DNA of 64,000 nucleotides. It comes from an uncultured Candidatus Actinomarina sp. Lineage in GTDB: Bacteria; Actinomycetota; Acidimicrobiia; Actinomarinales; Actinomarinaceae. A program made the translations under genes and the position numbers. Below the pieces are notes generated by a model, which ran no database searches, was not told the origin of the DNA, and saw only the letters and a program-made list of their open reading frames with translations. The number at the start of each line of letters is the position of its first letter. The stretch's first letter is position 1. Of this stretch, positions 1 through 64,000 are shown one piece after another. Location: assembly GCA_902626065.1 (NCBI GenBank), contig CACODT010000003.1, positions 18,895-82,894 on the forward strand, written 5' to 3'.

Positions 1-457
1 TTCTGTTACTCAACAAATTATTTCTTTTCTTGTCATTACTTACAAGTAAAAATACATAAAATCCGTAAAGAAAAAAGATAGCTGTATTGAATGAACCAGA
101 TACTGCTCCAACAGTACTTGCATCGATCACATTTTCAAAAACACTGTTGTAGGTAACCAAAGGACCAAGTGCAAAAAGCATCTGGACGGTTACACATACA
201 AATAAAATATTGTGTGCATGAGAAAGATCAAAAGTTTTCTTTACTTCAAATACCACATAGATTCCCATCAAAATACCAGTTGTCAAAAATCCAATAAGGA
301 AATTAATAATTGACTGTATTGGTCCATAGGTTGGATCATACCCAACTGAATCAGGGCCAATTACAACTGCTAAGATAACGAAATTAGCTAAAACAAGAAT
401 TGCAACTACTCTTGTGATAGTTTTTATATTTTTTGTTTCTGCTTGAAATGTTTCCAT
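1..457 (-). CDS. Polytopic membrane protein, unknown function. The 3' end of the gene (C-terminus) runs off the window edge.
   Basis: Minus-strand frame is open from ATG at 455-457 to position 1; I checked it codon by codon and found no in-frame stop. Translation METFQAETKNIKTITRVVAILVLANFVILAVVIGPDSVGYDP... is dominated by hydrophobic helices. Absent from the ORF track because it runs off the window. Confidence 0.55.
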   Translation of the reverse strand, partial: METFQAETKNIKTITRVVAILVLANFVILAVVIGPDSVGYDPTYGPIQSIINFLIGFLTTGILMGIYVVFEVKKTFDLSHAHNILFVCVTVQMLFALGPLVTYNSVFENVIDASTVGAVSGSFNTAIFFLYGFYVFLLVSNDKKRNNLLSNR

Positions 458-459
458 AT

Positions 460-1110
460 TTATTTACTCCATTCTGATAATTTGCCAGCGGGAAAACTCA
501 CCATATTTCTCCATAAATGGCATTCTCCCGTTACTACCGTCGGTGGAGTCTTAATATAATTTTCTGCATCTTTCATAAACTCCTGATAAGTTTCTTGTGA
601 AGCATCCATGGCATCTTGCGAATCCCAATTGCTTAAACCTATAAGTTCAGTTCCTGTATCTGCAGCAAATGCACCAAGTAATCCATCTGTTCCTTCATAA
701 CCTGTGTAAACAGTATTTTGCAGCCAATCCATACCTTCATCATATTTCTCATCAATATATTCTGATCCGTAACTTATTCTTACAACAAAGGATTGTCCTT
801 CTCTATCACCTTTCATGATGTTTACATACTGCTGACCAACTTTCATGGTCCCATACTTGATTGTTGGAGGGCCTGTAACAAAATCTTTTAATCCACTCAA
901 GGCTTGTTGAATTTGTTCGCTTGCCGCATTCATTGCGTCTTCATCGGCCCATATTGACCAAGACATAATTTGTCCAACGCTATTTTCACATATTGCAATC
1001 TGAAATAACCCAGGTGTGCCAACAAATTCTTCTATCTTGCTTTCACCATAAGCCATTGCTTCTTCCGTTTTTCCGTCTTGCACATCAATTAGTGTTAGTC
1101 TAAATATCAA
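460..1110 (-). CDS. Protein with an internal duplication, ABM/dimeric alpha-beta-barrel-like fold; function unknown
   Basis: 216-aa ORF with TTG start. The two halves share a pattern: 'MSWSIWADEDAMNAASEQIQQ' versus 'GLSNWDSQDAMDASQETYQEF'. This resembles the W-x-s-x-e-a motif of ABM/stress-responsive barrel domains. The fold assignment is from memory, not a search. Confidence 0.55.
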   Translation of the reverse strand: MIFRLTLIDVQDGKTEEAMAYGESKIEEFVGTPGLFQIAICENSVGQIMSWSIWADEDAMNAASEQIQQALSGLKDFVTGPPTIKYGTMKVGQQYVNIMKGDREGQSFVVRISYGSEYIDEKYDEGMDWLQNTVYTGYEGTDGLLGAFAADTGTELIGLSNWDSQDAMDASQETYQEFMKDAENYIKTPPTVVTGECHLWRNMVSFPAGKLSEWSK

Positions 1111-1174
1111 AATATTTTCCTTTCTTTTTTTTCTAAAGTGTGTTGAAACTTCAATTAAGTATGTTTACAAAGCC

Positions 1175-1732
1175 CTATTTTTTATTCCAAGCCATGAAGC
1201 TTCCAATACCAACTCCAGTAACAACTGAGAGATAGCCCACTAGACCTAATATTTGAATAGTGTCTGGTAGCTCTACACCAAATAAATTCTGTGTTGCTCC
1301 AAATATAAAAAATACAGTAGCTGCAAGTGCACAAAGATATCTAAATATATTTCCTAACACTCCCTTAGAATTTAAAAATATAATTGCTAAAGTAATTGAA
1401 AAATAAAGTCCACCAGCAGATGTACTAATTGGTTGATCACCCGACAAACTAAGCTGTCCCGGATTGCTCAAATCTATAACTGTAAAAATAGCTGGAACAA
1501 TTGAACCTAATACTAAGCTTAAATCAGCAAATTGTGAAATATTGTTTTCTGATAACAACTTTCTCATGTACCAAAATGTTGCCGCAAAGCATAACGACTG
1601 TATGTAAGCTACTAGTGGTATTCTTTCCTCGGCACCCGTAAGAAAAGTTGCAATATCCGCCAATGAGACTATAAATAATCCTAGACCAGCGTACTTTCCA
1701 ATTGATATATCATTTTTTGTTAAATTTTCCAT
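1175..1732 (-). CDS. Multi-pass membrane protein, unknown function (paralog of 1748..2326)
   Basis: 185-aa hydrophobic ORF. C-terminus 'LPDTIQILGLVGYLSVVTGVGIGSFMAWNKK' aligns with 'IPESIQPIFGIGWIAMVIGLGYGSYVAWGDK' of the neighbouring ORF. Confidence 0.6.
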   Translation of the reverse strand: MENLTKNDISIGKYAGLGLFIVSLADIATFLTGAEERIPLVAYIQSLCFAATFWYMRKLLSENNISQFADLSLVLGSIVPAIFTVIDLSNPGQLSLSGDQPISTSAGGLYFSITLAIIFLNSKGVLGNIFRYLCALAATVFFIFGATQNLFGVELPDTIQILGLVGYLSVVTGVGIGSFMAWNKK

Positions 1733-1747
1733 TTAATTTCCTTTCTT

Positions 1748-2326
1748 TTATTCTGTGCCAGATGACATTTTGTCACCCCAAGCAACATAACTTCCGTAAC
1801 CTAATCCAATGACCATTGCTATCCATCCAATTCCAAATATTGGTTGTATAGATTCTGGTATTGCATAGTCAAAAAACATATTTGCTCCAGAGAATATGAC
1901 TATTGAAATAAATCCAAAGATACTCAAATATTCATAAACTGGTCTAAATACACCTGTACCTCTCATTGTTAAACTATAAATTAATGAATTAAAGCCCCAA
2001 AAGAAATACATCGGGACAAACCCACCATCATCGATAGTGTATTCAGGTGATGATATCTCGATAAAAGTACCTAAAATGATCACTGTAGCTAAGATCGAAG
2101 ACGCCATTTTCCAATACTCTGGCACTTGATCTTCAACCAAATAATATCCAGCAATAATTATTGACAATAATGAAAATCCCCAAAGAAAATTCAAAAGGTT
2201 ACCCAATCCCACAGGTACATCTAATTCTCCAAAGCCAACTACCAGCAAAAATACATTGCAAACAATAAATCCTAATGCGTTTTGTCTTGCGAGTTGGCCG
2301 ATTGGCTGTGTAAAAAACGTTTTCAT
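1748..2326 (-). CDS. Multi-pass membrane protein, unknown function (paralog of 1175..1732)
   Basis: 192-aa hydrophobic ORF. Strong SD-like 'GAGGAAGGAAG' lies just upstream on the minus strand. C-terminal similarity to the adjacent ORF. Confidence 0.6.
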   Translation of the reverse strand: MKTFFTQPIGQLARQNALGFIVCNVFLLVVGFGELDVPVGLGNLLNFLWGFSLLSIIIAGYYLVEDQVPEYWKMASSILATVIILGTFIEISSPEYTIDDGGFVPMYFFWGFNSLIYSLTMRGTGVFRPVYEYLSIFGFISIVIFSGANMFFDYAIPESIQPIFGIGWIAMVIGLGYGSYVAWGDKMSSGTE

Positions 2327-2445
2327 AAAACTTCCTTCCTCAAGTTCCCTCTAAATTGTATAAAATACGAGCTTCCCTCATATTTAAAATAATTATATTA
2401 AGAAATTTTTAAGGATGTTGTTGAATTGATAAATTTAATATTTAA

Positions 2446-3738
2446 TTAATAATTTGAGAGTGCATCAGCAAGACTATCAATAAGCCTTTGAATATCGCCT
2501 ATGTTCACGCTTTCATTTGGTGCATGTGCATTACCTTCTTCATCTCCTGCCCCAACCAAAACAATCTCCGCATTTGGAAATTGTTCTGTAAATATATTTG
2601 CGAATGGTATAGAACCTCCAACACCCATAAATGCGACCTCGTTATCCCAGTATTTATCAAAAGATTTAATTAATTGTGTTGAAAACTCTTTTTGAGGGTT
2701 AACAAGTACACCTTTTCCTTTAGCTTTAGGAATAAATTCAACATTTGCATTCCAAGGTGTGTTCTCTTTTATGTGTTTGTGGAGCATGTCCATTGCATGA
2801 TCCGGATCTTCTGTTGGAGGTAATCTCAAGCTTACTTTTGCTCTAGCTTTTGGAATGAGTAAGTTAACAGATTCTTCAACAGGTGGGGCATCAATAGCTA
2901 AGATACTCAATGCTGGTTCGAGCCATAATCTTTTTGAATAGCTATCCATTTCAAATAAATTCACACCGTTAGAAGAAAGAGAGTTTTGTACAAACTCTTC
3001 AGATAATTCATATACGTCCTGTTCGGTTGAGGTTAATCCATCAATTAATAATTCTCCTTTTTCATTATGAAATGATGAAATAATTTTACTCAATATCATA
3101 AAGGCATCCGGAACAACACCACCACCAAGACCTGAGTGAACGGGATTCATCTGCTGATCAACTACAATAATTCCATCAACCAAACCTCTTAAGGACGTGG
3201 TAATAGTTGGAACGCCTGACTTAATGTTTCCAGAGTCTGCAATGATAATTACATCTGCTTCTAGGTCTTTTTTATTTTCTTCTATAAACTCTATCATAAA
3301 AGGAGAGCCAATTTCTTCCTCACCTTCGATGAAAATTTTTATATTCACAGGAACATCATCTATCAATTTTTTAACAACTTCATAATGAGTTACAACTCCT
3401 GCTTTATTATCTCCTGATCCTCTTGCAAAGAGTCTTCCATCAATAATCTCCGGTTTAAAGGGGTCTGTATCCCATTTATTTATATCGCCAACTGGTTGGA
3501 CATCATGATGTGCATAGAGAAGAACAGTTTTTTTAGATGGGTCTATTTCGGTCTGGGCAAGTACAGCTGGTTTACTATTTTTACTTGAAGTGACCTTCGA
3601 ATTTAAACCGATTTCATTGAATAAATCCGCAATATAATTTGCGGAATCTAATACATCTTTTTGGTTTTCATCAAGAGAGCTTATAGATGGAATTTCTACT
3701 AATTTTGACAATAACTCAGTAATTTCTGGGTTTTTCAT
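2446..3738 (-). CDS. M20 family metallopeptidase / dipeptidase (ArgE/DapE/CPG2 family)
   Basis: 430 aa. Motifs 'LLYAHHDVQPVG', 'WDTDPF', 'GRLFARGSGDNKAG' and 'EGEEEIGS' are typical M20 metal-binding and catalytic signatures. Confidence 0.85.
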   Translation of the reverse strand: MKNPEITELLSKLVEIPSISSLDENQKDVLDSANYIADLFNEIGLNSKVTSSKNSKPAVLAQTEIDPSKKTVLLYAHHDVQPVGDINKWDTDPFKPEIIDGRLFARGSGDNKAGVVTHYEVVKKLIDDVPVNIKIFIEGEEEIGSPFMIEFIEENKKDLEADVIIIADSGNIKSGVPTITTSLRGLVDGIIVVDQQMNPVHSGLGGGVVPDAFMILSKIISSFHNEKGELLIDGLTSTEQDVYELSEEFVQNSLSSNGVNLFEMDSYSKRLWLEPALSILAIDAPPVEESVNLLIPKARAKVSLRLPPTEDPDHAMDMLHKHIKENTPWNANVEFIPKAKGKGVLVNPQKEFSTQLIKSFDKYWDNEVAFMGVGGSIPFANIFTEQFPNAEIVLVGAGDEEGNAHAPNESVNIGDIQRLIDSLADALSNY

Positions 3739-3835
3739 ATGTGTTTATTGTAAAAGATATCTATTTTTTTACTAAAAAGAGTGGTAAAGATTAAATTCAT
3801 GAAAATAGAACGTGAAAGAAATTTAGTCTAGGATT

Positions 3836-6800
3836 ATGAATATAGACATGAAACATAAAAAAAGTTTTGTTATTTTAACTATTCTTTTTCTAATTTTTTC
3901 TGCCTGCGGTGGTTCAGGTGATACATCAAGTGAAACGATAGATACTACCGAAGAAACTACAACAACCACAACTGTGGATGTAGAAGTATCTCCTGGAGAA
4001 GTCTATAACGAAGCAGATTTAGTTGTTCCTCCCATTCTCTTAAAACCTCTTATAGGAGCAACAGGTATTCTCACTGATGCATCAAATGACTGGGAAATAA
4101 TTAGTGAGATTGTTCCACTAGATATGGGTGTGAAGATTAGAACGGCTGACAATGGTACTGCTCAGATGACCTTTGAAGATGGTTCATCACTTTTAATGGG
4201 TGGCAACTCCGTTATCAACATAAGAAGTTTTGATTATGATGAGGAAGCAAAAGCAAGAGTTCTAACAGTTGATGTAATCTCTGGAAGTATTGCATATGAT
4301 ATAAGAAGTGAAGGTCTCCAGGCTTCTCTAGCTAAAATTGTCACCCCTACTGCAGAGCTTTCGGTGCATGGAACGGAAGGTGTTTTTGAATATGATGTTA
4401 CTACATTATCAGCAAAGAGTACTGTCTTAGAAGGTGGTGAAGAAACTGATGATGCTGTTTTTAGCGAACTCCTTCCAGATGAGAATGGTCAACCAGTACT
4501 TGTAGCAATTTCACAAACTGCAGGGACAGAACTTGGTAGTGCAACAACTGGAGGTTCTGGTTGGACAGAAGAAGAACCAGGAACAGTAGCTCTTATTGTT
4601 GATGATTTTGTATCAAATATGGAGGGTGATTGTAGTTACACTTGTAAGGCAGAAACTCAAGAAGGATTGGTCGATGGGTCTGAAACTCTTACTCCAGACA
4701 CTGCCCCAAATGCTGTTTTTACTGAAAGTGATACTGAAAGATTAGATCTTACATCAACCCTTCTTACAGCTGCTGGTGCTCCTGAGGAAATAACTCAGTC
4801 TGTTGAAAATTTAGCCGAGATTGTTGCTGAGGTTGCTGTTCCAGAAGCAGAAGTAAAAGAGTTTATAGATGAGGCCTGGAATGCTGCCCCAGGAGATGAT
4901 GGTCAATGGCAAGAGCTTCCTCCTCTTACACTTGCAGATAATTTTGGAGATGCTGCAAAAGTTCATGAGAATGAGGAATTAAAAGATCTTGGGTTTGATC
5001 ATGAGGAGCATGGTGGGTTTAGAGCTCAACATGGAATGATGCAGTTTATATCCGCTGATACAAATGCTGTGAATGAGCTTGCAGAAACAGGGAATGTTGC
5101 TTCAGCAATGGCACTTGCTGCTGCAAACATGTTTGTTAATGCAGAAACTGAAGGTTTTGCAGAAGGAACTTATTGTTTCGACAATCCTGATGATGAAGAT
5201 TGCTTGGGTGGAGGTCCAGACCCAGATTTTCTTGCTCAGGCTTTTGCTGGAAACCACTTCGTAGAAGATATGGTAAATGATATGGGATTTGCCTACACAT
5301 TCACGGAAAATGAGTTAAAACCAGATTATTGTGAAGAGTCGCCTTGGTTACCTGAGTGTGCAAGCGGCCCAGGATATGTTGGAGATGAATTTAAAGAGGG
5401 TGGATCTTTTTGTGAGGCAAATCCAGAATCATGTCAAAATAATGAAAATATTGGAAATGTATTTTTCAACAATGATGATAATTCAACTTTTTGCGAAGAG
5501 AATGCAGATGATCCAATGTGTACTGGTGGAAACTCTGTTGCTGTATATACATTTTTTCATGTTTATGATGATGAAGTACTTGGAGACGAATGGAAGCCAG
5601 TTGACTGTATATCTTACCCAGAAGATCCAATGTGTACAGGTGAAGGTGACTTTTTTCACGAACATGTTGGCGAGGCTACAGCTATTGCGTTAGACAGAAA
5701 TGATATGTTTGATATATATGGTGGTCCAGTTGTTGTTTCAGGACCGCCAGATGAATATTGTAATGAAAATCCAGAATCTTACGAATGTACCGAAGATTTT
5801 AAAGCCGCTGATGTCTATTCTGATGGTGTTTATGTTGCCCCCAATTACTGTGAACAAGCACCTGAGGCACCAGAATGTACAGATGAATTTGGAAACAATG
5901 TAGGATTTTCTGGATTATTAACAGCTGGCATGCTTGCAGAATATGCTGCACCTGATCCAAATGCTTTTGCAGGAGAAAAACCAAGTTTTTGCACTGAAGA
6001 CCCTAATCACCCTGAATGTTTTAGAGACTATTATGAGGAATCATCTTTGGACACAGGTGAGTTTCTTGGAAATATGTTTAGTGATGAATCATATGTAGAT
6101 TTATCTAAACAAGGCGTATTCTATAGTGCTATTGAGAGTGCTGATGATTTAGCTTCGCAAAGATACGGTAGTCATGATGATTATCGAATTTCTGAAGGAA
6201 TTGATTGTACAGATCCTTCAAATTTAATCTTACCTCAATGTTCAAATCCAGAATTATATGAAAGTTCGTCACCTAGTCTTTTTACCGGTGGAGAAGATGG
6301 GCTACAGGAATTCCAAACATTTAATCCTGAAGACCTTGGTGATCTTTGCGAGGAAAATCCTCAAGATCCTCTTTGTTATACCCAACCAATAGAGAGTGGA
6401 ACTGTTCCTGGTGATATTTTTAGTCCGCCCGGAGATGGTGCCTTACAGCCTGGTACTTCTCCAGCTAACATTGGATTTTGGGGTAACGAAGATAATGCTC
6501 AAGAATTTCAGACCCAGTCAGAAACATATACAGATTTTGCCGGAAATTATTGCGAGGAGAATCCAAACGACCCAACTTGCTCACAAGTTGCTTTTCAACC
6601 GCCAGAAGGTGGAATAATTCAAAACCAAGAGTGTGATGATAATCCTTACGCTCCAGGATGTCCTCAAAGTGGTGGTCAAGAAGGACAAGGCCCACCCCCT
6701 GAAGGAGAAGGTATAGATTGTGGAGATCCGTCTAATTCAGCTTTACCTCAATGTACGAATCCGGAATTATATGACTCTGGTGAAGAGTATGTACCTCCTG

Positions 6801-7033
6801 CTGGTGGAGATCAAAATCAAGAGGATTGTACTGACAACCCTTATGCCCCTGGATGTCAACCTCCTGCTGGTGAAGAGTATGTACCTCCTGCTGGTGGAGA
6901 GACTCCTCCTGGTTATGAACCTACACCTGCTGAGGAAACACCTCCGGCAGGTCCAGCAAGTGAACCGCCTGCTGAAGAAACACCTCCGGCAGGTCCAGCA
7001 AGTGAACCGCCTGCAGCTCCACCTGCTCCTTAA
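3836..7033 (+). CDS. Large acidic secreted lipoprotein: FecR-like N-terminal domain, 14 short Cys-pair motifs, Pro-rich C-terminal repeats
   Basis: 1065 aa. Signal peptide plus lipobox 'LIFSACGG'. 'GVKIRTADNGTAQMTFEDGSSLLMGGNSVINI...VISGSIAY' resembles a FecR domain. There are 14 C-x6-10-C motifs, for example 'YCEENPNDPTC', 'LCEENPQDPLC', 'FCTEDPNHPEC', 'ECDDNPYAPGC'. The C-terminus is 'EETPPAGPASEPPA' x2. Confidence 0.8.
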   Translation: MNIDMKHKKSFVILTILFLIFSACGGSGDTSSETIDTTEETTTTTTVDVEVSPGEVYNEADLVVPPILLKPLIGATGILTDASNDWEIISEIVPLDMGVKIRTADNGTAQMTFEDGSSLLMGGNSVINIRSFDYDEEAKARVLTVDVISGSIAYDIRSEGLQASLAKIVTPTAELSVHGTEGVFEYDVTTLSAKSTVLEGGEETDDAVFSELLPDENGQPVLVAISQTAGTELGSATTGGSGWTEEEPGTVALIVDDFVSNMEGDCSYTCKAETQEGLVDGSETLTPDTAPNAVFTESDTERLDLTSTLLTAAGAPEEITQSVENLAEIVAEVAVPEAEVKEFIDEAWNAAPGDDGQWQELPPLTLADNFGDAAKVHENEELKDLGFDHEEHGGFRAQHGMMQFISADTNAVNELAETGNVASAMALAAANMFVNAETEGFAEGTYCFDNPDDEDCLGGGPDPDFLAQAFAGNHFVEDMVNDMGFAYTFTENELKPDYCEESPWLPECASGPGYVGDEFKEGGSFCEANPESCQNNENIGNVFFNNDDNSTFCEENADDPMCTGGNSVAVYTFFHVYDDEVLGDEWKPVDCISYPEDPMCTGEGDFFHEHVGEATAIALDRNDMFDIYGGPVVVSGPPDEYCNENPESYECTEDFKAADVYSDGVYVAPNYCEQAPEAPECTDEFGNNVGFSGLLTAGMLAEYAAPDPNAFAGEKPSFCTEDPNHPECFRDYYEESSLDTGEFLGNMFSDESYVDLSKQGVFYSAIESADDLASQRYGSHDDYRISEGIDCTDPSNLILPQCSNPELYESSSPSLFTGGEDGLQEFQTFNPEDLGDLCEENPQDPLCYTQPIESGTVPGDIFSPPGDGALQPGTSPANIGFWGNEDNAQEFQTQSETYTDFAGNYCEENPNDPTCSQVAFQPPEGGIIQNQECDDNPYAPGCPQSGGQEGQGPPPEGEGIDCGDPSNSALPQCTNPELYDSGEEYVPPAGGDQNQEDCTDNPYAPGCQPPAGEEYVPPAGGETPPGYEPTPAEETPPAGPASEPPAEETPPAGPASEPPAAPPAP
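6779..6900 (+). repeat. Dispersed 32-bp direct repeat inside the large lipoprotein gene
   Basis: 'ggtgaagagtatgtacctcctgctggtggaga' occurs identically at 6779-6810 and 6869-6900, encoding GEEYVPPAGG. A longer diverged duplication encoding 'EGIDC.DPSN..LPQC.NPELY' lies at about 6193-6264 and 6706-6777. Confidence 0.9.
6927..7014 (+). repeat. 42-bp in-frame tandem repeat, 2 copies, encoding (A)EETPPAGPASEPP
   Basis: 'gaaacacctccggcaggtccagcaagtgaaccgcctgc' is identical at 6935-6972 and 6977-7014. The flanking 'ctgctgagg/ctgctgaag' extends the repeat with one mismatch. Confidence 0.9.
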
Positions 7034-9685
7034 CTATTCGTAGGAAATAGCCTCAAGAATATTTTGTCTAGATGCTCTTATTGCTGGAATAATTGCTGCA
7101 ATAACTCCTGAAACTATTGCTATTGCAATCCATAAAATTGTTTGCTGGACAGAGACAACAAATTCGGTAAAACCTTGATCTTCTAAAGCTTGAATCAAAC
7201 TCCATGCAAAAAATATACCAAGCCCTGTTCCAAGTACTGCACCAAATACCGAAATGATTGAAGATTCTATAAATACCATGTTTCTGATTTGTTTTCTTAA
7301 TGTCCCTATAGCCCTCATTAAACCAATCTCTCTTGTTCTTTCGTAGACTGATAATGAAAGAGTGTTCGTAATTCCAAATAAAGCCACAAAAATAGAAATA
7401 GATAAGAATCCATAAATTACATTCAGCAATAACTGAATCTGGTTATTTGCTTCATCGATTAAAGCATCTTGATCACGTAATGTTACCCCTGGATAGTGAT
7501 CTACAATATCGTCAAGTTTGTTTTTAGTGGCTTCATCCTTGGTTACGACGTTAAAGTAGAGCTCTGTATCTAAGGACTCGTTTGAAAAAAATTCGTGATT
7601 ATCCAAAAGGAGAAAAAATTCAGCTGGAGGTTGGGTGGTCCAATCAAAAATATACTTAACAATAAAATCTTTTTTTCCAACTTCAGGAATCGTCAAAGTT
7701 ACTCTGTCATTTAGTGAAATATTATCATTATCCGCTTTAAATTTTAAAACTCCAATGGCATCTTGTTGATAAAAATCTTCTCTTGAGCCAGCGATATCTA
7801 CAGTCTTGATGAGATCAAAAACTTCTCTATCAACAGCTCCCAATATCAATGGTCTATTGTTATACCCAACAACAGTAGCTCGTGTTCTTGAAAGTTCTGT
7901 AACCTCTTCAAGTTCAAGCAATTCTTGAGATAAACCTGTTGGAATACCAGGGGATGCAAAAATTTGAGCTGCACTGACCTGATAATCTGCGAGAACAACT
8001 TCTTTAACAACTTTTTCTGCTTGTGCCTTGAATGATGTGGTTAAAACGTTTGCAAGAGATATTAAAGTAAGTCCAATCATTAATGCTGAGGCTGTAGATG
8101 CAGTCCTTCGGGGTGTTCGTTTAGAATTTTCTGTTGCCAATTTACCAAGAATGCCAAAAATAGTTCTGTAAAGCCTATCAAAAATACTGACAAAAGGTTT
8201 TGTGATAGAAGGTGTAATTACTGAGATTCCAATAAAAATTATGCTTGCACCTAAGCCTACTTGTTGAAGTACTGATAGCGAAGGGGCTCTAAAAAAGGAA
8301 TACAAGACACCGAAAAGAACTGCCAAGCCTGATAATGAGACTGATGATCCTACAATCAATCTTATAAACAACGACTTTCTTTTTGGAGTTGATTGACTGT
8401 CTCTAATTGCTTCAAGAGGGCTTACTTGAGAAGCTTTTCTAGCTGGTAATAATGAAGAGAATATAGTTACAACAACACCAATAATAATTCCTGTAATTGC
8501 AGCATCAGGAGTTAAAACTAACGGACCCTCAGGCAGGCCAAAATCAAAATACTTTAATCCTTCTTTTACAACAACTGATAAGCCAATACCTAAGGCAACC
8601 CCAAGACCTGATCCAATTACAGCCATATATAATGATTCTGAAACAACTAACCTATAAATTTGTCTCTTTGAAGTTCCTAAAGCTCTTAGTAATGAAAGTT
8701 CTTTAGTTCTTTGTAGTAAAAGAATTCTAAAAGTATTTTGTATAATAAAAGCTCCAACAAAGATGGCTATTCCTGCAAATACATTCAATATTGTATTAAA
8801 AAAATCAAGACCCTGTTTTATAGAATCAGCTTGTTCAGCTGCTGCTTGCTGAGCATTAATAACTTCGATACCTTGAGAATCGATATTTGAAATTGCATTT
8901 CTTACTTCATTTATATCAGCATTTTCATCCACAACAACATTTATAAAATCTACCTCTCCTATCGAATCTAAAAGAATTTGTGCGGTTCTAAAATCAAAAA
9001 GAGCAAATGATGCTCCACCTGGTGAACCTGTATTTGCAAATTCTGCTATTCCAACAATCGTAAAAGTAGCCGGTATGGCTCCAGCAAGCACCGTAACTCT
9101 ATCTCCGACTCTAAAAGCATTTCCTTCAGCTGTAGTTGAATCCATAACAACCTCTTTATTATTTGTAGGGGGTTGTCCCTCAATAATTTCCCACTGTGAT
9201 GCATAAGGAGATGTATCCCATGCTGCTCCAAAAGTTGGAGCAAAACCATTTTGAATTAAAATAGTTTCTCTTTCACATTCTGGATTAAAAGAATGACAAT
9301 CTCGTCTAGGACCAAATTTTATGAATTGAGCAAACCCAATAACATCACCCCATGCATCTTTTACTCCATCAATACTTTTAATCTCATTTATTCTTGAATC
9401 CGAGATCTTTCTGAACTCAAATGATATTGGGCCTTGTCCACCGTCATCTCCAAACCCTTGAGCAAAATCTTCTTGTATTGGCTGAACTACTAGATCTATT
9501 CCTTCGAATACGCCAGAAAACAAATTATCAAATGCGTTCTTATTGCTTTCAGAGAATATATTTGCAGCAATAATTACTGAGACCCCAAGAATAATAGATG
9601 ATGTCGTTAAAAATATTCTTACTGGATAGGTTTTCAGATTTTTCCACGCAATTAACAACAGTGGTCTTTTTGTAAATCCAAACAT
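7034..9685 (-). CDS. ABC transporter permease with two FtsX/MacB-type domains
   Basis: 883 aa. N-terminal TM, large extracytoplasmic domain and 3-TM FtsX block ('LRALGTSKRQI'). This is followed by a second extracytoplasmic domain and FtsX block ('MRAIGTLRKQI'), ending in the typical 'PAIRASRQNILEAISYE'. Confidence 0.85.
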   Translation of the reverse strand: MFGFTKRPLLLIAWKNLKTYPVRIFLTTSSIILGVSVIIAANIFSESNKNAFDNLFSGVFEGIDLVVQPIQEDFAQGFGDDGGQGPISFEFRKISDSRINEIKSIDGVKDAWGDVIGFAQFIKFGPRRDCHSFNPECERETILIQNGFAPTFGAAWDTSPYASQWEIIEGQPPTNNKEVVMDSTTAEGNAFRVGDRVTVLAGAIPATFTIVGIAEFANTGSPGGASFALFDFRTAQILLDSIGEVDFINVVVDENADINEVRNAISNIDSQGIEVINAQQAAAEQADSIKQGLDFFNTILNVFAGIAIFVGAFIIQNTFRILLLQRTKELSLLRALGTSKRQIYRLVVSESLYMAVIGSGLGVALGIGLSVVVKEGLKYFDFGLPEGPLVLTPDAAITGIIIGVVVTIFSSLLPARKASQVSPLEAIRDSQSTPKRKSLFIRLIVGSSVSLSGLAVLFGVLYSFFRAPSLSVLQQVGLGASIIFIGISVITPSITKPFVSIFDRLYRTIFGILGKLATENSKRTPRRTASTASALMIGLTLISLANVLTTSFKAQAEKVVKEVVLADYQVSAAQIFASPGIPTGLSQELLELEEVTELSRTRATVVGYNNRPLILGAVDREVFDLIKTVDIAGSREDFYQQDAIGVLKFKADNDNISLNDRVTLTIPEVGKKDFIVKYIFDWTTQPPAEFFLLLDNHEFFSNESLDTELYFNVVTKDEATKNKLDDIVDHYPGVTLRDQDALIDEANNQIQLLLNVIYGFLSISIFVALFGITNTLSLSVYERTREIGLMRAIGTLRKQIRNMVFIESSIISVFGAVLGTGLGIFFAWSLIQALEDQGFTEFVVSVQQTILWIAIAIVSGVIAAIIPAIRASRQNILEAISYE

Positions 9686-10413
9686 TAAATATCGCTTAAA
9701 GATGTAACTTTTGAAATTATTTCTTCTTGAGACGGGTCTTCAAGGTCACTTGCCACTTCTCCATCTTTTAACATTATGACTCTCTCAGCAAAAGATGCAG
9801 CGAAAGGATCATGTGTCACCATTACAATCGTCTGGTTTAATTCGTTTACAACAGATTTCATAAAAGTTAATAATTCCTTACTTGACTTTGAATCTAAATT
9901 TCCAGATGGCTCATCAGCAAAAATTACTTCGGGCATTGTTGCCATTGCACGAGCAGCTGCAACTCTTTGTTGTTGACCCCCAGAAAGTTCATTTGGTCGA
10001 TGATTTAGTCTATCTCCAATATCTACAGCATTAACAATCTTATCAATCCATTCTTCATCTGGTTTTTTACCAGCTATAGAAGAGGGAAGTGTAATATTCT
10101 CTTCTGCTGTTAAGGTTGGAATCAAATTAAAGGCTTGAAAGACAAAGCCAAAAGAATCTCTTCTAATTTTTGTTAATTCTTTATCATTTAAATTACCTAA
10201 ATCGATACCTTTGACAAAAATTGATCCAGAAGTAACTTTATCTAAGCCAGCAAGACAATGTAAAAGTGTAGATTTGCCTGATCCAGATTGACCCATAATT
10301 GCTGTAAATTTATTTTCAAAAAAATCCAGATTTACATTATTTAAAGCTGTAACAGACGTACCGTCTTCACCATAAACCTTTGTTAAATTTTTAGCTTCAA
10401 TTATTTTTTTCAT
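9685..10413 (-). CDS. ABC transporter ATP-binding protein (MacB/LolD-type)
   Basis: Walker A 'GQSGSGKST', signature 'LSGGQQQRVAAARA', Walker B 'IFADEP', H-loop 'VTHD'. The stop overlaps the permease start. Confidence 0.9.
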   Translation of the reverse strand: MKKIIEAKNLTKVYGEDGTSVTALNNVNLDFFENKFTAIMGQSGSGKSTLLHCLAGLDKVTSGSIFVKGIDLGNLNDKELTKIRRDSFGFVFQAFNLIPTLTAEENITLPSSIAGKKPDEEWIDKIVNAVDIGDRLNHRPNELSGGQQQRVAAARAMATMPEVIFADEPSGNLDSKSSKELLTFMKSVVNELNQTIVMVTHDPFAASFAERVIMLKDGEVASDLEDPSQEEIISKVTSLSDI

Positions 10414-10464
10414 TTAAACAAGAATAGAAGATATTTTATTTTTACTTAAACTAAATATTTTGAA

Positions 10465-10935
10465 TTAATTCAAAATTAAAGATGATATCTTATTCCATTC
10501 TGATACTAAAGGACCAGTTTTATAAAGTTCTAACGTATCAAAAGTTACCGTAATTGGTAATAGATTATGTAGAGTTTCTTGAAAATAAGATTTTGGTAAT
10601 TCATTCCCATAATATAAAGATAAGTGAGGAACCCATAAACTAGGCCAACCCTCAATGTTATTTATCAAAATTTGAAAATTTGAATTATCCGATGCTGTTA
10701 AAAACAGACGTTGAAAATAAGTTTTTCCTTCTTGAATACCATCAAAGGTAATATCGAATTTATGTTTTGTTATTTTATCAAAAATATCAAATGCAAAATT
10801 CTCACTTTGCAGATTTGTTACTAAAGTAACGTGAGGCTCGAAACAATCTTTATCTTCCTCTTCTGAAAAAATTTTCATTGTTTCTTCTATTTTAAATAGT
10901 TGATTTGTTGTAGATTTAACCCAGATTGAATACAT
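10465..10935 (-). CDS. 2H phosphoesterase superfamily protein (cyclic phosphodiesterase-like)
   Basis: 156 aa with two H-x-[TS]-x motifs, 'EPHVTLV' and 'VPHLSLYYG', the hallmark of LigT/CPDase 2H enzymes. Confidence 0.6.
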   Translation of the reverse strand: MYSIWVKSTTNQLFKIEETMKIFSEEEDKDCFEPHVTLVTNLQSENFAFDIFDKITKHKFDITFDGIQEGKTYFQRLFLTASDNSNFQILINNIEGWPSLWVPHLSLYYGNELPKSYFQETLHNLLPITVTFDTLELYKTGPLVSEWNKISSLILN

Positions 10936-10942
10936 TATAAAT

Positions 10943-11764
10943 TTATGCTCTAACTTTTGTTAATTTACTAATAAACAAACAAATAATAAAAATTGATGTT
11001 GCAACTAATGACATCGTAGGACCAGAAGGTAGATTGAAAAAATACGATAAGTATAGACCTGTAACTGAAGATAAAATACCAAATAGAACACTTATAAAAA
11101 TTGAAGAAATAAAGGTGTTTGCTACTTGTTTTGATGCTGCTGCAGGTATCAACAACATACTCAAAACTAAAATTATTCCAACTGTCTGAAGTGAAGCGAC
11201 AATTGTAACCGACAATAATATAAGAAATAAATAATTCAAAAAGTTAGTATTTAAACCTTTAACTTCAGCTCCTATAGGATCAAATGAATAGAACAATAAT
11301 TGTTTAAAAAAGACTGCTACAAGACTTATTACAGTAATGCACATAATAGTAACTATTAAAACATCAAAACTACTTACGGCCAGTATTTGACCAAATAATA
11401 AGTCTTCAAGGTTAATTGTTACATTAAATACTGATATCAAAACAAATCCTAGAGCAAAAAAAGATGAAAAGATTATTCCTATTGCAGTGTCTTCTCCAAT
11501 GTTTGAATTTTTTATAATATAACCTAAAAACAATGCAATTATTATTGATGCTGGAACTCCTAATTCAGAAATACTAAAACCCAAAAAAACACCTATCGCA
11601 ATAATTGGAAGGGTTGCGTGTGCCATAGCATCTGCCATGAATCCCATATTTCTATTGATTGTAAAAGGTCCTAATAAAGAGAGTGTGGCTCCGGATAAAA
11701 TAGCTGTAACAATTGATCGAATCATAAAATCATATTGAAAAGGCTCTATTAATATTTCAATCAT
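10943..11764 (-). CDS. znuB: Metal (zinc-type) ABC transporter permease, ABC-3 family
   Basis: Hydrophobic ABC-3-like protein. I prefer the ATG giving 'MIEILIEPFQYDF...' at 11764. The track ORF extends to 11833, but that extension lies inside the upstream ATPase gene. Confidence 0.8.
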   Translation of the reverse strand: MIEILIEPFQYDFMIRSIVTAILSGATLSLLGPFTINRNMGFMADAMAHATLPIIAIGVFLGFSISELGVPASIIIALFLGYIIKNSNIGEDTAIGIIFSSFFALGFVLISVFNVTINLEDLLFGQILAVSSFDVLIVTIMCITVISLVAVFFKQLLFYSFDPIGAEVKGLNTNFLNYLFLILLSVTIVASLQTVGIILVLSMLLIPAAASKQVANTFISSIFISVLFGILSSVTGLYLSYFFNLPSGPTMSLVATSIFIICLFISKLTKVRA

Positions 11765-12548
11765 TATTTTTTCTATGACTTTCTGGAGTATGATATTTAA
11801 ACATTTCAGTATGAGAACCATACATTTCCTCAATAACTTCTTTTGTTAAAACTTCTGATGGGTCTCCATAAGCGCAACAATGTCTATTGAGACAAAGAAC
11901 CTCATCAAATTTTTCGTCAAGATTATTAATATCGTGTGTGGCAATCAAAATAGTTTTTCCATCAAAATTTATATCGCTAATTATATTCATAATGTCTTCC
12001 TGTGCTCCTACATCAACTGCACTGAATGCTTCATCTAGTAGCAAAATATCTGCATCTTGAGCCAATCCTCTTGCAATTAATACTCTTTGAAACTGACCAC
12101 CTGATAAATTATTTATATTTTCATTAATTTTCTCAATGAGTCCTACATTTTCTAAAGCTTTTGTAATTTTTTGATTAACTTTTTTTCTTGAAAATAAATT
12201 CAGTGTGTTTTTTTCGATTAAACCCATTTCGACGACCTGCTTCACAGAAAGGGGGAAATTTCTATTAATTAAATCTTTTTGGGGGACGTAACTAATTGAT
12301 CCCTTGGCATCTTCGGGGTTCATTCCTTTAATTTTAAGAGAACCATCAACGACTGGAACCAGACCAGCAATAGCATTAAATAAAGTGGATTTACCTCCAC
12401 CATTTGGTCCCACAACAGCTACTTTTTTTCCTCTTTCAATTGAAAAAGTTACATCATCTAAAGCTTGTGCCTTCCCTAGCTGAACACAGCAACCGTCAGA
12501 AACAATGATTGCTGTATCATTTGAATTATCTTTTTTTACATTGTTCAT
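11757..12548 (-). CDS. znuC: Metal ABC transporter ATP-binding protein
   Basis: Walker A 'GPNGGGKST', signature 'LSGGQFQRVLIARG', Walker B 'LLLDEA', 'ATHD'. Sits between the binding-protein and permease genes. Confidence 0.85.
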   Translation of the reverse strand: MNNVKKDNSNDTAIIVSDGCCVQLGKAQALDDVTFSIERGKKVAVVGPNGGGKSTLFNAIAGLVPVVDGSLKIKGMNPEDAKGSISYVPQKDLINRNFPLSVKQVVEMGLIEKNTLNLFSRKKVNQKITKALENVGLIEKINENINNLSGGQFQRVLIARGLAQDADILLLDEAFSAVDVGAQEDIMNIISDINFDGKTILIATHDINNLDEKFDEVLCLNRHCCAYGDPSEVLTKEVIEEMYGSHTEMFKYHTPESHRKNND

Positions 12549-12592
12549 AGTGATACCTTTCTTTAAGTTATTGAAAGTTATCTACAATCAAC

Positions 12593-13597
12593 TTAATCAG
12601 TATTTCTAAGATTCTCCACAATTAATTCAACAGCGCTTATCAAGAATTCTGGATATGTTTGACCTTCCTTCAAAGTCTCAACCCATAATCCTTCAACTGC
12701 TTTAATACCAGTTTCTGCAACAATTGTTTCTGCATAAACTGATGGAGCTTCTGCTTCAATAAAAATTACTTTTACATTATTGTCCTGGATTACATCAATA
12801 ACATCTACCAGCTGTGCTGGTGATATTTCATTTGCAGAATCTACATCTGGAATGATGGTTGATAAAACTTGTAGTCCAAATTTAGCTTCAAGGTAACCTA
12901 GTGATTCATGAGTTGTAATTAATTTTCTATTCTGTGAGGGGACTGTTGATAATAGATCAGAAACCTGACCTGTTAAGCCGCTCAATTCGCTTTTATAGGT
13001 TGCTAATGATGATTGGTAATCAGATTCGTTATCCGGATCAAATTCACTTAATTTTGATTCAATATATTCAACAGCATATACGACTCTTCCTGGGTCAAAC
13101 CAGAAGTGAGGATCATATGCACCATGATTGTGACCTTCATGTTCGTCATCACCTTCTTCATCATCATGACCTTCTTCATCATCATGATCATCGTGGTCAT
13201 CATGCCCACCTTCTTCAAATTCTATTGGAAAAACATTTTCACCAATTTCAGCAAGAATAGTTTGACTACATGCTGAGTTTTCCAATAATTTTATAACAGC
13301 TGCCGGTTCATATTTTAAACCTGTATAGAAAACGAGATCGGCATCAGCAATTGTTCCCGCGTCTTGAGGGGCAGGTTCATAAGTATGTGGATCTGCTTCG
13401 GCTGGCATTAAGACTGTAAGATTTACATTATCTCCAGCTACTTGATCGACAAATTCACCCATCATAGGAGTAGTGGCTACAACATTGAGGTTTCTATCTC
13501 CCAGTTCTGGACATCCAGCTTCTGAACCTCCAGTGCATGCAATTAACACAATGGAAAGTGCTATTACACCTAATTTAAAAAATTTATTGTTATTCAA
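12593..13597 (-). CDS. znuA: Metal ABC substrate-binding lipoprotein with a His/Asp-rich loop (zinc-type, ZnuA-like)
   Basis: Lipobox 'VLIACTGG'. Cluster-9 binding-protein features 'DPHTYEP' and 'DPHFWFDP'. Long loop 'GGHDDHDDHDDEEGHDDEEGDDEHEGHNHG', characteristic of zinc-specific ZnuA. Confidence 0.85.
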   Translation of the reverse strand: MNNNKFFKLGVIALSIVLIACTGGSEAGCPELGDRNLNVVATTPMMGEFVDQVAGDNVNLTVLMPAEADPHTYEPAPQDAGTIADADLVFYTGLKYEPAAVIKLLENSACSQTILAEIGENVFPIEFEEGGHDDHDDHDDEEGHDDEEGDDEHEGHNHGAYDPHFWFDPGRVVYAVEYIESKLSEFDPDNESDYQSSLATYKSELSGLTGQVSDLLSTVPSQNRKLITTHESLGYLEAKFGLQVLSTIIPDVDSANEISPAQLVDVIDVIQDNNVKVIFIEAEAPSVYAETIVAETGIKAVEGLWVETLKEGQTYPEFLISAVELIVENLRNTD

Positions 13598-13621
13598 AAT
13601 TCTCCTTCTAGTTCCAATAAA

Positions 13622-13636
13622 TGAGATTAAGTCTCA
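13622..13636. promoter_or_regulatory. Zur/Fur-box-like palindrome proximal to znuA
   Basis: 'TGAGATTAAGTCTCA' is a 7-1-7 inverted repeat with one G.T mismatch. It lies 25 nt upstream of the znuA start, in the znuA/zur divergent intergenic region. Confidence 0.6.
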
Positions 13637-13659
13637 ATTTTATATTTGTCAAGAATAAA

Positions 13660-13674
13660 TGAGAATTATTCTCA
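13660..13674. promoter_or_regulatory. Zur/Fur-box-like palindrome proximal to zur
   Basis: 'TGAGAATTATTCTCA' is a perfect 7-1-7 palindrome and extends to AAATGAGAAT-t-ATTCTCATTT, 13657-13677. It resembles actinobacterial Zur boxes of the TGAAAATNATTTTCA type. It lies about 24 nt upstream of a 'TGTATAAT' extended -10-like element at 13696-13703. Confidence 0.65.
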
Positions 13675-13706
13675 TTTTTTATTTTTGATAAATTCTGTAT
13701 AATTGA

Positions 13707-14147
13707 ATGCGTATGAAAGATTCAAAACAAATTTTATCAGACCATAAGGTTTCAGTTACTAATCCAAGAATTTTGGTTATCGAGGCGTTGCTAGAGAATA
13801 ATAATCCCCTAACTGTGGATGAACTTCAGATAAAGCTAAAAAATAAAGTTGCAAAATCAACTCTCTACAGGGTTTTAAATGATTTAAAAAAAATAAATAT
13901 ATTAAATGAATTTACAAATCCAGAAAATGCAATTGTTGTTGAGCTTTTACTTGAGGATGACTCCCATCACCATCATTTGTTCTGTAGTGATTGCGGAGAA
14001 ATTATAGATATTCAAATGGGTGATGAATTCGAAAGAACTTTATCCAAAGAAATTAAAAGATTGGAAAAGAAATTTAATTTTTCGATTGAGGATCACAGGC
14101 TTGAATTATTTGGAAAGTGTACGGATCTTTGCGAAAATTGCAGCTAA
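13707..14147 (+). CDS. zur: Fur-family metalloregulator, probable zinc uptake regulator
   Basis: 146 aa. Winged-helix N-terminus, then 'HHHHLFCSDCGEIIDI' and the C-terminal 'CTDLCENC' Cys pairs typical of Fur/Zur. Divergent from the znu operon. Confidence 0.8.
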   Translation: MRMKDSKQILSDHKVSVTNPRILVIEALLENNNPLTVDELQIKLKNKVAKSTLYRVLNDLKKINILNEFTNPENAIVVELLLEDDSHHHHLFCSDCGEIIDIQMGDEFERTLSKEIKRLEKKFNFSIEDHRLELFGKCTDLCENCS

Positions 14148-14152
14148 GTTTC

Positions 14153-14329
14153 TTACAGAATAATCCCAACTAATGAAGCTTGAATCAACATAGAATCAAT
14201 AGCCATGAAAGAGTGATAATCTAATAACTTATTTACAACCGGTAAAATAATGCTTTCTGATGCATCAGTTTCTACTGCTAAATAAGCTGCTTCATATCCT
14301 TGATTAGTTAGATTGCAAATAATACACAT
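14153..14329 (-). CDS. Unannotated small ORF (58 aa), hypothetical
   Basis: Hand translation of the minus strand gives MCIICNLTNQGYEAAYLAVETDASESIILPVVNKLLDYHSFMAIDSMLIQASLVGIIL. It is preceded by 'GGGGAAATTATT' (SD-like). It fills an otherwise empty 240-bp gap. No family recognised. Confidence 0.3.
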   Translation of the reverse strand: MCIICNLTNQGYEAAYLAVETDASESIILPVVNKLLDYHSFMAIDSMLIQASLVGIIL

Positions 14330-14387
14330 AATAATTTCCCCTGTTGTTCCTAATTTTATAAAATTATCTGTTTATTGTAAACACTAG

Positions 14388-15629
14388 ATGGATTATATTA
14401 TCTCGGTGAATCTCGGACATGGCGTAGTAAATGTTGGAGATTTGCCAATACCGTTTGACATGGTTCTAAATGCTTCAGCTTTAGTTGTTCTTATTACTTT
14501 TGTTTATTTAAAGGTTTCATGGAAAGAATCAATTATTGCCGATCGGGAGGAAGTATTTGACGATAAACAAAGTTTATTTGGAAAATTGTTTGGTTTTTTA
14601 ATTTTATTTTTACTTATTGCCCCAGGTGTAATTAGTAATGAGTCAGCCACAACATCAATAGCTCCACTGATGTTGTGGGTATTTTTATGGATTGGCGTTC
14701 CCGTACTTGGTCTGTTGTTTGGAGATATATATGCGAAATTTAATCCTTTAAATCTCTTTCCATTTTCCTCAAACAAGCCTCAATCAGTATATTTTGCTTG
14801 CGTTTTGTTTATTGGGCTAACCTGGTTTGAACTGGTGTGGAGGAAACCTGGAAACCCACTGAATATTGGGGTTGTATTTATATTGCTTTTTATCAGTGTG
14901 AATTTATTGAGATACTTTTTAAAAAAATCATTAATTGAAGTTGATCCTTTGCTTTTACTTCATTATTTGTACAGTAAGTTGAAACTAGTCAACTCCAGAC
15001 CTTACTTTAGATCATTGCTTGATAACATTGGAAATCTTGCAAGGCTTAGAGGTATTGAGTATTTTGTACTTTTAATGATCGGTACCGTAACTTATGATGG
15101 TCTTAGAGAGACCACTTTCTGGTATGAACAGTTCGGACCAAGAATAAACGATATGGGATTCTCGACAATGATGTTCGTTCTCATGAATCTAACAACAATT
15201 TTGTTTTATCGTTTTGCCTGTTTCTTTGCAATAAAGATCGGAGGGTCTGATCTAGAGCTGAACAAAGTTTCAAACCTGTTTGGACATACAATGCTACCTA
15301 TTGCTTTTGCATATCACGTTACACATTATTTAACTCTATTATTATTTGAATCTCAAACTTTCTTTTATCGATTAAATGATCCAATTGGGACTGGTATAAA
15401 TTTATTTAATGCTCAGGAACCATCTATTGACTACTTTGTAGAACCTCTAGTAATTTGGAGTATTCAGGTAGGAGTTACCCTTTTAGGCCATATGCTTAGT
15501 GTTGTTCTAGCTCATGATCTAGCGGTAAAACTTTTTGGTCATCAACAAAGTGATAAAACCCAGTACATATTTTTATTCATTACTGTTGCATTGACGCTTC
15601 AAGCTTTATTTGTCCTTAGTGTTGGATAA
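14388..15629 (+). CDS. Polytopic membrane protein, unknown function
   Basis: 413 aa with about 10 hydrophobic segments. No motif I can assign. Confidence 0.6.
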   Translation: MDYIISVNLGHGVVNVGDLPIPFDMVLNASALVVLITFVYLKVSWKESIIADREEVFDDKQSLFGKLFGFLILFLLIAPGVISNESATTSIAPLMLWVFLWIGVPVLGLLFGDIYAKFNPLNLFPFSSNKPQSVYFACVLFIGLTWFELVWRKPGNPLNIGVVFILLFISVNLLRYFLKKSLIEVDPLLLLHYLYSKLKLVNSRPYFRSLLDNIGNLARLRGIEYFVLLMIGTVTYDGLRETTFWYEQFGPRINDMGFSTMMFVLMNLTTILFYRFACFFAIKIGGSDLELNKVSNLFGHTMLPIAFAYHVTHYLTLLLFESQTFFYRLNDPIGTGINLFNAQEPSIDYFVEPLVIWSIQVGVTLLGHMLSVVLAHDLAVKLFGHQQSDKTQYIFLFITVALTLQALFVLSVG

Positions 15630-15673
15630 AATATACAAGCAACGTATATATTTCGAAGCTAATATCGTAATTA

Positions 15674-18073
15674 ATGATCGAAAATAGTAAAAAATTAATC
15701 GTATTTATTTTATTTTTATTAATTGTTTCCGCATGCTCAAGCGATGATTCATCTGGTCCTACATTAGTAGAGATATCTTCTGATGAAGAAGGTGAAGATT
15801 ATGAGGAAGATGGTGATGAGGAAGAAGATATCGATGAAGAAGAAAATGATGATATGGATGTTAAAGAATTTATACCTCCTGAATTACCAGATTTACCAGA
15901 TCCAGTTTTAAGCTCTACTAAATGGAATCAAGTAAATGGACCTTTTGGTGGAACAATTACAAGTATTTTTAAAAGTTCGGATGGGTACTGGGTGACTACA
16001 ACAGACAATTCTGGACTCTCAGATAGCAATCTTTATTTAGTAGACGGTAAAACATTTACTTGGGAGTTGAAAAAAACAATAAGTGGAAACATGGGTGGGG
16101 TTGTAGTTAATGAATCAAACTCTGATCAGATAGCTTTTTACACCGAAGCTACAAGTAATTCGGATTCTGGTGTTTTTGTTTCTAAAGATGGTGGAAAAAC
16201 ATGGGAAGAAGCAAAAATAGATGGTTCACAATATTCAGCTATAGCTTTAGGTTCTCAAAATACCTCTACTTTATATGTAGCAGGAAGACATTTCCCAAAT
16301 GGAGAAGATTGTGAAGATGAAGAAGGTGAAGACGATTGTACTCCTGAAAAAAATTCAGCAATATTTATATCTAATGATTTTGGAACATCATGGATAAAAT
16401 CGTCAACTATCCCAAAAGGAATTTTTAAAGAAATCGAATTAGAAGAAGGTCAAGAATTAGAAGAAGAAGACATAGATAAAGTGAGAGTTCTCTATGTAAG
16501 TCCATCAGATGATGACCATATATTTGTTGGTACAAGTAATTTACTATTAAAAAGTAATGACCGAGGCTCGTCTTGGGAGTCTTTAAGTGACACTTTCCAT
16601 AGATCAGATATTAAAGGTTTAGCAATTCATCCAAACAATCCAAACATAATTTATGCAAGAATTGGACTTTATACATTTTCAGATTGTTCAAATGTAGATA
16701 ATGATGATCCTGATTATGAAGAAAGTGTATCAAAGTATTGTCCGGGTATTTATAAAAGTACTGATGGAGGTGAAAGCTGGAAATTACTTGAAGAAGTTAC
16801 CGGAGACCCATCAGAAGGTGGGGTGTATATAAATGAATATAATGATTCAGAAATTTACTCAGTTTTTGGAAGAGAAACATTTGTAAGTAAAGATGCTGGA
16901 ATTTCATCTGATGTTTTCTTGGACACAAAAGAACACCCTATTATTCCTGATGTTGGTGTGGAAATAATAACGTTTGGTGAAAATGAATCTGAGGTATTTA
17001 TTGCAGGTCTACAAGGTTTTTACAGAACTTACGATAATGGTAAAACTTGGATTGAAACAAATACAGGTTTTGTAGGTTCTGAAGTTGTAGATCTAGTTAC
17101 TGCTTTGGATGGAACTATGTATGCAACAACTTACAATTTAGGAATTTTTAAGAGTACTGATGGAGGTAAAAACTGGGTTTTTGCTTCTTTTGGCATAAAG
17201 AATTGGTATGGTATGCAATTAGCAACCCACCCAGAAGATGCTGACACCGTATTTACAACAACTAATGGAGGGGTTTATAAATCAACAAATGCTGGCGAAT
17301 CTTGGAAGCTTATTGGAGGTTCGGACCTTTGTGATGATGAAGATGCCGGTGGAAATTGTCACTATCACGGAATCGTTGTAGAGAAAGAAGCACCTTTCAA
17401 AGTTCTTGTGGGTAGTGGTGGAGATCAATACGCAAAAGAAGGTGTGGGATTAACTGGATCAGAGGATAACGGAGAATCATGGAGAAATTCTGATGATGGT
17501 TTTGTAAGAGATGTTCATGTAAGTAAATTAATAATTGATCCAAACAACAATAATGTCTTTTACGCAACAACGCAGGGAGAGACAGAATATACAGACAAAG
17601 TTGGTGATGGAGCAGGAGTATTTAAAAGCACTGATCGTGGCAACAACTGGATTCAAATCAATAATGGGCTAAATAGTCTGGAAACTAATGTATTGGCAAT
17701 TGACCCTAATGACTCTGAAGTACTCTATCTTGGAACTGATGATGATGGAATATATAAAAGTGTAAATGGAGGAGAGAACTGGGAAAAATTAATTCCTTCT
17801 GCGTCTTTTGGAGTTGGTGACATAATTGTTGATCCACAAAATAGCAACAATGTTTATATGGGGACTGTAGATTATTTTAGACTATCAGAAAGCAGGGGTG
17901 TCTTGGGTGATTTTGGTGTTTACAAAAGTACCGATGGTGGGACGACATGGGAAGAGTTCAATTCAGGCTTAAATCACCTTGGTGTTTTCTCTCTTGAATT
18001 ATCAGAAGAAAATAGAATCTTATATGCTGGAACAAGAGCTGGTGGAGTTTACTGGATTAATTTAGATAGCTAG
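15674..18073 (+). CDS. Secreted lipoprotein with about 11 BNR/Asp-box repeats (beta-propeller, sialidase/Ycf48/xyloglucanase-like fold)
   Basis: Lipobox 'IVSACSS' and a poly-acidic linker 'DEEGEDYEEDGDEEEDIDEEENDD'. Repeated S-x-D-x-G-x-[TS]-W boxes include 'SKDGGKTWEE', 'SNDFGTSWIK', 'SNDRGSSWES', 'STDGGESWKL', 'TYDNGKTWIE', 'STDGGKNWVF', 'STNAGESWKL', 'SEDNGESWRN', 'STDRGNNWIQ', 'SVNGGENWEK', 'STDGGTTWEE'. Confidence 0.8.
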   Translation: MIENSKKLIVFILFLLIVSACSSDDSSGPTLVEISSDEEGEDYEEDGDEEEDIDEEENDDMDVKEFIPPELPDLPDPVLSSTKWNQVNGPFGGTITSIFKSSDGYWVTTTDNSGLSDSNLYLVDGKTFTWELKKTISGNMGGVVVNESNSDQIAFYTEATSNSDSGVFVSKDGGKTWEEAKIDGSQYSAIALGSQNTSTLYVAGRHFPNGEDCEDEEGEDDCTPEKNSAIFISNDFGTSWIKSSTIPKGIFKEIELEEGQELEEEDIDKVRVLYVSPSDDDHIFVGTSNLLLKSNDRGSSWESLSDTFHRSDIKGLAIHPNNPNIIYARIGLYTFSDCSNVDNDDPDYEESVSKYCPGIYKSTDGGESWKLLEEVTGDPSEGGVYINEYNDSEIYSVFGRETFVSKDAGISSDVFLDTKEHPIIPDVGVEIITFGENESEVFIAGLQGFYRTYDNGKTWIETNTGFVGSEVVDLVTALDGTMYATTYNLGIFKSTDGGKNWVFASFGIKNWYGMQLATHPEDADTVFTTTNGGVYKSTNAGESWKLIGGSDLCDDEDAGGNCHYHGIVVEKEAPFKVLVGSGGDQYAKEGVGLTGSEDNGESWRNSDDGFVRDVHVSKLIIDPNNNNVFYATTQGETEYTDKVGDGAGVFKSTDRGNNWIQINNGLNSLETNVLAIDPNDSEVLYLGTDDDGIYKSVNGGENWEKLIPSASFGVGDIIVDPQNSNNVYMGTVDYFRLSESRGVLGDFGVYKSTDGGTTWEEFNSGLNHLGVFSLELSEENRILYAGTRAGGVYWINLDS

Positions 18074-18390
18074 GTTCTTGGGATTTTTTGACCATCTTTA
18101 TTGGTAAATTGCCCTGTGACAACAAGAATTAAATCAACCAGAAACCATACTCCTAATCCCCCAAGGGTAAGCAGCATTAGAAACCCTGTACCTATTTTTC
18201 CGACATAAAATCTATGGACACCTAGAACACCAACAAAAAAGGTTAGTAGAAATAAAGTTAACCAATCTGTTGTACTTGTTGTTGTAGAAGAATTTAATAA
18301 TTTCTCTTTTTGTAAATCAAACTCTTCTTGGGTAATAACTCTGTCTTTAAGTAGATCGTTTAACTTTTTTATTTCATCCGCCGTACTCAT
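18070..18390 (-). CDS. TM2 domain membrane protein with N-terminal SHOCT-like segment
   Basis: 'ADEIKKLNDLLKDRVITQEEFDLQKEKLL' is SHOCT-like. It is followed by 'GVLGVHRFYVGKIGTGFLMLLTLGGLGVWFLVDLILV', the TM2 signature. Confidence 0.75.
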   Translation of the reverse strand: MSTADEIKKLNDLLKDRVITQEEFDLQKEKLLNSSTTTSTTDWLTLFLLTFFVGVLGVHRFYVGKIGTGFLMLLTLGGLGVWFLVDLILVVTGQFTNKDGQKIPRT

Positions 18391-18394
18391 ACGT

Positions 18395-19672
18395 CTATTT
18401 TAACTTATTTTCTATACTGGCTACTCTTTCAGCAATTGGAGGATGAGAGTAGTAGTAAGAGCTGTACAGTGGATCAGGAGTTAAATTAGAAGCATTGTCT
18501 TTACTTAACTTCAATAAGCCTGAAATCATATACTTTCCATCAGTAAATTTAAAAGAAAAGTCATCTGCTGCAAATTCTCTTTGTCTTGATAAATAAGAAG
18601 TAATTGGTCGAGTGAAAAAGGTATACGTCCCAACAACAAGGTAAAAAAGAATAAATTTGGAATATAAAGTAAGGTCATTTAACCCATGAGATATAAAAAA
18701 GTTTTCTGACTTAAAAACCTCACTTAAAATATAAAAACCAATAAAACCAAAAACTAATGAGCTGATGAGTGACTTTCTAATATGTCCAAGTTTATAGTGA
18801 CCTAATTCGTGACCTAAGATTGCCTCCATTTCATCCGGCGTGATTGTTTCTAGTAATGTGTCATAAAAAACTATTCTCTTGTTGTTGCCAAAGCCAGTAA
18901 AAAAAGCATTTCCATGTGAACTTCGTAAACTAGCATTCATAACAAAAAGACCTTTTGCTTTAAATTTCACTTTCTCTAAAAGTTTTTCTATTGGCTTTTT
19001 AAATTGCTCATCATCAAGAGGTTCAAATTTATTAAATAAAGGCATTATAAGTACTGGATAAAGAAAGAAAATAATCAATTGTATTGAAAATACTGCACCG
19101 AAAGCGAATATCCACCAATTGCTTCCTAAGTTTTCAATTATTCCAATCACGACAGCATAAATTGAGCAAGATATTAGAGATGAGATAATCAGGTTTTTAA
19201 AAATATCTGTTACAAATGTTTTTTTAGTTGTTTTATTAAAACCATATTTTTCCTCAATGACAAATGTTGAATATATAGCTAATGGTATTTCTAGTATTTC
19301 TGAAATAATAATAATAAAAAATCCGAGAAGAATAGCACCTAATATGTTTGATGAAGTTATTCCGAGAACAATTTCTGTTAACCAACTAAGTAATCCTCCA
19401 AGGGTTAGAAGTAAGAGAATCAATATACTTACAAAAGAAACAAGGATCTGAAACTTTAACCTGTCAAGGTTGTAGTCTGTAGATTTTTTATATTCCTCGC
19501 TATTAACAATATTTTCAAATCTTTTTGGAACTCTTCCTTCGTTTTGTTTTATAGAATTTATGTTTCGATATTTTAAATATGTCTCAATAGTAAATTTCAA
19601 TCCTATAAATAAAATAAATAGCGTTGTGAAGTTAATTGACTCTACAGTATTGAGAATTTCCATATCAAACAA
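18395..19672 (-). CDS. M48 family zinc metalloprotease (Ste24/HtpX-like)
   Basis: 425 aa, multi-TM N-terminus. HExxH 'LGHELGHYKLGH'. Downstream 'REFAADDF' and 'SHPPIAERV' are typical of M48A. Confidence 0.85.
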   Translation of the reverse strand: MFDMEILNTVESINFTTLFILFIGLKFTIETYLKYRNINSIKQNEGRVPKRFENIVNSEEYKKSTDYNLDRLKFQILVSFVSILILLLLTLGGLLSWLTEIVLGITSSNILGAILLGFFIIIISEILEIPLAIYSTFVIEEKYGFNKTTKKTFVTDIFKNLIISSLISCSIYAVVIGIIENLGSNWWIFAFGAVFSIQLIIFFLYPVLIMPLFNKFEPLDDEQFKKPIEKLLEKVKFKAKGLFVMNASLRSSHGNAFFTGFGNNKRIVFYDTLLETITPDEMEAILGHELGHYKLGHIRKSLISSLVFGFIGFYILSEVFKSENFFISHGLNDLTLYSKFILFYLVVGTYTFFTRPITSYLSRQREFAADDFSFKFTDGKYMISGLLKLSKDNASNLTPDPLYSSYYYSHPPIAERVASIENKLK

Positions 19673-19794
19673 TATTAACTGTTTTGACGGTATCTAAATA
19701 ATTTTTTCATAGTAAAAATAAAAAAAACTAAGAATTGTTATAAGTAAAAAAATCATTGATACTGGTAGCCCTTAATTATCTAATTCTTTTATGT

Positions 19795-20559
19795 TCACTT
19801 ACCAAATCTTCTATCTCTCTGTATGTATTCCCTTAAACATCTTAAAAAATCAATTTTTCTGAATTCAGGCCAATAAACATCCTGGAATACAACTTCTGAA
19901 TAAGCGCTTTGCCATAATAGAAATCCTGAAAGTCTTGACTCACCGCTTGTTCTAATTATTAAATCGATATCTGGAGAGTCTGGAGAATATAAATGATCTC
20001 TTATTTGATCGTCATTGATGCTTGTTATTAAGTCTTCAATATCCAACTCTTTATTTTCTTGAATTAAACTTTTTATAGCATCTACTATCTCTTGCCTTCC
20101 GCCGTAACCAAGTGCGATAGTTAAAATCTTCTCACCACCACCTCTTATTTCTTGTAATTGTTTTATAGTATTTTGAAGATAATCTGGAAGTAAGTCGATA
20201 CTACCAACAAAATTTATCTTAAAATTATCAACCAAATCATCAATTAATAGTTCTTGAAACAACTCATTAAGAACAAAATAATAAGAACTTAGCTCTTCTT
20301 CTGGTCTTGATAAGTTCTCTTTTGAAAGTAACCAACTAGTAACATGATTTATTCCAAGTTCATCACACCAAGAGAGACACTCCTTAAATCGAATCATTCC
20401 AATCCTATAAGAAACCTCATAACTTAGTAAATTTTCTCTTCTTGCATATCTTCTATGACCATCATGGATAAGACCTATGTGTTGTGGAAGATTTTCGTTT
20501 TTTATCTTATTTTGAAGTCGTGTTTCATATACTGAATAGACAAATCTTGGAGTTACCAT
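19795..20559 (-). CDS. uppS: cis-Prenyltransferase (undecaprenyl/decaprenyl diphosphate synthase family)
   Basis: 'HIGLIHDGHRRYA' (the DGNRRWA-type motif) and 'IRTSGESRLSGFLLWQSAYSE'. Confidence 0.85.
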   Translation of the reverse strand: MVTPRFVYSVYETRLQNKIKNENLPQHIGLIHDGHRRYARRENLLSYEVSYRIGMIRFKECLSWCDELGINHVTSWLLSKENLSRPEEELSSYYFVLNELFQELLIDDLVDNFKINFVGSIDLLPDYLQNTIKQLQEIRGGGEKILTIALGYGGRQEIVDAIKSLIQENKELDIEDLITSINDDQIRDHLYSPDSPDIDLIIRTSGESRLSGFLLWQSAYSEVVFQDVYWPEFRKIDFLRCLREYIQRDRRFGK

Positions 20560-20561
20560 AA

Positions 20562-21986
20562 TTAATTACAGATTGCTTCAATATCTTCGATAGTTTTTGG
20601 AGCTCCACTAGTGAGGTTGATTGGATCTTCTTCGGTACAAACTATATCATCTTCAATTCTTATTCCAATTCCTAGAAGATCTTTTGGAATTTTATGCTTA
20701 ATTGATTTTGCATCTTTAAGCTCTTCATTTTCTAATATTGTGGCCTTTTCCATACCAAGCTGTTTTCTTCTTTCTCTTATCTCTTTCGGATCTCTTTCAA
20801 GTAACTTAAATTCAATCTCTGGTTTATTTGGCCGTATGTATATTCCAGGCTCAACTGTTGTGACCATACCTGGTTTTAATTTTCTAGGTTTATTTTTTTC
20901 TTCAGTACTCCCAGCATCATGGACGTCTAATCCCAACCAATGACCCGTCCCATGCATAAAAAATTCAAAATAATGCATCATCGATATTGTTTCGTCTACA
21001 CCCATTGGAACTAAACCTAAGTCAACTAAAGATTGAGATATAGAGGCGACTGTTAACTCGTGAATACCTGACATTGTGTTACTTGTATTCACGTTATTTA
21101 TTCCCAACAATTGAGCCTTTAAAACTTCTTCGTAAATATCTTTTTGAGGACTAGAAAACTTTCCATTTATTGGAAATGTTCTTGTGACATCAGAAGAATA
21201 CATATTGTATTCTGCACCCGCATCAATCAAGATCAAACCATCATTAGCTACTTTATCTCTATTTGTTGAGTAATGTAGAATGCAAGAGTTGTCACCGGAA
21301 GCAACAATAGATGGATAACCTAGTCTCTCCGCTCCAAGATCATAAAAAGTTTTTTCCATCTCAGCCTCAATCTGATATTCGAACATATTTTTTTTTGTAA
21401 ATTGCATAGCTACTTTGTGCCCTTCGACGGTTATATCACAAGCATTTTTCAAGTACGTTATTTCATCAGAATTCTTTATAAGACGAAGTTCAGAAAGTAT
21501 TGGTGACAATGAATTAATTATTGCTTTACCAAAGCTTGAGCCCCTTTGGTCATAAGAAGAAGCTAAATCAATCACTTTTTTATCAAATTTTTCAAAATTG
21601 TTACTGGAGTAATCACAGTAAATATTTTCAATACCAGATAATAATTTTGGAGCTATTGTCTCAAAGTCTTCATAAACAAAAGCATCGGCCACACCAAAAT
21701 ATTTTTTTGCTCCATCTGGCCCAAATCTTTTTCCATCCCAAGTTTCCATCTCAATATTTCTATCCTGAACAAATAAGTAGAGCTCTGGTTTTTTATTGTT
21801 GATAATGATTACTGCATGAGCAAATGGCTCCGGCCAACTAGTTAGATAATGGAAATTTGAATTTTGTCTGAAATCAAATGCGACATCATTATTCCTATAT
21901 ACAGTATTGTTTCCATGTATTAGAACAGCACCTTCAACAATCTTCTTAGAAAGATTCTCTCGATTTAATTGTGATAATTTAATCAT
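20562..21986 (-). CDS. pepP: Xaa-Pro aminopeptidase (M24B)
   Basis: 474 aa. 'LILIDAGAEYNMYSSDVTRTFP', 'HGTGHWLGLDVHD', 'VTTVEPGIY' and 'GIRIEDDI' are M24B metal ligand motifs. Confidence 0.85.
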   Translation of the reverse strand: MIKLSQLNRENLSKKIVEGAVLIHGNNTVYRNNDVAFDFRQNSNFHYLTSWPEPFAHAVIIINNKKPELYLFVQDRNIEMETWDGKRFGPDGAKKYFGVADAFVYEDFETIAPKLLSGIENIYCDYSSNNFEKFDKKVIDLASSYDQRGSSFGKAIINSLSPILSELRLIKNSDEITYLKNACDITVEGHKVAMQFTKKNMFEYQIEAEMEKTFYDLGAERLGYPSIVASGDNSCILHYSTNRDKVANDGLILIDAGAEYNMYSSDVTRTFPINGKFSSPQKDIYEEVLKAQLLGINNVNTSNTMSGIHELTVASISQSLVDLGLVPMGVDETISMMHYFEFFMHGTGHWLGLDVHDAGSTEEKNKPRKLKPGMVTTVEPGIYIRPNKPEIEFKLLERDPKEIRERRKQLGMEKATILENEELKDAKSIKHKIPKDLLGIGIRIEDDIVCTEEDPINLTSGAPKTIEDIEAICN

Positions 21987-22043
21987 TCAGATAAGGATAA
22001 TGTAGATAAGTAGAAAATTGCTAGTAGATTTTTATATCGAATT

Positions 22044-23420
22044 TTAATTTAAGGTTTTTAAAACCTCTTTAGCTAATGCAATTGCTTGCTCTTTTGATAC
22101 CTCCCCTTCATTAATTCTCTGTTCATAAAGTGAGTCCATAATCTTTCCAAGAGTAGGTCCCGGCTTTAAGTTTAAAATTTCCATTATTTCATTACCATCA
22201 ACCGGGGGTCTTAACTTACTTAATTCCTCTTTTTCTTTTACTGCTTCGATTCTTTTTTCTAATTCATCGAGATACTTATAAATAGTTTCAGCTTTTTCAT
22301 TGTTTTTAGTTGTGACATCGCATCTTACTAATTCATTTAATTCTTCTAACATATCTCCAGCATCAATTATGTATCTTCTGACAGCAGAATCGGTCCATCC
22401 CATTTTGAATGTATGAGGTCTTAGGTGGTTTTCAACTAATAAAGCAACTGAGGATATAAGTTTTTTTGGATATCTTAATTTTTGAAGAATATCTATCGTC
22501 ATTCTTGCCCCAACAACCTCGTGATGTCGAAAATGGACTTTTCCGTTATCAACTCCCTTTGTTGCTGGTTTACCAATATCATGCAATAACGCACCTAGTC
22601 TTAATGTTAAATCTTGAGATACATTGCTTGTTACTTGAAGCGTGTGTTCATAAACATCTTTATGATGATGGTTGGGATCTACTTCTATTTTCAGATCTTT
22701 TATTTCAGGAATGACATAATCTACTAAATTACTTTCAACTAAAGCTTTAATTCCTAAAGCTACATGTTTTCCAATAATTAATTTAGAAAATTCATCTCTT
22801 ATTCTTTCCTTACTCACAATTTCCATTCTTTTAATATTTTTTTGTATCGATGCAAATATTTCCGTATCAGGTGTAAAACCATGTGAACTAATAAAGCGGC
22901 ATAGCCTGATCATTCGTAATGGATCTTCTGAAAATGATTGGTCTGGATTGTTAGGCGACTTAAGCTTGCCTTCAGAAAGATCTTTGAGTCCGTTGTAGGG
23001 GTCAATTAATTCATTTTTATCTATATCAAAAGCTATAGAATTTATAGTGAAATCTCTACGAATTAAATCGTCGTCAATATTTCTGGATTTTTCTACGTTT
23101 GGCTTCCTTGAGTCTTCAGTATATGATTCATTTCTAAATTGAGTTATATGTACTGTAAAATCATTAAATGTTGTCTCAATTGTTCCAAATTTAATACCTA
23201 TGTCAGTAGTTTTATAATTATTATTTTCTAAGAGTTGCTTTGATTCTTCAGGTGAAGCGTTTGTTGTGAAATCAAAATCTTTAGTATTTATATCTAAAAT
23301 AAAATCCCGTACAGCACCACCAACTAAATAAAAACTAAATTGGTTACGATTATATAAATCTGTTAGATCCCTTAAAAATGGGTAATCGTTTATTCGATTT
23401 AATAAAGTTGTTGGTACCAT
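22044..23420 (-). CDS. cca: CCA tRNA nucleotidyltransferase / poly(A) polymerase family with HD domain
   Basis: 'YLVGGAVRDFILD', 'DFDFTT' and 'RDFTINSIAF' form the nucleotidyltransferase head. 'LGALLHDIGKP' is the HD domain. The position matches actinobacterial pcnA, next to a divergent Nudix gene. Confidence 0.85.
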   Translation of the reverse strand: MVPTTLLNRINDYPFLRDLTDLYNRNQFSFYLVGGAVRDFILDINTKDFDFTTNASPEESKQLLENNNYKTTDIGIKFGTIETTFNDFTVHITQFRNESYTEDSRKPNVEKSRNIDDDLIRRDFTINSIAFDIDKNELIDPYNGLKDLSEGKLKSPNNPDQSFSEDPLRMIRLCRFISSHGFTPDTEIFASIQKNIKRMEIVSKERIRDEFSKLIIGKHVALGIKALVESNLVDYVIPEIKDLKIEVDPNHHHKDVYEHTLQVTSNVSQDLTLRLGALLHDIGKPATKGVDNGKVHFRHHEVVGARMTIDILQKLRYPKKLISSVALLVENHLRPHTFKMGWTDSAVRRYIIDAGDMLEELNELVRCDVTTKNNEKAETIYKYLDELEKRIEAVKEKEELSKLRPPVDGNEIMEILNLKPGPTLGKIMDSLYEQRINEGEVSKEQAIALAKEVLKTLN

Positions 23421-23456
23421 ATTGATAGCTTAGAAGATGTATAGAAACAATAAAGT

Positions 23457-23891
23457 ATGAATTCAGAAGTTGATTTTGCAGCGGGTGGAATCGTTTTGGT
23501 TAACGAAAAAATACTCTTGGTTAAAAATAGGTTAAGTGAGGAATACGAAAAAGACTACGATTCAAGTTTTTGGGGTTATCCAAAAGGACACTTAGATGGT
23601 AGAGAGACACCTGTTGAAGCTGCTGAAAGAGAGGTTTATGAAGAAACAGGTTTTAGAGTATCGGTTACAGAAAAAAAACCAATTGCAGAGTCACGCTATG
23701 AAATTAAAAAAGATGGCAAACCTATCCAAAAAACTGTCTGGTTTTATAAAATGAAAATCCTAGAGAGCTATGCCAAAGAACCAGATAACGAAATTGAAGA
23801 GATTGCGCTTGTACCGTACGAGAGAGCTTTCGAATTACTAGCTTACGAGGAAGATAAAAAAATTCTTAAATATGTATTCGACAGAAAATAA
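23457..23891 (+). CDS. NUDIX hydrolase
   Basis: Nudix box 'GHLDGRETPVEAAEREVYEETGF' (G-x5-E-x7-REUxEExGU). Confidence 0.85.
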   Translation: MNSEVDFAAGGIVLVNEKILLVKNRLSEEYEKDYDSSFWGYPKGHLDGRETPVEAAEREVYEETGFRVSVTEKKPIAESRYEIKKDGKPIQKTVWFYKMKILESYAKEPDNEIEEIALVPYERAFELLAYEEDKKILKYVFDRK

Positions 23892-24579
23892 AAAAATTCA
23901 TTATTTTTACAATGGTGTATTTTATACGCGAAAGTTAAATGATTTTGTAGATGATATTTTATTTGAAAAACTATATGGTGGTGCCGGATTATTAAAAAAA
24001 GTTTCAACTATATCAAAAAAATTAAATTACCGATTCAGTTCCTCAATGATAAGTGAAAACTCAATTAATTCATGGGTTGATTCAGGTTGGATAATCAATC
24101 ACAGGCTGAATGTTTGCATATTAAACCTGAAAAAATTAAATCACTCAGGTCCGAGTGAGTATGAAAATATCGAGATTAAAAAATTAGAACTTAAGGATAT
24201 AGAATACTTAATCGATCTTGATCACAAAATATTTGATGATTACTGGAAAAACTCCTCTGCAAGTTTTGAAGAAACAATGAAAAGTTGTAATAATAACTAT
24301 TTATTTAAAAGCAAAACAAAAAATGAGCTAAACGGATATGCAATTTTAGGAGAGACAAGAAGGTTTACATATCTTCAACGTATTGGAATAATAAAAAGTT
24401 TTCAAGGTAACGGTCTTGGGGAAAACCTTCTAAATAGTGTTATACAATTTTCTCTAAATAAAAAATTTATAAATATAAAACTAAATACCCAAAATGACAA
24501 TGTTTCAGCCTTAAATCTCTACAAAAAAAAAGATTTTGAAATTTCGCCTAGAAAGCTTGTAATCATGAAAACTTCATGA
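23872..24579 (+). CDS. GNAT family N-acetyltransferase (C-terminal domain)
   Basis: Acetyl-CoA motif A 'LQRIGIIKSFQGNGLGENLLNSVIQF' plus 'NVSALNLYKKKDFE'. The start is uncertain because the ORF overlaps the Nudix 3' end by 20 nt. Confidence 0.7.
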   Translation: MYSTENKKIHYFYNGVFYTRKLNDFVDDILFEKLYGGAGLLKKVSTISKKLNYRFSSSMISENSINSWVDSGWIINHRLNVCILNLKKLNHSGPSEYENIEIKKLELKDIEYLIDLDHKIFDDYWKNSSASFEETMKSCNNNYLFKSKTKNELNGYAILGETRRFTYLQRIGIIKSFQGNGLGENLLNSVIQFSLNKKFINIKLNTQNDNVSALNLYKKKDFEISPRKLVIMKTS

Positions 24580-24607
24580 ATAGTTTTACATAGCTTATGA
24601 TTAACTT

Positions 24608-24892
24608 ATGGAAGAAGATAGTTTTATAGAATCTGTTGAAAGCCTTATCAAAAGTATTAAAGACTTAATTGTTCAGCCAGTAAAAAGACTTACAGGTTTT
24701 GCGTCTTTAGGTTTGCTTCTTGTTGTACTATTAATCACTGCAGTAATATTTTTATTCTCTGGGATATTAAAAATTATGCAAGGACTTGGTCTATTACTAG
24801 GTGTAAATCCAACTGGTTTTGCAATGGGAGCGTTAGGTTTAGTTTTTATGATTTTATCATTAAATAGTTTTAGAAAGAGGAAAAGTGGATGA
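24608..24892 (+). CDS. Small 2-TM membrane protein, hypothetical
   Basis: 94 aa with two hydrophobic helices. The antisense ORF 24673..24948 is rejected. Confidence 0.5.
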   Translation: MEEDSFIESVESLIKSIKDLIVQPVKRLTGFASLGLLLVVLLITAVIFLFSGILKIMQGLGLLLGVNPTGFAMGALGLVFMILSLNSFRKRKSG

Positions 24893-25799
24893 TTTAGCAA
24901 TAATTGGCTCTGGACCAGCTGGATATACAGCAGGTATCTATGCTGCAAGAGCGAATCTTAAACCAGTTTTATTCGAAGGTTTAGAATCTGGAGGTCAATT
25001 AATGCTGACAACTGATGTTGAAAATTACCCGGGATTTGATGAGGGAATAATGGGTCCTGAAATGATGCAAGTATTTAAAAAACAGGCTGAACGATTTGGT
25101 ACAAAAATATTAACTGAAACTGTTGATACGATTGAAAAAATTGAAGATGGTTTTAAACTTACTACTTCAAAGAATAGTTACGAGTTCAAGTCTGTGATTA
25201 TCTCTTCAGGTGCATCTGCTAATTGGCTTGATATTGAAGGAGAAAAAGAACTCCAAGGACATGGTGTATCTGCATGTGCTACATGTGATGGTTTCTTTTT
25301 TAAGGATAAGAATGTAATTGTTGTTGGGGGTGGAGACTCAGCTATGGAAGAAGCTTTATTTCTTACTAAATTTGCAAAGAATGTAACTATCGTTCATCGA
25401 AGAGATTCATTTAGAGCAAGTAAAATTATGCAAGAAAGAGTACTTAATCATGAACAAATACAAGTCTCATGGAATAAAGAGGTAATTGAAATTAAAGGAA
25501 ATGGACAAGTATCCTCTGTCGTTCTTAAAGACAATCAAACAAAAGAAGAGGAAGAAAAGAATATCGATGGTGTATTTATTGCTATTGGACATACTCCTAA
25601 TGTTGGTTTTTTAGATGGATTTTTAGATCTTGATGAAAAAGGATACATTAAAACTGGTTTAACTACCGCTACAAGCACAAGTGTACCTGGTGTGTTCGCA
25701 GCAGGAGATGTTGCAGACTCAATTTACAGGCAGGCAGTAACCGCAGCTGGTACAGGATGTCAAGCAGCTATAGATGCTGAAAGGTGGCTAGAAAATTAA
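24885..25799 (+). CDS. trxB: Thioredoxin-disulfide reductase
   Basis: GTG start. 'IIGSGPAGYTAGIYAAR' (FAD), redox-active 'CATCDG', 'VVGGGDSAMEEA' (NADPH), 'GVFAAGDV'. Confidence 0.95.
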   Translation: MDDLAIIGSGPAGYTAGIYAARANLKPVLFEGLESGGQLMLTTDVENYPGFDEGIMGPEMMQVFKKQAERFGTKILTETVDTIEKIEDGFKLTTSKNSYEFKSVIISSGASANWLDIEGEKELQGHGVSACATCDGFFFKDKNVIVVGGGDSAMEEALFLTKFAKNVTIVHRRDSFRASKIMQERVLNHEQIQVSWNKEVIEIKGNGQVSSVVLKDNQTKEEEEKNIDGVFIAIGHTPNVGFLDGFLDLDEKGYIKTGLTTATSTSVPGVFAAGDVADSIYRQAVTAAGTGCQAAIDAERWLEN

Positions 25800-26739
25800 C
25801 TTTGATTCATCTTCATTTATTGATAATTTATCGGATGATGAAATTAAAGACCTAAAAAATAAATTAAATTATGCCGGATACTCAAGTGACACCAACCTAG
25901 AAGAATTAAAAAACAATATTAAAATTTTTATAGAAGATAATAGTCTGGAAAACATAATCACTAAAGAAGATCTTTGGGAAGAACTAATTAATTTTGGCTA
26001 CAAACTTGGTGATAGAATTCTAAGTTTTAATAGCACAATGCTTTATGGTTCGGATGTAGAAGAGCTACAAGAACTTTTATCAAGAATGGGGTTTTATTCT
26101 GAACCAATTAATGGTTTATATTCAAATAGTGTGGCACAAGCAGTAACTAGATTTCAAGAGAACAGAGGTTTAGCTATTGACGGAGTTGTTGGCTTAAATA
26201 CTGTTTATGAAATTAGAAAATTAGTTAGGCCTGGTCAAGAAATTTCATTAAATGAAGCAATAAAATCAATTTCTCCAAACCTTGTTACCGGAACAATAGG
26301 ATTTAATGTTTGTTTTGATGTTCCTAATACGGGAAGTTATAAAGAACAAATAAACTTTTATCAACAAATAAGGAAAAGCTGCATTGATGAAGGGATGATC
26401 CCGTTATTTGCTTCTGAAGTAAACGAGGATCTTGATATTAAAAATAAGATTCAATATATAAATAATCTACAACCAACTTTATTTATCTCTTTTAATCAAA
26501 CAACTAGTGAATCAATTAATTATTTTAAGGGTAGATTTTCTGAGAGTATTATTGGTAAACAAATAGCAGAAGATTTATCAAAAACTTTAGAGGTTGAAAA
26601 GGTAGGAAAGTCTTCGATCATTTTAAAAGAGACAAAATCCGTAGGAATTGTAATAAATGGTAAATTTTACCAAAAATTTAATGTTGATAGTATTATAAAA
26701 TCATTGTTTAATTCTCTTAAGAATCAATTTGAAAGCTAA
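25795..26739 (+). CDS. cwlM: CwlM-like protein: two PG_binding_1-like repeats plus a degenerate amidase_3 domain. The start codon is uncertain; the only canonical start is ATG 26038.
   Basis: Track ORF 26038..26739 encodes 'VEELQELLSRMGFYSEPINGLYSNSVAQAVTRFQENRGLAIDGVVGLNT', a PG-binding repeat. It is followed by an amidase_3-like region lacking the usual GHGG/His ligands ('CFDVPNTGSY', 'LFISFNQTT'). The same frame stays open back to 25792 and encodes a second, degenerate PG-binding-like repeat ('IKDLKNKLNYAGYSSDTNLEELKNNIKIFIEDNSLENIITKEDLWEEL'). That extension contains no ATG, GTG or TTG. ATT at 25795 sits 7 nt after 'AGGTGG'. Confidence 0.6.
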   Translation: MNFDSSSFIDNLSDDEIKDLKNKLNYAGYSSDTNLEELKNNIKIFIEDNSLENIITKEDLWEELINFGYKLGDRILSFNSTMLYGSDVEELQELLSRMGFYSEPINGLYSNSVAQAVTRFQENRGLAIDGVVGLNTVYEIRKLVRPGQEISLNEAIKSISPNLVTGTIGFNVCFDVPNTGSYKEQINFYQQIRKSCIDEGMIPLFASEVNEDLDIKNKIQYINNLQPTLFISFNQTTSESINYFKGRFSESIIGKQIAEDLSKTLEVEKVGKSSIILKETKSVGIVINGKFYQKFNVDSIIKSLFNSLKNQFES

Positions 26740-27533
26740 TTTATTCTGTTTACAAAATTATCAAGTTTTTCTTTAGATTCAAATGTAAGTGAGATTTTGT
26801 ACTTTTTTTTACTCTTATTAATCTTTACTTTTGATCCAGCTTTGTCTTCAAAAAAATTTTTATAATGAGATACTTCTTCGTCTGAAACATTTTCAATATT
26901 TAGGTTTCTTATTTTATCCTCAACTGCCCTACTAGAAAGTTTGAAAGATATTATTTCATCTAAAATCTGATTTTGTAATTCTTCGTTTAAATTAATGAGC
27001 GGTCTAACCTGTCCCATCGTTACAATTTGATCTTGTAGGGCTTTGTAAACTTTTTCACTTAAATTTGTTAATCTCAAAATATTTGAAACGTGAGCTCTAC
27101 TTTTGCCAACAAGTATACCAATTTCCTCAGGGCTCAAATTAAATTTTGACGATATGTCTTTATATCCCATAGCTTCTTCAATATGATTTAATCTTTCTCT
27201 TTGAATATTTTCTACTAGACCAATAATTGCTGCATCTCTCTCACCAATATCTTTTATTAAACATGGAACTTTATTTAATCCAACTAATTTTGAGGCCCTG
27301 AGTCTTCTTTCACCAGCAATCAATCTGTATCTATTTGGTTCAGTTTCTTGAACAATTAATGGCTGTAAGAGACCGTTTTTCTGAATTGAATTTTTTAATT
27401 CATTTAACTTACTGTTATCAAAAGTTTTCCTGGCTTGTGTGTTGCTTTCAGCTATATCTTCTATATTTATTTCTTTTATTTTATATTCTCTTACGTTTGT
27501 GTCAGTTATAAGACTGCTCAATGATCTTTTCAT
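26736..27533 (-). CDS. parB: Chromosome partitioning protein ParB
   Basis: 'GLLQPLIVQE' and 'YRLIAGERRLRASKL' ParB boxes. HTH 'SPEEIGILVGKSRAHVSNILRL'. Confidence 0.95.
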   Translation of the reverse strand: MKRSLSSLITDTNVREYKIKEINIEDIAESNTQARKTFDNSKLNELKNSIQKNGLLQPLIVQETEPNRYRLIAGERRLRASKLVGLNKVPCLIKDIGERDAAIIGLVENIQRERLNHIEEAMGYKDISSKFNLSPEEIGILVGKSRAHVSNILRLTNLSEKVYKALQDQIVTMGQVRPLINLNEELQNQILDEIISFKLSSRAVEDKIRNLNIENVSDEEVSHYKNFFEDKAGSKVKINKSKKKYKISLTFESKEKLDNFVNRIN

Positions 27534-28287
27534 TTAGGGCCATCCTTTCTAATAGTTCTTTTGCTAATTTATAAAATTCTTTTTTTGATTTACTATGTTC
27601 ATCAAATTCATCAACTGTTTTTAAATAAAACGGACTATCGGCAACCTCTGCTGAACTAGAAATTTTTGAATTTATTAATTTATCAGCAAGTAAATATTCG
27701 AGTTCCTTTTCAAAATCTATGTAACTTGATCTAGTGATATCGACCTGATTAAGAACTACTCCCAAAAAAATTGGGCTTATACTTATTTGTCTTGAGATTG
27801 TTTCCTTTGCAAACTTCATTGCTTGGGATACTCCCTCAATTGCTAAAAATTCAGGCTTTGTTGGAATTAAGTAAAAATCAGAAGCACAAATAGCTTCTTG
27901 TACAAGAGAGCTCATTGTTGGAGGGGTATCAATTATGACAATATCAAAATTTGAAAAAACAAATGATTTTAATTTTTGCTGTAATATAGAACCCCCAACG
28001 ATTTTTTCATTATTAAATTTTAAAATTGTTTCGTTTGATGGAATTATTCCAAGATTTTCTTCTAAAAACCCAATTTCTTTCTCAGTTTTTCCAAGTAATA
28101 AATCTTGTGAAGTAAGTATGTTTTCATTATTTTTATCAAAATCGAGGTAAGTTGATGTATTTCCCTGAGGATCAAGATCAATAATCAATGTTTTTATATC
28201 ATTTTTTGAATAGATTTTTGCAATATTTACAACAAGTGTTGTTTTTCCAACACCTCCTTTTTGACATAATATTGCTAAAGATTTCAC
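27502..28287 (-). CDS. parA: Chromosome partitioning ATPase ParA/Soj
   Basis: Deviant Walker A 'CQKGGVGKTT'; 'IIDLDPQGN'; 'VIIDTPP'. GTG start overlaps the rsmG stop (GTGA). Confidence 0.95.
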   Translation of the reverse strand: MKSLAILCQKGGVGKTTLVVNIAKIYSKNDIKTLIIDLDPQGNTSTYLDFDKNNENILTSQDLLLGKTEKEIGFLEENLGIIPSNETILKFNNEKIVGGSILQQKLKSFVFSNFDIVIIDTPPTMSSLVQEAICASDFYLIPTKPEFLAIEGVSQAMKFAKETISRQISISPIFLGVVLNQVDITRSSYIDFEKELEYLLADKLINSKISSSAEVADSPFYLKTVDEFDEHSKSKKEFYKLAKELLERMALNEKIIEQSYN

Positions 28288-28907
28288 ATATCAGTTATAA
28301 CATCTATATATCTAAAATTATTTTTATTTATTAAAAACTTTTCTTGTTTCACGTGAAACAAATTGTTGAATTTTTCTAAAGTTTTAGCATTAGATGAAAT
28401 ATAAAAAGTAAGATTTTTATTAATTAAGTTTTGATTCTCTAACATCTTTAAAATATTTGAGGTTGATTCATAACATCTCATTACAATTATTGAGTTTTTC
28501 ACATTTTTAAAAATAGATTTTGCATCTTCTTTTTTTGCTATTGCATTTCTCAAATTAAGAATTTTTATTAATCTTTCAAGTTCGTAAATTCTTTTTTGTT
28601 TAATATCAATAAGTTTCACACTCCCTTTTTGTACTATTGAAATAGGTATGCCCGGTATACCAGCACCCGTACCAATATCAAAAATTTCCAGTTTTTCATG
28701 ATTTTCTTCTGTTTTTTTATTTATTAGTAATGCAAAATAAAGTGAATGAATAATAAATTCATCCCAAACAAATTGTTTTGATTTGTTACTTATTAATCCA
28801 GTTTTTATGCCCGTATCAACTAACCAGCTGTGATACTTTAAGAGTCTTTCTTTATGTTTTTCAAATTTTTCTAAACCCCATTCAGGCAATTGGGGTTCAA
28901 AACTCAT
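28284..28907 (-). CDS. rsmG: 16S rRNA (guanine527-N7)-methyltransferase
   Basis: SAM motif 'IFDIGTGAGIPGIPISI'. Conserved position between jag and parA. Confidence 0.9.
   Translation of the reverse strand: MSFEPQLPEWGLEKFEKHKERLLKYHSWLVDTGIKTGLISNKSKQFVWDEFIIHSLYFALLINKKTEENHEKLEIFDIGTGAGIPGIPISIVQKGSVKLIDIKQKRIYELERLIKILNLRNAIAKKEDAKSIFKNVKNSIIVMRCYESTSNILKMLENQNLINKNLTFYISSNAKTLEKFNNLFHVKQEKFLINKNNFRYIDVITDM
28345..28360. promoter_or_regulatory. parS centromere-like site (perfect consensus)
   Basis: 'TGTTTCACGTGAAACA' is an exact match to the widely conserved 16-bp ParB-binding palindrome. It lies in the 3' part of rsmG, immediately upstream of parA. Confidence 0.85.
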
Positions 28908-29668
28908 TCTTCTTCTTGTTGACCACTGGGAGCAAAAACAACAGACCTGTAGGGTTCTCTACCTTCTGAATAAGATTTAATTCCACTAATATCCGCTACA
29001 GCATCATGTAGTGTTTTTCTATCAACAGAGTTCATTGGCTCTAACATTACTTCTTGTTTGTCTTCTAATATTTGCTTTGTAAGTCTTTCTGCATATATTG
29101 TTAATGCTTCTTTTCTTTTGAGTGCATAATCTGCAACATCTAGCCTTAATCTTGTTCCTGCTCCAGTTTTTCTTTGTACAACTGTTCTTGTAAGTTCATG
29201 AAGAGATCTAATTATCATACCTTTTTCTCCAACAAGAGCTTCTGTTTGTTCTCCCTTAACATTTACGACCAAATTTTTATCTTCTAACTCTCCATCAACT
29301 TTACCTTCAAGTCCAAAAGAGTTAATTAATCCTTGAAGAAAATCTATTGAGACTTTTAGTTGTTCTTTAGGATCCGCTTCAACCTTAGGTTTTTTAGGCT
29401 CAAAGGACCTTTTTTCTCTTTTCCTATTGTCTCTATTGTCTCTTCTATTTCTCTGTTTGTATTGTCTAGAACTATTATTTTTAAAGCCTGATCTGACAGA
29501 AATTCTTACTAAAGCTTTTGTACCACCGACCCCAAAAACTCCTCCCTCGGGTTCTCTTAGAATGCTTATGTTTGCTTGTGTTGCATCTTCTAAATTTAGC
29601 TCTTTTAAACCGGCTTTTATCGCATCATCTATAGTTTTTGCTTCAACTTCGACCCATTTATCTGACAT
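28904..29668 (-). CDS. jag: Jag/KhpB-type RNA-binding protein (Jag_N, KH, R3H)
   Basis: N-terminal 'VEAKTIDDAIKAGLKELN', a basic linker, and a C-terminal R3H-like 'LEPMNSVDRKTLHDAV'. Sits in the conserved yidC-jag-rsmG context. Confidence 0.85.
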   Translation of the reverse strand: MSDKWVEVEAKTIDDAIKAGLKELNLEDATQANISILREPEGGVFGVGGTKALVRISVRSGFKNNSSRQYKQRNRRDNRDNRKREKRSFEPKKPKVEADPKEQLKVSIDFLQGLINSFGLEGKVDGELEDKNLVVNVKGEQTEALVGEKGMIIRSLHELTRTVVQRKTGAGTRLRLDVADYALKRKEALTIYAERLTKQILEDKQEVMLEPMNSVDRKTLHDAVADISGIKSYSEGREPYRSVVFAPSGQQEEE

Positions 29669-30486
29669 TACTTTCTCCTTCTTTTTTTTCTATTTTTACG
29701 AGGATCATCTTGTTCTTTTGTTTCAGGTACTTCCTCGTCTTTTTTATTTTCATCTTCAATTTTTTCTTTTGATTCTTGTTTATCTTCAATTCGAATAATC
29801 AACGCTTGTTGACCAATTCTAAAAATGTTCCCTGTTAAGAAATACACGACTAATCCGGAAGGTAACGTCCATGATATGAATCCAAAAAATACTGGCATAA
29901 CCTTTCCAATCATTTGCATTTGTTGAGCTTGAGGGTTGTCGCTTTTGCCTTGTTTTTTTGTTATTTGTTGTTGTTGAAATAAAGCTGTAGCTACAACCAT
30001 AAGAATAAGAACAATGTATGGAATTCTTTCAAGCCAGGTTGTTATTTCTGAAGCAGGTATTTGAAGATCCATATTGAAAAAAAGAATATTTATATTATTT
30101 TCTAGATCTGAAAATAATATTTCGGATTTTGGAATAAATAATAGTGGCTCTCTCAAAACTCTAAATAATGCAAACCAAACAGGCATTTGTACTAGTAGTG
30201 GGACAACACAACCAAGTGGATTAATTCCTTTTTCTTTGTAGAAAGCTGCTATCTCTTTGTTAAGCTCTTCTTTGTTGTCTTTGTGTTTTTTTTGTAGCCT
30301 TTTTAACTCTGGTTGAACATCTTGCATTCTTTTTGTCGACCTTGTTTGTCTGAGTGTTAAAGGAAAAATAATTATATTTATTATTACAGTCAATATTGCT
30401 ATTGAAATACCATAAGAGGGTACGTACCCATATACAAATGAGAGTAAAAAGCCTATTGCAAGTGCAAATGGTTCAATTATTGCCAA
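29668..30486 (-). CDS. yidC: Membrane protein insertase YidC (short, Gram-positive type)
   Basis: 'PLTLRQTRSTKRMQDVQPELKRLQKKHKDNKEELNKEIAAFYKEKGINPLGCVVPLLVQMPVWFALF' is the canonical YidC/Oxa1 core. Lys/Arg-rich C-tail. Confidence 0.9.
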   Translation of the reverse strand: MAIIEPFALAIGFLLSFVYGYVPSYGISIAILTVIINIIIFPLTLRQTRSTKRMQDVQPELKRLQKKHKDNKEELNKEIAAFYKEKGINPLGCVVPLLVQMPVWFALFRVLREPLLFIPKSEILFSDLENNINILFFNMDLQIPASEITTWLERIPYIVLILMVVATALFQQQQITKKQGKSDNPQAQQMQMIGKVMPVFFGFISWTLPSGLVVYFLTGNIFRIGQQALIIRIEDKQESKEKIEDENKKDEEVPETKEQDDPRKNRKKRRRK

Positions 30487-30689
30487 TTTTTACCAAACTT
30501 TCTGTAAATAGGATTACATTTATAAATTCGTTGGATTATTAAAGGTATAGATTTAAACAATCCATAATTTTGTAAACTTTCTTTTATTAAGTTTGAACAT
30601 GTAGGAAAATATAAGCAATTTCCTTGACCAATACCAAACAAACTCAGCAGTGATCTTGTCACTGTAAATAAAATATTTCCGATCTTCAT
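30477..30689 (-). CDS. yidD: Membrane protein insertion efficiency factor YidD
   Basis: 70 aa with 'CLYFPTCSNLIKESLQNYGLFKS...IQRIYKCNP', the YidD Cys pattern. Confidence 0.85.
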   Translation of the reverse strand: MKIGNILFTVTRSLLSLFGIGQGNCLYFPTCSNLIKESLQNYGLFKSIPLIIQRIYKCNPIYRKFGKNWQ

Positions 30690-31009
30690 TTTTTAATAAG
30701 TTTGGGGTGAGAAGAAATTATTTTTTGTATTTCAAAAACTTTTAAATTTAAGTTTTGCTTTGATCCAATAATATAAATATCAAAATTTTTATATTCCTCA
30801 AGTCCCCTAACTGCCTCTTTAATCCTTCTTTTAAATTTATTTCGTTCTACTGCGGTTGTTTGTTTACTTGAGATGCTTATTCCAAGTTTGGAGTGTTTTT
30901 CTTCGTTTTCCTCTATGTAAACCTTTAATCCTTTTTCAGTAAAACAGTTTTTTTCTTTTTTCAGTCTGAAAAAATGATTTTTCTTATTCAGTGCAGTAAA
31001 TTTTACCAA
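30686..31009 (-). CDS. rnpA: Ribonuclease P protein component
   Basis: TTG start. 'AVERNKFKRRIKEAVR' is the RNR motif region. Sits directly downstream of rpmH. Confidence 0.85.
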   Translation of the reverse strand: MVKFTALNKKNHFFRLKKEKNCFTEKGLKVYIEENEEKHSKLGISISSKQTTAVERNKFKRRIKEAVRGLEEYKNFDIYIIGSKQNLNLKVFEIQKIISSHPKLIKK

Positions 31010-31014
31010 TTAAT

Positions 31015-31149
31015 TTATGCAGAAAGTGTTTTTCTACCTTTTCTTCTTCTTCTTTTTAAAATTTCTCTGCCTGCTCTAGTACTCATTCTTGATCTGAAAC
31101 CGTGTTTTCTACTTCTTTTTCTGTTACTAGGTTGATAAGTTCTTTTCAT
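31015..31149 (-). CDS. rpmH: 50S ribosomal protein L34
   Basis: Not in the ORF track (under 60 aa). Hand translation: [44 protein letters not shown], a canonical L34. Confidence 0.95.
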
Positions 31150-31385
31150 TTTTTATCCTGTTTAAACACAATATATGAAAAATTTATTTAAACAAAGTAA
31201 ATTAATATTTAATTTAAAAGTTCGCGAAAACAAAATTACATTCGCGAAAACAAAACTAACTAAGTTTTTTAATTTATATCATGATGATTTAAAAATATTT
31301 ATTTTGATTAAATATTCTCAATGATTATTAGGTTTTTTAATAAAAATAAAAACATTGTTTAAATTTAATATGTTTTTGCCACTCT
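31150..31385. other. Candidate oriC / dnaA promoter region
   Basis: Extremely AT-rich 236-bp spacer between divergent rpmH and dnaA. Coding-strand polarity switches here: mostly minus to the left, plus for about 17 kb to the right. I found only weak DnaA-box-like 9-mers (6-7 of 9). Confidence 0.5.
31221..31255 (+). repeat. Two 15-bp direct repeats 'TTCGCGAAAACAAAA' with 20-bp period
   Basis: Identical copies at 31221-31235 and 31241-31255. Each starts with the palindrome TTCGCGAA. This is the only G+C-containing motif in the rpmH-dnaA spacer. Confidence 0.9.
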
Positions 31386-32738
31386 ATGATTTTTAGATTA
31401 AATTTATTAGTTTTAATCGGAATGAATAAATTATTAAATAAATTTAATTCTGAAATAGTAAACACTGAATTTTCTAAAACCGAAAAATACTGGTTAGATC
31501 AAGTTGTTTTTGATATTGAAAGTAGTTTTTTAAACATTTTTGTTAAATCAGAATTCGTAAAGTCATCAATTGAGAAAAAACTTTTAAAAAAAATAAAAAA
31601 AGCATTAAAAGAAAGTACGAATTTAAAAGAATGTGTTTTTGTTTTAGATAAAAATTTGCAAATAATATCAAAAAACATAAAAGTTGAAGATATTTTTGAT
31701 AAAGATACACATGTTAATTTAAAAGATGAAGAGAAAATTAAAAAAATAACCCCGGACCTTAACGTTTTTGAACAAATGTTTGTTGGAACTCCAAACAACC
31801 TTGCTGTTACAGCAGCTAAAACTGTTGTTAAAAGTCCAGGTGAAAGATTTAATCCTCTTTTTATTTATGGTTCACCTGGCGTTGGTAAAACATATTTATT
31901 AAAAACAATTGAAAAATCTCACCCATCATCTTTCTATATTGACTCGGAGTCTTTTTTGGACTCGTATATACAGGGAATTAAAAATAAAGATATCGATATT
32001 TTTAAAACAAAAATAAGATCCGTGGACATACTTCTTGTTGATGACATTCAATTTTTTATGGGTAAAAAGGGTGTTTCTGAGGAACTTTTCCACACTATTA
32101 ATTATTTCTTAAACAATGGAAAAGCTGTTGTTTTAGTTTCAGATCAGAAACCGGAAAAACTGCTTGGTTTTCCTGAGCGACTTATCTCAAGAATACTAAA
32201 TGGTCTAGTAACAGACATAGAGAAACCAAATGAAGAAATGTTCTTAAAGGCTATCAATAAAGCAAACTCAGCTCAAGGAGGTTTTTTGCTATCAAAAGAT
32301 GAGATTAAAAGACTTAAAGAAATAAAAGTTGGAAGCTTTAGGGATATAAATGGAATTGTCAATAAGCTTTTAATCAACAAGCAAACAGGAAAAAGTAATT
32401 TTGATTACATTGAGGAGCTTAAAAAAGATCTTGCTGGTGGTTTTATTGAGTCTATTAGCCCAGAAAAAATCATGGAGTACGTATCAAAAGTATTTCAAGT
32501 AGATAAAGAACTTATCTGTTCAAAAAACAGAACCTCAAAAGTGAATGATTCAAGAAAGCTTTTTGCTACCCTTGCAAGAAACCACACGGACCTGTCTTTA
32601 AACCAAATTGGTTTGTACCTGGGTGGAAGAAGTCACTCAACCGTTCTTTCATATATTCAAAACTCAAAGGGCTCACCCTTGGTTATAAAAGAAATAAACA
32701 ATTTCAACAGCTCTTTAGCAATTAAAAACGTGAGTTAA
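31386..32738 (+). CDS. dnaA: Chromosomal replication initiator DnaA
   Basis: Walker A 'GSPGVGKTYLL', 'LLVDDIQF', sensor 'LISRILNGL'. Domain IV 'RKLFATLARNHTDLSLNQIGLYLGGRSHSTVLSYIQ'. The true start may be ATG 31422 ('MNKLLNKF...'). Confidence 0.95.
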   Translation: MIFRLNLLVLIGMNKLLNKFNSEIVNTEFSKTEKYWLDQVVFDIESSFLNIFVKSEFVKSSIEKKLLKKIKKALKESTNLKECVFVLDKNLQIISKNIKVEDIFDKDTHVNLKDEEKIKKITPDLNVFEQMFVGTPNNLAVTAAKTVVKSPGERFNPLFIYGSPGVGKTYLLKTIEKSHPSSFYIDSESFLDSYIQGIKNKDIDIFKTKIRSVDILLVDDIQFFMGKKGVSEELFHTINYFLNNGKAVVLVSDQKPEKLLGFPERLISRILNGLVTDIEKPNEEMFLKAINKANSAQGGFLLSKDEIKRLKEIKVGSFRDINGIVNKLLINKQTGKSNFDYIEELKKDLAGGFIESISPEKIMEYVSKVFQVDKELICSKNRTSKVNDSRKLFATLARNHTDLSLNQIGLYLGGRSHSTVLSYIQNSKGSPLVIKEINNFNSSLAIKNVS

Positions 32739-32853
32739 TTCTTGTCGTTTTTGTTCACTTCTGTTTTTAATAAAAACCTTTTAAAATATGGTTCATTTTT
32801 AAGTTTCTACAAAACAAACACCCTTATTACTATTAAATATATAAAGGAATAAA

Positions 32854-33969
32854 GTGAAATTTAAAACAAAAACTAAAGATATTAAAGAAGTTATTGCGGC
32901 TGTTTCCAGGGTTGTAAACCCGAGGCCATCTACACCTGTTTTGAGTGGTCTGTATATGAGGGCTGACGAAGGTGGTGTGGAAATTATTGGATCAGATCTA
33001 GACATTACAATTAAATCAAATATTGAAGTCGAAGTAGATGTGGAAGGAGACTGTCTTGTAAGTTCGAACAAACTATCTGAGATAGTTAGAAAGCTTCCTG
33101 AAGGCGATGTCATGTTCTCTGATGTTGGTAGTGATCTAAAAATTGAAACCACCTCTTTAAGTTTTACGTTGAGAAAACTTGAAAATGAAGAATACCCGGA
33201 AGCTTTTCTAAAAAGCCACGAAGAAAACGAAAACACCCAGGAAGTTTTGGTATCTGAGCTTTTTGACTCCATAAAAAACGTGGGAATAGCCTCTACACCA
33301 GAAGGTGGTAGACCCGTGTTAACAGGGGTTTATTTCAACAACCGAGAAGAAAAAACAGAACTTGCCGCAACAGACAGCTATCGTCTTGCAACACAAGAAA
33401 TAAGCAGCTTCCCCATTGATGATGTTGGAATTATTTCTTTCCGATCTTTAAGTGAAGTTATAAGACTTTTTGAAAACGAAGAAAGTACTTTGAAAATTAA
33501 CTCCAACGAAAAAGATCTTTATTTTTTTAATGATAAGTATTTTGCATCGCTTAGGAAGGTTGAGGGTAGTTTCCCCGAATACCAGAACCTTTTTCCAAAA
33601 GAAACTCTATTTACTGCTGAAGTTAACAAGAATGAAATACTCGAGTGTCTAGATAGATCAACTGTTGTCGCAGAGGGATACATACCTGTAACTTTTATTT
33701 TTGAAAACAATGATTTGTTAAAAATTACAACATTAAATAAAGATGTAGGAGGTGGAAACGAAGAATTAAAAGTAAAAATACTTGGCGTAGAAACAGGAGA
33801 CATAGACGGGTTTCAAATGTCATTTAACCCAAGTTTTTTAATTCAAGGAATTGAGGTTCTAGAAGGCAACAAAGCCTACTTTAGATTTTCAGGTAACGAA
33901 AAGCCTGTAGTAATACAAGGCGATTCCGAAAACTATAAATACTTACTAATGCCAGTAAGATCATCGTGA
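32854..33969 (+). CDS. dnaN: DNA polymerase III beta sliding clamp
   Basis: GTG start, 371 aa. 'VVNPRPSTPVLSGLYMRADEGGVEIIGSDLDI', 'GRPVLTGVYF', 'ATDSYRLA' and the C-terminal 'YLLMPVR' are typical DnaN. Confidence 0.95.
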   Translation: MKFKTKTKDIKEVIAAVSRVVNPRPSTPVLSGLYMRADEGGVEIIGSDLDITIKSNIEVEVDVEGDCLVSSNKLSEIVRKLPEGDVMFSDVGSDLKIETTSLSFTLRKLENEEYPEAFLKSHEENENTQEVLVSELFDSIKNVGIASTPEGGRPVLTGVYFNNREEKTELAATDSYRLATQEISSFPIDDVGIISFRSLSEVIRLFENEESTLKINSNEKDLYFFNDKYFASLRKVEGSFPEYQNLFPKETLFTAEVNKNEILECLDRSTVVAEGYIPVTFIFENNDLLKITTLNKDVGGGNEELKVKILGVETGDIDGFQMSFNPSFLIQGIEVLEGNKAYFRFSGNEKPVVIQGDSENYKYLLMPVRSS

Positions 33970-34256
33970 ACCAAAATATTGGACCCGAAAAAATAAACAT
34001 CGAACAAAACAATTTAGGGATTAACTTTACTAAATCAAAACTAATAAAAAAACACCTCAGTAAATCTTCCTTTTCTTGGAAAAATGAAATTACATCAGGA
34101 CCCCTAATAAACGACAATCTCACTATTTACGTGAACTCCACAAGACTTAAAGACATAATTGAGCTGGAGTCTTTAAAAATAATAAATAATATTGAAAAAA
34201 ACCTTGGATTTTCAGTGAATTCAGTGGTTGTTCAATTGCAAAATAACCAGCAATAA
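33966..34256 (+). CDS. DUF721/DciA-like small protein (Rv0004 position)
   Basis: GTG start overlaps the dnaN stop (GTGA). 'WKNEITSGPLINDNLTIYVNSTRLKDIIELESLKIINNIEKNLGFSVNSVVVQL' follows the DUF721 pattern W...p..l.dg.L.v.v.s..w..el......i...l...lg...v..i.v. Synteny places it between dnaN and gyrB. Confidence 0.6.
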   Translation: MNQNIGPEKINIEQNNLGINFTKSKLIKKHLSKSSFSWKNEITSGPLINDNLTIYVNSTRLKDIIELESLKIINNIEKNLGFSVNSVVVQLQNNQQ

Positions 34257-34333
34257 TAACGTATTTCGACTAAAATAGGAGTTCAGCAAGGGGCTGTACT
34301 TAATATAAAAAAGAAGCGTATCTTAGGAGATCC

Positions 34334-36256
34334 GTGCCAAAAAAAGATTCAAAAAGTTATGATTCAAAAGACATAAAAGTCTTAGAAGGTCTCGAAGCCG
34401 TAAGAAAAAGACCAGCTATGTATATTGGATCTACAGGACCAAACGGCCTACACCACCTGATATGGGAAGTCGTAGACAATTCTGTTGACGAAGCAATGGC
34501 CGGAAGATGTTCACAAATTGACGTCATTCTAGAAAAAAACGGATCCGTAACAGTTAAAGACAACGGAAGTGGTATACCAGTTAAACCACATCCAAAAACA
34601 AAAAAATCTGCACTAACAACCGTTTTAACAACTTTACATGCAGGCGGGAAGTTTGAGTCTGGTGCGTATACCGTCAGTGGAGGGCTACACGGAGTCGGAA
34701 TATCCGTTGTGAATGCACTTTCTGTTTTTGTCAAAGTTGAGGTTGAGAGAGATGGACATGTATGGAATCAAAATTTTGATTTTGGAAAACCAACATCAAA
34801 AATAAAAAAAGGTAAAGCTTCAAAAAAAACAGGAACAAAAATAAATTTTTTACCTGATCCTAAAATATTTGATGAAACACAACTTTTTGAATATAACATT
34901 GTTTCAGAAAGGTTACGACAAACAGCTTTTCTAAACAAGAGTTTAAAGATTAACCTAACCGACAACAGGGTAAAGCCCGCAACAAAAGAAAAGTTTTTCT
35001 ATAAAGGTGGTTTAGTAGATTTCGTTGACTATCTAAATGAGGGATATGAAGTTCTTCACGAAAAAACAATTTCTTTTTCAGATCAGAGTAAAGATTCAGA
35101 AATTGATGTCGCTATGCAATGGAAAAATGAAGATGATGTAAACATTAAAAGTTTTGCAAACAATATTCATACACTTGAGGGAGGGACCCATGAAGAAGGC
35201 CTTAGAACCGCGGTCACAAAAGCTATTAACGATTTTGCTAAATCAAGAAACCTACACTCAGACATTTCTTTAACAGGCGATGACATTAGAGAAGGGCTCA
35301 CTGGGGTGGTGTCAGTAAGGGTTAAAGAGCCACAGTTTGAAGGTCAAACAAAAACTAAACTTGGTAATACAGAAATGAAATCTAAAGTACAAGTTTTAGT
35401 TAACCAAGAATTTCCAAAATGGCTCTCTAAAAACACCAAAGAAGGAAGAGCAATTGTTGAGAGATGTGCGTTAGCTGCAAAAGCAAGAATGAGCGCAAAG
35501 AAAGCAAGAGAACTTACAAAAAGAAAAAGCATTCTTGAGACATCAGGGCTTCCCGGAAAATTAGCAGACTGTTCATCCACAGATCCATCAGAAAGCGAGT
35601 TATTCATTGTTGAGGGAGATTCCGCTGCTGGTCCTGCAAAACAAGCGAGAGATTCAAGAACACAAGCAATTCTTCCTATAAGAGGAAAAATTATAAACGT
35701 TCAAAAAGTTACAGAAAATAGAGCACTACAAAATGAAGAAATAAGTTCACTAATAAAAGCAATTGGCACCGGTATAAACACAGAATACAACGGAGAAGAG
35801 TCGAGATACGATAAAATAATTTTTTTAACAGATGCTGATGTTGATGGAGCACACATACGTACATTATTATTAACATTCTTTTTTAAATTCATGCCCGGTC
35901 TAATAAAAGAAGGAAAAGTTTGGATATCTGAGCCACCCCTTTATAGAGCTAAGTCCTCAGGTTCTATAAATTATCTAAAAGACGACAAATCACTAGAAGC
36001 TTTTAAAAAAGAAAATAAGAATAAAAAATTTGATATAAGTCGGTTTAAAGGTTTAGGAGAAATGAATGCAGGAGAGCTTTGGGACACCGCTATGAACCCA
36101 GAAACCAGAACACTAATAAAAGTAAGTATTGCAGATGGAAAAGCAGCAGAAGCAAGAGCGGCAAACATGTTTGAGGTTTTGATGGGCAATGATGTTGCAA
36201 AGAGGAAGTCGTTTATTGAGGAAAACGCAAAAGATGTAAGATTCTTGGACGTATAA
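34334..36256 (+). CDS. gyrB: DNA gyrase subunit B
   Basis: GTG start after 'AGGAGA'. 'LEGLEAVRKRPAMYIGST', 'HHLIWEVVDNSVDEA', 'GGLHGVG', 'EGDSAGG' and 'PIRGKILNV'-type 'PIRGKIINV', 'LTDADVDGAHIRTLLLTFF'. Confidence 0.97.
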   Translation: MPKKDSKSYDSKDIKVLEGLEAVRKRPAMYIGSTGPNGLHHLIWEVVDNSVDEAMAGRCSQIDVILEKNGSVTVKDNGSGIPVKPHPKTKKSALTTVLTTLHAGGKFESGAYTVSGGLHGVGISVVNALSVFVKVEVERDGHVWNQNFDFGKPTSKIKKGKASKKTGTKINFLPDPKIFDETQLFEYNIVSERLRQTAFLNKSLKINLTDNRVKPATKEKFFYKGGLVDFVDYLNEGYEVLHEKTISFSDQSKDSEIDVAMQWKNEDDVNIKSFANNIHTLEGGTHEEGLRTAVTKAINDFAKSRNLHSDISLTGDDIREGLTGVVSVRVKEPQFEGQTKTKLGNTEMKSKVQVLVNQEFPKWLSKNTKEGRAIVERCALAAKARMSAKKARELTKRKSILETSGLPGKLADCSSTDPSESELFIVEGDSAAGPAKQARDSRTQAILPIRGKIINVQKVTENRALQNEEISSLIKAIGTGINTEYNGEESRYDKIIFLTDADVDGAHIRTLLLTFFFKFMPGLIKEGKVWISEPPLYRAKSSGSINYLKDDKSLEAFKKENKNKKFDISRFKGLGEMNAGELWDTAMNPETRTLIKVSIADGKAAEARAANMFEVLMGNDVAKRKSFIEENAKDVRFLDV

Positions 36257-36257
36257 T

Positions 36258-38828
36258 ATGGCAGCTAAGAAACCAGCAGCTAAGAAACCAGCAGCTAAGA
36301 AACCAGCAGCTAAGAAACCAGTAGCTAAGAAACCAGCAGCTAAGAAACCAGCAGCTAAGAAACCAGCAGCAAAAAAATCAAAATCTTCAGTAGTAACAAA
36401 TAAAAAGCAAACAACCAGAACCGAAACATTAAATGGAGCAATTGCTGTTGAGGATGAAATATCCAAATCATTCTTAGATTATGCAATGTCTGTTATTGTT
36501 TCAAGAGCCTTACCTGATGTTAAAGACGGACTAAAGCCTGTTCAAAGGCGAATTCTGTATTCAATGTATGAAACAGGAATTAGACCAACTGGACCTTTTA
36601 GGAAATGTTCCAAGGTTGTAGGTGATGTAATGGGTAATTATCATCCACACGGTAATGAAGCAATCTACGGAACTCTTGTAAGATTAGGACAAAATTTTAG
36701 TACTAGGTATCCTTTAATTGAACCTCAAGGAAACTTTGGAACACCCGATGATCCACCGGCTGCTATGCGGTACACAGAATCAAGAATGTCTTCTTTGTCA
36801 TCACAACTTTTAGATGGAATAGATGAAGAGACGGTAGATTTCGAACCTAATTATTCTGGGGAAACAACGGAACCAAAAGTTTTACCCGGAAGATTTCCAA
36901 ACCTTTTAATTAATGGAGCCGAGGGTATTGCAGTTGCGATGGCAACAAATATGCCACCGTATAATTTAAAAGAGATTACAGAAGCCGTAAAATTCACTCT
37001 AAAAACAAAAGATCCAAAACCAAAAGACTATTTAAAAATAATAAAAGGACCAGATTTCCCCACAGGAGGCCTTATTGTTGAAACACCAACGATAAAAGAT
37101 GCAATTCTTAAAGGTCGGGGGTCAATAAAACTTCGAGCTGTGGCAGATATCGAAGAACTCGGTAAAGGTAAATCAGCAATTATTGTTAAAGAACTTCCGT
37201 ATCAAGCCTCTATAGATAGAATCATGGAAAAAATAGCATCATTGGTTCAAGATAAAAAGCTAACTGGGGTTTCAGATTTAAGAAACGAAAGTAGTGACAG
37301 AAACGGAACAAGGCTTGTGGTTGAACTTAAGAGAGATGCTGTACCACAGGTTGTATTGAATGAGCTTTTTAAATTTACACAGCTACAAGATACTTTTTCT
37401 GTAAATTCAGTAGCTTTAGTCGAAGGGGTACCAAGGGTTTTATCTGTTCCTGAATTAATTAGATATTATATTGACCATCAAATAGACGTAATTCAACGGA
37501 GATCAAAATTTAGACTTGAAAAGGCAAAAGCAAGGCTACATATCGTTGATGGTTTACTTTTAGCCTTAAATAAAATTGATCAAATAATCAAAGTAATTAA
37601 ATCTTCAAAAGATGTTGAAGTTGCTAAAAAGTCGTTAATGAGTAAATTTAAACTATCAGAAATTCAGGCAACACACATTCTTGATATGCCCCTTAGACGA
37701 CTTACAGCGCTAGAGAAAGAAAAACTTGAAGATGAAAAGAAAGACCTAAAAGAAACTATAAAAGACTTATCTGGAATTTTAAAAAGTAGAGCAAAACAAA
37801 ATCAAATCTTAGTCGAAGAGCTTGATGCAATAACTAACAAATTTGGAGATGAAAGAAGGTCACGTTTAGTTCCCGATGTTGGTGAAGTAAAAATTGAAGA
37901 CTTAATAGAAGATGAAGAGATCATCGTTTCAATTTCCTCAGAGGGATATATTAAATCAGTACCTTCAACATCTTACAAAAAACAAGGAAGGGGCGGTAAA
38001 GGAGTTAAGGCCTCATCCTCCGAAGAAGATGTAATTGAGCACCTTTTATCAACCTCAGTTCATTCTTATCTTCTTTTCTTTACAGATCATGGAAAAGTTT
38101 ATAGAGCTAAAGCGCATGAAATTCCTAAAACTAATAGAATCGCTAAAGGATCTTTAATTCATAATGTTCTATCCATGGGACAAGAAGAAAAAGTACAAGC
38201 GATAATTGATACAAGAGATTATGAAACAGAAAAATTCTTACTCATTATGACTGAGAAAGGAACTGTTAAAAAGTCTAAATTTAAGGATTTTGATTCAAAT
38301 TATAAATCACTTCAGGCTATAAAACTCAAAGATGATGACAAGGTTGTTTCAGTTAAGACAACATCAGGAAAGGAAGATGTAATTCTTGTTTCTCAAAAAG
38401 GGCAAGCAATTAGGTTTGATGAGAATAACCTAAAACCACAAGGAAGAACAGCAATGGGGGTTAGGGGAATAAAACTGCGTGAGGGCGATAAAGTAGTTGG
38501 TGCAGCAACGTCTAGAGAAGAAACTCTTTTATTTATAACGGCAAAAGGATATGGAAAAAGAACAAAACTCGATGAATTTAGAAGGGCTGGAAGAGGAGGT
38601 CTCGGAGTAAAAGCTTTAAAGGTTACCGAAGCAAAAGGAGATTTAGTTGGAGCAAGGTCTGTTGATGAAGATACTGAAGTTATGCTTATGAGTACTGGTG
38701 GAACTGCAATAAGATGTGCAGTAAAGCAAATAAAACAAATGAGTAGAGTTGCTCAAGGAGTAAAGGTTATGAAGCTTTCAAAAGAAGAGGAAATATCAGC
38801 ATTTATTCCGATTAAAAACGAATCATAA
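36258..38828 (+). CDS. gyrA: DNA gyrase subunit A with an N-terminal lysine-rich (AAKKP)n extension
   Basis: ATG lies 1 nt after the gyrB stop. 'MAAKKPAAKKPAAKKPAAKKPVAKKPAAKKPAAKKPAAKKSKSS' precedes the canonical 'FLDYAMSVIVSRALPDVKDGLKPVQRRILYSM', 'GNYHPHG' and 'RYTESRM' (catalytic Tyr region), followed by the C-terminal beta-pinwheel repeats. Confidence 0.97.
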   Translation: MAAKKPAAKKPAAKKPAAKKPVAKKPAAKKPAAKKPAAKKSKSSVVTNKKQTTRTETLNGAIAVEDEISKSFLDYAMSVIVSRALPDVKDGLKPVQRRILYSMYETGIRPTGPFRKCSKVVGDVMGNYHPHGNEAIYGTLVRLGQNFSTRYPLIEPQGNFGTPDDPPAAMRYTESRMSSLSSQLLDGIDEETVDFEPNYSGETTEPKVLPGRFPNLLINGAEGIAVAMATNMPPYNLKEITEAVKFTLKTKDPKPKDYLKIIKGPDFPTGGLIVETPTIKDAILKGRGSIKLRAVADIEELGKGKSAIIVKELPYQASIDRIMEKIASLVQDKKLTGVSDLRNESSDRNGTRLVVELKRDAVPQVVLNELFKFTQLQDTFSVNSVALVEGVPRVLSVPELIRYYIDHQIDVIQRRSKFRLEKAKARLHIVDGLLLALNKIDQIIKVIKSSKDVEVAKKSLMSKFKLSEIQATHILDMPLRRLTALEKEKLEDEKKDLKETIKDLSGILKSRAKQNQILVEELDAITNKFGDERRSRLVPDVGEVKIEDLIEDEEIIVSISSEGYIKSVPSTSYKKQGRGGKGVKASSSEEDVIEHLLSTSVHSYLLFFTDHGKVYRAKAHEIPKTNRIAKGSLIHNVLSMGQEEKVQAIIDTRDYETEKFLLIMTEKGTVKKSKFKDFDSNYKSLQAIKLKDDDKVVSVKTTSGKEDVILVSQKGQAIRFDENNLKPQGRTAMGVRGIKLREGDKVVGAATSREETLLFITAKGYGKRTKLDEFRRAGRGGLGVKALKVTEAKGDLVGARSVDEDTEVMLMSTGGTAIRCAVKQIKQMSRVAQGVKVMKLSKEEEISAFIPIKNES
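36261..36380 (+). repeat. 15-bp in-frame tandem repeat (7 near-identical plus 1 degenerate copy), 'gcagctaagaaacca'
   Basis: Units start at 36261, 36276, 36291, 36306, 36321 (g-t variant), 36336 and 36351. A degenerate unit spans 36366-36380. Encodes AAKKP repeats at the GyrA N-terminus. Confidence 0.95.
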
Positions 38829-39418
38829 TGGTAAGAGTTAATAGAGTTAGAAGAATTATTAGAAAGGTTGATCCCTGGACAGTTTTAAAGGTTTCTTTTG
38901 TTTTTAACTTTATTATTTCACTCACAATTGTTTTAGGTTTTTCGATTTTATGGGTTTTGCTTGTTAACGCAGGCGTTCCACAGGGACTTGAAGAAATTGC
39001 CAGAAGACTCGCATTACTTGATGACAATGCTTCACTAGTTGGAAATGTTGAATCTTTATTCTCAAGTGTTTTGTTCTTTGCAATTGTTTACCTTCTAACT
39101 CAAACAGCTATAACAACTCTTGGAGCATTTTTTTACAATTTGATTTCTGATTTAGTTGGTGGAATTGAGGTTATTGTTTTAGAGGAATCATATAACGAAA
39201 TAAACTCAAAATCTACACCCAATAATTCTAAAAATGAAAACACCGAAACAGCGGTAATGCCTTTTTCCAAAACAATAGGAAGATTTAAAAAGTCAAGAAA
39301 TAAAAGTGATGAATTTATAGTTCCAGAAATGCCAAGACCTGATGTACCTAGAGACATCGAAGAAGAAACACTTACTGAAACTTTAAAAAGTTATCCTGAA
39401 AACGATACCGAACAATAA
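38828..39418 (+). CDS. DUF3566-type membrane protein (Rv0007 position)
   Basis: 'VRRIIRKVDPWTVLKVSFVFNFIISLTIVLGFSILWVLL' plus a second TM. The ATG overlaps the gyrA stop (TAATG). This is the conserved actinobacterial neighbour of gyrA. Confidence 0.7.
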   Translation: MVRVNRVRRIIRKVDPWTVLKVSFVFNFIISLTIVLGFSILWVLLVNAGVPQGLEEIARRLALLDDNASLVGNVESLFSSVLFFAIVYLLTQTAITTLGAFFYNLISDLVGGIEVIVLEESYNEINSKSTPNNSKNENTETAVMPFSKTIGRFKKSRNKSDEFIVPEMPRPDVPRDIEEETLTETLKSYPENDTEQ

Positions 39419-39447
39419 ATTTTGCTACACTTAATCACTAAATAAAT

Positions 39448-39532
39448 AAAGTAACAAAGCGAAGCTAGTGAAAATCTAGCACTGTCCCGCAACTGTGATT
39501 CGAAAGATAAGTCAGGTCGACTTTATTACTTT
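39448..39532 (+). promoter_or_regulatory. Cobalamin riboswitch-like aptamer (compact form)
   Basis: 'AGCGAAGCUAGUGAAAAUCUAGCACUGUCCCGCAACUGUGA' matches the conserved core GGGAA..GGUGAAAAUCC...C.G.CCCGC.ACUGU.A. 'AAGUCAGG' matches the B12-box start. A closing helix AAAGUAA(39448-54)/UUACUUU(39526-32) is possible. There is no long P6 extension. A downstream helix CGAGAGAAG/CUUUUUCUCG lies just before the RBS of the BtuF-like gene. Confidence 0.65.
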
Positions 39533-39597
39533 TTTACAACAATCCTCGAGAGAAGGAATGGAGTATCGTACTTTTTCTCGTGGTAAGAAAGGAAAAT

Positions 39598-40569
39598 ATG
39601 AAAACAAAAACACTTCTTCTTGCCATGATAATTTCAATGTGTGGAGGTACATTTGATGAAGGTAATGAAAAAAACATTATTTCACTATCAACCACTCACA
39701 CAGAAATTATTCAAATGCTTGAAGCTGAGAACCAGCTAATTGGTGTTGACTCGTTCTCAGAAACAGAGCTTCCAATAAAAAAAATAGATGCCTATACAGT
39801 TACAGCTGACGAGCTTCTTTTGCTCAATCCAGATATTGTCATTGTTGCTTTTGATTTTAACGGTATCGTAGAGGGATTAGAAAATTTAAATATTGAATAT
39901 GTTCTTCTTCCACCTGCACAAAATTTGGATGACGTTTATTACCAAATTGAAACGATTGGGACAATTATTAACAAAGAAAATACAGCAAGTTCTCTAGTTT
40001 TAGAAATGAAATCTGACATTGATGAAATTATTGAAAACTCAGCAACTGAATCTAGATCTGTTTATCACGAAATTGGTTACACATATGGCATATATTCAAT
40101 AAATGAAAATTCTTTTTTAGGAGAAATTTACAATATTCTTGGTGTAAGCAATATTGCAGATAAGACTGAGGACCCGTACGGATCTGGTTACCCACTTCTT
40201 GAAGAAGAACAGGTTTTAAATGCAAACCCTGATCTAATCGTAATTGGACACTCTGACTTTTTGAATAAAGACATTTCAACAAGACAAGGTTGGGATGGAC
40301 TTAATGCCGTAACAAATGAGAATGTTTATTTCCTTGATGAAAATCTAGCAAATAATTGGGGTGTAAATACTGTTGATTTGATAAATACATTATCTGAAAT
40401 AACAAAATTTAATGAAGATCCTGGTTTAGTTTATAAAGCAAAATATTTAGAAAGTGATCTTGGAAGCTCAGACAGTACTCAAAACATCATCATTGCAACA
40501 ATAATTGTGATAATCTTGACAGCGTACATACTTATTACCAGAAGGAATAAGAGTAAAGTACAAAGTTAA
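39598..40569 (+). CDS. Periplasmic-binding-protein (BtuF/FecB class) lipoprotein, probable cobalamin binding, with C-terminal TM helix
   Basis: I prefer ATG 39598 (after 'AAGAAAGGAAAAT') over the track GTG 39580. Lipobox 'IISMCGG'. 'IISLSTTHTEIIQMLEAENQLIGVDSFS' and 'LLLLNPDIVIV' are typical class-III binding-protein motifs. C-terminal 'IIIATIIVIILTAYILITRRNK'. Confidence 0.7.
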   Translation: MKTKTLLLAMIISMCGGTFDEGNEKNIISLSTTHTEIIQMLEAENQLIGVDSFSETELPIKKIDAYTVTADELLLLNPDIVIVAFDFNGIVEGLENLNIEYVLLPPAQNLDDVYYQIETIGTIINKENTASSLVLEMKSDIDEIIENSATESRSVYHEIGYTYGIYSINENSFLGEIYNILGVSNIADKTEDPYGSGYPLLEEEQVLNANPDLIVIGHSDFLNKDISTRQGWDGLNAVTNENVYFLDENLANNWGVNTVDLINTLSEITKFNEDPGLVYKAKYLESDLGSSDSTQNIIIATIIVIILTAYILITRRNKSKVQS

Positions 40570-40583
40570 GGAGATAAATTACA

Positions 40584-41492
40584 ATGAAGGGTTATTCTAA
40601 CGAGCTCTACATACTTGCATTTGATCACAGAGGAACTCTAACAAAAGGTCTTTTAGGTGTAGAAGGAAGACCGCCTAATGAGGAAGAGGCATCAAGAGTA
40701 TCTTCAATGAAAGATATTATTTTTGATGGATTTATAGAAGCCAAAGAAACAGGTATTGGGACGGGTGAACCTGCAATACTTGTTGACGAGACTTTCGGAT
40801 TACAAGTACAACAAAAAGCAAAAGAATTGGGTGTTAAGTTTGCAGCCCCTGTTGAGAAATCAGGTCAAAAAGTATTTGATTTTGAGTATGGTGATGAATT
40901 TGGAGAAAAGATAAAAGAAGTTAATGCTGATTTTGTAAAAATTTTAGTTAGATGGAACCCAAATGATGACGAAGAAACTAGAGAAGTCCAAGGTAAAAGA
41001 ATAAAAACATTATCTGATTGGCTTGAAGAAAATGAAAGAAAATTTTTGCTGGAATTTCTAGTCCCTGCGACTGAAGAGCAATTGTCGAGTGTAGACGGAG
41101 ATCAATCAAGATACGATTCGGAAATAAGGCCGAAACTAGCAGTTCAGGTTGTTGAAGAGATGAGAGAAAAAGGAGCAGACCCTGACATTTGGAAGATAGA
41201 AGGATTAGACAGAAAAGAAGATTGTGAAAAAATCTCGTCTGCAATCAAAGATGGTGGCAGAGATGATGTAATAGCCGTTGTTCTTGGTAGAGGTGCAAAT
41301 GACGAAAAAGTTAATGAGTGGCTGAGGGCTGGATCATCTGTTGATGGATATAGTGGCTTTGCGATAGGTAGGTCTATATTTTGGAACTCACTTAAAGGAT
41401 GGCATGAAAATGAAAAGTCAAGAGAAGAAGCCGTATCAGAAATAGCCAATTCATATTTAAATTTTATCTCTGTATATCAAAACGGGAGCTAA
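40584..41492 (+). CDS. Class I aldolase-fold protein (DUF2090 / LacD-IolJ-like)
   Basis: N-terminal 'LYILAFDHRGTL' resembles the 'AFDHRG'/'ALDQRG' start of DUF2090 and tagatose-bisphosphate aldolase TIM barrels. 'DIWKIEGL' resembles the Schiff-base Lys strand 'DVLKVEVP'. Assignment is from memory only. Confidence 0.5.
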   Translation: MKGYSNELYILAFDHRGTLTKGLLGVEGRPPNEEEASRVSSMKDIIFDGFIEAKETGIGTGEPAILVDETFGLQVQQKAKELGVKFAAPVEKSGQKVFDFEYGDEFGEKIKEVNADFVKILVRWNPNDDEETREVQGKRIKTLSDWLEENERKFLLEFLVPATEEQLSSVDGDQSRYDSEIRPKLAVQVVEEMREKGADPDIWKIEGLDRKEDCEKISSAIKDGGRDDVIAVVLGRGANDEKVNEWLRAGSSVDGYSGFAIGRSIFWNSLKGWHENEKSREEAVSEIANSYLNFISVYQNGS

Positions 41493-41495
41493 GAA

Positions 41496-42698
41496 ATGCC
41501 TGTTGGCAAAGCGGTAATTGGTCAATCAGGTGGTCCGACAGCTGTAATTAATAAGTCATTAGTTGGTTTCATAAAAGAGGCTATTAATCAGGAATACGAT
41601 GAAATACTTGGAGCACGACACGGACTGGAGGGGATATTAAAGGAGGATTTTGTTGATTTATCTAAACTTTCAGAGTCTCAACTTTATGGAATATCGAAAA
41701 CACCTGCAGCTGCTTTAGGCTCAGTAAGAAAAAAACCAACAGATAATGATATTGAGCAATTGATTTCAATTTTTGAGAAACAAAACATAAGATATTTTTT
41801 TTACATCGGTGGAAATGATTCTGCAGAAACTGCAAATCTTGTATCTGAGGGTGCTAAAAAAATAGGATATGAAATTAAAGCTTTTCATGTCCCTAAAACT
41901 ATAGATAATGACCTTTTGGAAACGGATCATTGTCCAGGTTATGGTTCAGCAGCCCGATTTGTTGCTCATGCATTTCAAGGGGATGATGCTGACAACAGGA
42001 GCCTTAGAGGAATAAAAATCAATGTTTTAATGGGTAGGCATGCAGGATGGCTTACCGCTGCCAGCACTTTAGGAAAATCAACTGAAGAAGATGGTCCACA
42101 TTTAGTTTATGTTCCTGAGAAAATATTTAATTTAGATGAATTTTTAAAGGATGTAAAAGAAGTTTACGATTCATTAGGAAGATGTGTAGTTGCAGTATCC
42201 GAAGGCATTCACAATAAAGATGGTGAGTACTTTCTCCAAACATATGCAAGCGAAACAGGTTCTGGACTTGCAGGAAAAAAAGATAGCCACGGAAACATCC
42301 AGCTCTCAGGTTCGGGTGCCTTAGGAGATACACTTACAAACATTGTCTCAGAACATATTGAAGGAGCCAGGGTAAGAGCAGATACGTTTGGCTATCTTCA
42401 GAGATCTTTTCTCGCAGATATTTCAGAAGTAGACGCTGAAGAGGCCGAGAGGGTTGGACAGCATGCAGTTGTAGCTTCAAAAGATAAAGAAAGCGGATCA
42501 ATTATTCTAAGAAGACAGTTTTCAGAAACTTATTATTGCGATGTAGATGTCGTTGAATTACATAAGGTCGCAAAACACACAAAAAATATGCCGGAGGAAT
42601 ACCTAGAAAAAAATAAACCATATGTGACAAATGATTTTTTTGAATACGCAATGCCTTTAACTGGAGGTATAGAGCCCAAAACACAGATATTTGTATAA
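41496..42698 (+). CDS. pfp: 6-phosphofructokinase, probably PPi-dependent type
   Basis: 'IGQSGGPTAVINKSLVG', 'FFYIGGNDSAETA', 'VPKTIDNDL', 'MGRHAGWL'. The GG-N-D-S sequence (acidic residue where ATP-PFKs have GGDGS) and the roughly 400-aa length suggest PPi-PFK. Confidence 0.8.
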   Translation: MPVGKAVIGQSGGPTAVINKSLVGFIKEAINQEYDEILGARHGLEGILKEDFVDLSKLSESQLYGISKTPAAALGSVRKKPTDNDIEQLISIFEKQNIRYFFYIGGNDSAETANLVSEGAKKIGYEIKAFHVPKTIDNDLLETDHCPGYGSAARFVAHAFQGDDADNRSLRGIKINVLMGRHAGWLTAASTLGKSTEEDGPHLVYVPEKIFNLDEFLKDVKEVYDSLGRCVVAVSEGIHNKDGEYFLQTYASETGSGLAGKKDSHGNIQLSGSGALGDTLTNIVSEHIEGARVRADTFGYLQRSFLADISEVDAEEAERVGQHAVVASKDKESGSIILRRQFSETYYCDVDVVELHKVAKHTKNMPEEYLEKNKPYVTNDFFEYAMPLTGGIEPKTQIFV

Positions 42699-43130
42699 AT
42701 GTCAAAAATAGAATTATCTAGAGAAGATTTTAAAGCATTCTGGGAGGCAACTGTTAGATATTACGAGCTTGATCCTCAAGGTGTAATGCATAATGCAAAC
42801 TATGTTGCTTTCTTTGATCAAGCTATCACTGCTTACTTCAAACATGTAAATTACGATTATTTCAAAGACATTGAAGAAACAAAAAAAGACTTTCACACAG
42901 TACAAGTTTTAGTTCAATATCATAAACCACTTCATTTTGAAGACACAATAGAGATAGGAACAAAAATAAAAAATGTTGGTAACACAAGTATGACTTGGAT
43001 AATGGGAATGTTTAACAAAAAATCAGGTGATTTAGTAAGTTCCTGTGAGGCTGTTCATGTTTATACAGATCAAATAACGATGAAACCAACTTTAATAACT
43101 GATGAACTCAAAAAAAAATTAAATTTTTGA
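42699..43130 (+). CDS. Acyl-CoA thioesterase, hotdog fold (YbgC/4HBT family)
   Basis: 'VRYYELDPQGVMHNANYVAFFDQA' is the typical 4HBT N-terminal catalytic motif. 143 aa. Confidence 0.8.
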   Translation: MSKIELSREDFKAFWEATVRYYELDPQGVMHNANYVAFFDQAITAYFKHVNYDYFKDIEETKKDFHTVQVLVQYHKPLHFEDTIEIGTKIKNVGNTSMTWIMGMFNKKSGDLVSSCEAVHVYTDQITMKPTLITDELKKKLNF

Positions 43131-43160
43131 TGATTTAATAATTACTATTAATACATAAAT

Positions 43161-43664
43161 ATGAAAAAAATAAGCATACTTTTTTTTATTCTATTTTTTA
43201 ATATTTGTGTTTCATCGGAAAATGGAGTTATTTCAATTTCTGAAAACACAGTAACAACCCAAATTGTAAATGAAGAAGATTATCCATTTGTTTTAGCAAA
43301 TTGTTTAAATGATGAAAAGGGCTATCAAATTTTAACTCCTTTTGATTTAGAGGATTTAAAAACAACAATAAACCAATTAAGTCAAAGTAAGGAAGATGAA
43401 TTAGAACTCAAAGAAGCTATTGATTTTTGTATTGATAAATACAACCTATGGACCGATCGAAGTACTTTAAACCCAGAAGAACTGGCAAAATTGTATGATG
43501 AAAATATTTCTTTGGCAAAATGTCTGAGAGAAAAAGGTCTTGATGTATCCGATCCAACTCAAGATCAACCTAAAATTGATTTAAGCAACTTAGTTCAATC
43601 AAAAGATGAAACAATTGCTTTATTAGACGAATGTGAGGTTGATGAAAAAACAACTAAAAAATAA
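43161..43664 (+). CDS. Secreted 4-Cys repeat protein, paralog 1
   Basis: Signal peptide 'MKKISILFFILFFNICVSS'. Two modules: 'LANCLNDEKGYQILTP...DFC' and 'LAKCLREKGLDVSDP...DEC'. Confidence 0.75.
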   Translation: MKKISILFFILFFNICVSSENGVISISENTVTTQIVNEEDYPFVLANCLNDEKGYQILTPFDLEDLKTTINQLSQSKEDELELKEAIDFCIDKYNLWTDRSTLNPEELAKLYDENISLAKCLREKGLDVSDPTQDQPKIDLSNLVQSKDETIALLDECEVDEKTTKK

Positions 43665-44241
43665 GTCTTTAATATTATTAATTTTTTTACTAATTCAAGC
43701 TTGTTCAGCTTCAAATGAGCAAAAAGGTGTCGTTTCTTCCGAAGACTTAACAATACAAACAACTGTTACAACAGTAATAACAGTTCAGGACAATCCTGAA
43801 ATTGAAGATTTAACAGAAGAGGAAGCACAGCTAATACTTGCAGGATGTTTAAGGGAAAAAGGTTATGATGTCGCAGATCCAAAAAATGATGAGGGCTTAA
43901 GAACAGTTTTAACACCAATATTTATTAGTTTCAATGAAAAACAGAGGGAGGAGTTGTTTCAAAATATACAATTGTGTGCAGAGGAGAACTCTATTCCACT
44001 TGAAAGCAACAATGACTTTGAAAACCCTGACGATGTTGCTGATAGGCTTGACACTGAACTTGAGTTTGCGCAGTGTCTAAGAGGTAAAGGAATAGATGTT
44101 TCTGATCCATCATCTGAAGAACCTCTAAGACCAATACTTATTGAACTTGTACAGTCGGAAAAATATACAGCGAATAAAATACGAGAAGCTGCTGCAGAGT
44201 GTTTTGACGATCTAGGTCTTGATCCTCCGCCTGGCGGGTAG
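43642..44241 (+). CDS. Secreted 4-Cys repeat lipoprotein, paralog 2
   Basis: Preferred ATG 43642 gives 'MKKQLKNKSLILLIFLLIQACSAS' (lipobox). Modules: 'LAGCLREKGYDVADP...QLC' and 'FAQCLRGKGIDVSDP...AEC'. Overlaps paralog 1 by 23 nt. Confidence 0.75.
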   Translation: MKKQLKNKSLILLIFLLIQACSASNEQKGVVSSEDLTIQTTVTTVITVQDNPEIEDLTEEEAQLILAGCLREKGYDVADPKNDEGLRTVLTPIFISFNEKQREELFQNIQLCAEENSIPLESNNDFENPDDVADRLDTELEFAQCLRGKGIDVSDPSSEEPLRPILIELVQSEKYTANKIREAAAECFDDLGLDPPPGG

Positions 44242-44265
44242 CAAAAAATACTTTATAATTTTGAT

Positions 44266-44862
44266 GTGAGAAAAAAAATAGCAGTATTCATATTATTTTT
44301 TTCTTTTTGCTCACTATTTCAAAATGAAGAGCAAGCTGTGGTATCTGTTGTCGATACAGATAAAGGAAAAGAGGCTATTGCGGCAGGTATAGAAATTAGT
44401 GAAGAGAAAGAGGAAATAGCAGATGAAGATGCACCACTTGTTTTGGTTCAATGCGTAAACGAAGCAGGATATAAATTTAAAGAACCCAAAAACTTTATAG
44501 ATTTATACACAACAATTTCAACTTACTTTGAGACGCTTACTGAACAGGAAGCAGAAGAACTCTGGAAATCAATTGAAGATTGTGCACTTAAATATAACTT
44601 ATGGGGAGTTGCTGATGAAGCACAATTTGAAGACCCAATTCAAACTTCAAAAGAATTAGACAGAGCTTTATTTATAGCAAATTGTTTTAGAGAAGAAGGA
44701 TATGAAAAAGTACCAGATCCTAATTATTTCAATAGAGATGTAAATCTTGATGCATATATTGATGAAAATTGGGAACTTAGAGAAGACGACCCCTTAGTTC
44801 AAACTTGGCAAGGTTGTGAAGAAAAGTTACCCGATGAATTAAAGGAAGAGTGGGATGATTAA
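44266..44862 (+). CDS. Secreted 4-Cys repeat protein, paralog 3
   Basis: GTG start. Signal 'MRKKIAVFILFFSFCSLF'. Modules: 'LVQCVNEAGYKFKEP...EDC' and 'IANCFREEGYEKVPDP...QGC'. Confidence 0.75.
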   Translation: MRKKIAVFILFFSFCSLFQNEEQAVVSVVDTDKGKEAIAAGIEISEEKEEIADEDAPLVLVQCVNEAGYKFKEPKNFIDLYTTISTYFETLTEQEAEELWKSIEDCALKYNLWGVADEAQFEDPIQTSKELDRALFIANCFREEGYEKVPDPNYFNRDVNLDAYIDENWELREDDPLVQTWQGCEEKLPDELKEEWDD

Positions 44863-44932
44863 AACTTACAATAAAAATTTTCTCTTAATATCGCTAAATA
44901 CAATAAAATACTCTAAGTAGAAAAATACACAT

Positions 44933-46519
44933 ATGAAATTAAATATATTTAAAAATAGAAATTTTTATATCCTGATAGTTTTAATAGTTATTGGTTCTGC
45001 TGGTTATTATGTTGGAACCCAAAATACTGAATCTTCATCAGTTAACAAAACACTACAGCTCACAACTGTTTCAATCCAGCAAGGTGACCTCGAAAAGAAA
45101 GAAGAGTACAACGGGACACTAAGACAAACTGATAGCAAAATACTTAACAGTCCAATGGCTGGAGTTGTTACTTTTATTCCAGATGAAGGAACTATTATAA
45201 AATTTGGAGAAATTCTTTTTGCTGTAGATAATAAACCTGTAATCCTGGTTGAAGGTTCAGTTCCTTTCTACAGAACATTAGATCTAAACTCTGATCCAGG
45301 ACCAGATGTATTACAACTTGAAAAAGCACTAGTTTATTTAGGATATGCAGCTGATGGATTTGTTCCAGATGACACTTTCGATGAAACTACTTCACAGATG
45401 CTTAACAAGCTTTATTTTGACTACAAAATAGAAACAAAATCTGAAGTTACTCCATCTGAGCAGGTTGCTATCAATTTGAAAGAAACAGAAGTAAAGAATA
45501 TTGAAGAAACCATTGACTCAGGTGGGACAACAATTACTGAAGTAAATGATAAAAAAAAGAAACTAGACGATGCAAAAGAAGATGCAACAGAAGAGAGCGC
45601 AGCTTGGAAAGCAGCAGATACAGCAATTAAAGACGCTGAAGAGACTTTGACACTTTATAGAGATGAAACAAACCCAAAAACAAAAGAGAAAAAAGCTGAT
45701 GGAACTTTAGATTCTGCAATTGAAGACTTAGAACAAACAATAGAAGAACAAAAAAGAATTAAAGCACTAGAAAAAGGAAAAGAGTCAGGCATAGACGCAA
45801 CAGAGGCACTTGCAATTGAGACAGCTCAAAAAGCTTATGAGGATGTTTTAAAAGACTACAATGAAGGAGTTGATCAGGAAGCTGAATTAGCAAAAGCAAA
45901 AGAAGAACTAGAAGAACTTAGATTAGCTTCAAAGTCAGAAACATTTAGTCCAACAAACGCCTATGCATCGGAAACAGCAATAATTGTTGGTTCTTATATA
46001 AACAAGGTTGGATCAGCAGTAGTTCTAAACTCTCAGCTTTATAATATTTCTTCAGTTGGAATTGAGGTTGTTTTCCAAGTTGATGCATCAGATCAAGAGA
46101 CAGTTTCAATTGGAGATAGTGTTGAGATAGAACTTCCTACAGATGAAAGAGTACCAACGGTAATTACCTTTATAGACCAAGTCGTTACTCAAACTCAAAC
46201 TGGAGATTTTATTGAGGTGATTCTTGAAGTACTAAATCCAGAAGAAATTGAAGCTTATGATCAAGCACCAGTAAAAGTATTTGTTACAACTGAAATATCC
46301 GAGAATGTGCTTTATGTACCTGTAAATGCACTAATTGCTTTAGCTGAGGGAGGTTATGCTTTAGAAATTTATGAAGGTGAAGCTGAAGGAGGAGTTTTTG
46401 AGGGTGAATCAGGAGTTGACACTATCTATGTAGCTGTTGAAATTGGAGTCTTTACTGATGGGTTTGTAGAAATCAAGGGAAATATTACTAAAGGTCAACT
46501 TGTAGTCGTACCACGATGA
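44933..46519 (+). CDS. MacA/HlyD-like membrane-fusion adaptor with an embedded peptidoglycan-binding domain and long coiled coil
   Basis: N-terminal TM 'FYILIVLIVIGSAGYYVG'. Lipoyl-like 'LNSPMAGVVTFIPDEGTIIKFGEILFAV'. PG_binding_1-like 'GPDVLQLEKALVYLGYAADGFVPDDTFDETTSQMLNKLY'. About 170 aa of K/E/A-rich coiled coil. Beta-barrel 'VSIGDSVEIELP'. Confidence 0.8.
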   Translation: MKLNIFKNRNFYILIVLIVIGSAGYYVGTQNTESSSVNKTLQLTTVSIQQGDLEKKEEYNGTLRQTDSKILNSPMAGVVTFIPDEGTIIKFGEILFAVDNKPVILVEGSVPFYRTLDLNSDPGPDVLQLEKALVYLGYAADGFVPDDTFDETTSQMLNKLYFDYKIETKSEVTPSEQVAINLKETEVKNIEETIDSGGTTITEVNDKKKKLDDAKEDATEESAAWKAADTAIKDAEETLTLYRDETNPKTKEKKADGTLDSAIEDLEQTIEEQKRIKALEKGKESGIDATEALAIETAQKAYEDVLKDYNEGVDQEAELAKAKEELEELRLASKSETFSPTNAYASETAIIVGSYINKVGSAVVLNSQLYNISSVGIEVVFQVDASDQETVSIGDSVEIELPTDERVPTVITFIDQVVTQTQTGDFIEVILEVLNPEEIEAYDQAPVKVFVTTEISENVLYVPVNALIALAEGGYALEIYEGEAEGGVFEGESGVDTIYVAVEIGVFTDGFVEIKGNITKGQLVVVPR

Positions 46520-47220
46520 AAACCGATACAAAAACTGTAATTTCAATCAATGATATTTCAAAAGTTTATGAAGGACCACCCCCTGTAAAAGCACTAGATG
46601 GAGTTTCTTTAAATGTTAAAGAAGGAGATTTAGTTGCAATTGTTGGACAATCTGGAAGTGGTAAATCAACTTTACTAAATATGATTGGATTATTGGATAG
46701 TATTACAGACGGTTCAATTGAAATAGAAGGCAAAGATATATCTGACTTAACAGATAATGAACTATCAAAATTTAGAGGTGAAAAAATAGGATTCATTTTT
46801 CAAAGCTTTTTTCTTCTGCCTGGATTGACAGCACAAGAGAATGTTGCAGAGGGGTTACTATATCAAGGGATTTCAAGGTCAGAAAGGTTAGAAAAAGCAG
46901 GAGATGTTTTAGAACAAGTAGGACTAGGTGATAGGTTAAGCCACCTTCCCAAAGAACTTTCCGGTGGTCAGCAACAAAGAGTTGCAATTGCTAGAGCGCT
47001 AGTACAAGACCCAGCATTTGTTTTAGCAGATGAGCCAACTGGAAATTTGGATAAAGAATCAGGAATAAATATTTTAAATATCTTAAAAGAACTTAATGAC
47101 CAAGGAAAAACTGTAATTATGATTACTCACAATCAAGAACACGCAAATATGTTTAAAAAAGTAATTGAATTGGTTGATGGAAAAATTGTGAAAAATGAAA
47201 AGAAAAAAACTAAGAACTAG
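46516..47220 (+). CDS. ABC transporter ATP-binding protein (MacB-type)
   Basis: ATG overlaps the adaptor stop (ATGA). 'GQSGSGKSTLLN', 'LSGGQQQRVAIARAL', 'VLADEPTGNLD', 'ITHN'. Confidence 0.9.
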   Translation: MKTDTKTVISINDISKVYEGPPPVKALDGVSLNVKEGDLVAIVGQSGSGKSTLLNMIGLLDSITDGSIEIEGKDISDLTDNELSKFRGEKIGFIFQSFFLLPGLTAQENVAEGLLYQGISRSERLEKAGDVLEQVGLGDRLSHLPKELSGGQQQRVAIARALVQDPAFVLADEPTGNLDKESGINILNILKELNDQGKTVIMITHNQEHANMFKKVIELVDGKIVKNEKKKTKN

Positions 47221-48379
47221 AGATTTATTTTTTGTTGCACTTTATGGCGTACGCGCAAGAAAAGGAAGAGCTACTCTTACTTCTATTGGAATTGGAATAG
47301 GAATAGCTGCAATAGTTGCAGTTTCCGGAATATCAGCATCTGGAAGGGCTGACTTACTATCAACTCTTGAGTCACTTGGAACAAATCTGGTAAAAGCTTC
47401 TCCTCAAGCAGGATTTTTTGGAACTCAAGAAGATTTACCAAAAGGAGTTCTTGGAATGGTTGAAAGAATTGGACCAGTTGAAGAAGTAACATCTACAACT
47501 CAGACTGATTTATTAGTTCGTAGAAGTAACTTCATATCAGAATTTGAAGGTGGGGGAATTTCAACAATAATTACGAGCGCAGAACTTTTAGATGTAATTG
47601 GAGGTAATCTTGTTGAAGGCAGATTCATTACACCTGGTTTGTCTAACATACCTGTAACCGTGTTAGGAAGCGTTACTGCTGAGAGACTTGGAATTACAAA
47701 TCTCTCGACACCTACAAAAATTCTCATTGATAATGAATGGTTTGGGGTAATAGGGGTATTAGAAGAGCTTAAAATACATCCAGACCTAGATAGATCAGTA
47801 TTTATAGGTTATGGAGTTGCAAAAACTCTTTTTGATATTGATGAGGAACCAACAACAATTTACTTAAGAGCAAATCCAACTTTTATTGAGGATGTTGTTG
47901 AGGTACTAGCTCCATCAATGAATCCTGAAAATCCTGATCAAGTAGAAGTTACTAGACCCTCAGATGCACTTGAGGCGCAACAAGCAGCTGAAGAAGCATT
48001 TACTAATTTATTACTGGGGCTTGGTTCCGTAGCTCTTCTTGTTGGAGGTGTTGCAATAGCAAACGTAATGGTTATGTCTGTTCTTGAAAGAAGAATGGAA
48101 ATTGGTGTGAGAAGATCAATTGGAGCAACCCGTAGAGAAATAAGGTATCAATTTTTATTAGAAAGTATTGTTTTATCTGGAATAGGAGGACTTGTTGGTG
48201 TTGGCCTAGGAACCTTCATTACCTTGGCTTACACTAACTACACAGATATTGTATTCTCAATACCTATATGGCAGATTTTAGGAGCAGTATTTTTAGCATT
48301 ATTAATTGGAGCAATTTCAGGAGTATATCCAGCTATAAAAGCATCAAAAATTCAACCAGCAGAAGCAGTAAGAAAGTAA
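47195..48379 (+). CDS. ABC transporter permease, MacB/FtsX type (4 TM plus extracytoplasmic domain)
   Basis: 394 aa. 'GRATLTSIGIGIGIAAIV' (TM1), about 220-aa external domain, FtsX block 'ERRMEIGVRRSIGATRREI', C-terminal 'YPAIKASKIQPAEAVRK'. Confidence 0.9.
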   Translation: MKRKKLRTRDLFFVALYGVRARKGRATLTSIGIGIGIAAIVAVSGISASGRADLLSTLESLGTNLVKASPQAGFFGTQEDLPKGVLGMVERIGPVEEVTSTTQTDLLVRRSNFISEFEGGGISTIITSAELLDVIGGNLVEGRFITPGLSNIPVTVLGSVTAERLGITNLSTPTKILIDNEWFGVIGVLEELKIHPDLDRSVFIGYGVAKTLFDIDEEPTTIYLRANPTFIEDVVEVLAPSMNPENPDQVEVTRPSDALEAQQAAEEAFTNLLLGLGSVALLVGGVAIANVMVMSVLERRMEIGVRRSIGATRREIRYQFLLESIVLSGIGGLVGVGLGTFITLAYTNYTDIVFSIPIWQILGAVFLALLIGAISGVYPAIKASKIQPAEAVRK

Positions 48380-48894
48380 TCTTTCTTGCTTTGTTGGTTT
48401 CTTCCTGCACTATTGGCGAAGAAGAAACTAAGGGTGTAGTCTCACTCGAAGAAAGTGTATCCTCTACAACAATTATTGAGCAAGTAACTTTTGAAGAAGG
48501 TGTTTTGAATTTTGCACAATGTATGAGAGAAGAAGGCATTGACTTTCCAGACCCTTCATTTGATATAGACGGCAATCCAGAATTTGATAATTTAGACATT
48601 GAAAACGAAGAAGAATTTGAAGAAGCATTTACAAGCTGTGAAGATATTTTGAGAAACGCACTTCCTGATCAATTTGATCTTGATCCAGAAGTTGAGGCAG
48701 CATTGGTTGATGCATCATTAGAATTTTCAAAATGTATGAGAGATGAAGGTATCAGCAACTTTCCTGACCCAACACCAGGTGAATTTGGATTTTTTGCTTT
48801 TAGAGATGCTGATATCGAATGGACTTCAGACGAGGTACAGGAAGCATTTGAAATTTGTCAACCAGAAAATCCTTTAGAGAATTTAAACGATTAA
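48268..48894 (+). CDS. Secreted 4-Cys repeat lipoprotein, paralog 4 (start codon unresolved)
   Basis: The mature part starts at lipobox 'KKVIFLALLVSSCTIG' (Cys codon 48406-48408). Modules: 'FAQCMREEGIDFPDP...TSC' and 'FSKCMRDEGISNFPDP...EIC'. The only canonical start, ATG 48268, lies 112 nt inside the permease gene. Confidence 0.65.
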   Translation: MADFRSSIFSIINWSNFRSISSYKSIKNSTSRSSKKVIFLALLVSSCTIGEEETKGVVSLEESVSSTTIIEQVTFEEGVLNFAQCMREEGIDFPDPSFDIDGNPEFDNLDIENEEEFEEAFTSCEDILRNALPDQFDLDPEVEAALVDASLEFSKCMRDEGISNFPDPTPGEFGFFAFRDADIEWTSDEVQEAFEICQPENPLENLND

Positions 48895-48899
48895 ATAAT

Positions 48900-48926
48900 T
48901 GAATTTTTATCACTAAAAATTATTCA
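48900..48926. terminator. Weak AT-rich hairpin between convergent genes (possible bidirectional terminator)
   Basis: 'TGAATTTTTA-TCAC-TAAAAATTATTCA'. The 8-bp core AATTTTTA/TAAAAATT extends with a 2-nt bulge. It lies between the stops at 48894 (+) and 48937 (-). Confidence 0.3.
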
Positions 48927-48936
48927 AGAAAACTTA

Positions 48937-49404
48937 TTAGATACCTGAATCAAAATACATAGGCGGGCTTACACTTATAGTTTGCCAACATAGTCCTTCG
49001 TTCATTTCACATTTATCTAGAGTAAATATCCAATTCACAATAAAGTATTCGTTTTTATTATTTAAAATTTTTATTTCATATTGAATTGTTTGATCATCTT
49101 CTTGTAAAACTTCAAATGAATAATCAGTTAAATTTATTATTGCGTTGTATGGTTCAGATGTAAGCATTACTCCAAATCTCTCAATAGGTCCAGTTACAGC
49201 CTTATTGTCTTCATGTGCATGACTCCATATCGTTTTTATAGCCTTCTCAGGTTCTGCAGAGAAGTCCTTGTAGCTTTCCATTATTTCAATGAGTATCTCT
49301 TCTGAGCCTGTCTGTTTGAAGGAAATCTTATCGTTATTGTCAATAAAATTACAATTGATAATAATTAATAGAAATAAGAAAGTCTTTTGAATTTTTTTAG
49401 CCAC
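48937..49404 (-). CDS. Secreted (lipo)protein, hypothetical, possibly NTF2-like fold
   Basis: GTG start. Signal 'MAKKIQKTFLFLLIIINC'. No catalytic motif recognised. Its start overlaps the stop of the upstream mini-ORF. Confidence 0.6.
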   Translation of the reverse strand: MAKKIQKTFLFLLIIINCNFIDNNDKISFKQTGSEEILIEIMESYKDFSAEPEKAIKTIWSHAHEDNKAVTGPIERFGVMLTSEPYNAIINLTDYSFEVLQEDDQTIQYEIKILNNKNEYFIVNWIFTLDKCEMNEGLCWQTISVSPPMYFDSGI

Positions 49405-49492
49405 GTAAAACGAGTGTTGTGACTAAATACAAATGCAGTAAAAAGGTAACAAACAAAAACGACCAAAATAACCTTTTTTCTAATTTACTCAC
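49397..49492 (-). CDS. Mini-ORF A, 31-aa single-TM peptide (unannotated)
   Basis: Hand translation: MSKLEKRLFWSFLFVTFLLHLYLVTTLVLRG. GTG start overlaps the stop of mini-ORF B (GTGA). Its stop overlaps the GTG of the 155-aa gene (GTGGCTAA). Paralogous to mini-ORF B. Confidence 0.5.
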   Translation of the reverse strand: MSKLEKRLFWSFLFVTFLLHLYLVTTLVLRG

Positions 49493-49596
49493 AATGAAAT
49501 AGTAACTAAGCCTATTGAATTTAGAACTAAATAGAAATGGAATACGAAAGCAATTCCCATGAATCCCCAAAATGCGAGTTTTTCCAATTTAGTCAC
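49489..49596 (-). CDS. Mini-ORF B, 35-aa single-TM peptide (unannotated)
   Basis: Hand translation: MTKLEKLAFWGFMGIAFVFHFYLVLNSIGLVTISL. It shares M-[ST]-K-L-E-K-x2-F-W-x-F-x7-H-x-Y-L-V with mini-ORF A. The differences include synonymous changes (TTA/TTG). Confidence 0.5.
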   Translation of the reverse strand: MTKLEKLAFWGFMGIAFVFHFYLVLNSIGLVTISL

Positions 49597-49636
49597 AGTT
49601 GAATAGTAGTGATAAATAAAAGTTTTAAGTAATTAA

Positions 49637-49795
49637 TTAATCTCTATTTGCTTTTTCGTATGCTTGACTATATAAAATTAGGGTCGGGGCCCATAGTCCA
49701 ACATAGATAGCAAGTTGCGAATCATCAAGCACAACATAGATTAAAACTGATGCAATCACAGAAACTATGCTTGCATAAAGTCCAAGTTTTATCAT
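49637..49795 (-). CDS. Small membrane protein, 52 aa (unannotated)
   Basis: Hand translation: MIKLGLYASIVSVIASVLIYVVLDDSQLAIYVGLWAPTLILYSQAYEKANRD. 'AAAGGACC' SD-like sequence lies about 10 nt upstream on the minus strand. Confidence 0.5.
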   Translation of the reverse strand: MIKLGLYASIVSVIASVLIYVVLDDSQLAIYVGLWAPTLILYSQAYEKANRD

Positions 49796-49856
49796 TATTA
49801 AAAGGTCCTTTCAATTAATATTATAATTTACCACAATTATTAGTATTAATTAGTAA

Positions 49857-50000
49857 ATGATAGAAACATTAAGTCAAAACCCGCTTTCGTTAGTATTAAT
49901 ATTTCCAGTTGTTACGCTCACAATATTTGTTGTTGGCATAATAAGAATTGATTTAGCTAAATTTCAAGAAAAACACGTTTCTGGAAACGAAGAAGAGTAA
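49857..50000 (+). CDS. Small single-TM protein, 47 aa (unannotated)
   Basis: Hand translation: MIETLSQNPLSLVLIFPVVTLTIFVVGIIRIDLAKFQEKHVSGNEEE. Divergent from the 52-aa ORF. Confidence 0.45.
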   Translation: MIETLSQNPLSLVLIFPVVTLTIFVVGIIRIDLAKFQEKHVSGNEEE

Positions 50001-50037
50001 TTTTATTTTTGTCACAATAAGTTACTTATATTAAATT

Positions 50038-50538
50038 ATGGACTTTGATAAATTAGATAAACTTAATGACAATGAATTGTTTGATTTACAAAATCAAATA
50101 TCAGAAGTAATAAGAAAGAGAAACCTTGAAAAAGGTGACATCGAAGAAATTATTGAAAATTCGTTTAATATAGGTTTCCCAAAAGTAGATGGATTAGGGC
50201 TTAATCCATGGATTGAAAATTCATTAATTATTTGCCCTGGTGCAAGAATTGATAAAACAAAAACAAGACATGTTTGTAAATTTATTGTAATTGACGAAGA
50301 ATGGTCTTGGGAGTCACCACATATGATCAGTGATGTAATAAGAAGAGATCAGTCCTCAAAAAATTTCAGACAGCACTCGATTACATTAGTTTCTCCATTT
50401 GAAGGAATGAAAGTTCAAGTAATCTCACAAAAGTCACAACAAGGTAAACACCTTGTAGAAGGAGTCGAGTCTTTTGAGTTTAAGAATGGAAAGTTGGAAA
50501 AGACTATGACAAAATCATCAAGATCGAGGGAACATTAA
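50038..50538 (+). CDS. Hypothetical soluble protein
   Basis: 166-aa ORF with no motif I recognise. Tightly packed between the 47-aa ORF and ndh. Confidence 0.55.
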   Translation: MDFDKLDKLNDNELFDLQNQISEVIRKRNLEKGDIEEIIENSFNIGFPKVDGLGLNPWIENSLIICPGARIDKTKTRHVCKFIVIDEEWSWESPHMISDVIRRDQSSKNFRQHSITLVSPFEGMKVQVISQKSQQGKHLVEGVESFEFKNGKLEKTMTKSSRSREH

Positions 50539-50568
50539 TTACTCACCAAAGTTTTATAATTTAACTAT

Positions 50569-51810
50569 ATGATAAAAGTAGTTGTTGTTGGCGGTGGATT
50601 TGGTGGACTGAAGTTTCTTCAACATGCTAGAAGTAGCAAGATTCAATTCACTCTAATAGATAAACAAAATCATCATTTATTTCAACCTTTACTTTATCAA
50701 GTTGCTACAGCAGTATTATCACCAGCTAATATTGCTTTTCCTATTAGAAGAATGTTTAAAAATTTTAAGAATGTAAAAGTTATTTTGGACGAAGCAATTG
50801 ATATAAATCGTGAAGAAAAAACAGTAACAATATCTAGTGGAGAAAAAATTAAGTATGATCAACTTATCGTAAGCACTGGTTCTAAACATTCCTATTTTGG
50901 TAACGATGAATGGTCAAAATATTCAAATGGACTAAAAGGCATCAATGATGCTTTGCAAATTAGAGAAAGATTATTAAGAGCTTTTGAAAAAGCAGAAAAT
51001 GAAAAAAATACTGAAAAGAGGAGCAAATATTTAAATTTTGTCGTTGTTGGGGGAGGACCAACAGGTGTTGAAATGGCAGGTTCAATTGCAGAAATTGCAT
51101 ATAGAAATATGAAAGAAGAATTCAGAAATTTTAAAAGTTCTGACGCAAATGTTTACTTGATTGAAGCTACGGACAAAATTTTACCAATGTATAGTGACAG
51201 ACTCTCTACCAAAGCTGAAAAATATTTGACGGATTTTGGTGTCCAAGTCAGAACAAATGAAAAAGTGATAAAAATAGAAAATGACTTAGTTACAACTGAT
51301 AAAGAAAGTATTCAAGCTGATAATGTTATCTGGGCTGCAGGAAACGAAGCGAGTCCAATAATAAAAAAATTAAATACTAAAACAGACAATGAGGGAAGAG
51401 CAATTGTAGACCCTGACTGCTCAATTAAAGATGATGGAAATGTGTTTGTTATTGGCGATGCAGCGAACTACAAGGATAAAAATAACATCACCCTTCCTGG
51501 CATTGCCCCTGTTGCAATTCAACAGGGTAAATATCTTGCAAAAATAATAAAAAAGAAAACACTTAAACAAGACAGAAAGCCCTTTAGATATTATGACAAA
51601 GGAATGATGGCAACAGTCGGAAGATATAAAGCTATCGGAAAAATTGGAAATATAGAAGTTTCAGGTTTTATCGCTTGGTTATTTTGGAGTGGAATTCATA
51701 TTCTTTATTTGATTGGATACAGATCAAAAATCTTGGTTGTTATTGAGTGGATATTTTCTTATTTATTCAATAAAAAAGGAACTAGATTAATTTACAGAGA
51801 GCCGACCTAA
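50569..51810 (+). CDS. ndh: Type II NADH dehydrogenase (NDH-2)
   Basis: 'VVVVGGGFGGL', 'HLFQPLLYQVAT', 'FVVVGGGPTGVEMAG', 'VFVIGDAA'. C-terminal amphipathic/hydrophobic tail. Confidence 0.9.
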   Translation: MIKVVVVGGGFGGLKFLQHARSSKIQFTLIDKQNHHLFQPLLYQVATAVLSPANIAFPIRRMFKNFKNVKVILDEAIDINREEKTVTISSGEKIKYDQLIVSTGSKHSYFGNDEWSKYSNGLKGINDALQIRERLLRAFEKAENEKNTEKRSKYLNFVVVGGGPTGVEMAGSIAEIAYRNMKEEFRNFKSSDANVYLIEATDKILPMYSDRLSTKAEKYLTDFGVQVRTNEKVIKIENDLVTTDKESIQADNVIWAAGNEASPIIKKLNTKTDNEGRAIVDPDCSIKDDGNVFVIGDAANYKDKNNITLPGIAPVAIQQGKYLAKIIKKKTLKQDRKPFRYYDKGMMATVGRYKAIGKIGNIEVSGFIAWLFWSGIHILYLIGYRSKILVVIEWIFSYLFNKKGTRLIYREPT

Positions 51811-51812
51811 TT

Positions 51813-53183
51813 TTATAAAAGTAAAAGAGCAATACCAAGAAATCCAGCAAATCCTGCAATATCGGTAATTAATGTTAAAAATATATTTGAAGCCAATGCT
51901 GGATCAAATCCTATTTTTTTTAGTACTAAAGGTATCGATGAACCAAACAAGTTTCCAATAAAAATATTTCCAAACACAGCAATACTTAGTGCTAAAGAGT
52001 AAGTAGTTAAACCTATAACGCTCAACATTAAAAAAGAAAGAATTCCTATTAATATCCCATTTATTAGTCCAATCAAAGTCTGTTTGCCAATCACCTCTAA
52101 AATTCTTGCGTCTGAAACATCGTTTCTTGCAAGTGCTCTTATTACGATAGCTAATGACTGTGCTCCAGAATTTCCTCCAACTAATGCAACTACTGGCATA
52201 AGTGCTGCAAGTAAAATATCCCCAGAGATAGTTTCTTCAAATTGTGATATCAAGATAGATACGATGAATGCCAGAGCCATATTTATAGAAATCCATGGGA
52301 GTCGTAGCCTTACTGATTTTTGTAGAGGTGTAAATATCGTTTCTTCTGCTCCTGCTCCAAAAGATTGAGAAAAGTCTTCAGCAATTTCGGTTTGAATAAC
52401 ATCAAGAGCAGTATTTACCGTAGTTTGACCAATAAGCCTATTACTTTTATCGACTACCGGCAGTGCTAATAATTCATATTGTTTTATCAATATAGCTGCA
52501 TCTTCTTGATCTGATGATGGATTTACAAATATTGGATCTTGAATCATAACATTTTCTATTAGTTCATCTTCATCAGCAAATACAATTTCCCGAAATGAAA
52601 TAACACCAGTTAATACATTGTCATCATTCACTGAATATACGTAGATCAAATCTTCAACATTATTGTGGAGATCTTTTAACTCTCTCAGTGCATCTTTGAC
52701 TTTTAGTCCTGTTGATATTTTTGCTACTTCTTCAGACATTTGTCGACCAACTGAATCTTCAGGGTAAGCCAACCTTTTATTAATATTCAGCTTTGTAGAC
52801 TTATCTAGTATTTCTAATATTTCTTCAGTTTCATCTTCAGTAGATCTCTCAAAAACATCAACTACATCTTCAGTATCCATTTGTTTAAAAATTTCTTCTA
52901 TATGGGACTCATTTAATGCCTCTACAATCTCAATAATTGCCCTAGGTCTTAAGGATTCAAATATTTTTACAGAGATTTTTATCGGAAGGTAGGTAATCAA
53001 TTTTCCAGCCTCAGAAGGCTCAAATTCTTCTAATGTATCCGCAGAGTCAAAAGGATCTTGCTCAGCTATTTGAAGCCATATTTCTTGATTATTCTCTAAA
53101 TAATTGAAAGCTTCATTTGGATTTGAACGGGCAAGATCTCTTAGTTCTTTGCCTTTTAATGGGTTTTGGGATTCATTTACCAT
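51813..53183 (-). CDS. mgtE: Magnesium transporter MgtE
   Basis: MgtE_N region, two CBS-like segments ('GRQMSEEV...', 'LLALPVVDKSNRLIGQTT') and a C-terminal 5-TM MgtE domain ('GNSGAQS', 'DIAGF'). Confidence 0.9.
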   Translation of the reverse strand: MVNESQNPLKGKELRDLARSNPNEAFNYLENNQEIWLQIAEQDPFDSADTLEEFEPSEAGKLITYLPIKISVKIFESLRPRAIIEIVEALNESHIEEIFKQMDTEDVVDVFERSTEDETEEILEILDKSTKLNINKRLAYPEDSVGRQMSEEVAKISTGLKVKDALRELKDLHNNVEDLIYVYSVNDDNVLTGVISFREIVFADEDELIENVMIQDPIFVNPSSDQEDAAILIKQYELLALPVVDKSNRLIGQTTVNTALDVIQTEIAEDFSQSFGAGAEETIFTPLQKSVRLRLPWISINMALAFIVSILISQFEETISGDILLAALMPVVALVGGNSGAQSLAIVIRALARNDVSDARILEVIGKQTLIGLINGILIGILSFLMLSVIGLTTYSLALSIAVFGNIFIGNLFGSSIPLVLKKIGFDPALASNIFLTLITDIAGFAGFLGIALLLL

Positions 53184-53232
53184 AAAGACCTATTATTTAC
53201 TTTAATAATGATAAGAGGTTTATTTTTTTTAT

Positions 53233-55122
53233 TTAGTTTAATTGTTTTTTATGCCACTCAATTATAGATTCAAATCTCTGAATTCTATGATTAGGCTTTC
53301 CGGATCTTGATAACTCATGACTCTCATCAGGAAATCTAATCATTGAGGTTTCTATATTTCTCCTTTTGAGATTTGAAAACAATTGCTCCGCTTGTTCAAT
53401 TGGACACCGATAGTCTTTCTCAGAATGGATTATTAATGTAGGTGTAACAATATTATTTGCATACGTTATTGGACTTTTTTTTCTATAAAGATTCAAGTTA
53501 CTATTCATGTCATCAAGTAAATACATCTCTGGAAATCCTATTCCTATATCGGAAGTCCCGACCATGGTCTCCCAATTTAGTAAGGCTCTTTCTACTATTG
53601 CTGATTTAAACATTTTTGGATAATGACTGATAATCCACGAAGTCATAAAACCACCATAAGAACCTCCCATAATTCCAAAATCTTTATTTTTAATTCCTAA
53701 ATGTTGAATCATTTTTTTAAAACTAGTAAGAACATCAAAAGTGTCATTTTCTCCCCATTTATTTCCACAAACATCTCTTAAAAATTTGTGCCCTCTTCCT
53801 GATGAACCTCTTGGATTACAAGCTATAACATTAAATCCTGAAGATGCATAAACTTGAAATTCATCAAAAAAGCCAAACCCATATTGTCCCGCAGGACCTC
53901 CATGAATATTGAGCAATGTTGGTCTATTTATATCAACAAGTATTCCCCAGGTATCTATTTTTGACTGCCCAGTATCAAACCGTTTATATACACATTGATG
54001 AGCTTTTACATTTTTATGAAAACTTTTGTTAAATTCTGATATTTTTTTAGTTTGTTTATTCAAACCAATATAGACTTCATCTTTTAGATTAAAGCTATTT
54101 TTCAGGGTATAAATTTTGTCATCATAAACAGTAAAATCTGAAATGATAGATTCTTCATCAGATAGAAATTCATAATCTTTAAAATCTGTCTTTAATAATG
54201 ATTGTTTTCCTGAATCTTCAAATAAAACAAAAACATAATTATTAAAAACTTTAACTTTAATAACACCTCTATCAATCTCGTTTTTAATTTTTCTAACTAC
54301 TCCATCTTCATTAAGCTCGAAAACACTAATGTTTGTTGGCCAATCAAATCTATTTTCTAACCCAACTCCATAAAGATTATTATTAAAAGAAAAAATTTGT
54401 TCCCACATTCCACCAGTATTTAGTACTTTTAATTTTGATTTTGAAAACTTAAGTACTTGATTTTCTAACATAGTCCCTTTTTCATTGTGTTTACTCGATA
54501 TGAAGAAAAGGCTTGAATCCATTTCAATCAATGAAGAAATAGATAATAGAGATTCTTTGTCTCCATCTATGATTTTTTTTGTTTTTAAAGTAGAGATGCT
54601 AACTTCATAGATATGAAATCTTTTGTTATATATTGTTCCAGTCGTATCAAACCTAAACGGAAGTTTATCTATTTTTAGAGGGTGGTCTGTCTTACTCTTG
54701 ATATTTTTATAGTCACTCGACCACTCTTTTGTAATCACATAAATAAACTCATCTTTTTCACTCCAAATATAATTAGAGATTGTATCTTCTGTTTCGAAAA
54801 TTACCTTCTCCTGATTGCCTGTTCTTGTAACAAGCTTATTTGTAAGTGAATTTCCTTTTTTCTCTAGAGGATCTAAAATATCGGACGATTTTGGTGTTTT
54901 AATAAAAGAAATTGAATTTTTGGTATTTGAGTACTTTGGATTTGAGAAATTCCAGTTTGAAGATTTTTTTAATTCAATCCACTCATTTCTTGAAAATTTC
55001 CAAATAGAAGATTCATACGAGTTATTATCGAGATTCATTTTTGTTGCCTTAAGAACAAGAGAAGATTTCTTGTTTACAATTTCAGACAAGGTAACAAAGT
55101 CAGATATATTTTTAGGTTTCAT
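53233..55122 (-). CDS. S9 family serine peptidase (prolyl oligopeptidase / acylaminoacyl-peptidase-like)
   Basis: N-terminal beta-propeller-like region. 'IHGGPAGQ', nucleophile elbow 'GIMGGSYGGFMTSW', 'HSEKDYRCP', 'FPDESHEL' (Ser-Asp-His). Confidence 0.85.
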   Translation of the reverse strand: MKPKNISDFVTLSEIVNKKSSLVLKATKMNLDNNSYESSIWKFSRNEWIELKKSSNWNFSNPKYSNTKNSISFIKTPKSSDILDPLEKKGNSLTNKLVTRTGNQEKVIFETEDTISNYIWSEKDEFIYVITKEWSSDYKNIKSKTDHPLKIDKLPFRFDTTGTIYNKRFHIYEVSISTLKTKKIIDGDKESLLSISSLIEMDSSLFFISSKHNEKGTMLENQVLKFSKSKLKVLNTGGMWEQIFSFNNNLYGVGLENRFDWPTNISVFELNEDGVVRKIKNEIDRGVIKVKVFNNYVFVLFEDSGKQSLLKTDFKDYEFLSDEESIISDFTVYDDKIYTLKNSFNLKDEVYIGLNKQTKKISEFNKSFHKNVKAHQCVYKRFDTGQSKIDTWGILVDINRPTLLNIHGGPAGQYGFGFFDEFQVYASSGFNVIACNPRGSSGRGHKFLRDVCGNKWGENDTFDVLTSFKKMIQHLGIKNKDFGIMGGSYGGFMTSWIISHYPKMFKSAIVERALLNWETMVGTSDIGIGFPEMYLLDDMNSNLNLYRKKSPITYANNIVTPTLIIHSEKDYRCPIEQAEQLFSNLKRRNIETSMIRFPDESHELSRSGKPNHRIQRFESIIEWHKKQLN

Positions 55123-55137
55123 TTGTAATTATTTACT

Positions 55138-56517
55138 TTATCTTATTCTGTTAAAAGCAAGTGTGCCAATTATTGAAAATATAAAACCAATTCCAAATGT
55201 ATTAAGATCAGCTAGACCATAAAGATCAGTTGGAATAAATAATCCACCGGGATTAACTTCAAGATCAATAAAATAAAATCTATACAAGATCGAAGCTGTA
55301 AATCCTAAAGAGAACGGAATAGTAATACCTTGACTAGTCTTACTCATTCTTATTTTGTAAAATGCTGGAAATACAAGACAGACTGCTAAGAGATCAGCAA
55401 AAAGAAAGACTGAAAAAATATTAGTTACAAAGAAAGAAAGATATAAAGAACCAAAAGTTATTATAAGACTTATTATTTTTGCTTCTGAAACACCTCTTTT
55501 TACAATATCTAAGGCCATTGTTGAAGCAATAGCACTTTGAAGAGTGTCAATACTTGAAGCCACAAGCATTGTGCAGAGTGCAATAACAAGGATTCTTGAA
55601 AAACTGTTGAATTCTATCTGTTGAATAAAACTGAGAGAGGGATTTTCTATTCCAAATCCTGCCCCAGCAGATCCCGCTACTCCAAGAATTAATACAGTTA
55701 AAAAACATCCTAAACCAGCCAATACAGAAGATTTTTTTATAACATGTTCATCAACAGCTGAATAAGTTCTCTGCCAGTATCCCTGTGAAAATATTTCTGC
55801 TGCAGTAACTGCAAGAATCACTGCTATTGCGGATTTAAAACTTGGGAAGGTAAATGTTGAAAGACCACCTGTATTAGATGCCTGCATAATATTATCAAAT
55901 CCATTTTGGCTAATCCATAGAGATAAAACAATTGATAGCAATACGATTATTGATATACCTTGGAATCTATCAGTAACTAAAGATGCTTTAAAGCCAGATA
56001 AATTTAGATAAATGAAAGTTACCACAGCTATAGAAATACAGACTATTAGACCAGACGTCCCAGAAATCTCTGGAAACAAAAAATTTATAGATGCGAATTC
56101 AGCTATTAAAAAAGCAGACATGTATATTATTGCGACTATTGATACAAAAATCTGTGCAAAATTTCCATATTGTTCTTTTATATATTGCGGAAGAGTTGCT
56201 TTGTCTGGAACTGTTCGGACAATTTTTGGACCTACAAAATACAACAAAATGAAAGGCGTTGCCGCTGAAATAGCGTAGCCAATAACGTCAAATCCTAGAC
56301 CATACCAGCCAACCTCAGCTGGAGATGCAATAATCCACAAACCCATTCCGCTTGCATAAAAACTTAATGTTAAATTTAAAGTTTTTTGCGACTTCAGCAT
56401 TACAAAAAAACCCTCGGTACTTTTTTTACTTGATAATTTACTTGTTAATACTATAAAAAATACCAGTATTGAAAATATTAAAATATAACTGGTCAAAGCG
56501 TTTGTGCTTAACTTCAA
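55138..56517 (-). CDS. Sodium:solute symporter family transporter, TPP-riboswitch controlled (ThiV-like thiamine or HMP precursor transporter)
   Basis: TTG start, 459 aa, about 12 TM. SSS-type motif 'IYLNLSGFKASLVTDRFQG' (Y..GG..A...TD..Q). A TPP riboswitch lies immediately upstream. Confidence 0.7.
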   Translation of the reverse strand: MKLSTNALTSYILIFSILVFFIVLTSKLSSKKSTEGFFVMLKSQKTLNLTLSFYASGMGLWIIASPAEVGWYGLGFDVIGYAISAATPFILLYFVGPKIVRTVPDKATLPQYIKEQYGNFAQIFVSIVAIIYMSAFLIAEFASINFLFPEISGTSGLIVCISIAVVTFIYLNLSGFKASLVTDRFQGISIIVLLSIVLSLWISQNGFDNIMQASNTGGLSTFTFPSFKSAIAVILAVTAAEIFSQGYWQRTYSAVDEHVIKKSSVLAGLGCFLTVLILGVAGSAGAGFGIENPSLSFIQQIEFNSFSRILVIALCTMLVASSIDTLQSAIASTMALDIVKRGVSEAKIISLIITFGSLYLSFFVTNIFSVFLFADLLAVCLVFPAFYKIRMSKTSQGITIPFSLGFTASILYRFYFIDLEVNPGGLFIPTDLYGLADLNTFGIGFIFSIIGTLAFNRIR

Positions 56518-56529
56518 AATTACCTCATT

Positions 56530-56630
56530 TCTTTAAACGGGGTAAGAGTTTCGAATTTCCCTTCGCTAGAATTACCTAACAGGTTCATACGGTCGGTTTT
56601 TAAACCCTCTCAGCATTTTGCTCCCGTTAA
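56530..56630 (-). promoter_or_regulatory. TPP (THI-box) riboswitch
   Basis: The minus strand reads 'ACGGGAGCAAAAUGCUGAGAGGGUUUAAAAACCGACCGUAUGAACCUGUUAGGUAAUUCUAGCGAAGGGAAAUUCGAAACUCUUACCCCGU'. It contains the CUGAGA, ACC..GAACCUG and GGUAAU.CUAGCG.AGGGA consensus blocks and a P1 helix ACGGG/CCCGU. 'CUUACC' can pair with the SD region 'GAGGUAA' just before the UUG start. Confidence 0.85.
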
Positions 56631-56693
56631 TTCAATTCTACTTAATATGCTATTTAAACGTTCTATTTCAGATTTATTATTAACATTTCTAGA

Positions 56694-57608
56694 ATGAAAA
56701 ATAATAATTTTCAATCTCTCAAAAAACCTTCTCTTTTACAAACTATCGCAGCAGTTTTAACTGCTGGAATTATGTGGGGATCCGGAAACGTTATTGTAAG
56801 AAGTCTTTTAATAGAGGGATTAAATGAAATTTTTTTAGTTACAGCAAGAGTTTTAATTATTGGTACTTTACTTTTTTTTTATTACGTGATCTTTAATAGA
56901 GATCCTTTTGATAAACAACTTCTAAAAGAAGCTTCTTATACAAGTATTGCTTCAATCTTTTTGGTAAGTTGGGCATTTATATTTGCACTACAGTACATAT
57001 CTTCTGGATTAGTCACTCTTCTTGTAAGTTCCGCTCCAATTTTTACTGTCATGTGGGTAAAACTTTTATTAAAACAAGAAAAAATATCGAGGCTTAAATA
57101 TATTTCAGTTTTTGTTGGTTTTTCGGGGATAGCTTATTTATTTATTACCCAAGAAACAGGCTTACTCAACCAAGGTAATATTTTCTTAGGTGGTTCACTC
57201 GCTTTTTTAGGAGTTCAATGTATCGCACTCGCAACTGTATTAAATAGAAAATTTGCTCCAAAATACAAAGTCAGTAGTTGGTTAACGTTTCAATATCCAC
57301 TTGTGGTTTTTTTGACATTATTAACTTTTTTTATTTCAGGTGTAGGAATTGACATTCTTAATATTTCACAATTTTTAAGATTGGGAATTTTAGTTGTATG
57401 CAACTTAGGAGCATTTCTTTCATTCACTTGGCTAATTCAAAGAGTAAGTGCATTACAAGTTGCTTCGATTGATTATTTGGTTCCTGTCGTTGGAGTTTCA
57501 GCAGGCGTTATATTTCTAGGAGAAACATTTAATAAAAATATCTTGATTTCAGGTTTATTTATCTTTTTGTCTTTATTGTTAACCACAAAAGATGAGTTTT
57601 CTAATTAA
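56694..57608 (+). CDS. EamA/DMT family transporter
   Basis: 304 aa, 10 predicted TM in two similar halves, typical EamA-like composition. Confidence 0.75.
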   Translation: MKNNNFQSLKKPSLLQTIAAVLTAGIMWGSGNVIVRSLLIEGLNEIFLVTARVLIIGTLLFFYYVIFNRDPFDKQLLKEASYTSIASIFLVSWAFIFALQYISSGLVTLLVSSAPIFTVMWVKLLLKQEKISRLKYISVFVGFSGIAYLFITQETGLLNQGNIFLGGSLAFLGVQCIALATVLNRKFAPKYKVSSWLTFQYPLVVFLTLLTFFISGVGIDILNISQFLRLGILVVCNLGAFLSFTWLIQRVSALQVASIDYLVPVVGVSAGVIFLGETFNKNILISGLFIFLSLLLTTKDEFSN

Positions 57609-57647
57609 AGGCTATGAAAGAGTTTTTTATTTTAAGATTATGCAATG

Positions 57648-58037
57648 TTAACAATTTAGATTCTCAATATATTTTTTAAGTTCTTTATCTTCTACATCGT
57701 CAGGTATCTCATTCTTATAAAATATTCTATAACTATCACTTCCATACTTCCCAATCCCATGTAGTTGGGATGCATCTTTATGGTCCCATTCTAAGAATTC
57801 CTTACTCATTCTTCTAAGCCTCGCTGTTCTGATATTTTTCATACCCAATGGTTCTAATAATTTAGCCTGATATTTCGCCTTCCCCTTTAAAAAAGTTTTT
57901 GGGTCAGGATATTTTTTGAAAAGTACTGGAAGAACACTTTTGACTTGTTTTCTGTTTGTCATGTTCAGGCAAATAACTCCGACCATATGTTGCCAAACAC
58001 TATCAACCTGTTCTTGAACCATCAGGTCGTCTCTCAT
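57648..58037 (-). CDS. MBD4-like HhH-GPD DNA glycosylase (glycosylase domain only)
   Basis: '[33 protein letters not shown]...[23 protein letters not shown]...[19 protein letters not shown]...[11 protein letters not shown]' aligns along its length with the human MBD4 catalytic domain as I recall it. That reference reads '[32 protein letters not shown]...[23 protein letters not shown]...[20 protein letters not shown]...DHKLNKYHDWL'. The Asp in G-x-D-S-Y is present. Strong SD 'GGAGGAAGA' precedes the ATG. Confidence 0.7.
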   Translation of the reverse strand: [129 protein letters not shown]

Positions 58038-58145
58038 TCTTCCTCCAGTAATTTAAGTTTTGTTAGTGTTCTAATATAAGAATTCTAATAGAAACATATT
58101 TTCGGCATAATTGGACTTTTTATATATTTACTTAAAAAATGAGAA

Positions 58146-58199
58146 AACCCTTGAATACTCCGCTTGTTTTGTTGCCAAAACTAACTTGCTTCAAGGGTT
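58146..58199 (-). terminator. Long hairpin followed by a U-rich tract on the minus strand (probable terminator of the cbiM-like gene)
   Basis: Outer stem AACCCTTGAA (58146-55) / TTCAAGGGTT (58190-99). Inner stem GTTTTG/CAAAAC. On the minus strand the hairpin is followed by 'TTTTCTCATTTTTT'. Confidence 0.5.
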
Positions 58200-58315
58200 A
58201 TCTCTTACCCTTCTTGTAATGATTATCTAAAAAGATTTTCTTCACAAAAAGTTAATACTAAATTAATGAAAAAATTTACATATTTCAAAAAAAAATAATA
58301 AATTTTTTCCCACTT

Positions 58316-59242
58316 TTAATTTTTGTTTTTAACTTTCAGATAAATATTAAAAATTGCAACGATAACAACGACCCCTAAAACAGCACTAAGAACAGTTGAT
58401 AAAAAATTATTATTTATATTTTTTATTCCATAATCGTCTAGAAACAATATTATTCCTGATTCTTCATTGAAATCATATGTTTCTGCCACGGACTCCAGCC
58501 CGTCTGGTGAAGACGATGCATAAGGAGTAAGTAATGTAAGCGATAGGATAAGAATTATAAATAATCCATAAAACGAAGTTGCTTTATCATTCTGATTTTT
58601 GTTTTGATTTACATAAACTAGATCAGACCGAACCCTTAAAAGTAAAGAAACAATTAATGCTGTAATTACTCCCTCACCTATACCTATTAACAAGTGACTT
58701 GAAATCATTGCGATTAAAACATTTCCAAGCGGTACAGCAACAGTTCCTCCAATGGCATACTCAAGAACAAATGCTATTGAGGAAAAAACAACAGAAAGTA
58801 AACCAGCCACAAATGACCCAGAGATAATTGACGAGTAACTTTCATTAAAAACTCTTTTCCAGGTGGAAATAGCTATCCATCCAATTACAGATGTTACGAC
58901 TGCCATATTTAACAAATTCACTCCAAGTGCACTTAATCCACCATCAGCAAAAAGTAATGATTGAATTACAACAACAATAGCTATACAAATAATTCCAAGA
59001 CTAGGTCCTAATACAATTACAGCCAAAGCTCCTCCTAAAAGATGCCCACTTGTTCCAGCTGCTATAGGAAAATTTATCATTTGTAATACAAAAATTAAAG
59101 CTGACATCATTCCTGTCAATGCTATCAAACGATCAGCTACTAAATTTTTTGCGCTTCTTATATATGCCCATATTGTGCCTAAACTAATTAATCCAGTTGC
59201 GGCTGATACAGGCGCGTTAATAAATCCATCAGGTACGTGCAT
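58316..59242 (-). CDS. cbiM: CbiM/NikM-type ECF substrate-capture component fused to a PDGLE-motif C-terminal segment
   Basis: N-terminus 'MHVPDGFINAPVS' is the hallmark CbiM/NikM metal-binding start. The C-terminal part contains the literal 'SSSPDGLESVAE' (PDGLE domain, CbiN/NikN-like) and a final TM. Confidence 0.8.
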   Translation of the reverse strand: MHVPDGFINAPVSAATGLISLGTIWAYIRSAKNLVADRLIALTGMMSALIFVLQMINFPIAAGTSGHLLGGALAVIVLGPSLGIICIAIVVVIQSLLFADGGLSALGVNLLNMAVVTSVIGWIAISTWKRVFNESYSSIISGSFVAGLLSVVFSSIAFVLEYAIGGTVAVPLGNVLIAMISSHLLIGIGEGVITALIVSLLLRVRSDLVYVNQNKNQNDKATSFYGLFIILILSLTLLTPYASSSPDGLESVAETYDFNEESGIILFLDDYGIKNINNNFLSTVLSAVLGVVVIVAIFNIYLKVKNKN

Positions 59243-59267
59243 ATAAAAATTATAAGAAAGAATTCAG

Positions 59268-59290
59268 TTATTGCAAATATTTTGCAATAA
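59268..59290. promoter_or_regulatory. Perfect 10-3-10 palindrome between the hydrolase stop and the cbiM start (operator or weak terminator)
   Basis: 'TTATTGCAAA-TAT-TTTGCAATAA'. Lies 5 nt downstream of the stop at 59296 and 26 nt upstream of the cbiM ATG (59242). Confidence 0.45.
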
Positions 59291-59295
59291 GAAAA

Positions 59296-60033
59296 TTAAG
59301 ATATGTTATTTTCCTTGATCCATTTATGAATTTCGCTTAAAACAAACATTCTTGTATCTTGATTTAAAATTTCATGCATCGAGTTCTTTACAGTAACAAA
59401 GTTAACATTTTGAAGAGTTGCAATTTTTTCGTTTCCATCAATTGGGCAAACTTTGTCATTGTCCCCGTGAAGAACAATTGTTGGTATTGATAGTTTATTG
59501 ATATTCTCTTGTACATAATCTTGAACAGTTGCAATTTCAGAACCTAATTTGAATGAAAAAGTACGAAAAACTAATGGGTCGTTAAAATAATTTTGTACTA
59601 CATCTCTATCTGTTGATAAATTTCTTTTTGTAATAGGTGATATAGTTCTTAATTTTGGTGCTAAGTTTCCCAATGGTTTTGAAAGTGATCTCATAAATTT
59701 TGGATAGTTATCCTTAAACAATGGAGCAGACAATATAAGAAAATCAGGTTCAACTATTTTATTAATCACCCCATAAGTTGCAATTAGAGCACCATAAGAA
59801 TGTCCAAAAATTATTTTTTTTGGGTAATTTTCTAAATTTTGAAACCCTTTTTTAAGAGCCTCATTATTTTCGTCCCATGAATCAATATGTCCTTTAGTGG
59901 ACGAGTGTTCACCATGACCTGGAAGATCAATTAAATAAGGTGAGATATTTAAATTTTTAAACCAATCTGAATTTATTTGGTGTCTTCCTTTATGCTCGAA
60001 CAGACCGTGAAGTAAAAGTACTCCTGTATCCAT
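59296..60033 (-). CDS. Alpha/beta hydrolase (lysophospholipase / monoacylglycerol lipase-like)
   Basis: 'LLHGLFEHKGRH' and the nucleophile elbow 'GHSYGA'. 'HGDNDKVCP' and 'MHEILN' fit the Asp and His positions. Confidence 0.75.
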   Translation of the reverse strand: MDTGVLLLHGLFEHKGRHQINSDWFKNLNISPYLIDLPGHGEHSSTKGHIDSWDENNEALKKGFQNLENYPKKIIFGHSYGALIATYGVINKIVEPDFLILSAPLFKDNYPKFMRSLSKPLGNLAPKLRTISPITKRNLSTDRDVVQNYFNDPLVFRTFSFKLGSEIATVQDYVQENINKLSIPTIVLHGDNDKVCPIDGNEKIATLQNVNFVTVKNSMHEILNQDTRMFVLSEIHKWIKENNIS

Positions 60034-60064
60034 AATTTTTCTCCTTTATATAAACTTAATAGTA

Positions 60065-60778
60065 ATGAATTTAGATTACGTAAAAATCCCATTTTCAAAC
60101 AATCCATCAATGATCAGGTTTGATGGTCCTGTCTTTAATAAAAGTCCTGATAAAAACTATATATTTGAGAAAGAAAAACAAATTAAATACTTTAATGAAA
60201 ATATTTATGGTCAAACAAATATATCAATAGAAAACAATTTGTTACATAAATTGTTGTTTTATCTTGGATTTGATAAGTCTTTAGGTATTAAAGACTTATC
60301 ACTTAAGTTAGAAGAAGATTTTGCTGTAATGTTTAATGGAAAAATGGAACTTGGTTCAATATGTTTTCCAAGCGGATGGGATTTTTCAGAAAAACTAGGA
60401 AAAGATTTTTCATTTATTCATGAACCAGTTGCAGATAATTCTAAATTAATTTCTTCCAGTAGAAAACTGTCTGAATATATGTGTAAGCAAAAGATACAAA
60501 GATGGGTTTGGACAGTCACTACAAGTAAAGATTTAAGCGAACATCCAAAATTAAAAAAACCAAAACTAACAACATTTGAAAATTTATATTTTAGATTAGA
60601 AACCCAGACTTCTACACCAATAGATGAAATGACAAGTTTATTTTTAATTAAAGTAAATGTCTATCCTTTACACGATGTTTGGGACACAAAAATATTAGAA
60701 AGTATTAACTCCATGTCGGATAATGTTTTAAATTATAAAGGACTTGTAGAAATCAAAGAATTTTTAAATAAAATGTAG
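60065..60778 (+). CDS. DUF3445-like protein (heme-dependent oxidative N-demethylase family fold)
   Basis: 'LEEDFAVMFNGKMELGSICFPSGWDFSEKLGKDFSFIHEPVAD' resembles the conserved DUF3445 core (..fPs.W...eKlG......iH.PV.). From memory only. Confidence 0.5.
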   Translation: MNLDYVKIPFSNNPSMIRFDGPVFNKSPDKNYIFEKEKQIKYFNENIYGQTNISIENNLLHKLLFYLGFDKSLGIKDLSLKLEEDFAVMFNGKMELGSICFPSGWDFSEKLGKDFSFIHEPVADNSKLISSSRKLSEYMCKQKIQRWVWTVTTSKDLSEHPKLKKPKLTTFENLYFRLETQTSTPIDEMTSLFLIKVNVYPLHDVWDTKILESINSMSDNVLNYKGLVEIKEFLNKM

Positions 60779-60780
60779 AT

Positions 60781-61200
60781 ATGATTAAAGCTTATATTGC
60801 CGGTCCATTATTTGATGATCACGAGCGAGAATATTTAGAAAAGATCGCTGAGACAGTTGAAGGATCTGGAATCTCTACTTTTTTACCTCATAGAGATGCT
60901 GGATTAGTAACAGGGGAATTTACTCAAGAAAAAAAAGTAAATGTTTTTGATAAAGATATGGAATTCTTGGAATCGGCAGATATTGTTATAGCTCTTTTGA
61001 CAGGTAGAGATGTTGATTCAGGTACTGCTGCTGAAATCGGCTATGCATATAAATCTGGAAAAAGATTGATAGGGGTAAATGCTAATTCAGTAAAACCGAT
61101 AAATAATTTTATTTGGGGATTATTCAATTATGGTGAGGATATTTTAGAGAGTTTAGACGATTTGGAGCTATTTCTATCTAAAGAATTTGGTGCAACATAA
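60781..61200 (+). CDS. Nucleoside 2-deoxyribosyltransferase-like protein
   Basis: 'KAYIAGPLFDDHEREY', 'FLPHRD', 'ADIVIALLTGRDVDSGTAAEIGYAYKSGKRLIGV' give the typical Rossmann-like NDT/LOG-like pattern. Confidence 0.65.
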   Translation: MIKAYIAGPLFDDHEREYLEKIAETVEGSGISTFLPHRDAGLVTGEFTQEKKVNVFDKDMEFLESADIVIALLTGRDVDSGTAAEIGYAYKSGKRLIGVNANSVKPINNFIWGLFNYGEDILESLDDLELFLSKEFGAT

Positions 61201-61225
61201 ATTAATACACCTATCATAAGATTAA

Positions 61226-62212
61226 ATGTTAAGTAAAGAAGCTGAAGAAAGTATAAAAAGATTCAAGTCATATTCTAGATTTATAGCTTCAATGTATAAA
61301 AATCCAAACAGTATGAGCAAAACAAGAAGAAGCTTTATTAGATGGTTCATTAATCTTCAGGGTGTAATAGGGCCAAAAGTTAAAGGAACAGTAAAAGAAG
61401 AGATTTATCTTGACGGAGTAAAAACGTGGAAAATCACTACTCCTAATTCTGATCCTAAAAAAATTTTTTTATACTTTCATGGAGGTGGGTACTCATTAGG
61501 TAGTCCAAAGTCTCATTATTCTCTTGTAAGTTACTTGGCTGATATTACAAAAACTACAGTATTTGTTCCAGATTATAGATTAGGTCCTGAACATAAATAT
61601 CCTGCTCAATTAGAAGATGGTATTAAAACATTTCAATCTTTGATTAATGACTATGGTTTTTCAAATAATCAGATATCCATAGGAGGTGATTCTGCTGGAG
61701 GAAACTTAGCTTTAATCACTCTTTTAAAGTTAAAAGAAGATGGCCAAGAAATGCCAAATGCATTAGCTTTATTGTCACCATGGGCGGATCCTGCAGGTTC
61801 TGGAGATACCTATAATTTAGAAATGGCTGATCGAGATATTCTTTTAGGACCAACGATAAAAAAAGTATGGGAAAACAATGATCATCTTTATGATGGTTAT
61901 TTGAATGAAGAGGATGCGGATATAAATAATCCACTTATTTTTCCAATTGAAGGGAATTATGAAAATTGTCCTCCAATTATGATTCAGGTTGGAACTGAAG
62001 AATTATTATTATCTGATTCTAGGACTTTAAAGGAAGCTTTAGAAAGAGACAATTGTATTCATGAGTATTACGAATGGACAGGCATGTATCATGTTTTCCA
62101 TATTGACGTAAATATGCCAGAAACAATTTCCGCATTCGAGCAAATAGGAAAATTTCTCCACAAACACTCTTCTTCAAAAGACAATAAACAATCAGAGGTT
62201 AATTTAGATTGA
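61226..62212 (+). CDS. Alpha/beta hydrolase fold-3 esterase/lipase (HSL family)
   Basis: Oxyanion 'YFHGGGY', nucleophile 'GDSAGGNLA'. 'DPL' and 'HVFH' lie near the C-terminus. Confidence 0.85.
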   Translation: MLSKEAEESIKRFKSYSRFIASMYKNPNSMSKTRRSFIRWFINLQGVIGPKVKGTVKEEIYLDGVKTWKITTPNSDPKKIFLYFHGGGYSLGSPKSHYSLVSYLADITKTTVFVPDYRLGPEHKYPAQLEDGIKTFQSLINDYGFSNNQISIGGDSAGGNLALITLLKLKEDGQEMPNALALLSPWADPAGSGDTYNLEMADRDILLGPTIKKVWENNDHLYDGYLNEEDADINNPLIFPIEGNYENCPPIMIQVGTEELLLSDSRTLKEALERDNCIHEYYEWTGMYHVFHIDVNMPETISAFEQIGKFLHKHSSSKDNKQSEVNLD

Positions 62213-62376
62213 CGATAGGCCTTGCTTTTTTGTTCGGACTTCTTATAAGCTCTGGCTTAGTTTTAACATTGTCTTTTTTTGGAGTAATTAAAAATGTAAA
62301 GATATTTTTTATAGTATTTATTTTTGCAATATCTTGGATTAGTAATTCTTTTTTAATTTATATAATTTTTAGATAA
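62209..62376 (+). CDS. Small 2-TM membrane ORF, 55 aa (unannotated)
   Basis: TTG start overlaps the esterase stop (TTGA). Hand translation: MTIGLAFLFGLLISSGLVLTLSFFGVIKNVKIFFIVFIFAISWISNSFLIYIIFR. Confidence 0.35.
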   Translation: MTIGLAFLFGLLISSGLVLTLSFFGVIKNVKIFFIVFIFAISWISNSFLIYIIFR

Positions 62377-62426
62377 TAATAAAGTCTCATTTTCGTATTA
62401 TTTAAATACTTAGCTAGATTAGCTTT

Positions 62427-62864
62427 GTGAGAAATATTAAAAACTTTGACGATCTCGATATTTTCATTACTGAATTTATGTCAAAATGGGGTTTAACTTT
62501 ACTTAGATATTCACTGGGTATCATTTATATATGGTTTGGAGCTTTAAAGCCATTGGGTCTGAGTCCCGCTCAAGAGCTTGTAGAAAATACAGTTTATTGG
62601 TTTGAAAATCCAAAAACATTTGTACCTATTCTAGGAATTTGGGAAGTTGTAATTGGCATTACCATGATCGTAAAGCCGCTAATCAGAGTATCTATCTTTT
62701 TACTATTTATTCAAATGCCGGGCACATTCTTACCTTTAGTATTATTTCCAGAAGTATGTTTTACAAATTTTCCTTTTGGTTTGACACTAGAAGGTCAGTA
62801 TATAGTTAAAAACTTAATAATAATTTCAGCAGCATTAGTTGTTGGTTCAACTGTTAGAAAATAA
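62427..62864 (+). CDS. Small 4-TM membrane protein (DoxX/YkgB-like)
   Basis: GTG start, 145 aa. '[20 protein letters not shown]' resembles DoxX/DUF417-type N-termini. Confidence 0.5.
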
Positions 62865-62883
62865 TTTTTAATTCTTTTTTATT

Positions 62884-64000
62884 TTATTTTGTGCTTTCAA
62901 GGGCTTGAGATAAATCCTCAATGATATCTTCAATATCTTCGATACCTATTGAGAGTCTTACTAACTCTGGAGGAGATCCTGCAGCAATAAGCTGCTCATC
63001 ATCTAATTGAGAGTGAGTTGTTGTAGCCGGATGTATCGCCAAAGATCTAGTATCTCCAACATTTGCAACATGTCTAAACATTTTTAAGTTATCTATAAAT
63101 TTTTGACCTGCATCTTTTCCACCTTTAATTCCAAATACAACCATGGTTCCTCCAGTACCTTTTAGATACTTTTCTGAAAGATCATAGGCTGGATCATCTT
63201 TTAATCCCGGAAATCTTATCCATTCTACGAGTTCATGATTAGATAAATATTCCGCAGCTTTTAAAGCATTCTCGCAATGCCTATCCATTCTAAGACCAAG
63301 AGTCTCAAGTCCACTCATTACTTCAAATGCTGTCTCAGGTGACATGTTTGCTCCAAGATTTCTTAGTGGTACGGTTCTCAGTCTCAATGAGTATGCCACG
63401 TTACTTAATTCTCCTAGGTCATGCCCCCATCTCATTCCTCCATAACTAGTATCTGGTTTGTCATAAAGTGGAAAATTTCCATTACCCCAATCAAAGCCGC
63501 CTTTTTCAATTACGGCTCCGGCAATCACACGTCCATGACCTGACATCCATTTAGTTAAAGAATAGACAACTATATCAGCACCAAAATCAAATGATTTTTG
63601 AATTGCGGGAGTTGTAAATGTAGCATCAACAATTAAGGGGATACCTTTAGAGTGTGCTATTTCTGATAATGCAGTAACATCAGCTACAACTAATCCAGGA
63701 TTTGTTATTGTTTCACAATAAATTGCTCTGGTTTTATCATCTATAGCTTCCTCAACAGCCTTAAAATCAGTAATATCAACTTTTTTTGAATCAATACCAT
63801 ATTCTGGCAAAATATTATCAAACATTGTGTATGTACCACCGTAAAGTTGATTTGCTGTAACAAAATTATCGCCTTGGCTCATTATGTTTATAAGAGAGTA
63901 CATTACAGCTGATGTACCTGATGATAAAGCTACACACATAGCACCATCTTCAAGATCAGTCAGTCTTGCTTCTAAAGCCCCAACAGTTGGATTTCCCAGT
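62884..64000 (-). CDS. metY: O-acetylhomoserine sulfhydrylase (PLP-dependent Cys/Met metabolism family). The 5' end of the gene (N-terminus) runs off the window edge.
   Basis: The frame stays open upstream of the track Met to the window end ('LGNPTVGALEARLTDLEDGAMCVALSSGTSAV'). PLP-lysine motif 'YSLTKWMSGHG'. 'SLAIHPATTTHSQL' and 'LVRLSIGIEDIEDII' are family signatures. Confidence 0.9.
   Translation of the reverse strand, partial: LGNPTVGALEARLTDLEDGAMCVALSSGTSAVMYSLINIMSQGDNFVTANQLYGGTYTMFDNILPEYGIDSKKVDITDFKAVEEAIDDKTRAIYCETITNPGLVVADVTALSEIAHSKGIPLIVDATFTTPAIQKSFDFGADIVVYSLTKWMSGHGRVIAGAVIEKGGFDWGNGNFPLYDKPDTSYGGMRWGHDLGELSNVAYSLRLRTVPLRNLGANMSPETAFEVMSGLETLGLRMDRHCENALKAAEYLSNHELVEWIRFPGLKDDPAYDLSEKYLKGTGGTMVVFGIKGGKDAGQKFIDNLKMFRHVANVGDTRSLAIHPATTTHSQLDDEQLIAAGSPPELVRLSIGIEDIEDIIEDLSQALESTK

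What the first reader, a model, noticed from the sequence alone, without database searches (positions are those of the whole stretch)
3836..7033. 1065-aa hyper-acidic lipoprotein with 14 'C-E-E-N-P-x-D-P-x-C' mini-loops and Pro-rich repeats
After a lipobox and a FecR-like beta domain, the protein carries 14 Cys pairs. Eleven have exactly 8 intervening residues, two have 10 and one has 6. Nearly all are preceded by an aromatic or aliphatic residue and are rich in N-P / D-P:
- YCFDNPDDEDC, YCEESPWLPEC, FCEANPESC, FCEENADDPMC, DCISYPEDPMC
- YCNENPESYEC, YCEQAPEAPEC, FCTEDPNHPEC, LCEENPQDPLC, YCEENPNDPTC
- ECDDNPYAPGC, DCTDNPYAPGC
- Two copies of 'GIDC.DPSN..LPQC.NPELY'

The C-terminus shows recent DNA-level duplications: a 32-bp identical repeat and a 42-bp tandem repeat. 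I do not recognise the Cys-loop repeat as a named domain.

The spacing and acidity suggest small disulfide-closed, possibly cation-binding loops displayed on a long surface protein. The gene is convergent with a double-FtsX ABC permease and abuts it with zero gap, but nothing in the sequence links the two functionally.
Basis: seen in the sequence. Interest (0 to 1): 0.6.

Follow-up and report, generated by a model that had tools for sequence, protein, structure and literature searches.

The report
Acidic surface lipoprotein with CP12-like loops
This is an intact gene for a large, extremely acidic, lipid-anchored surface protein found only in the tiny marine bacterium Candidatus Actinomarina; it is studded with 14 short two-cysteine loops whose only known look-alike is the disulfide loop of the photosynthesis regulator CP12, and what it does is still unknown.

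Summary
ORF 3836-7033(+) encodes 1065 aa with a lipobox, a Pfam FecR domain and 14 Cys pairs spaced 8,8,6,8,8,8,8,8,10,8,8,8,10,8.

In 26 full-length relatives the first 11 pairs and their spacing are unchanged. Total pairs range from 9 to 23, because the C-terminal loops vary.

The family is an orphan. A profile of the post-FecR region found only fragments of itself among 1.84 billion proteins. All genomic loci are Ca. Actinomarina, where it occurs in 19 of 47 species genomes; some near-closed genomes lack it.

dN/dS is 0.06-0.43 (0.26 or less in 30 of 32 region comparisons), so the gene is functional. Its halves have different histories, which indicates intragenic recombination.

A 22-column loop profile hits only CP12 and the GapB tail in the PDB (E 5e-5), and a column-shuffled control hits nothing. 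This is likeness of a motif, not membership.

Local disulfides are likely. All 13 Cys-containing predicted lipoproteins of this genome have even mature Cys counts, and DsbB is present.

The FtsX neighbour looks incidental. AlphaFold failed (pLDDT 40).

Best reading: a disulfide-stapled, probably cation-binding envelope protein with a variable outer half.

The scan met this family before on two other genomes (e1-4729880, e1-4779370); I retested the CP12 lead here.

The parts
3836..7033 (+). Whole gene, 1065 codons plus stop. The likely true start is the ATG at 3848 (M5).
   Evidence: The family consensus starts MKxKK. dN/dS is 0.06-0.43 over all regions, 0.26 or less in 30 of 32 comparisons.
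3836..3907 (+). Lipoprotein signal peptide with lipobox L-I-F-S-A-C24.
   Evidence: C24 and G25 are invariant in 28 homologs. Lgt and LspA are present in the genome.
3908..4009 (+). Thr-rich, acidic tether (residues 25-58).
   Evidence: Read from the sequence. It is poorly conserved.
4010..4570 (+). FecR-like beta domain (residues 59-245; Pfam hit 100-200). It is the most conserved part, 80-97% identical across the genus.
   Evidence: Pfam PF04773 at 34.3 bits.
4631..4645 (+). Invariant C266-S-Y-T-C270 (CxxxC).
4646..5170 (+). Conserved Cys-free region (residues 271-445), predicted helical at low confidence. It contains the invariant FRAQHGMMQFISADTNAVNELA.
5174..6580 (+). Conserved core (residues 447-915): 11 Cys loops with invariant positions and spacing (8,8,6,8,8,8,8,8,10,8,8), separated by unique aromatic-rich spacers.
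   Evidence: Similarity between units is confined to 10-30 columns around each loop.
5750..5878 (+). Loops 6 and 7 (C642-C651, C672-C681). This is the only stretch AlphaFold models with confidence, and the two places in this gene where the Pfam CP12 model scores.
   Evidence: pLDDT is 58-87 for residues about 630-690.
6632..6856 (+). Variable distal loops 12-14 (residues 933-1007). The number of loops in this part differs between relatives, giving 9 to 23 pairs in all.
   Evidence: The 68-nt repeat 6194-6261 / 6707-6774 at 81% identity is.
6857..7030 (+). Pro-rich acidic tail (36% Pro), with an exact 34-nt repeat (6777-6810 = 6867-6900) reaching into it and a 42-bp tandem repeat at 6926-7014.
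   Evidence: The tail's repeat unit differs in every lineage.

Best explanation
The gene encodes a lipid-anchored protein of the cell envelope of Ca. Actinomarina.

- A conserved FecR-like beta domain sits next to the membrane on a Thr-rich tether. It probably docks onto a conserved envelope partner.
- Beyond it lies a long, strongly negative ectodomain. Unique aromatic-rich segments are pinned by at least 11 local disulfides, each closing a 10-residue ring of the type [YF]-C-x-[ED]-N-P-[DE]-x-P-E-C. This is the ring seen in oxidised CP12.
- In oxic seawater the rings should be permanently closed. They would make the chain rigid and protease-resistant, and they present clusters of carboxylates that probably hold divalent cations.
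- The outermost part carries extra loops and a Pro-rich tail. It is the exposed, fast-changing end and is exchanged between strains by recombination.

Shown here: the anatomy, the conservation, purifying selection, the mosaic history, the CP12-like motif and the presence of the export and oxidation machinery.

Inferred: the disulfide pairing, the cation binding, the topology across the wall and the biological role.
For: - Lipobox plus Lgt and LspA.
- The Cys pairs and their spacing are invariant in 26 of 28 aligned homologs, while the surrounding sequence is 57-92% identical.
- Of 16 predicted lipoproteins in the genome, mature Cys counts are 0, 2, 4, 6 or 30. That is 13 even to 0 odd, against 342 even to 418 odd in the other ORFs.
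- DsbB (41.9 bits) lies next to a membrane-anchored thioredoxin-fold protein.
- The loop profile hits only CP12 and the GapB tail among 177,635 PDB sequences (E 5e-5). A second profile hits six CP12 entries only. A column-permuted control gives nothing.
- In CP12 this Cys pair is a disulfide, and one mapped metal-binding stretch (Asp70-Glu76, top-down mass spectrometry) lies near the C-terminus (PMC3906501, PMC9406205).
- dN/dS is 0.06-0.43 in every region, 0.26 or less in 30 of 32 comparisons. The core is 13% aromatic, so it is not a disordered linker.
- The N-terminal domain is 80-97% identical, against 57-92% for the loop region.
- Mosaic dS: against L037 it is 0.20-0.27 in the N-terminal half and 0.85-1.4 in the C-terminal half. 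Against L048 the pattern is reversed.
Against: - There is no structure. Both AlphaFold runs have mean pLDDT 40 and Foldseek found nothing.
- Disulfide pairing, metal binding, expression and localisation are untested.
- The CP12 likeness covers only 11-15 residues and is below threshold in the reverse direction: the Pfam CP12 model scores E 0.5-6 on this genome. It may be convergence and may carry no functional meaning.
- The wall architecture of Actinomarina is unknown (PMC7771536).
- Some near-closed genomes of the genus lack the gene, so it is not essential.
Confidence: 0.45

Rival explanations
1. It is a dedicated trace-metal binding or buffering protein, for example for Cu2+ or Zn2+ at the cell surface. 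It would use the acidic loops together with conserved His and Met residues such as Q-H-G-M-M-Q, FFHVYD, FFHEHVG and NHPEC.
For: - Five His are invariant (H178, H399, H575, H725, H780), three more are at least 90% conserved (H389, H474, H608), and M401/M402 are invariant.
- CP12 binds Cu2+ (Kd 26 uM) and Ni2+ in vitro, and Ca2+ in an overlay assay (PMC9406205, PMC3906501).
- In the commonest context the znuABC-zur cluster lies 3-7 kb away.
Against: - No known metal-binding family matches.
- The znu proximity is ordinary conserved synteny and is lost in the G2 clade.
- No metal-responsive operator was found or sought upstream.
- Micromolar affinities would be useless for trace metals in seawater.
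Confidence: 0.2
2. It is a partner, substrate or regulator of the adjacent MacB-type double-FtsX ABC transporter.
For: - The convergent, zero-gap adjacency recurs in clades G1, G3 and G4, where the neighbours are only 68-79% identical in the more distant clades.
- MacB/Lol/FtsEX-type pumps act on extracytoplasmic proteins (established knowledge).
Against: - The genes are convergent, so they are not co-transcribed.
- In clade G2 the gene lies between an oxidoreductase and a DrrA-type ABC, while ATPase-FtsX-M20 stay together.
- Near-closed genomes G085 and G057 keep the pump and lack the gene.
- Synteny is generally well preserved in this order (PMC7771536).
Confidence: 0.1
3. It is a redox-switchable, conditionally disordered sensor or buffer, in the manner of CP12. 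The loops would open and close with extracellular oxidants or reductants such as light-driven ROS in surface water.
For: - The loop motif resembles the redox-switching loop of CP12.
- The organism lives in the photic zone (PMC7771536).
- FecR domains are sensor modules in other systems.
Against: - There is no transmembrane or cytoplasmic output domain and no adjacent sigma factor or kinase.
- Oxic seawater offers no reductant to open the loops.
- Fourteen or more loops are more than a switch needs.
Confidence: 0.07
4. It is drifting low-complexity sequence or a decaying gene without a specific function.
For: - Low-complexity Pro-rich tail.
- Patchy distribution within the genus.
- Amino-acid change is faster than in the flanking genes, whose omega is 0.03-0.07.
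Against: - The reading frame is intact in all 21 loci, apart from contig ends.
- dN/dS is 0.06-0.43 everywhere, 0.26 or less in 30 of 32 region comparisons.
- At least 21 Cys are invariant and 4 more are at least 90% conserved, alongside many invariant aromatic residues.
Confidence: 0.02

Closest known systems
C-terminal disulfide loop of CP12 (Pfam PF02672; PDB 3B1J, 3ZDF, 6GFO, 6KEZ, 3QV1, 2LJ9) and its copy in the C-terminal extension of chloroplast GAPDH-B (2PKQ, 7Q54)
   Same: - An aromatic residue, then C-x-[DE]-N-P-[DE]-x-x-E-C, with 8 residues between the Cys.
- It is the only thing in the PDB that the loop profile finds.
- 25 of 59 single loops touch the Pfam CP12 model at positions 55-67.
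- Both are acidic, and in CP12 the pair is a disulfide.
   Different: - CP12 is an 80-aa cytoplasmic or stromal, conditionally disordered regulator of GAPDH and PRK with one such loop, an N-terminal pair and an AWD_VEE core.
- Here the loop occurs 11 times (CX8C type) in a 1065-aa exported lipoprotein of a heterotroph.
- AWD_VEE is absent.
- The likeness stops at the second Cys.
- No match reaches the Pfam cut-off.
FecR-domain lipoproteins such as Leptospira LipL45 and Lsa33
   Same: Lipobox followed by a FecR (PF04773) beta domain. There are weak NCBIfam matches through that domain (E 8e-5 and 8e-4).
   Different: The scores (22 and 18.5 bits) are far below the family cut-offs (420 and 350). 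Those proteins are 310-390 aa and have no Cys-loop region or Pro-rich tail.
FecR-type anti-sigma factors
   Same: The extracytoplasmic FecR domain.
   Different: There is no cytoplasmic anti-sigma domain and no transmembrane helix, and no ECF sigma or TonB-dependent receptor nearby. The organism is a Gram-positive-type actinobacterium.
Acidic calcium-binding repeats of surface proteins (thrombospondin type 3, Excalibur, dockerin)
   Same: Short Asp/Asn-rich, partly Cys-bounded loops repeated along an extracellular protein. This comparison comes from memory of those families.
   Different: No Pfam match even at E up to 10. The motif and its spacing are different.

Membership tests
CP12 (PF02672) | C-terminal Cys pair enclosing an acidic N-P-containing loop. 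| tested here: met
   The loop profiles hit only CP12 and the GapB tail in the PDB (E 5e-5 and 9.5e-4). The permuted control gives 0 hits.
CP12 (PF02672) | Core AWD_VEE motif and an N-terminal Cys pair within a protein of about 80 aa (PMC3906501). | tested here: not met
   A regular-expression search finds no AWD_VEE. The protein has 1065 aa and a signal peptide.
CP12 (PF02672) | Score above the Pfam gathering threshold (22.7 bits). | tested here: not met
   There is no hit on the whole protein or its thirds. The best single loop reaches E 0.01. A genome-wide scan gives 10.3 and 7.9 bits on loops 6 and 7.
CP12 (PF02672) | Binds and inhibits GAPDH and PRK of the Calvin cycle. | not testable with these tools
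   The protein is predicted to be extracytoplasmic, which makes this role implausible.
FecR domain (PF04773) | Score above the Pfam gathering threshold. | tested here: met
   34.3 bits against a cut-off of 24, residues 100-200.
FecR-type anti-sigma factor | N-terminal cytoplasmic anti-sigma domain, one transmembrane helix, and an adjacent ECF sigma factor. | tested here: not met
   The N-terminus is a lipoprotein signal peptide. The neighbours are an M20 peptidase and an FtsX-type ABC transporter.
LipL45 / Lsa33 (NCBIfam NF033165, NF047849) | Score above the curated cut-off. | tested here: not met
   18.5 against 350 bits and 22 against 420 bits.
Bacterial lipoprotein | Signal peptide ending in a lipobox Cys, with the processing enzymes present in the genome. 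| tested here: met
   LIFSAC24 is invariant. Lgt scores 88 bits and LspA 86.9 bits.
Bacterial lipoprotein | Acylation and membrane attachment. | not testable with these tools
   This needs biochemistry.

The most novel reading that the evidence does not exclude
The CP12-type redox and metal loop, known only as a single regulatory element inside photosynthetic cells, has been recruited and multiplied 11-20 fold on the outside of a non-photosynthetic marine bacterium. This could have happened by capture from co-occurring cyanobacteria or cyanophages, or by convergence. There it would work as an extracellular, disulfide-gated cation- or copper-binding array that conditions the cell surface of one of the smallest free-living cells.
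Probability: 0.12. Interest if true: 0.75.

Novelty: new variant of a known kind. Interest (0 to 1): 0.5.

Why it matters
Ca. Actinomarina is among the smallest and most streamlined free-living cells in the surface ocean, is uncultured, and has an undescribed envelope.

A 3.2-kb gene is a large investment: 0.3% of a 1 Mb genome, and its sixth longest ORF. It is kept under purifying selection in four of the five genus-level clades that the 2020 Actinomarinales genome study defined within the order (G1-G4). It is therefore a prime candidate for a major envelope component.

It also supplies a compact, conserved disulfide mini-module of about 17-21 residues with no described extracellular counterpart. 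Its only known analogue is CP12.

If the loops bind cations or metals, this would bear on how such cells handle their surface charge and trace metals. If the outer half is a target of phages or grazers, it would be a marker of strain-level diversity.

Tried and rejected
- AlphaFold2 on the full protein with 28 homologs, and on residues 380-803 with 21. Mean pLDDT was 40.2 and 39.9; only residues about 630-690 were confident. The fold is unresolved.
- Foldseek of the core model against the PDB. Best E was 4.3, which is meaningless.
- Pfam on the Cys-rich thirds at E up to 10 gave noise only. The PDB gave nothing by sequence, either for the region profile or for the N-terminal domain.
- The CX10C loop profile has no analogue in the PDB or Pfam.
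- VKOR and the DsbA-like Thioredoxin_4 family were not found in this genome, which is 89% complete. DsbB was found instead.
- A tandem repeat of a larger domain is rejected. Profile-profile comparison of the 11 units aligns only 10-30 columns around each loop.
- A functional operon with FtsX is rejected as unsupported.
- Expression evidence from public sequencing runs could not be sought.
- The literature search found no mention of this protein in the Actinomarinales genome paper, and no paper on CP12-like elements in heterotrophic bacteria.
Full report
**1. The observation**

The ORF at 3836-7033(+) is open and encodes 1065 aa. It has 31 cysteines:
- C24 closes a lipobox (LIFSAC).
- C266/C270 form a CxxxC.
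- The other 28 fall into 14 neighbouring pairs with 8,8,6,8,8,8,8,8,10,8,8,8,10,8 residues between them.

Shuffling residues 440-1010 gives on average 4.5 such neighbour pairs, and never 14 in 20,000 trials.

The protein has 211 Asp+Glu and 28 Lys+Arg. The mature chain carries about -189 charges at pH 8. It is the second most net-acidic ORF and the sixth longest in a 1.02 Mb, 33% GC genome. Exported proteins of this genome are acidic in general, so the acidity is an extreme of a trend, not a singularity.

Other points checked:
- Pfam finds only FecR (residues 100-200, 34.3 bits).
- The double-FtsX gene starts at 7034 on the other strand.
- The family consensus begins MKxKK, so the real start is probably the ATG at 3848.

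**2. Conservation**

Thirty-nine clusters of homologs exist, all from marine metagenomes or single-cell genomes.

In an alignment of 28 relatives, C24, C266, C270 and the Cys of loops 1, 2, 4-8, 10 and 11 are invariant. Those of loops 3 and 9 are at least 90% conserved.

In 26 of the 28, the first 11 pairs keep exactly the spacing 8,8,6,8,8,8,8,8,10,8,8. P0035 has one extra 6-spaced pair ahead of that series, and P0037 has only 8-spaced pairs. Total pairs range from 9 to 23 because the distal part gains and loses loops.

The consensus motifs are:
- CX8C type: [YF]-C-x-[ED]-N-P-[DE]-[DA]-P-E-C.
- CX10C type: [IL]-D-C-S-D-P-x-N-x-x-x-P-E-C.

Profile-profile comparison of the 11 conserved units aligns only 10-30 columns around each loop. 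The repeated element is thus a mini-module of about 17-21 residues, set between unique, conserved, aromatic-rich spacers (13% aromatic in 446-803). It is not a tandem array of a larger domain.

**3. Selection and history**

dN/dS against eight relatives is 0.06-0.43 in every region, loops included, and 0.26 or less in 30 of the 32 region comparisons. The highest value is in the C-terminal part. The flanking M20, FtsX and ATPase genes show 0.03-0.07. The gene is functional but changes its amino acids several times faster than its neighbours.

The membrane-proximal FecR part is 80-97% identical across the genus. The loop region is 57-92% identical.

The two halves have different histories. Against L037, dS is 0.20-0.27 for residues 25-445 and 0.85-1.4 beyond. 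Against L048 the pattern is reversed. This is the signature of intragenic recombination.

The Pro-rich tail uses a different repeat unit in each lineage. Eleven of 21 contigs end inside the 3' repeat region, which is an assembly problem caused by the repeats.

**4. Distribution and context**

A profile of the post-FecR region, searched against 1.84 billion representative proteins, returned 35 hits, and they look like pieces of this same family: the best is a full-length homolog already in the alignment, and the six others I read are fragments of it.

All 23 loci found in species-representative genomes are Ca. Actinomarina or the OCS155 cluster. In a sample of 201 genomes of the class, 19 of 47 genomes of the genus carry the gene, and none of 153 from other genera. 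Three near-closed genomes of the genus have only signal-peptide-level matches.

The supplementary table of PMC7771536 places carriers in genomospecies G1.1, G1.3, G2.2, G2.8, G3.1 and G4.4. The gene is therefore old in the group and has been lost in some lines.

Contexts:
- In G1, G3 and G4 the gene lies between the M20 peptidase and the ATPase-FtsX pair, in the opposite orientation.
- In G2 it lies after a GFO/ADH fusion oxidoreductase and before a DrrA-type ABC.
- Two further contexts exist.
- Where the gene is missing or relocated, ATPase-FtsX-M20 are directly adjacent.

The FtsX adjacency is best read as preserved synteny, not as a functional unit. It is not excluded.

**5. Are the pairs disulfides?**

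This was not shown directly. The indirect evidence is good:
- The genome has Lgt and LspA.
- It has a DsbB homolog (41.9 bits) next to a thioredoxin-fold protein. VKOR and Thioredoxin_4 were not found.
- Among 16 ORFs with a lipoprotein-like N-terminus, mature Cys counts are 0, 2, 4, 6 or 30. That is 13 even and none odd, against 342 even and 418 odd in the remaining ORFs.

**6. What the loop resembles**

An earlier report of this scan on another genome (e1-4729880) called the loops CP12-like. I tested this independently.

- A 22-column profile of 59 non-redundant CX8C loops, searched against all 177,635 distinct PDB sequences, returned six hits. All are CP12 (3B1J E 5e-5, 3ZDF, 6GFO) or the CP12-derived tail of GAPDH-B.
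- A second profile, from loops 6 and 8 with longer flanks, returned six CP12 entries and nothing else. The alignment ends at the second Cys.
- The same profile with permuted columns returned nothing at E up to 10.
- The CX10C profile returned nothing relevant.
- Twenty-five of 59 single loops touch the Pfam CP12 model at positions 55-67. No other family recurs.

In the reverse direction the likeness is weak. The Pfam CP12 model gives only 10.3 and 7.9 bits on loops 6 and 7 in a whole-genome scan, and AWD_VEE is absent.

So this is a specific likeness of a motif. The protein is not a CP12 family member, and descent from CP12 cannot be told apart from convergence.

CP12's pair is a redox-active disulfide. 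CP12 binds Cu2+ and Ni2+ in vitro and Ca2+ in an overlay assay, and one mapped metal-binding stretch (Asp70-Glu76) lies near its C-terminus (PMC3906501, PMC9406205).

**7. Structure**

AlphaFold2 failed on the whole protein and on residues 380-803, with mean pLDDT 40.2 and 39.9. Only loops 6-7 (about 630-690) reached 58-87. Foldseek found nothing. The alignments are shallow and closely related, so low confidence says nothing about disorder.

**8. Verdict**

This is a real, conserved, genus-restricted orphan lipoprotein.

Best reading (0.45): an envelope protein anchored by lipid. It has a conserved FecR-like base and a long, acidic ectodomain stapled by CP12-type disulfide rings that probably hold divalent cations. 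Its outer end is variable and recombining.

Rivals:
- A dedicated metal binder (0.2).
- A partner of the FtsX pump (0.1).
- A redox switch (0.07).
- Drifting sequence (0.02).

The family was met twice before in this scan on other genomes. This window adds the even-cysteine statistic, the controls for the CP12 match, the context survey across clades and the limit of the repeat unit.

Noticed in passing
G000 contig C2:94739-97984 (locus L052): The DsbB homolog (172 aa) and a thioredoxin-fold Redoxin protein (208 aa) lie immediately downstream of a bacteriorhodopsin-like gene (220 aa, Pfam Bac_rhodopsin 107.6 bits), all on the same strand.
   Followed up: partly
whole genome G000: All 13 Cys-containing ORFs with a lipoprotein-type N-terminus have an even number of mature cysteines (2, 4, 6 or 30). 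Other ORFs show no such bias (342 even, 418 odd). This points to a thoroughly disulfide-bonded exoproteome.
   Followed up: partly
G137:C4:29803-32414: In one genome of the genus, the ortholog of the double-FtsX permease is split by an in-frame TAA. This is either a pseudogene or a sequencing error.
   Followed up: no
window 7034-13597 and 13707-14147: Downstream on the minus strand lie the ABC ATPase, a 2H/CPDase-like protein and ZnuB/ZnuC/ZnuA, then a divergent zur-like gene. In several relatives a 451-aa gene, and sometimes a 755-aa gene, is inserted between the ATPase and the CPDase.
   Followed up: no
window 1-2326 and loci L013-L018: The upstream run of about 190-aa membrane-protein paralogs and ABM-like proteins varies in copy number between relatives, with 2-4 copies of the 190-aa type. 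This looks like a small variable region next to the M20 gene.
   Followed up: no
G000:C3:87938-87985 (-), outside the window: The best, still insignificant, match of the Pfam CP12 model in this genome (11.5 bits, E 0.5) lies in a 344-aa ORF just beyond the window.
   Followed up: no

Follow-up and report, generated by a model that had tools for sequence, protein, structure and literature searches.

A 15-bp tandem repeat stands at the very beginning of gyrA in a genome fragment of an uncultured Candidatus Actinomarina, a marine member of the Actinobacteria whose genome measures about 1.1 Mb with about 33% GC, and it raises the question of whether the lysine-rich peptide that it would encode belongs to the enzyme and, if so, what it might do there. 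Among bacterial enzymes, gyrase ranks with the most thoroughly studied and the most conserved, and it is a major target of drugs; its lineage-specific accessory elements are few and mechanistically instructive, two examples being the GyrB insertion of E. coli and the acidic tail of GyrA. The reading that we favor, to which we assign a probability of roughly 0.6, is that the repeat is translated and selected and that the tail, by prediction, is disordered and polycationic and acts at the DNA gate as a clamp on DNA. The whole stretch of DNA analyzed (64,000 nucleotides) is referred to as the window, and the features discussed are collected in Table 1.

The gyrA Gene and the Extent of Its Extension

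According to profile comparison, the open reading frame 36258-38828 (856 aa) is a genuine GyrA. Indeed, it scores 1070.9 bits against NF004043 (cutoff 902) and 1034.6 bits against TIGR01063 (cutoff 877), and for the same protein every ParC equivalog stays below its own cutoff. Pfam recognizes DNA_topoisoIV at aa 83-523 and six DNA_gyraseA_C blades, and the body is made up of the N-terminal arm, the winged-helix/tower/coiled-coil domain, and a six-bladed C-terminal beta-pinwheel. It carries the tyrosine that, from general knowledge of type IIA topoisomerases, we take to be catalytic, as well as the GyrA box, by which supercoiling-competent gyrase is told apart from ParC. The gene order dnaA-dnaN-...-gyrB-gyrA-DUF3566, read from the Pfam annotation of the neighbors, is that of the actinobacterial origin region.

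The earlier note on this DNA had placed the canonical GyrA start near LDYAMS; this needs correcting, since other actinobacterial loci have about 19-62 residues (mostly 20-35) before that motif. Homology to both the family profile and the PDB sequences starts at residue 62, corresponding to M. tuberculosis residue 17: NF004043 aligns aa 62-849 with profile positions 5-795 of 798, and the alignment with the closest PDB sequence, u150807 (chain 8s7k_C), begins at PDB residue 17. Therefore, the true extension amounts to about 45 aa of repeat plus about 16 aa of variable linker.

Table 1. Position of the gyrA features discussed in the text and of the upstream gene (window coordinates).
Feature	Coordinates	Strand	Basis
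gyrB, 640 aa, upstream partner	34334..36256	+	Pfam HATPase_c, DNA_gyraseB, Toprim, DNA_gyraseB_C
gyrA start ATG, coupled to gyrB	36258..36260	+	only in-frame start
Lysine-repeat tail coding region, aa 1-45	36258..36392	+	translation
15-bp tandem array GCAGCTAAGAAACCA	36261..36370	+	Tandem Repeats Finder, codon layout
Variable linker, aa 46-61 (VVTNKKQTTRTETLNG), from the tail to the conserved N-terminal arm	36393..36440	+	outside family profile
Canonical GyrA body, aa 62-856, and stop codon	36441..38828	+	profile, PDB, Pfam
Presumed catalytic tyrosine codon, Y172 in AAMRYTE	36771..36773	+	translation; motif invariant in alignment A1
GyrA box QGRGGKG, aa 576-582, first blade of the C-terminal domain	37983..38003	+	translation; invariant in A1

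Translation of the Repeat

After the upstream stop, no in-frame ATG, GTG, or TTG other than the ATG at 36258 occurs before the LDYAMS Met, and a single nucleotide separates this start codon from the TAA stop of gyrB (36254-36256). A similar geometry is found in relatives, either as a TAATG overlap (L002, L003, L005, L081, L083, and L084) or as a 1-nt spacer (L010 and L082). Upstream of the gyrA ATG there is no Shine-Dalgarno sequence at the usual distance, which means that initiation has to depend on coupling. At the gyrB-gyrA junction, neither a promoter-like nor a terminator-like site was found, the nearest promoter-like match on the + strand lying about 390 nt upstream, inside gyrB; given also that such sites are no more numerous than in shuffled sequences, a separate gyrA promoter was rejected.

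The view that the repeat is a translated part of GyrA thus finds support in a sole canonical start upstream of the core, coupled to the gyrB stop. A conserved internal start, with the repeat missing or out of frame in relatives, would speak against it; this was looked for and not seen, the repeat being in frame in all nine relatives with DNA covering the start. From these data we predict that the 15-bp array encodes a real, translated N-terminal extension of GyrA. One might still suppose that the repeat falls outside the mature protein, because translation begins at a non-canonical internal start or because the array is an assembly artefact, given that one of the nine relatives (L082) has a second in-frame ATG just after the repeat and that perfect tandem repeats can be mis-assembled. 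We consider this very improbable: neither the window nor the other eight relatives contain an in-frame ATG, GTG, or TTG from the repeat to the core, the same architecture recurs in single-cell genomes, MAGs, and metagenome contigs from ENA, JGI, NCBI, and Logan, and a conserved frame with conserved lysines would not be expected of untranslated DNA.

An antisense reading frame at 36113-36466 (117 aa, ...AAGFLAAGFL...) overlaps the end of gyrB and was set aside as an unsupported, mechanical by-product of the repeat.

The Array, the Peptide, and the Linker

The array region encodes the peptide MAAKKPAAKKPAAKKPAAKKPVAKKPAAKKPAAKKPAAKKSKSS, identical to the one given in the earlier note, so that aa 1-45 read M(AAKKP)4 VAKKP (AAKKP)2 AAKKS KSS; over aa 1-71, that is, the whole segment preceding FLDYAMS, the net charge is +17. 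Tandem Repeats Finder reports the unit GCAGCTAAGAAACCA in 7.3 copies, with 97% matches and no indels, and its score of 213 is the highest of the 59 rows for the window (runner-up 171). At the codon level, an ATG is followed by seven units GCA GCT AAG AAA CCA, the fifth of which has a single GCA>GTA change, and by a degenerate eighth unit, GCA GCA AAA AAA TCA; this agrees with the seven near-identical units and one degenerate unit described previously. A six-frame scan revealed no other lysine-repeat segment in the 64 kb.

The suggestion that the array is recent or homogenized also holds in the comparison with relatives, where the units are homogenized within each genome and carry lineage-specific synonymous codons, the lysines being written AAG AAA in some lineages and AAA AAA in others. 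Nucleotide differences per unit are 2.61 within arrays versus 3.50 between arrays, a contrast that is weak because the edge units are divergent; on the sequences compared, the lineage-specific modal unit appears as the clearer signal of homogenization. In every variant the reading frame is kept, with units of 15, 30, or 33 bp. Since all of these are multiples of 3 nt, a turnover of the array, which might proceed by replication slippage or unequal recombination, would alter the length of the tail without destroying the protein.

With a proline at each fifth position and no hydrophobic residues, the tail is almost certainly disordered and strongly cationic, judging from its composition. The AlphaFold2 model built on a 21-sequence alignment has a mean pLDDT of 41.5 and a pTM of 0.30, values that are low even for the well-known core. 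A homology search with the tail only (56 aa) brought up 11 candidates that shared words with it; none reached a score, apparently owing to the small number of low-complexity words in the index. The linker, in turn, varies by lineage in both length and sequence (VQNG, EVAPKSQTAVIDG, IEAENDTLVLEDGLST, and others). Further peptides from the tail/linker region are TETLNGAIAVEDEISK and SSVVTNK, and in the abundant 843-aa class the counterpart of the linker is, for example, SQTAVIDGTIAVEDEISK.

Conservation and Copy Number in the Actinomarina Clade

The earlier note had proposed an alignment with related sequences, and this revealed that the extension is clade-wide in Actinomarina and variable in copy number. 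An xxKKx repeat tail is present, always in frame, in 130/130 GyrA sequences of the clade (94 of them unique), and it persists over a range of 86-96% protein identity that takes in at least six species representatives. The segment preceding FLDYAMS spans 37-72 aa in these proteins and has a net charge of +5 to +20. The number of period-5 KK units per tail ranges from 1 to 11, with 5-9 units in 87 of the 94 unique tails, fewer than four in three of them, and fewer than one in none of the 130 sequences. Unit number differs even between proteins with identical 784-aa bodies, in agreement with the idea that the repeat is a slippage hotspot, although some of the differences could have arisen as artefacts when short-read metagenomes were assembled. 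The width of this range suggests that the exact length of the tail is not critical. Two sequences, P0100 and P0115, have identical bodies and unrelated tails, possibly through recombination or chimeric assembly, and were left out as evidence.

What hardly varies is the lysine. Among 80 homologues of equal length, column variation is 0.37% for the lysines and 0.44% for the enzyme body, versus 14.7% for the non-lysine positions of the tail, where relatives use A, P, T, S, and Q as spacers. As part of the reading that we consider best, we suggest that the tail is probably kept by selection and that this selection holds the lysines, which would be preserved while the length of the array turns over.

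According to a different view, the tail might be a neutral or slightly deleterious low-complexity expansion devoid of function, in which an MA-KKP seed was amplified by slippage and proved harmless. Tandem repeats do expand readily, the units have been recently homogenized, and MAKK- or MADDKKP-like GyrA starts exist in other actinobacteria (L124, L103, and P0134) as a possible seed; however, the tail is found in every sequence of the clade over the whole identity range given above, point-mutated repeats still keep every lysine, and tails that are short or lost are as rare as just reported. Moreover, Actinomarinales genomes are extremely streamlined, with about 1.1 Mb, a median intergenic spacer of 2-3 bp, and a GC content of about 32.5% (PMC7771536), and a genome with such spacers is unlikely to keep useless sequence. 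For these reasons a functionless tail seems to us quite unlikely.

It is also conceivable that the function resides in expression, an A-rich and weakly structured 5' coding region aiding ribosome re-initiation after gyrB and the peptide being a tolerated by-product. The missing Shine-Dalgarno sequence, the overlapping or nearly touching stop and start codons, the highly variable copy number, and the A-rich lysine codons would all fit this idea. On the other hand, RNA folding over 36228-36400 gives z = -0.50 versus shuffled controls, that is, neither less nor more structure; only the first few codons should matter, yet most unique tails hold 5-9 units; and other low-GC actinobacteria do without such a region. 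The lysines are as conserved as the catalytic core, while their neighbors are free among A, P, T, and S, and conserved lysines beside freely varying neighbor codons are a signature of the protein level. We therefore regard this explanation, too, as improbable. A role for RNA structure in the same interval was likewise rejected, on the same z value and the lack of an Rfam match there.

Absence of the Tail Elsewhere

Outside the clade the tail was not encountered. About 300 other GyrA sequences, including those of the nearest Acidimicrobiia and of low-GC freshwater actinobacteria, have no KK tail, and their N-termini are short and almost all acidic or neutral. The comparison covered 74 loci from genomes of other actinobacteria and 75 from metagenomes, whose predicted N-termini mostly have 19-62 aa and a net charge of -17 to +2, as well as the nearest 150 cluster representatives at 50% identity, and the tail was missing from all of them. 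The earlier note had linked the tail to a small, AT-rich genome, a link that does not generalize, since low-GC actinobacterial loci (GC 0.37-0.47) have ordinary N-termini with a net charge of -5 to 0; low GC or streamlining as a sufficient cause was rejected on the same grounds. No description of a lysine-repeat tail on GyrA was found in the literature searched, including the Actinomarinales genome paper, in keeping with the remark that such a tail was not known at this terminus. On the comparisons made here, the clade-restricted tail is a known class of module on a new carrier.

Comparison with Known Lysine-Repeat Proteins and Gyrases

The closest likeness is that to the lysine repeats of actinobacterial topoisomerase I. 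Strzalka et al. (2017) reported that repeats of the type K1-2(A/T/N)3-5 stabilize the TopA-DNA complex and confer processivity, that lysine repeats are over-represented in DNA-binding proteins, and that their proline content differs between genera; they tied these repeats to GC-rich genomes, and GyrA is not among the proteins that they named (PMC5714199). The resemblance to TopA and HupB repeats proposed earlier fits this motif apart from the proline in the spacer: the GyrA tail contains KK eight times, with three small neutral residues (P-A-A or P-V-A) between successive units, and in both enzymes K1-2 plus 3-5 small neutral residues recur many times on an actinobacterial topoisomerase. In TopA, as here, repeat number varies, both between and within genera. 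In contrast, the repeats occupy the C-terminal domain of a type IA enzyme in TopA and the N-terminus of a type IIA gyrase in Actinomarina, so that the motif class is the same and the carrier another; moreover, the GyrA repeats are strictly pentameric with proline, are encoded by a recently homogenized DNA tandem repeat, and belong to a genome of 33% GC, with window values of 0.28-0.40. Given the reported tie to GC-rich genomes, the rationale for the repeats may differ here.

The tails of mycobacterial HupB and Streptomyces HupS (PAKKA/KAAK) are disordered and enhance DNA binding in Actinobacteria, and their lysines are targets of acetylation (PMC7398561). They share with the GyrA tail an Ala/Lys/Pro-rich, H1-like, basic composition; however, they are fused to the HU fold of nucleoid-associated proteins, whereas the carrier of the GyrA tail is an enzyme, in which Pfam found gyrase domains alone and no HU (Bac_DNA_binding) domain. 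Models of H1-like proteins match aa 2-59 weakly, with 32.9 or 32.2 bits for HC2 (cutoff 40), 27.4 for NF038053 (cutoff 80), and 17.5 for NF038052 (cutoff 135). Membership in the histone H1-like families (Chlamydia Hc2, PF07382; Burkholderia-type, NF038053) was rejected, every score being below its cutoff, and the scores indicate that the likeness is one of composition and not of homology. Among eukaryotes, the C-terminal domain of topoisomerase II alpha (the chromatin-tether region) is lysine-rich and unstructured, and it is thought to raise residence on chromatin and DNA; it differs from the GyrA tail in that it lies at the opposite terminus, has no simple tandem repeat, bears regulatory modifications, and is evolutionarily unrelated.

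As for gyrase itself, the E. coli insertion in the GyrB TOPRIM domain is, like the GyrA tail, a clade-restricted accessory element that sits beside GyrA's N-terminal arm, at the DNA gate; the former forms, within GyrB, a folded domain of about 170 aa, and the latter is by prediction a disordered repeat on GyrA. The E. coli case implies that gyrases do gain extra DNA-handling modules at this gate.

A Possible Role at the DNA Gate

GyrA's N-terminal arm is situated at the DNA gate, up against the TOPRIM domain of GyrB, and therefore two tails per A2B2 enzyme would come out alongside the G-segment and the DNA that runs to the wrapping domain. The same adjacency of arm and TOPRIM at the gate is described in PMC6821735, according to which the lineage-specific insertion in E. 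coli GyrB is required for normal DNA binding and supercoiling. GyrB-GyrA fusion constructs are present in the PDB, which implies that the GyrA N-terminus is exposed at the subunit junction. From this placement and the precedent of the TopA repeats, we infer that the tail would most likely make non-specific electrostatic contacts with the phosphate backbone; these would raise the affinity and the residence time of gyrase on DNA and, in turn, its processivity or its association with the nucleoid. Disorder, DNA binding, and an effect on gyrase activity are all, in this scheme, deduced properties of the tail.

A translated and selected tail might instead have a target other than a simple DNA clamp would have, such as RNA or polyphosphate, or might serve as a platform for a lysine acetylation that turns gyrase activity up or down, or fold back in an autoregulatory manner onto an acidic surface of gyrase, mirroring with opposite charge the acidic tail at the C-terminus of E. 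coli GyrA. Only charge and periodicity are conserved, as any polyanionic partner would explain, and acetylation is known for the lysine repeats of HupB and Ku and suspected for those of TopA, with effects on DNA binding (PMC7398561). Against such targets, the characterized bacterial lysine-repeat tails all act on DNA, this tail sits on a DNA enzyme right by the bound DNA, and no result points to a specific partner, which makes these alternatives, taken together, rather unlikely. With regard to acetylation, the window does contain a GNAT acetyltransferase gene (23872-24579), with nothing that ties it to GyrA.

If the tail is indeed a DNA clamp at the gate, it would represent a natural experiment in which extra non-specific contacts are set against wrapping, strand passage, and processivity, and it would parallel the effect of lysine repeats on topoisomerase I. 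The tail also shows that the actinobacterial lysine-repeat module is not confined to GC-rich genomes and can shift to new carriers. In addition, an extremely streamlined marine bacterium of global abundance retains, within an essential gene, a tandem repeat that evolves fast and whose natural length variants can be compared.

As a more speculative extension, which we would not rate highly, expansion and contraction of the array in frame might act as an evolvable tuning knob, gyrase doubling as a nucleoid-structuring protein and global regulator. If this were true, tails of 1-11 units on near-identical gyrases would make strains differ in the DNA affinity or processivity of the enzyme and, as a result, in their supercoiling set-point. 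The context is that of an ultra-small cell, very abundant in the ocean, with few regulators (two sigma factors and no two-component systems).

GyrA identity and translation of the repeat

The 856-aa ORF encodes a true GyrA: its scores exceed both NCBIfam equivalog cutoffs for this subunit (1070.9 vs. 902 and 1034.6 vs. 877), whereas it fails all ParC models of the same profile search. It contains a DNA_topoisoIV domain and six beta-pinwheel blades, the GyrA box QGRGGKG and the catalytic motif AAMRY172TE. Homology to the family profiles and PDB structures begins only at residue 62, the counterpart of residue 17 in the mycobacterial GyrA that is the closest solved one, so that residues 1-45 (repeat) and 46-61 (linker) are extra. 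From the gyrA ATG the array reads in frame as (GCA GCT AAG AAA CCA) x7, with a single GCA>GTA change, plus a degenerate eighth unit (GCA GCA AAA AAA TCA); its TRF score (213) is the highest among all repeats of the 64-kb window. The encoded peptide, MAAKKPAAKKPAAKKPAAKKPVAKKPAAKKPAAKKPAAKKSKSS, is identical to the one read in the earlier note, and a six-frame scan of the window revealed no further lysine-repeat segment, though DnaA, DnaN, ParA, ParB and GyrB are encoded there.

An untranslated or artefactual repeat is highly improbable. As an example of evidence against the tail, the earlier note had named a conserved internal start with the repeat missing or out of frame in close relatives; the gyrA ATG is the sole in-frame ATG/GTG/TTG ahead of the Met of the core motif LDYAMS, a second in-frame start 3' of the repeat exists in only one (L082) of the nine related gyrA loci with start-covering DNA, and the frame is kept in all variant arrays, whose units measure 15 bp, 30 bp (L082, L005) or 33 bp (L083). 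The gyrB stop codon and the gyrA ATG are separated by one nucleotide; in the relatives the junction is a TAATG overlap (L002, L003, L005, L081, L083, L084) or a 1-nt spacer (L010, L082), and no promoter-like or terminator-like site was found there. The two genes form a translationally coupled gyrBA operon.

Features of the window and of one related locus
Feature	Position	Strand	Details
15-bp tandem repeat GCAGCTAAGAAACCA	36261-36370	+	TRF: 7.3 copies, 97% matches, no indels
gyrA	36258-38828	+	856 aa
gyrB stop codon (TAA)	36254-36256		
AdoCbl (cobalamin) riboswitch RF01482	39434-39573	+	64.8 bits vs. gathering score 50
Peripla_BP_2 substrate-binding protein	39580-40569		directly downstream of the riboswitch
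96-aa ORF	33966-34256	+	overlaps dnaN stop
AT-rich 26-bp direct repeat	31161-31218		2.2 copies; rnpA-dnaA intergenic region
42-bp tandem repeat	6926-7014	+	2.1 copies, 97% match, score 171
FecR-domain ORF	3836-7033		1065 aa
Degenerate 9- and 18-bp repeats	13131-13217, 15781-15853		GAT/GAA-type codons
ORF with D/E-rich stretch	12593-13597	-	
BNR/Sortilin-repeat protein	15674-18073		799 aa; D/E-rich stretch near N-terminus
Four consecutive ORFs	43161-46519	+	167, 202, 198, 528 aa; no Pfam match at E <= 1e-5
ABC-transporter/FtsX pair	46516-48379		just 3' of the four ORFs
33-bp unit in locus L083	~1357-1460		KKPAPKKKVTT, ~3 times, in place of the 15-bp unit

Conservation, selection and array turnover

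The tail is present in all 120 closest homologues (86-95% identity) from a collection of 5.8 billion proteins (ENA, JGI, NCBI, Logan) and in 10/10 Actinomarina loci whose N-terminus is present. The stretch preceding FLDYAMS spans 37-72 aa in this clade, with a net charge of +5 to +20. The clearest test of selection is offered by 80 homologues of the same length (843 aa, 54 distinct tails): cells differing from the consensus amount to 0.37% in the lysine columns, 0.44% in the rest of the enzyme and 14.7% in the non-lysine tail columns, where A, P, T and S interchange. The lysine codons are AAG AAA in the window, L002, L010, L081 and L085, and AAA AAA in L003, L004, L005 and L082. Such a pattern is what purifying selection leaves on a basic peptide with a regular period; a neutral expansion appears unlikely. 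Lysines that are kept while their codons vary synonymously are not what a DNA or RNA motif under selection would yield. Also improbable is a role of the A-rich 5' region in translation initiation, since the mRNA around the gyrA start is about as structured as its shuffled controls (z = -0.50).

The units are almost identical inside each genome and the modal unit differs by lineage: CCA GCA GCT AAG AAA in the window, CCT GCA GCA AAG AAA in L081 and L085, CCC GCA GCA AAA AAA in L082, and CCA GCA GCT AAA AAA in L003, L004 and L005. This homogeneity is the outcome of concerted evolution via slippage or unequal exchange, in agreement with the "recent or homogenised" expansion proposed in the earlier note, whose expected length variants do occur: 94 unique tails hold from 1 to 11 period-5 KK units (5-9 in 87 of them). 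Indeed, identical 784-aa bodies bear 7 vs. 6 units (homologous proteins P0078 and P0080) and 8 vs. 7 units (P0062 and P0074), so that the body evolves more slowly than the copy number, bearing in mind that perfect arrays can be mis-sized in short-read assemblies, a risk that does not extend to the degenerate arrays found in the abundant 843-aa class. The unit of L083, an Actinomarina-clade variant, indicates that the array can re-form with another period and still be basic. A further pair, P0100 and P0115, shares the same 784-aa body with wholly different tails and linkers (PPAKKTAAKK and PTNKKPAQKK types), which suggests recombination at the gene 5' end or chimeric metagenome assembly.

Distribution and relationship to known lysine repeats

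In the sampled GyrA sets, the tail ends at the edge of the Actinomarina clade, and independent occurrences in other bacterial GyrA are possible. The next nearest GyrA, from other Acidimicrobiia, show 54-69% identity and a GC of 0.58-0.65; no tail was found in the other sampled Actinobacteria, these included (74 genome and 75 metagenome loci), whose predicted N-termini are mostly 19-62 aa long with a net charge of -17 to +2. The comparison with low-GC actinobacteria, advised in the earlier note, revealed that loci at GC 0.37-0.47 (L103, L104, L106, L115, L121-L123, L139-L142 and others) also miss the extension; thus, low GC or streamlining alone cannot explain it. Similarly, the lysine repeat occurs in none of the 150 closest cluster representatives (50%-identity clusters of 1.84 billion proteins), the most basic of whose N-termini (+6) is not repetitive.

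The nearest parallel is a lysine-repeat region at the C-terminus of actinobacterial topoisomerase I (TopA), with motif K1-2(A/T/N)3-5, which makes the enzyme-DNA complex more stable and the enzyme highly processive; repeats of this kind also occur in FtsK, HupS, Ku and HrdB (PMC5714199). The suspected likeness holds, as the GyrA tail fits this definition except for the proline in its spacers; unlike the TopA family, it is neither C-terminal nor from a GC-rich genome. It scores under every curated cutoff of the histone H1-like models and, in contrast with HU-type tails, is accompanied by no HU domain. Literature searches on gyrase yielded no description of a lysine-rich, lysine-repeat or histone H1-like N-terminal extension, as the earlier note had surmised, and the Actinomarinales genome paper (PMC7771536) mentions neither gyrase nor lysine. 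The motif class is a known one, unlike its carrier: the GyrA tail is a histone-like N-terminal extension that is shared across the clade, kept by selection and quick to evolve, in a bacterium that ranks among the most streamlined and abundant of the ocean.

A possible role at the DNA gate

The tail should be disordered, because it has a proline at every fifth residue and zero hydrophobic residues; an AlphaFold run (mean pLDDT 41.5) was too poor to bear on it. [quoted passage not shown] In crystallised GyrB-GyrA fusions (PDB), the GyrA N-terminus is exposed at the subunit junction. Given this geometry, two tails of ~45 residues, each with most of the ~+17 net charge, would be placed next to the G-segment and the DNA that leads to the wrapping domain. 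By analogy with the effect of TopA repeats on complex stability and processivity, we favour (probability about 0.6) a non-specific electrostatic DNA clamp that would raise gyrase affinity, residence time or processivity. The same basic peptide might instead bind a different polyanion, serve in autoregulation or act as an acetylation switch, alternatives to which we assign a small chance. Such a tail on GyrA is surprising for a topoisomerase specialist and lends itself to direct tests, but its mechanism would extend an established principle.

Gene neighbourhood

The order gidB-jag-yidC-rnpA | dnaA-dnaN-(96-aa ORF)-gyrB-gyrA-DUF3566 is that of the actinobacterial origin region. The GC of the window is 0.28-0.40. 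Among genomes, the window is matched best (87-96% protein identity) by single-cell genomes and MAGs that carry the labels Candidatus Actinomarina, OCS155 cluster or TMED189; genomes of this order measure ~1.1 Mb at ~32.5% GC, and the median length of their intergenic spacers is 2-3 bp (PMC7771536). The GC minimum (0.28) falls in the rnpA-dnaA intergenic region, the cumulative GC skew climbs steadily from ~32 kb on, and the 26-bp repeat may be part of oriC. Most Actinobacteria harbor recF between dnaN and gyrB; here it is absent, and the 96-aa ORF in its place, without Pfam (even at an E-value limit of 5) or NCBIfam match, may represent a remnant or a divergent DUF721-like protein. The riboswitch suggests that the Peripla_BP_2 gene, which follows closely on the gyrA-DUF3566 operon, serves uptake under B12 control. 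Elsewhere, the 42-bp repeat encodes a duplicated Pro/Glu/Ala-rich segment at the 3' end of the FecR-domain ORF, and the degenerate repeats encode acidic D/E-rich stretches.

Follow-up and report, generated by a model that had tools for sequence, protein, structure and literature searches.

A family of four-cysteine lipoproteins encoded beside a putatively peptidoglycan-binding MacAB-type pump in Candidatus Actinomarina and other Actinobacteria

Genes of the locus and the transporter core

Seven plus-strand open reading frames (ORFs) lie within positions 43161 to 48894 of the window, i.e., the whole 64-kb stretch of DNA analyzed, in the order paralogs 1 to 3, adaptor, MacB-type ATPase, permease, and paralog 4 (Table 1). 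An earlier note on this DNA had described them as a packed seven-gene operon, and all seven ORFs were found at the coordinates it had given, with the junctions confirmed. Paralog 1 stops at 43664, and its overlap with paralog 2 is 23 nt if the latter begins at ATG 43642, the more plausible start, or 32 nt if it begins at GTG 43633; a gap of 70 nt separates paralog 3 from the adaptor gene; the adaptor and ATPase genes share an ATGA at 46516 to 46519; the ATPase and permease genes overlap by 26 nt (47195 to 47220); and the paralog 4 ORF, read from ATG 48268, shares 112 nt with the permease gene, which ends at 48379. No ATG, GTG, or TTG was present between this ATG and the signal peptide of paralog 4 in the window and three related contigs. 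While the packing is as described, the operon boundaries are uncertain because same-strand genes upstream of paralog 1 lie no more than 30 nt apart. Four related Actinomarina contigs keep the operon, with an Acyl_transf_3 gene directly upstream in related Actinomarina contigs. The GC content of the window (about 32%) and homologs named Candidatus Actinomarina agree with the streamlined actinobacterium proposed earlier.

Table 1. Features of the seven-gene locus in window coordinates
Feature	Position	Strand	Description	Basis
Paralog 1	43161..43664	+	167-aa Cys4 lipoprotein-family protein	ORF, profile match E 1e-56
Paralog 2	43642..44241	+	199 aa from ATG 43642; alternative GTG 43633	ORF
Paralog 3	44266..44862	+	198 aa, GTG start	ORF, profile match E 8e-78
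Adaptor	44933..46519	+	MFP/HlyD-like, 528 aa	Weak Pfam, NCBIfam, ortholog alignment, PDB profile matches
ATPase	46516..47220	+	MacB-type ABC ATPase, 234 aa	ABC_tran, NCBIfam MacB
Permease	47195..48379	+	MacB-type (type VII ABC) permease, 394 aa	MacB_PCD + FtsX
Paralog 4	48268..48894	+	ORF from ATG 48268; lipobox Cys codon 48406-48408	ORF

Profile searches confirmed the MacAB-like core. The ATPase matched Pfam ABC_tran (3.7e-36), with the N-terminal half of MacB as its best NCBIfam match (7.7e-72), and the permease contains MacB_PCD (1e-16) between TM1 and TM2 and a C-terminal FtsX domain (3.4e-22), scoring 36 bits with the NCBIfam FtsX models against a cut-off of 250. Among PDB sequences, the permease matched Spr0695 of Streptococcus pneumoniae (5xu1_M, E 1.5e-23) and MacB (5lil, E 1.4e-22), with LolC at only 6e-6; Spr0695 and MacB are its closest solved homologs. 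It is 92% identical to its ortholog in the related contig L001, with a dN/dS of 0.03, a rough ratio given saturated dS.

The adaptor starts with a TM helix (aa 9-28) and a beta segment, continues with a PG_binding_1-like domain (aa ~117-165) and a helical insertion, and closes with a C-terminal beta-barrel and a membrane-proximal region. The TM helix, beta-barrel, long helical segment, and MFP/HlyD-like character claimed for it were all recovered, with a match to the CzcB adaptor in NCBIfam (5.6e-6, aa 295-470) and profile matches in the PDB to MexJ, MexC-like adaptors, and peptidoglycan-binding domains. The claimed peptidoglycan-binding domain, in contrast, is below threshold in the window copy (Pfam PG_binding_1, E 0.029, aa 123-156, 15 bits where the cut-off is 23) and draws its support from orthologs, as it passes in all ten that were scanned; the HlyD_3 cut-off was exceeded in two of these, with a weaker match in three more. 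Alignment with orthologs of ~350 aa places a K/E-rich helical insertion of ~185 residues at aa ~165-350, and by this comparison the long coiled coil is a lineage-specific insertion of Actinomarina. In the AlphaFold model of the adaptor, confidence is confined to helices 174-333 and the TM helix.

A two-module lipoprotein family

The remaining four genes encode small, acidic proteins with pairwise identities of 27-33% that have in common four invariant cysteines, a signal-peptide Cys, and a C-x-R-x-x-G...D-P motif present twice. Searched against the 64-kb window, a profile of the four matched only these ORFs, with E values from 1e-56 to 8e-78 compared to 0.4 for the next best ORF, and they are true paralogs, as had been claimed. 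The earlier count of exactly four cysteines per mature protein holds for the invariant residues but becomes five with the lipobox Cys; similarly, a signal peptide ending in Cys is shared by all four, but the lipobox is non-canonical at position -1 in paralogs 1 (FNIC, aligned with L-S-L-C in orthologs) and 3 (FSFC). Paralog 1, with the signal peptide MKKISILFFILFFNIC, carries its C-x-[RN]-...-G...P module twice, and paralog 2 has the lipobox I-Q-A-C and invariant cysteines at residues 69, 112, 145, and 187. The ortholog group of paralog 3 (P0003-P0120, including P0093, named Candidatus Actinomarina sp.) is the most abundant among close database matches. Paralog 4 is the copy nearest the family consensus (CMREEGIDFPDP / CMRDEGISNFPDP), scoring 117 bits with a high-GC family profile compared to 67, 36, and 32 bits for paralogs 2, 1, and 3, respectively. 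We infer that the paralogs are lipidated.

Purifying selection acts on all four paralogs, with dN/dS against the L001 orthologs of 0.08-0.24 (0.24 for paralog 1, 0.08 for paralog 3, and 0.09 for the mature part of paralog 4), ratios that are rough because dS is saturated. The paralogs evolve faster than the pump, with identities to L001 of 59-80% compared to 81-92%.

Within each paralog, a three-helix module of ~60 residues with two invariant cysteines is duplicated, in agreement with the two module copies described before; hhalign matched the N-module to the C-module with 99.8% probability (E 5.5e-28). The AlphaFold model of paralog 2 (mf026028cc3df; mean pLDDT 82.6, core above 90) is all-helical, with a disordered tether (residues 1-58) followed by six helices in two three-helix modules of ~7 kDa each, joined by a lower-confidence linker. 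The invariant cysteines sit on helices 1 and 3 of each module, where one disulfide probably staples the module. Consistent with the earlier statement that the paralogs belong to no nameable family, nothing was matched in a Pfam scan of 103 members, in NCBIfam, or among PDB sequences, and Foldseek returned no PDB fold match for the paralog 2 model.

The paralogs belong to a large, unnamed actinobacterial family of ~3,000 clusters at 50% identity, mainly from Actinomycetota. A lipobox (consensus L-A-A-C-G) is present in 104 of 148 family representatives, and a sub-group has in its place a TM helix, ahead of which lies a proline-rich cytoplasmic N-terminus that is conserved; the only context on record for this sub-group places a divergent response regulator upstream of the gene and a TM-protein ORF, overlapping by 4 nt, downstream. 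Tethering thus seems to be conserved across the family with an interchangeable mode of anchoring, which argues for a function performed while anchored. A VAS[LI] motif (GV[VI]S in the window) recurs 8-15 residues past the lipobox Cys within an otherwise variable linker, and module number varies, P0001 and P0002 being three-module variants.

Conserved gene order across Actinobacteria

A search of 185,579 species genomes with nothing but the CMR[DE]HG[VI]D motif yielded 80 loci; these are the best 80 hits by tblastn to a motif of one sub-family, and more divergent members may sit in other contexts. In 78 of the 80 loci, which span several actinobacterial classes, genes for the adaptor, ATPase, and permease come directly after the family gene on its strand; the other two loci lie at contig ends. 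This near-obligate synteny favors a functional link, previously drawn from operon structure, over coincidence. With the start codon nearest the lipoprotein stop taken as the candidate start of the adaptor gene, 52 of 75 loci showed a 4-nt overlap of this start with the stop, and in 67 of 75 the distance was between -8 and +15 nt.

Besides the pump genes, the sole conserved neighbor is a response regulator and histidine kinase pair. In nearly all non-Actinomarina loci with enough flank, the genes directly upstream encode a regulator of the OmpR type and a histidine kinase with HAMP; they are divergent or co-directional, and the lipoprotein gene lies between this pair and the pump. Most other Actinomycetota have one lipoprotein copy and this two-component system. 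Actinomarina has four copies instead of one, and no response regulator or kinase was detected in the 64-kb window or in related Actinomarina contigs L001-L004.

The lipoproteins as candidate pump partners

We consider it very likely that the lipoprotein family is a previously unrecognized fourth component of the MacAB-type pump. As for its role, we favor, with a probability of roughly 0.5, a membrane-tethered extracytoplasmic partner of a peptidoglycan-anchored pump that captures or presents substrate. Dedicated extracytoplasmic partners are established for characterized type VII ABC transporters, i.e., EnvC, LolA, MacA-TolC, and TesA (PMC12646458). That Actinomarina multiplies the lipoprotein beside the pump yet lacks the regulator and kinase in the window and in L001-L004 points to the pump rather than the regulator. 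On the other side, four divergent copies would normally not be needed of a structural subunit, faster evolution fits cargo or ligand-binding proteins equally, high-GC operons often have overlaps of 4 nt, and the window itself has a 70-nt gap between paralog 3 and the adaptor gene.

It is conceivable, though we judge it unlikely, that the paralogs are instead cargo: exported by Sec and lipidated first, they would be extracted from the outer leaflet by the MacB-type transporter, as by LolCDE, and pushed through the peptidoglycan-anchored adaptor channel to reach the wall or the cell surface as four surface-displayed products, in parallel to the lipidated CexE/dispersin of the Aat system. The conserved motif lies just past the lipidated Cys, where Lol-type recognition is expected from LolCDE-lipoprotein structures; the modules are bead-like and vary in number, copy number expansion and rapid evolution are typical of cargo genes, and the upstream Acyl_transf_3 gene would also fit. 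Precedents are at hand, as LolCDE extracts lipoproteins, MacB-family machines move Sec-exported proteins (PMC5985334), and Aat (AatPABCD-CexE/Aap), likewise a MacB-type transporter acting on lipidated Sec-exported protein, exposes a small acylated protein at the cell surface (PMC7943197). However, TM-helix variants with a conserved cytoplasmic N-terminus could not be extracted like a lipoprotein, and their sole context joins them to a response regulator and an overlapping TM-protein ORF. The permease is far nearer MacB and Spr0695 than LolC (1e-23 versus 6e-6), no LolA, LolB, or AatD (Lnt-like) equivalent is conserved in the module, the proteins have a classical Cys lipobox rather than the acylated Gly of Aat, and monoderm lineages have no outer membrane as a destination.

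The upstream gene pair raises the prospect, improbable in our view, that the lipoprotein modulates the adjacent kinase on envelope stress, as LpqB does for MtrB and CseA for CseC, with the pump as regulated output. Lipoprotein partners of actinobacterial kinases are a recurring theme. Against a signaling role, four copies stand by the pump in Actinomarina with no regulator or kinase in the window or four related contigs, tight gene coupling is with the adaptor and not the kinase, and the kinases own an extracytoplasmic segment before HAMP (in the stop-to-stop ORFs that were scanned, HAMP occupies residues ~126-303). Finally, a paralog-2-like homolog (P0132, L086) beside phage-like genes on a 3.4-kb contig has no pump genes with it and no adaptor after it, which counts against the partner reading and would fit incidental adjacency. 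That the paralogs are unrelated secreted proteins of a fast-evolving marine family, adjacent by accident, is highly implausible, being contradicted by 78 of 80 independent syntenic loci, four Actinomarina contigs, and purifying selection.

Several known systems resemble this locus in part. Spr0693-0694-0695 of S. pneumoniae, which includes the best PDB match of the permease, and YknWXYZ of Bacillus also have an ATPase apart from the permease, which is MacB-type with 4 TM helices and a periplasmic core domain, and an adaptor anchored in the membrane of a monoderm cell. They differ from the present locus, where the adaptor carries a discrete PG_binding_1 domain (passing in orthologs), a Cys4 lipoprotein gene precedes it with overlapping stop and candidate start in most loci, and the module outside Actinomarina has its own two-component system. 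To our knowledge, no such lipoprotein has been described for Spr0693-5, and we take YknW to be an unrelated membrane protein. YknX was reported to bind peptidoglycan, and the adaptor role without an outer membrane has been called open (PMC5985334). Escherichia coli MacAB-TolC shares the type VII ABC fold family (MacB, 1e-22) and an MFP/HlyD-class adaptor; the present system has no outer membrane or TolC, separate ATPase and permease polypeptides, a peptidoglycan-binding domain in its adaptor, and the extra lipoprotein. The STII enterotoxin, one of the MacAB-TolC substrates, is a small peptide exported by Sec that carries two disulfides. YbbAP-TesA and FtsEX-EnvC/RipC each have a dedicated partner outside the membrane that is driven or supplied by the MacB-fold transporter (PMC12646458), a principle that would apply here with a helical, probably disulfide-containing lipoprotein that has no enzyme signature and a permease far under the FtsX cut-offs. 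Detoxification modules of the BceAB-BceRS type also couple an FtsX-domain ABC transporter genetically to a two-component system (PMC5985334). Bce permeases are far larger, with ~10 TM helices, and are not known to work with an adaptor, whereas the locus here combines an adaptor and lipoprotein with a 394-aa permease of MacB_PCD architecture.

In the mechanism we propose, the seven genes would encode one envelope machine, in which permease and ATPase form a MacB-type mechanotransmission transporter. The adaptor, anchored in the membrane by its N-terminal helix and with its peptidoglycan-binding domain predicted to sit where canonical adaptors have the alpha-hairpin, most likely spans the periplasm-like zone of this monoderm cell as a conduit anchored to the wall, and the ~185-residue insertion would lengthen it in Actinomarina. 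The lipoprotein would consist of a lipid anchor at the outer membrane face, an acidic disordered leash of 30-50 residues with a short V-[AV]-S-[LI] motif, putatively for docking, and the two-module body with probably one disulfide each. Tethered beside the pump, it may dock on the periplasmic domain of MacB or at the base of the adaptor and capture or present substrate, and the four divergent copies of Actinomarina may widen the range of what is handled.

A MacB-type pump with a predicted peptidoglycan-binding adaptor

The earlier note placed seven tightly packed ORFs in what it took to be a streamlined monoderm actinobacterium, and both points were borne out: the GC content of the window is ~32%, the close homologs are named Candidatus Actinomarina or Acidimicrobiia, and all seven ORFs lie on the + strand with the junctions as claimed. 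Paralog 1, the first of four predicted lipoproteins with four conserved cysteines (Cys4 family), stops at 43664 inside paralog 2 (start GTG 43633 or ATG 43642), ATGA is common to the end of the adaptor gene and the start of the ATPase gene, and the ATPase and permease genes overlap by 26 nt; in Candidatus Actinomarina the module measures ~5.7 kb.

Permease, ATPase and nearest solved structures all point to a transporter of the MacB, i.e., type VII ABC, class. In Pfam scans the permease matched MacB_PCD with 62.3 bits (cut-off 27, aa 27-229) and FtsX with 79.2 bits (cut-off 25.5, aa 277-388), which places a MacB periplasmic core domain between TM1 and TM2, followed by an FtsX-type C-terminal TM bundle. 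Its nearest solved relatives were 5xu1_M (1.5e-23), 5lil_A (1.4e-22), 5gko and 5nik, comprising Spr0695 of S. pneumoniae and three MacB proteins, with YtrF, LolC and LolF as weaker PDB matches. The ATPase matched ABC_tran with 125 bits, and its top NCBIfam matches were MacB (7.7e-72), DarD and LolD; by sequence, it belongs to the MacB/LolD/FtsE clade. LolCDE was rejected, with 36.7 bits for the lolCE equivalog against a cut-off of 362, a PDB match to LolC of only 6e-6, and no LolA/LolB-type partner among the genes conserved in the module across 80 loci. FtsEX was likewise rejected (36.3 bits for the FtsX_actino equivalog, cut-off 250), as was the Aat system, since the lipoproteins carry a Cys lipobox rather than an N-terminal Gly; no conserved acyltransferase was found in the 80 loci.

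The adaptor had been described as peptidoglycan binding, a claim that draws its support from the orthologs: the window protein itself scored 15 bits for PG_binding_1, below the Pfam cut-off of 23, whereas all ten orthologs scanned matched this domain (PF01471) at the homologous position with 29.6-47.6 bits. Two of the ten also matched HlyD_3 (26.1 and 29.6 bits, cut-off 22.2), three more matching it below the cut-off, and the window adaptor by itself gave a CzcB-family match of 25.7 bits, far under the NCBIfam cut-off. When a profile of the adaptor family was compared with the PDB, it matched MexJ (1.1e-7), a MexC-like protein (3e-4) and several peptidoglycan-binding domains. Altogether, the module encodes a pump of the MacB type whose adaptor is anchored in the membrane and bears a probable peptidoglycan-binding domain.

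The N- and C-terminal parts of the window adaptor align with ~350-aa orthologs of high-GC Actinomycetota, in which the position of the alpha-hairpin is taken by a PG_binding_1 domain without long helices. In the window protein a PG_binding_1-like sequence is found there, and ~160 helical residues with AlphaFold pLDDT of 63-87 come next. The Actinomarina adaptor carries, after the peptidoglycan-binding domain, a K/E-rich helical insertion of ~185 residues (aa ~165-350) that is absent from the high-GC orthologs in the alignment. Among Actinomarina relatives the adaptor is 527, 547, 553 or 574 aa long and the insertion varies via duplicated segments, e.g., TTLAEVNSKKKTL... and ALAIENAQKAYDDALKSYNEG; the presumed wall-spanning part would therefore differ in length between strains. 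The AlphaFold model of the adaptor, obtained from a shallow, Actinomarina-only alignment, has a mean pLDDT of 47 and is confident only at the helical aa 174-333 and the N-terminal TM helix, the beta-barrel and membrane-proximal domains being of low confidence.

Several neighboring genes were recorded alongside. Three housekeeping genes on the same strand precede paralog 1, spaced by no more than 30 nt, and therefore the transcription unit possibly exceeds seven genes; their orthologs in the related Actinomarina contigs L001-L004 match Pfam DUF2090, PFK (phosphofructokinase-like) and 4HBT (thioesterase). Paralog 4 is followed directly by a convergent ORF of 155 aa whose signal peptide (MAKKIQKTFLFLLIIINC) resembles that of a lipoprotein. 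This ORF is kept as a 152-aa gene in L001-L004, has no Pfam match on record and shows no relationship to the Cys4 family (E 7.7 against the four-paralog profile). In related Actinomarina contigs a membrane acyltransferase gene (Acyl_transf_3) sits just 5' of paralog 1, only 1-2 nt away, and in L002-L004 a 146-aa hydrophobic protein is encoded between paralogs 1 and 2. The Acyl_transf_3 gene is absent from the window, and its product is of a different family from AatD, the N-acyltransferase of the Aat system.

Coordinates of the module, its neighbors and related features (window, the 64,000-nt stretch; L numbers, further contigs)
Feature	Contig	Coordinates	Strand
Three housekeeping genes	window	40584-43130	+
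Seven-gene module	window	43161-48894	+
Paralog 1	window	43161-43664	+
Paralog 2	window	43642-44241	+
Paralog 3	window	44266-44862	+
Adaptor	window	44933-46519	+
Adaptor K/E-rich insertion	window	45425-45982	+
ATPase	window	46516-47220	+
Permease	window	47195-48379	+
Paralog 4	window	48268-48894	+
Paralog 4, region lacking further start codons	window	48268-48408	+
Weak hairpin	window	48367-48390	
Convergent 155-aa ORF	window	48937-49404	-
Acyl_transf_3 gene	L001	5793-6893	
Acyl_transf_3 gene	L002	5287-6390	
146-aa hydrophobic protein	L002	6940-7380	
Start-codon gap of paralog 4	L001	12000-12150	
TM-anchored family member	L085	791-1681	
TM-anchored family members P0144, P0157, P0235, P0261			
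P0132 contig (ENA ERZ27289063)	L086	1-3434	

The Cys4 lipoprotein family and its copies in Actinomarina

The description of four small paralogs was confirmed, as they share 27-33% identity, a signal peptide ending in Cys and four further invariant Cys, and so was that of a repeated module, given that the C-x-R-x-x-G...D-P motif occurs twice in every paralog. The four-paralog profile matched these four ORFs and no others across the window. With the pattern [LVI][ASTVI][GAS]C at the end of the signal peptide, the lipobox is canonical in paralog 2 (IQAC) and paralog 4 (VSSC) and off-pattern at position -1 in paralog 1 (FNIC) and paralog 3 (FSFC); by their lipoboxes the paralogs are predicted bacterial lipoproteins, i.e., candidate Lgt/LspA substrates. 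The layout, with three paralogs 5' and one 3' of the pump, is kept in four Actinomarina contigs. Compared with a related contig, all four are under purifying selection (dN/dS 0.08-0.24, with dS saturated), and they diverge more quickly than the pump proteins, with 59-80% identity to L001 against 81-92%. Paralog 4 is the copy nearest the family consensus, fitting the high-GC family profile with 117 bits, against 67, 36 and 32 bits for paralogs 2, 1 and 3, respectively.

The start of paralog 4 is unusual. Its sole canonical start, ATG 48268, lies 112 nt within the permease gene, in the -1 frame relative to it and 37 codons 5' of the signal peptide (KKVIFLALLVSSC), and no ATG, GTG or TTG occurs between the two. 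This start-codon gap recurs in three related contigs (L001, L002 and L004); P0124, a more distant relative, has a canonical start (MKKIIF), and in P0121 the alternative-frame ORF is open still further upstream. Translation may begin at the distant ATG or at a non-canonical codon such as ATC 48343, or it may be coupled to permease termination. A programmed -1 frameshift from permease to paralog 4 was rejected: the frames fit, yet no slippery heptamer is properly spaced from a weak hairpin at this site.

When 1.84 billion representatives were scanned in full with HMMER, 3,008 clusters (50% identity) were retrieved at E ≤1e-3 and 302 at E ≤1e-10. Among the matches listed, members are 73-301 aa long, the complete ones mostly ~165-300 aa. 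A lipobox was present in 104 of 148 family representatives, with the consensus L-A-A-C-G in most genome loci, and the mature parts of the 148 are strongly acidic (median pI ~4); CMR[DE]xG[VI]D[MF]PDP appears twice in most members. A sub-group without lipobox has a TM helix after an ~80-residue, Pro- and Asp-rich cytoplasmic N-terminus with the conserved start M-x-E-T-P-x-E-P-R. The one context on record for this sub-group, in L085, shows a divergent response regulator 5' and a TM-protein ORF overlapping by 4 nt 3', on a contig too short to reveal pump genes.

None of 103 family members matched any Pfam family and none of 16 matched NCBIfam; a PDB search with the family profile gave nothing under E 0.6. 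Source records, including RefSeq WP_116996059.1 from Desertimonas flava, name the members "hypothetical protein," and no account of the lipoprotein family or of the module was found in the literature searched. PBP_GOBP, CX9C, cytochrome c551 and Eex_IncN were dismissed as sub-threshold noise (Pfam, NCBIfam and PADLOC scans of the paralogs and 103 or 16 members): PBP_GOBP scored 15 bits against a cut-off of 22, and CHCH/CX9C matched just 5 of 103 members (best E 0.0028), with a Cys spacing in the family that is not Cx9C. Metal binding via the Met and His of a CMREHG motif was also rejected, as these residues are not kept in the window paralogs.

The AlphaFold model from a 103-sequence alignment is confident and all-helical, with a core pLDDT >90; residues 1-58 are disordered, and after them come two three-helix modules, which are homologous to each other (hhalign 99.8%, E 5.5e-28). 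Since the Cys spacings are ~42, 31 and 42 residues, helices 1 and 3 of each module carry one Cys apiece, and the parsimonious reading of the model would be one disulfide per module. The number of modules is not fixed at two, because P0001 and P0002, paralog-4 orthologs of 237 aa, have three, the middle one being an exact-looking duplication. A Foldseek search of the PDB with this model returned no match at E <3 (best E 3.1). Within the otherwise variable leash, a short motif, VAS[LI] or GV[VI]S, is conserved.

Coupling of the family to the pump across Actinobacteria

The earlier note suspected a link between the lipoproteins and the exporter, and co-localization favors it. Loci were retrieved by the family motif alone, and the best 80 of at least 549 confirmed matches were kept, these being the best tblastn matches to the motif of one sub-family. 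In 78 of the 80, homologs of the adaptor, ATPase and permease lie directly 3' on the same strand; the remaining two end at the family gene. Of 75 loci, 52 have a candidate adaptor start that overlaps the lipoprotein TGA by 4 nt, and 67 have one between -8 and +15 nt. The loci come from Acidimicrobiia, Thermoleophilia and Solirubrobacterales, Pseudonocardiales (Amycolatopsis, Lentzea, Kibdelosporangium), Streptosporangiales and Euzebyaceae, a few being from MAGs labelled Limnocylindrales or Burkholderiales; cultured genera with the module are Amycolatopsis, Lentzea, Kibdelosporangium and Patulibacter.

The sole other conserved neighbors are an OmpR-type response regulator and a HAMP histidine kinase, located 5', divergent or co-directional, in nearly every locus with enough flank; neither was found in the window or in four related Actinomarina contigs. 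From these gene orders, the canonical arrangement is two-component system, lipoprotein, peptidoglycan-binding adaptor, MacB ATPase and MacB permease. The lipoprotein is usually single-copy per module, with two copies in L080 and a weak second copy 3' of the permease in L074. A conserved "small protein" from six-frame ORF clustering was rejected, as Pfam identified it as an antisense, off-frame image of the response-regulator gene. Lipoprotein-adaptor fusion ORFs (L034 and L059) were rejected as Rosetta-stone evidence, being topologically inconsistent and probable indel artifacts; L034 and L040 are from one MAG, and L040 encodes those proteins as separate ORFs.

In the 34% GC contig L086, P0132, a paralog-2-like protein, lies beside a DNA methyltransferase and a weak T4 gp2-like gene and is followed by a small TM protein, not an adaptor; the surroundings may be those of a phage or an island. 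The phage link was rejected, as no family homologs were found in IMG/VR (two queries) or among 50,697 INPHARED phage records. Altogether, the pump and a helical, Cys-containing protein with a predicted membrane tether are genetically inseparable in the loci sampled.

Possible roles of the lipoproteins and their meaning

We favor a role in which the lipoprotein would remain anchored and dock on the pump. A tethered partner is preferred over a released cargo or a kinase co-factor because the anchor type is interchangeable (lipobox or TM helix), because the VAS[LI]/GV[VI]S motif is conserved in a variable leash, and because Actinomarina lost the linked two-component system yet multiplied the lipoprotein. 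A new partner class is also plausible, given that characterized type VII ABC systems all pair with a dedicated extracytoplasmic partner (PMC12646458).

A serious rival holds that the lipoproteins are cargo of the pump. LolCDE and the Aat system are precedents (PMC5985334, PMC7943197), and a cargo role would explain why the copies have multiplied, why they evolve faster and why they are built of modular "beads." In its fullest form, which we regard as unlikely, monoderm Actinobacteria would possess a Lol/Aat-like ATP-driven route, in which the MacB-type transporter extracts its cognate Cys4 lipoproteins from the cytoplasmic membrane and passes them through a peptidoglycan-anchored adaptor channel across the wall to the cell surface, with its own two-component system as the switch in most lineages. 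If true, bacteria that lack an outer membrane would have a counterpart of the Lol and Aat pathways.

Pumps of this class are known; MacAB-like systems of Gram-positive bacteria have been described (YknXYZ, Spr0693-5), with the role of an adaptor pump without an outer membrane termed open (PMC5985334). Apparently undescribed in the libraries and literature searched are this family of lipoproteins, its almost obligate association with MacB and an adaptor of the PG_binding_1 type, the two-component system that accompanies it, and the fourfold expansion and adaptor extension in Actinomarina. The family is a candidate fourth subunit or cargo, and it makes the role of MacAB-type pumps in monoderms testable. 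That the streamlined marine Actinomarina spends ~5.7 kb on this module and has quadrupled the lipoprotein suggests an important cell-surface function in this lineage.
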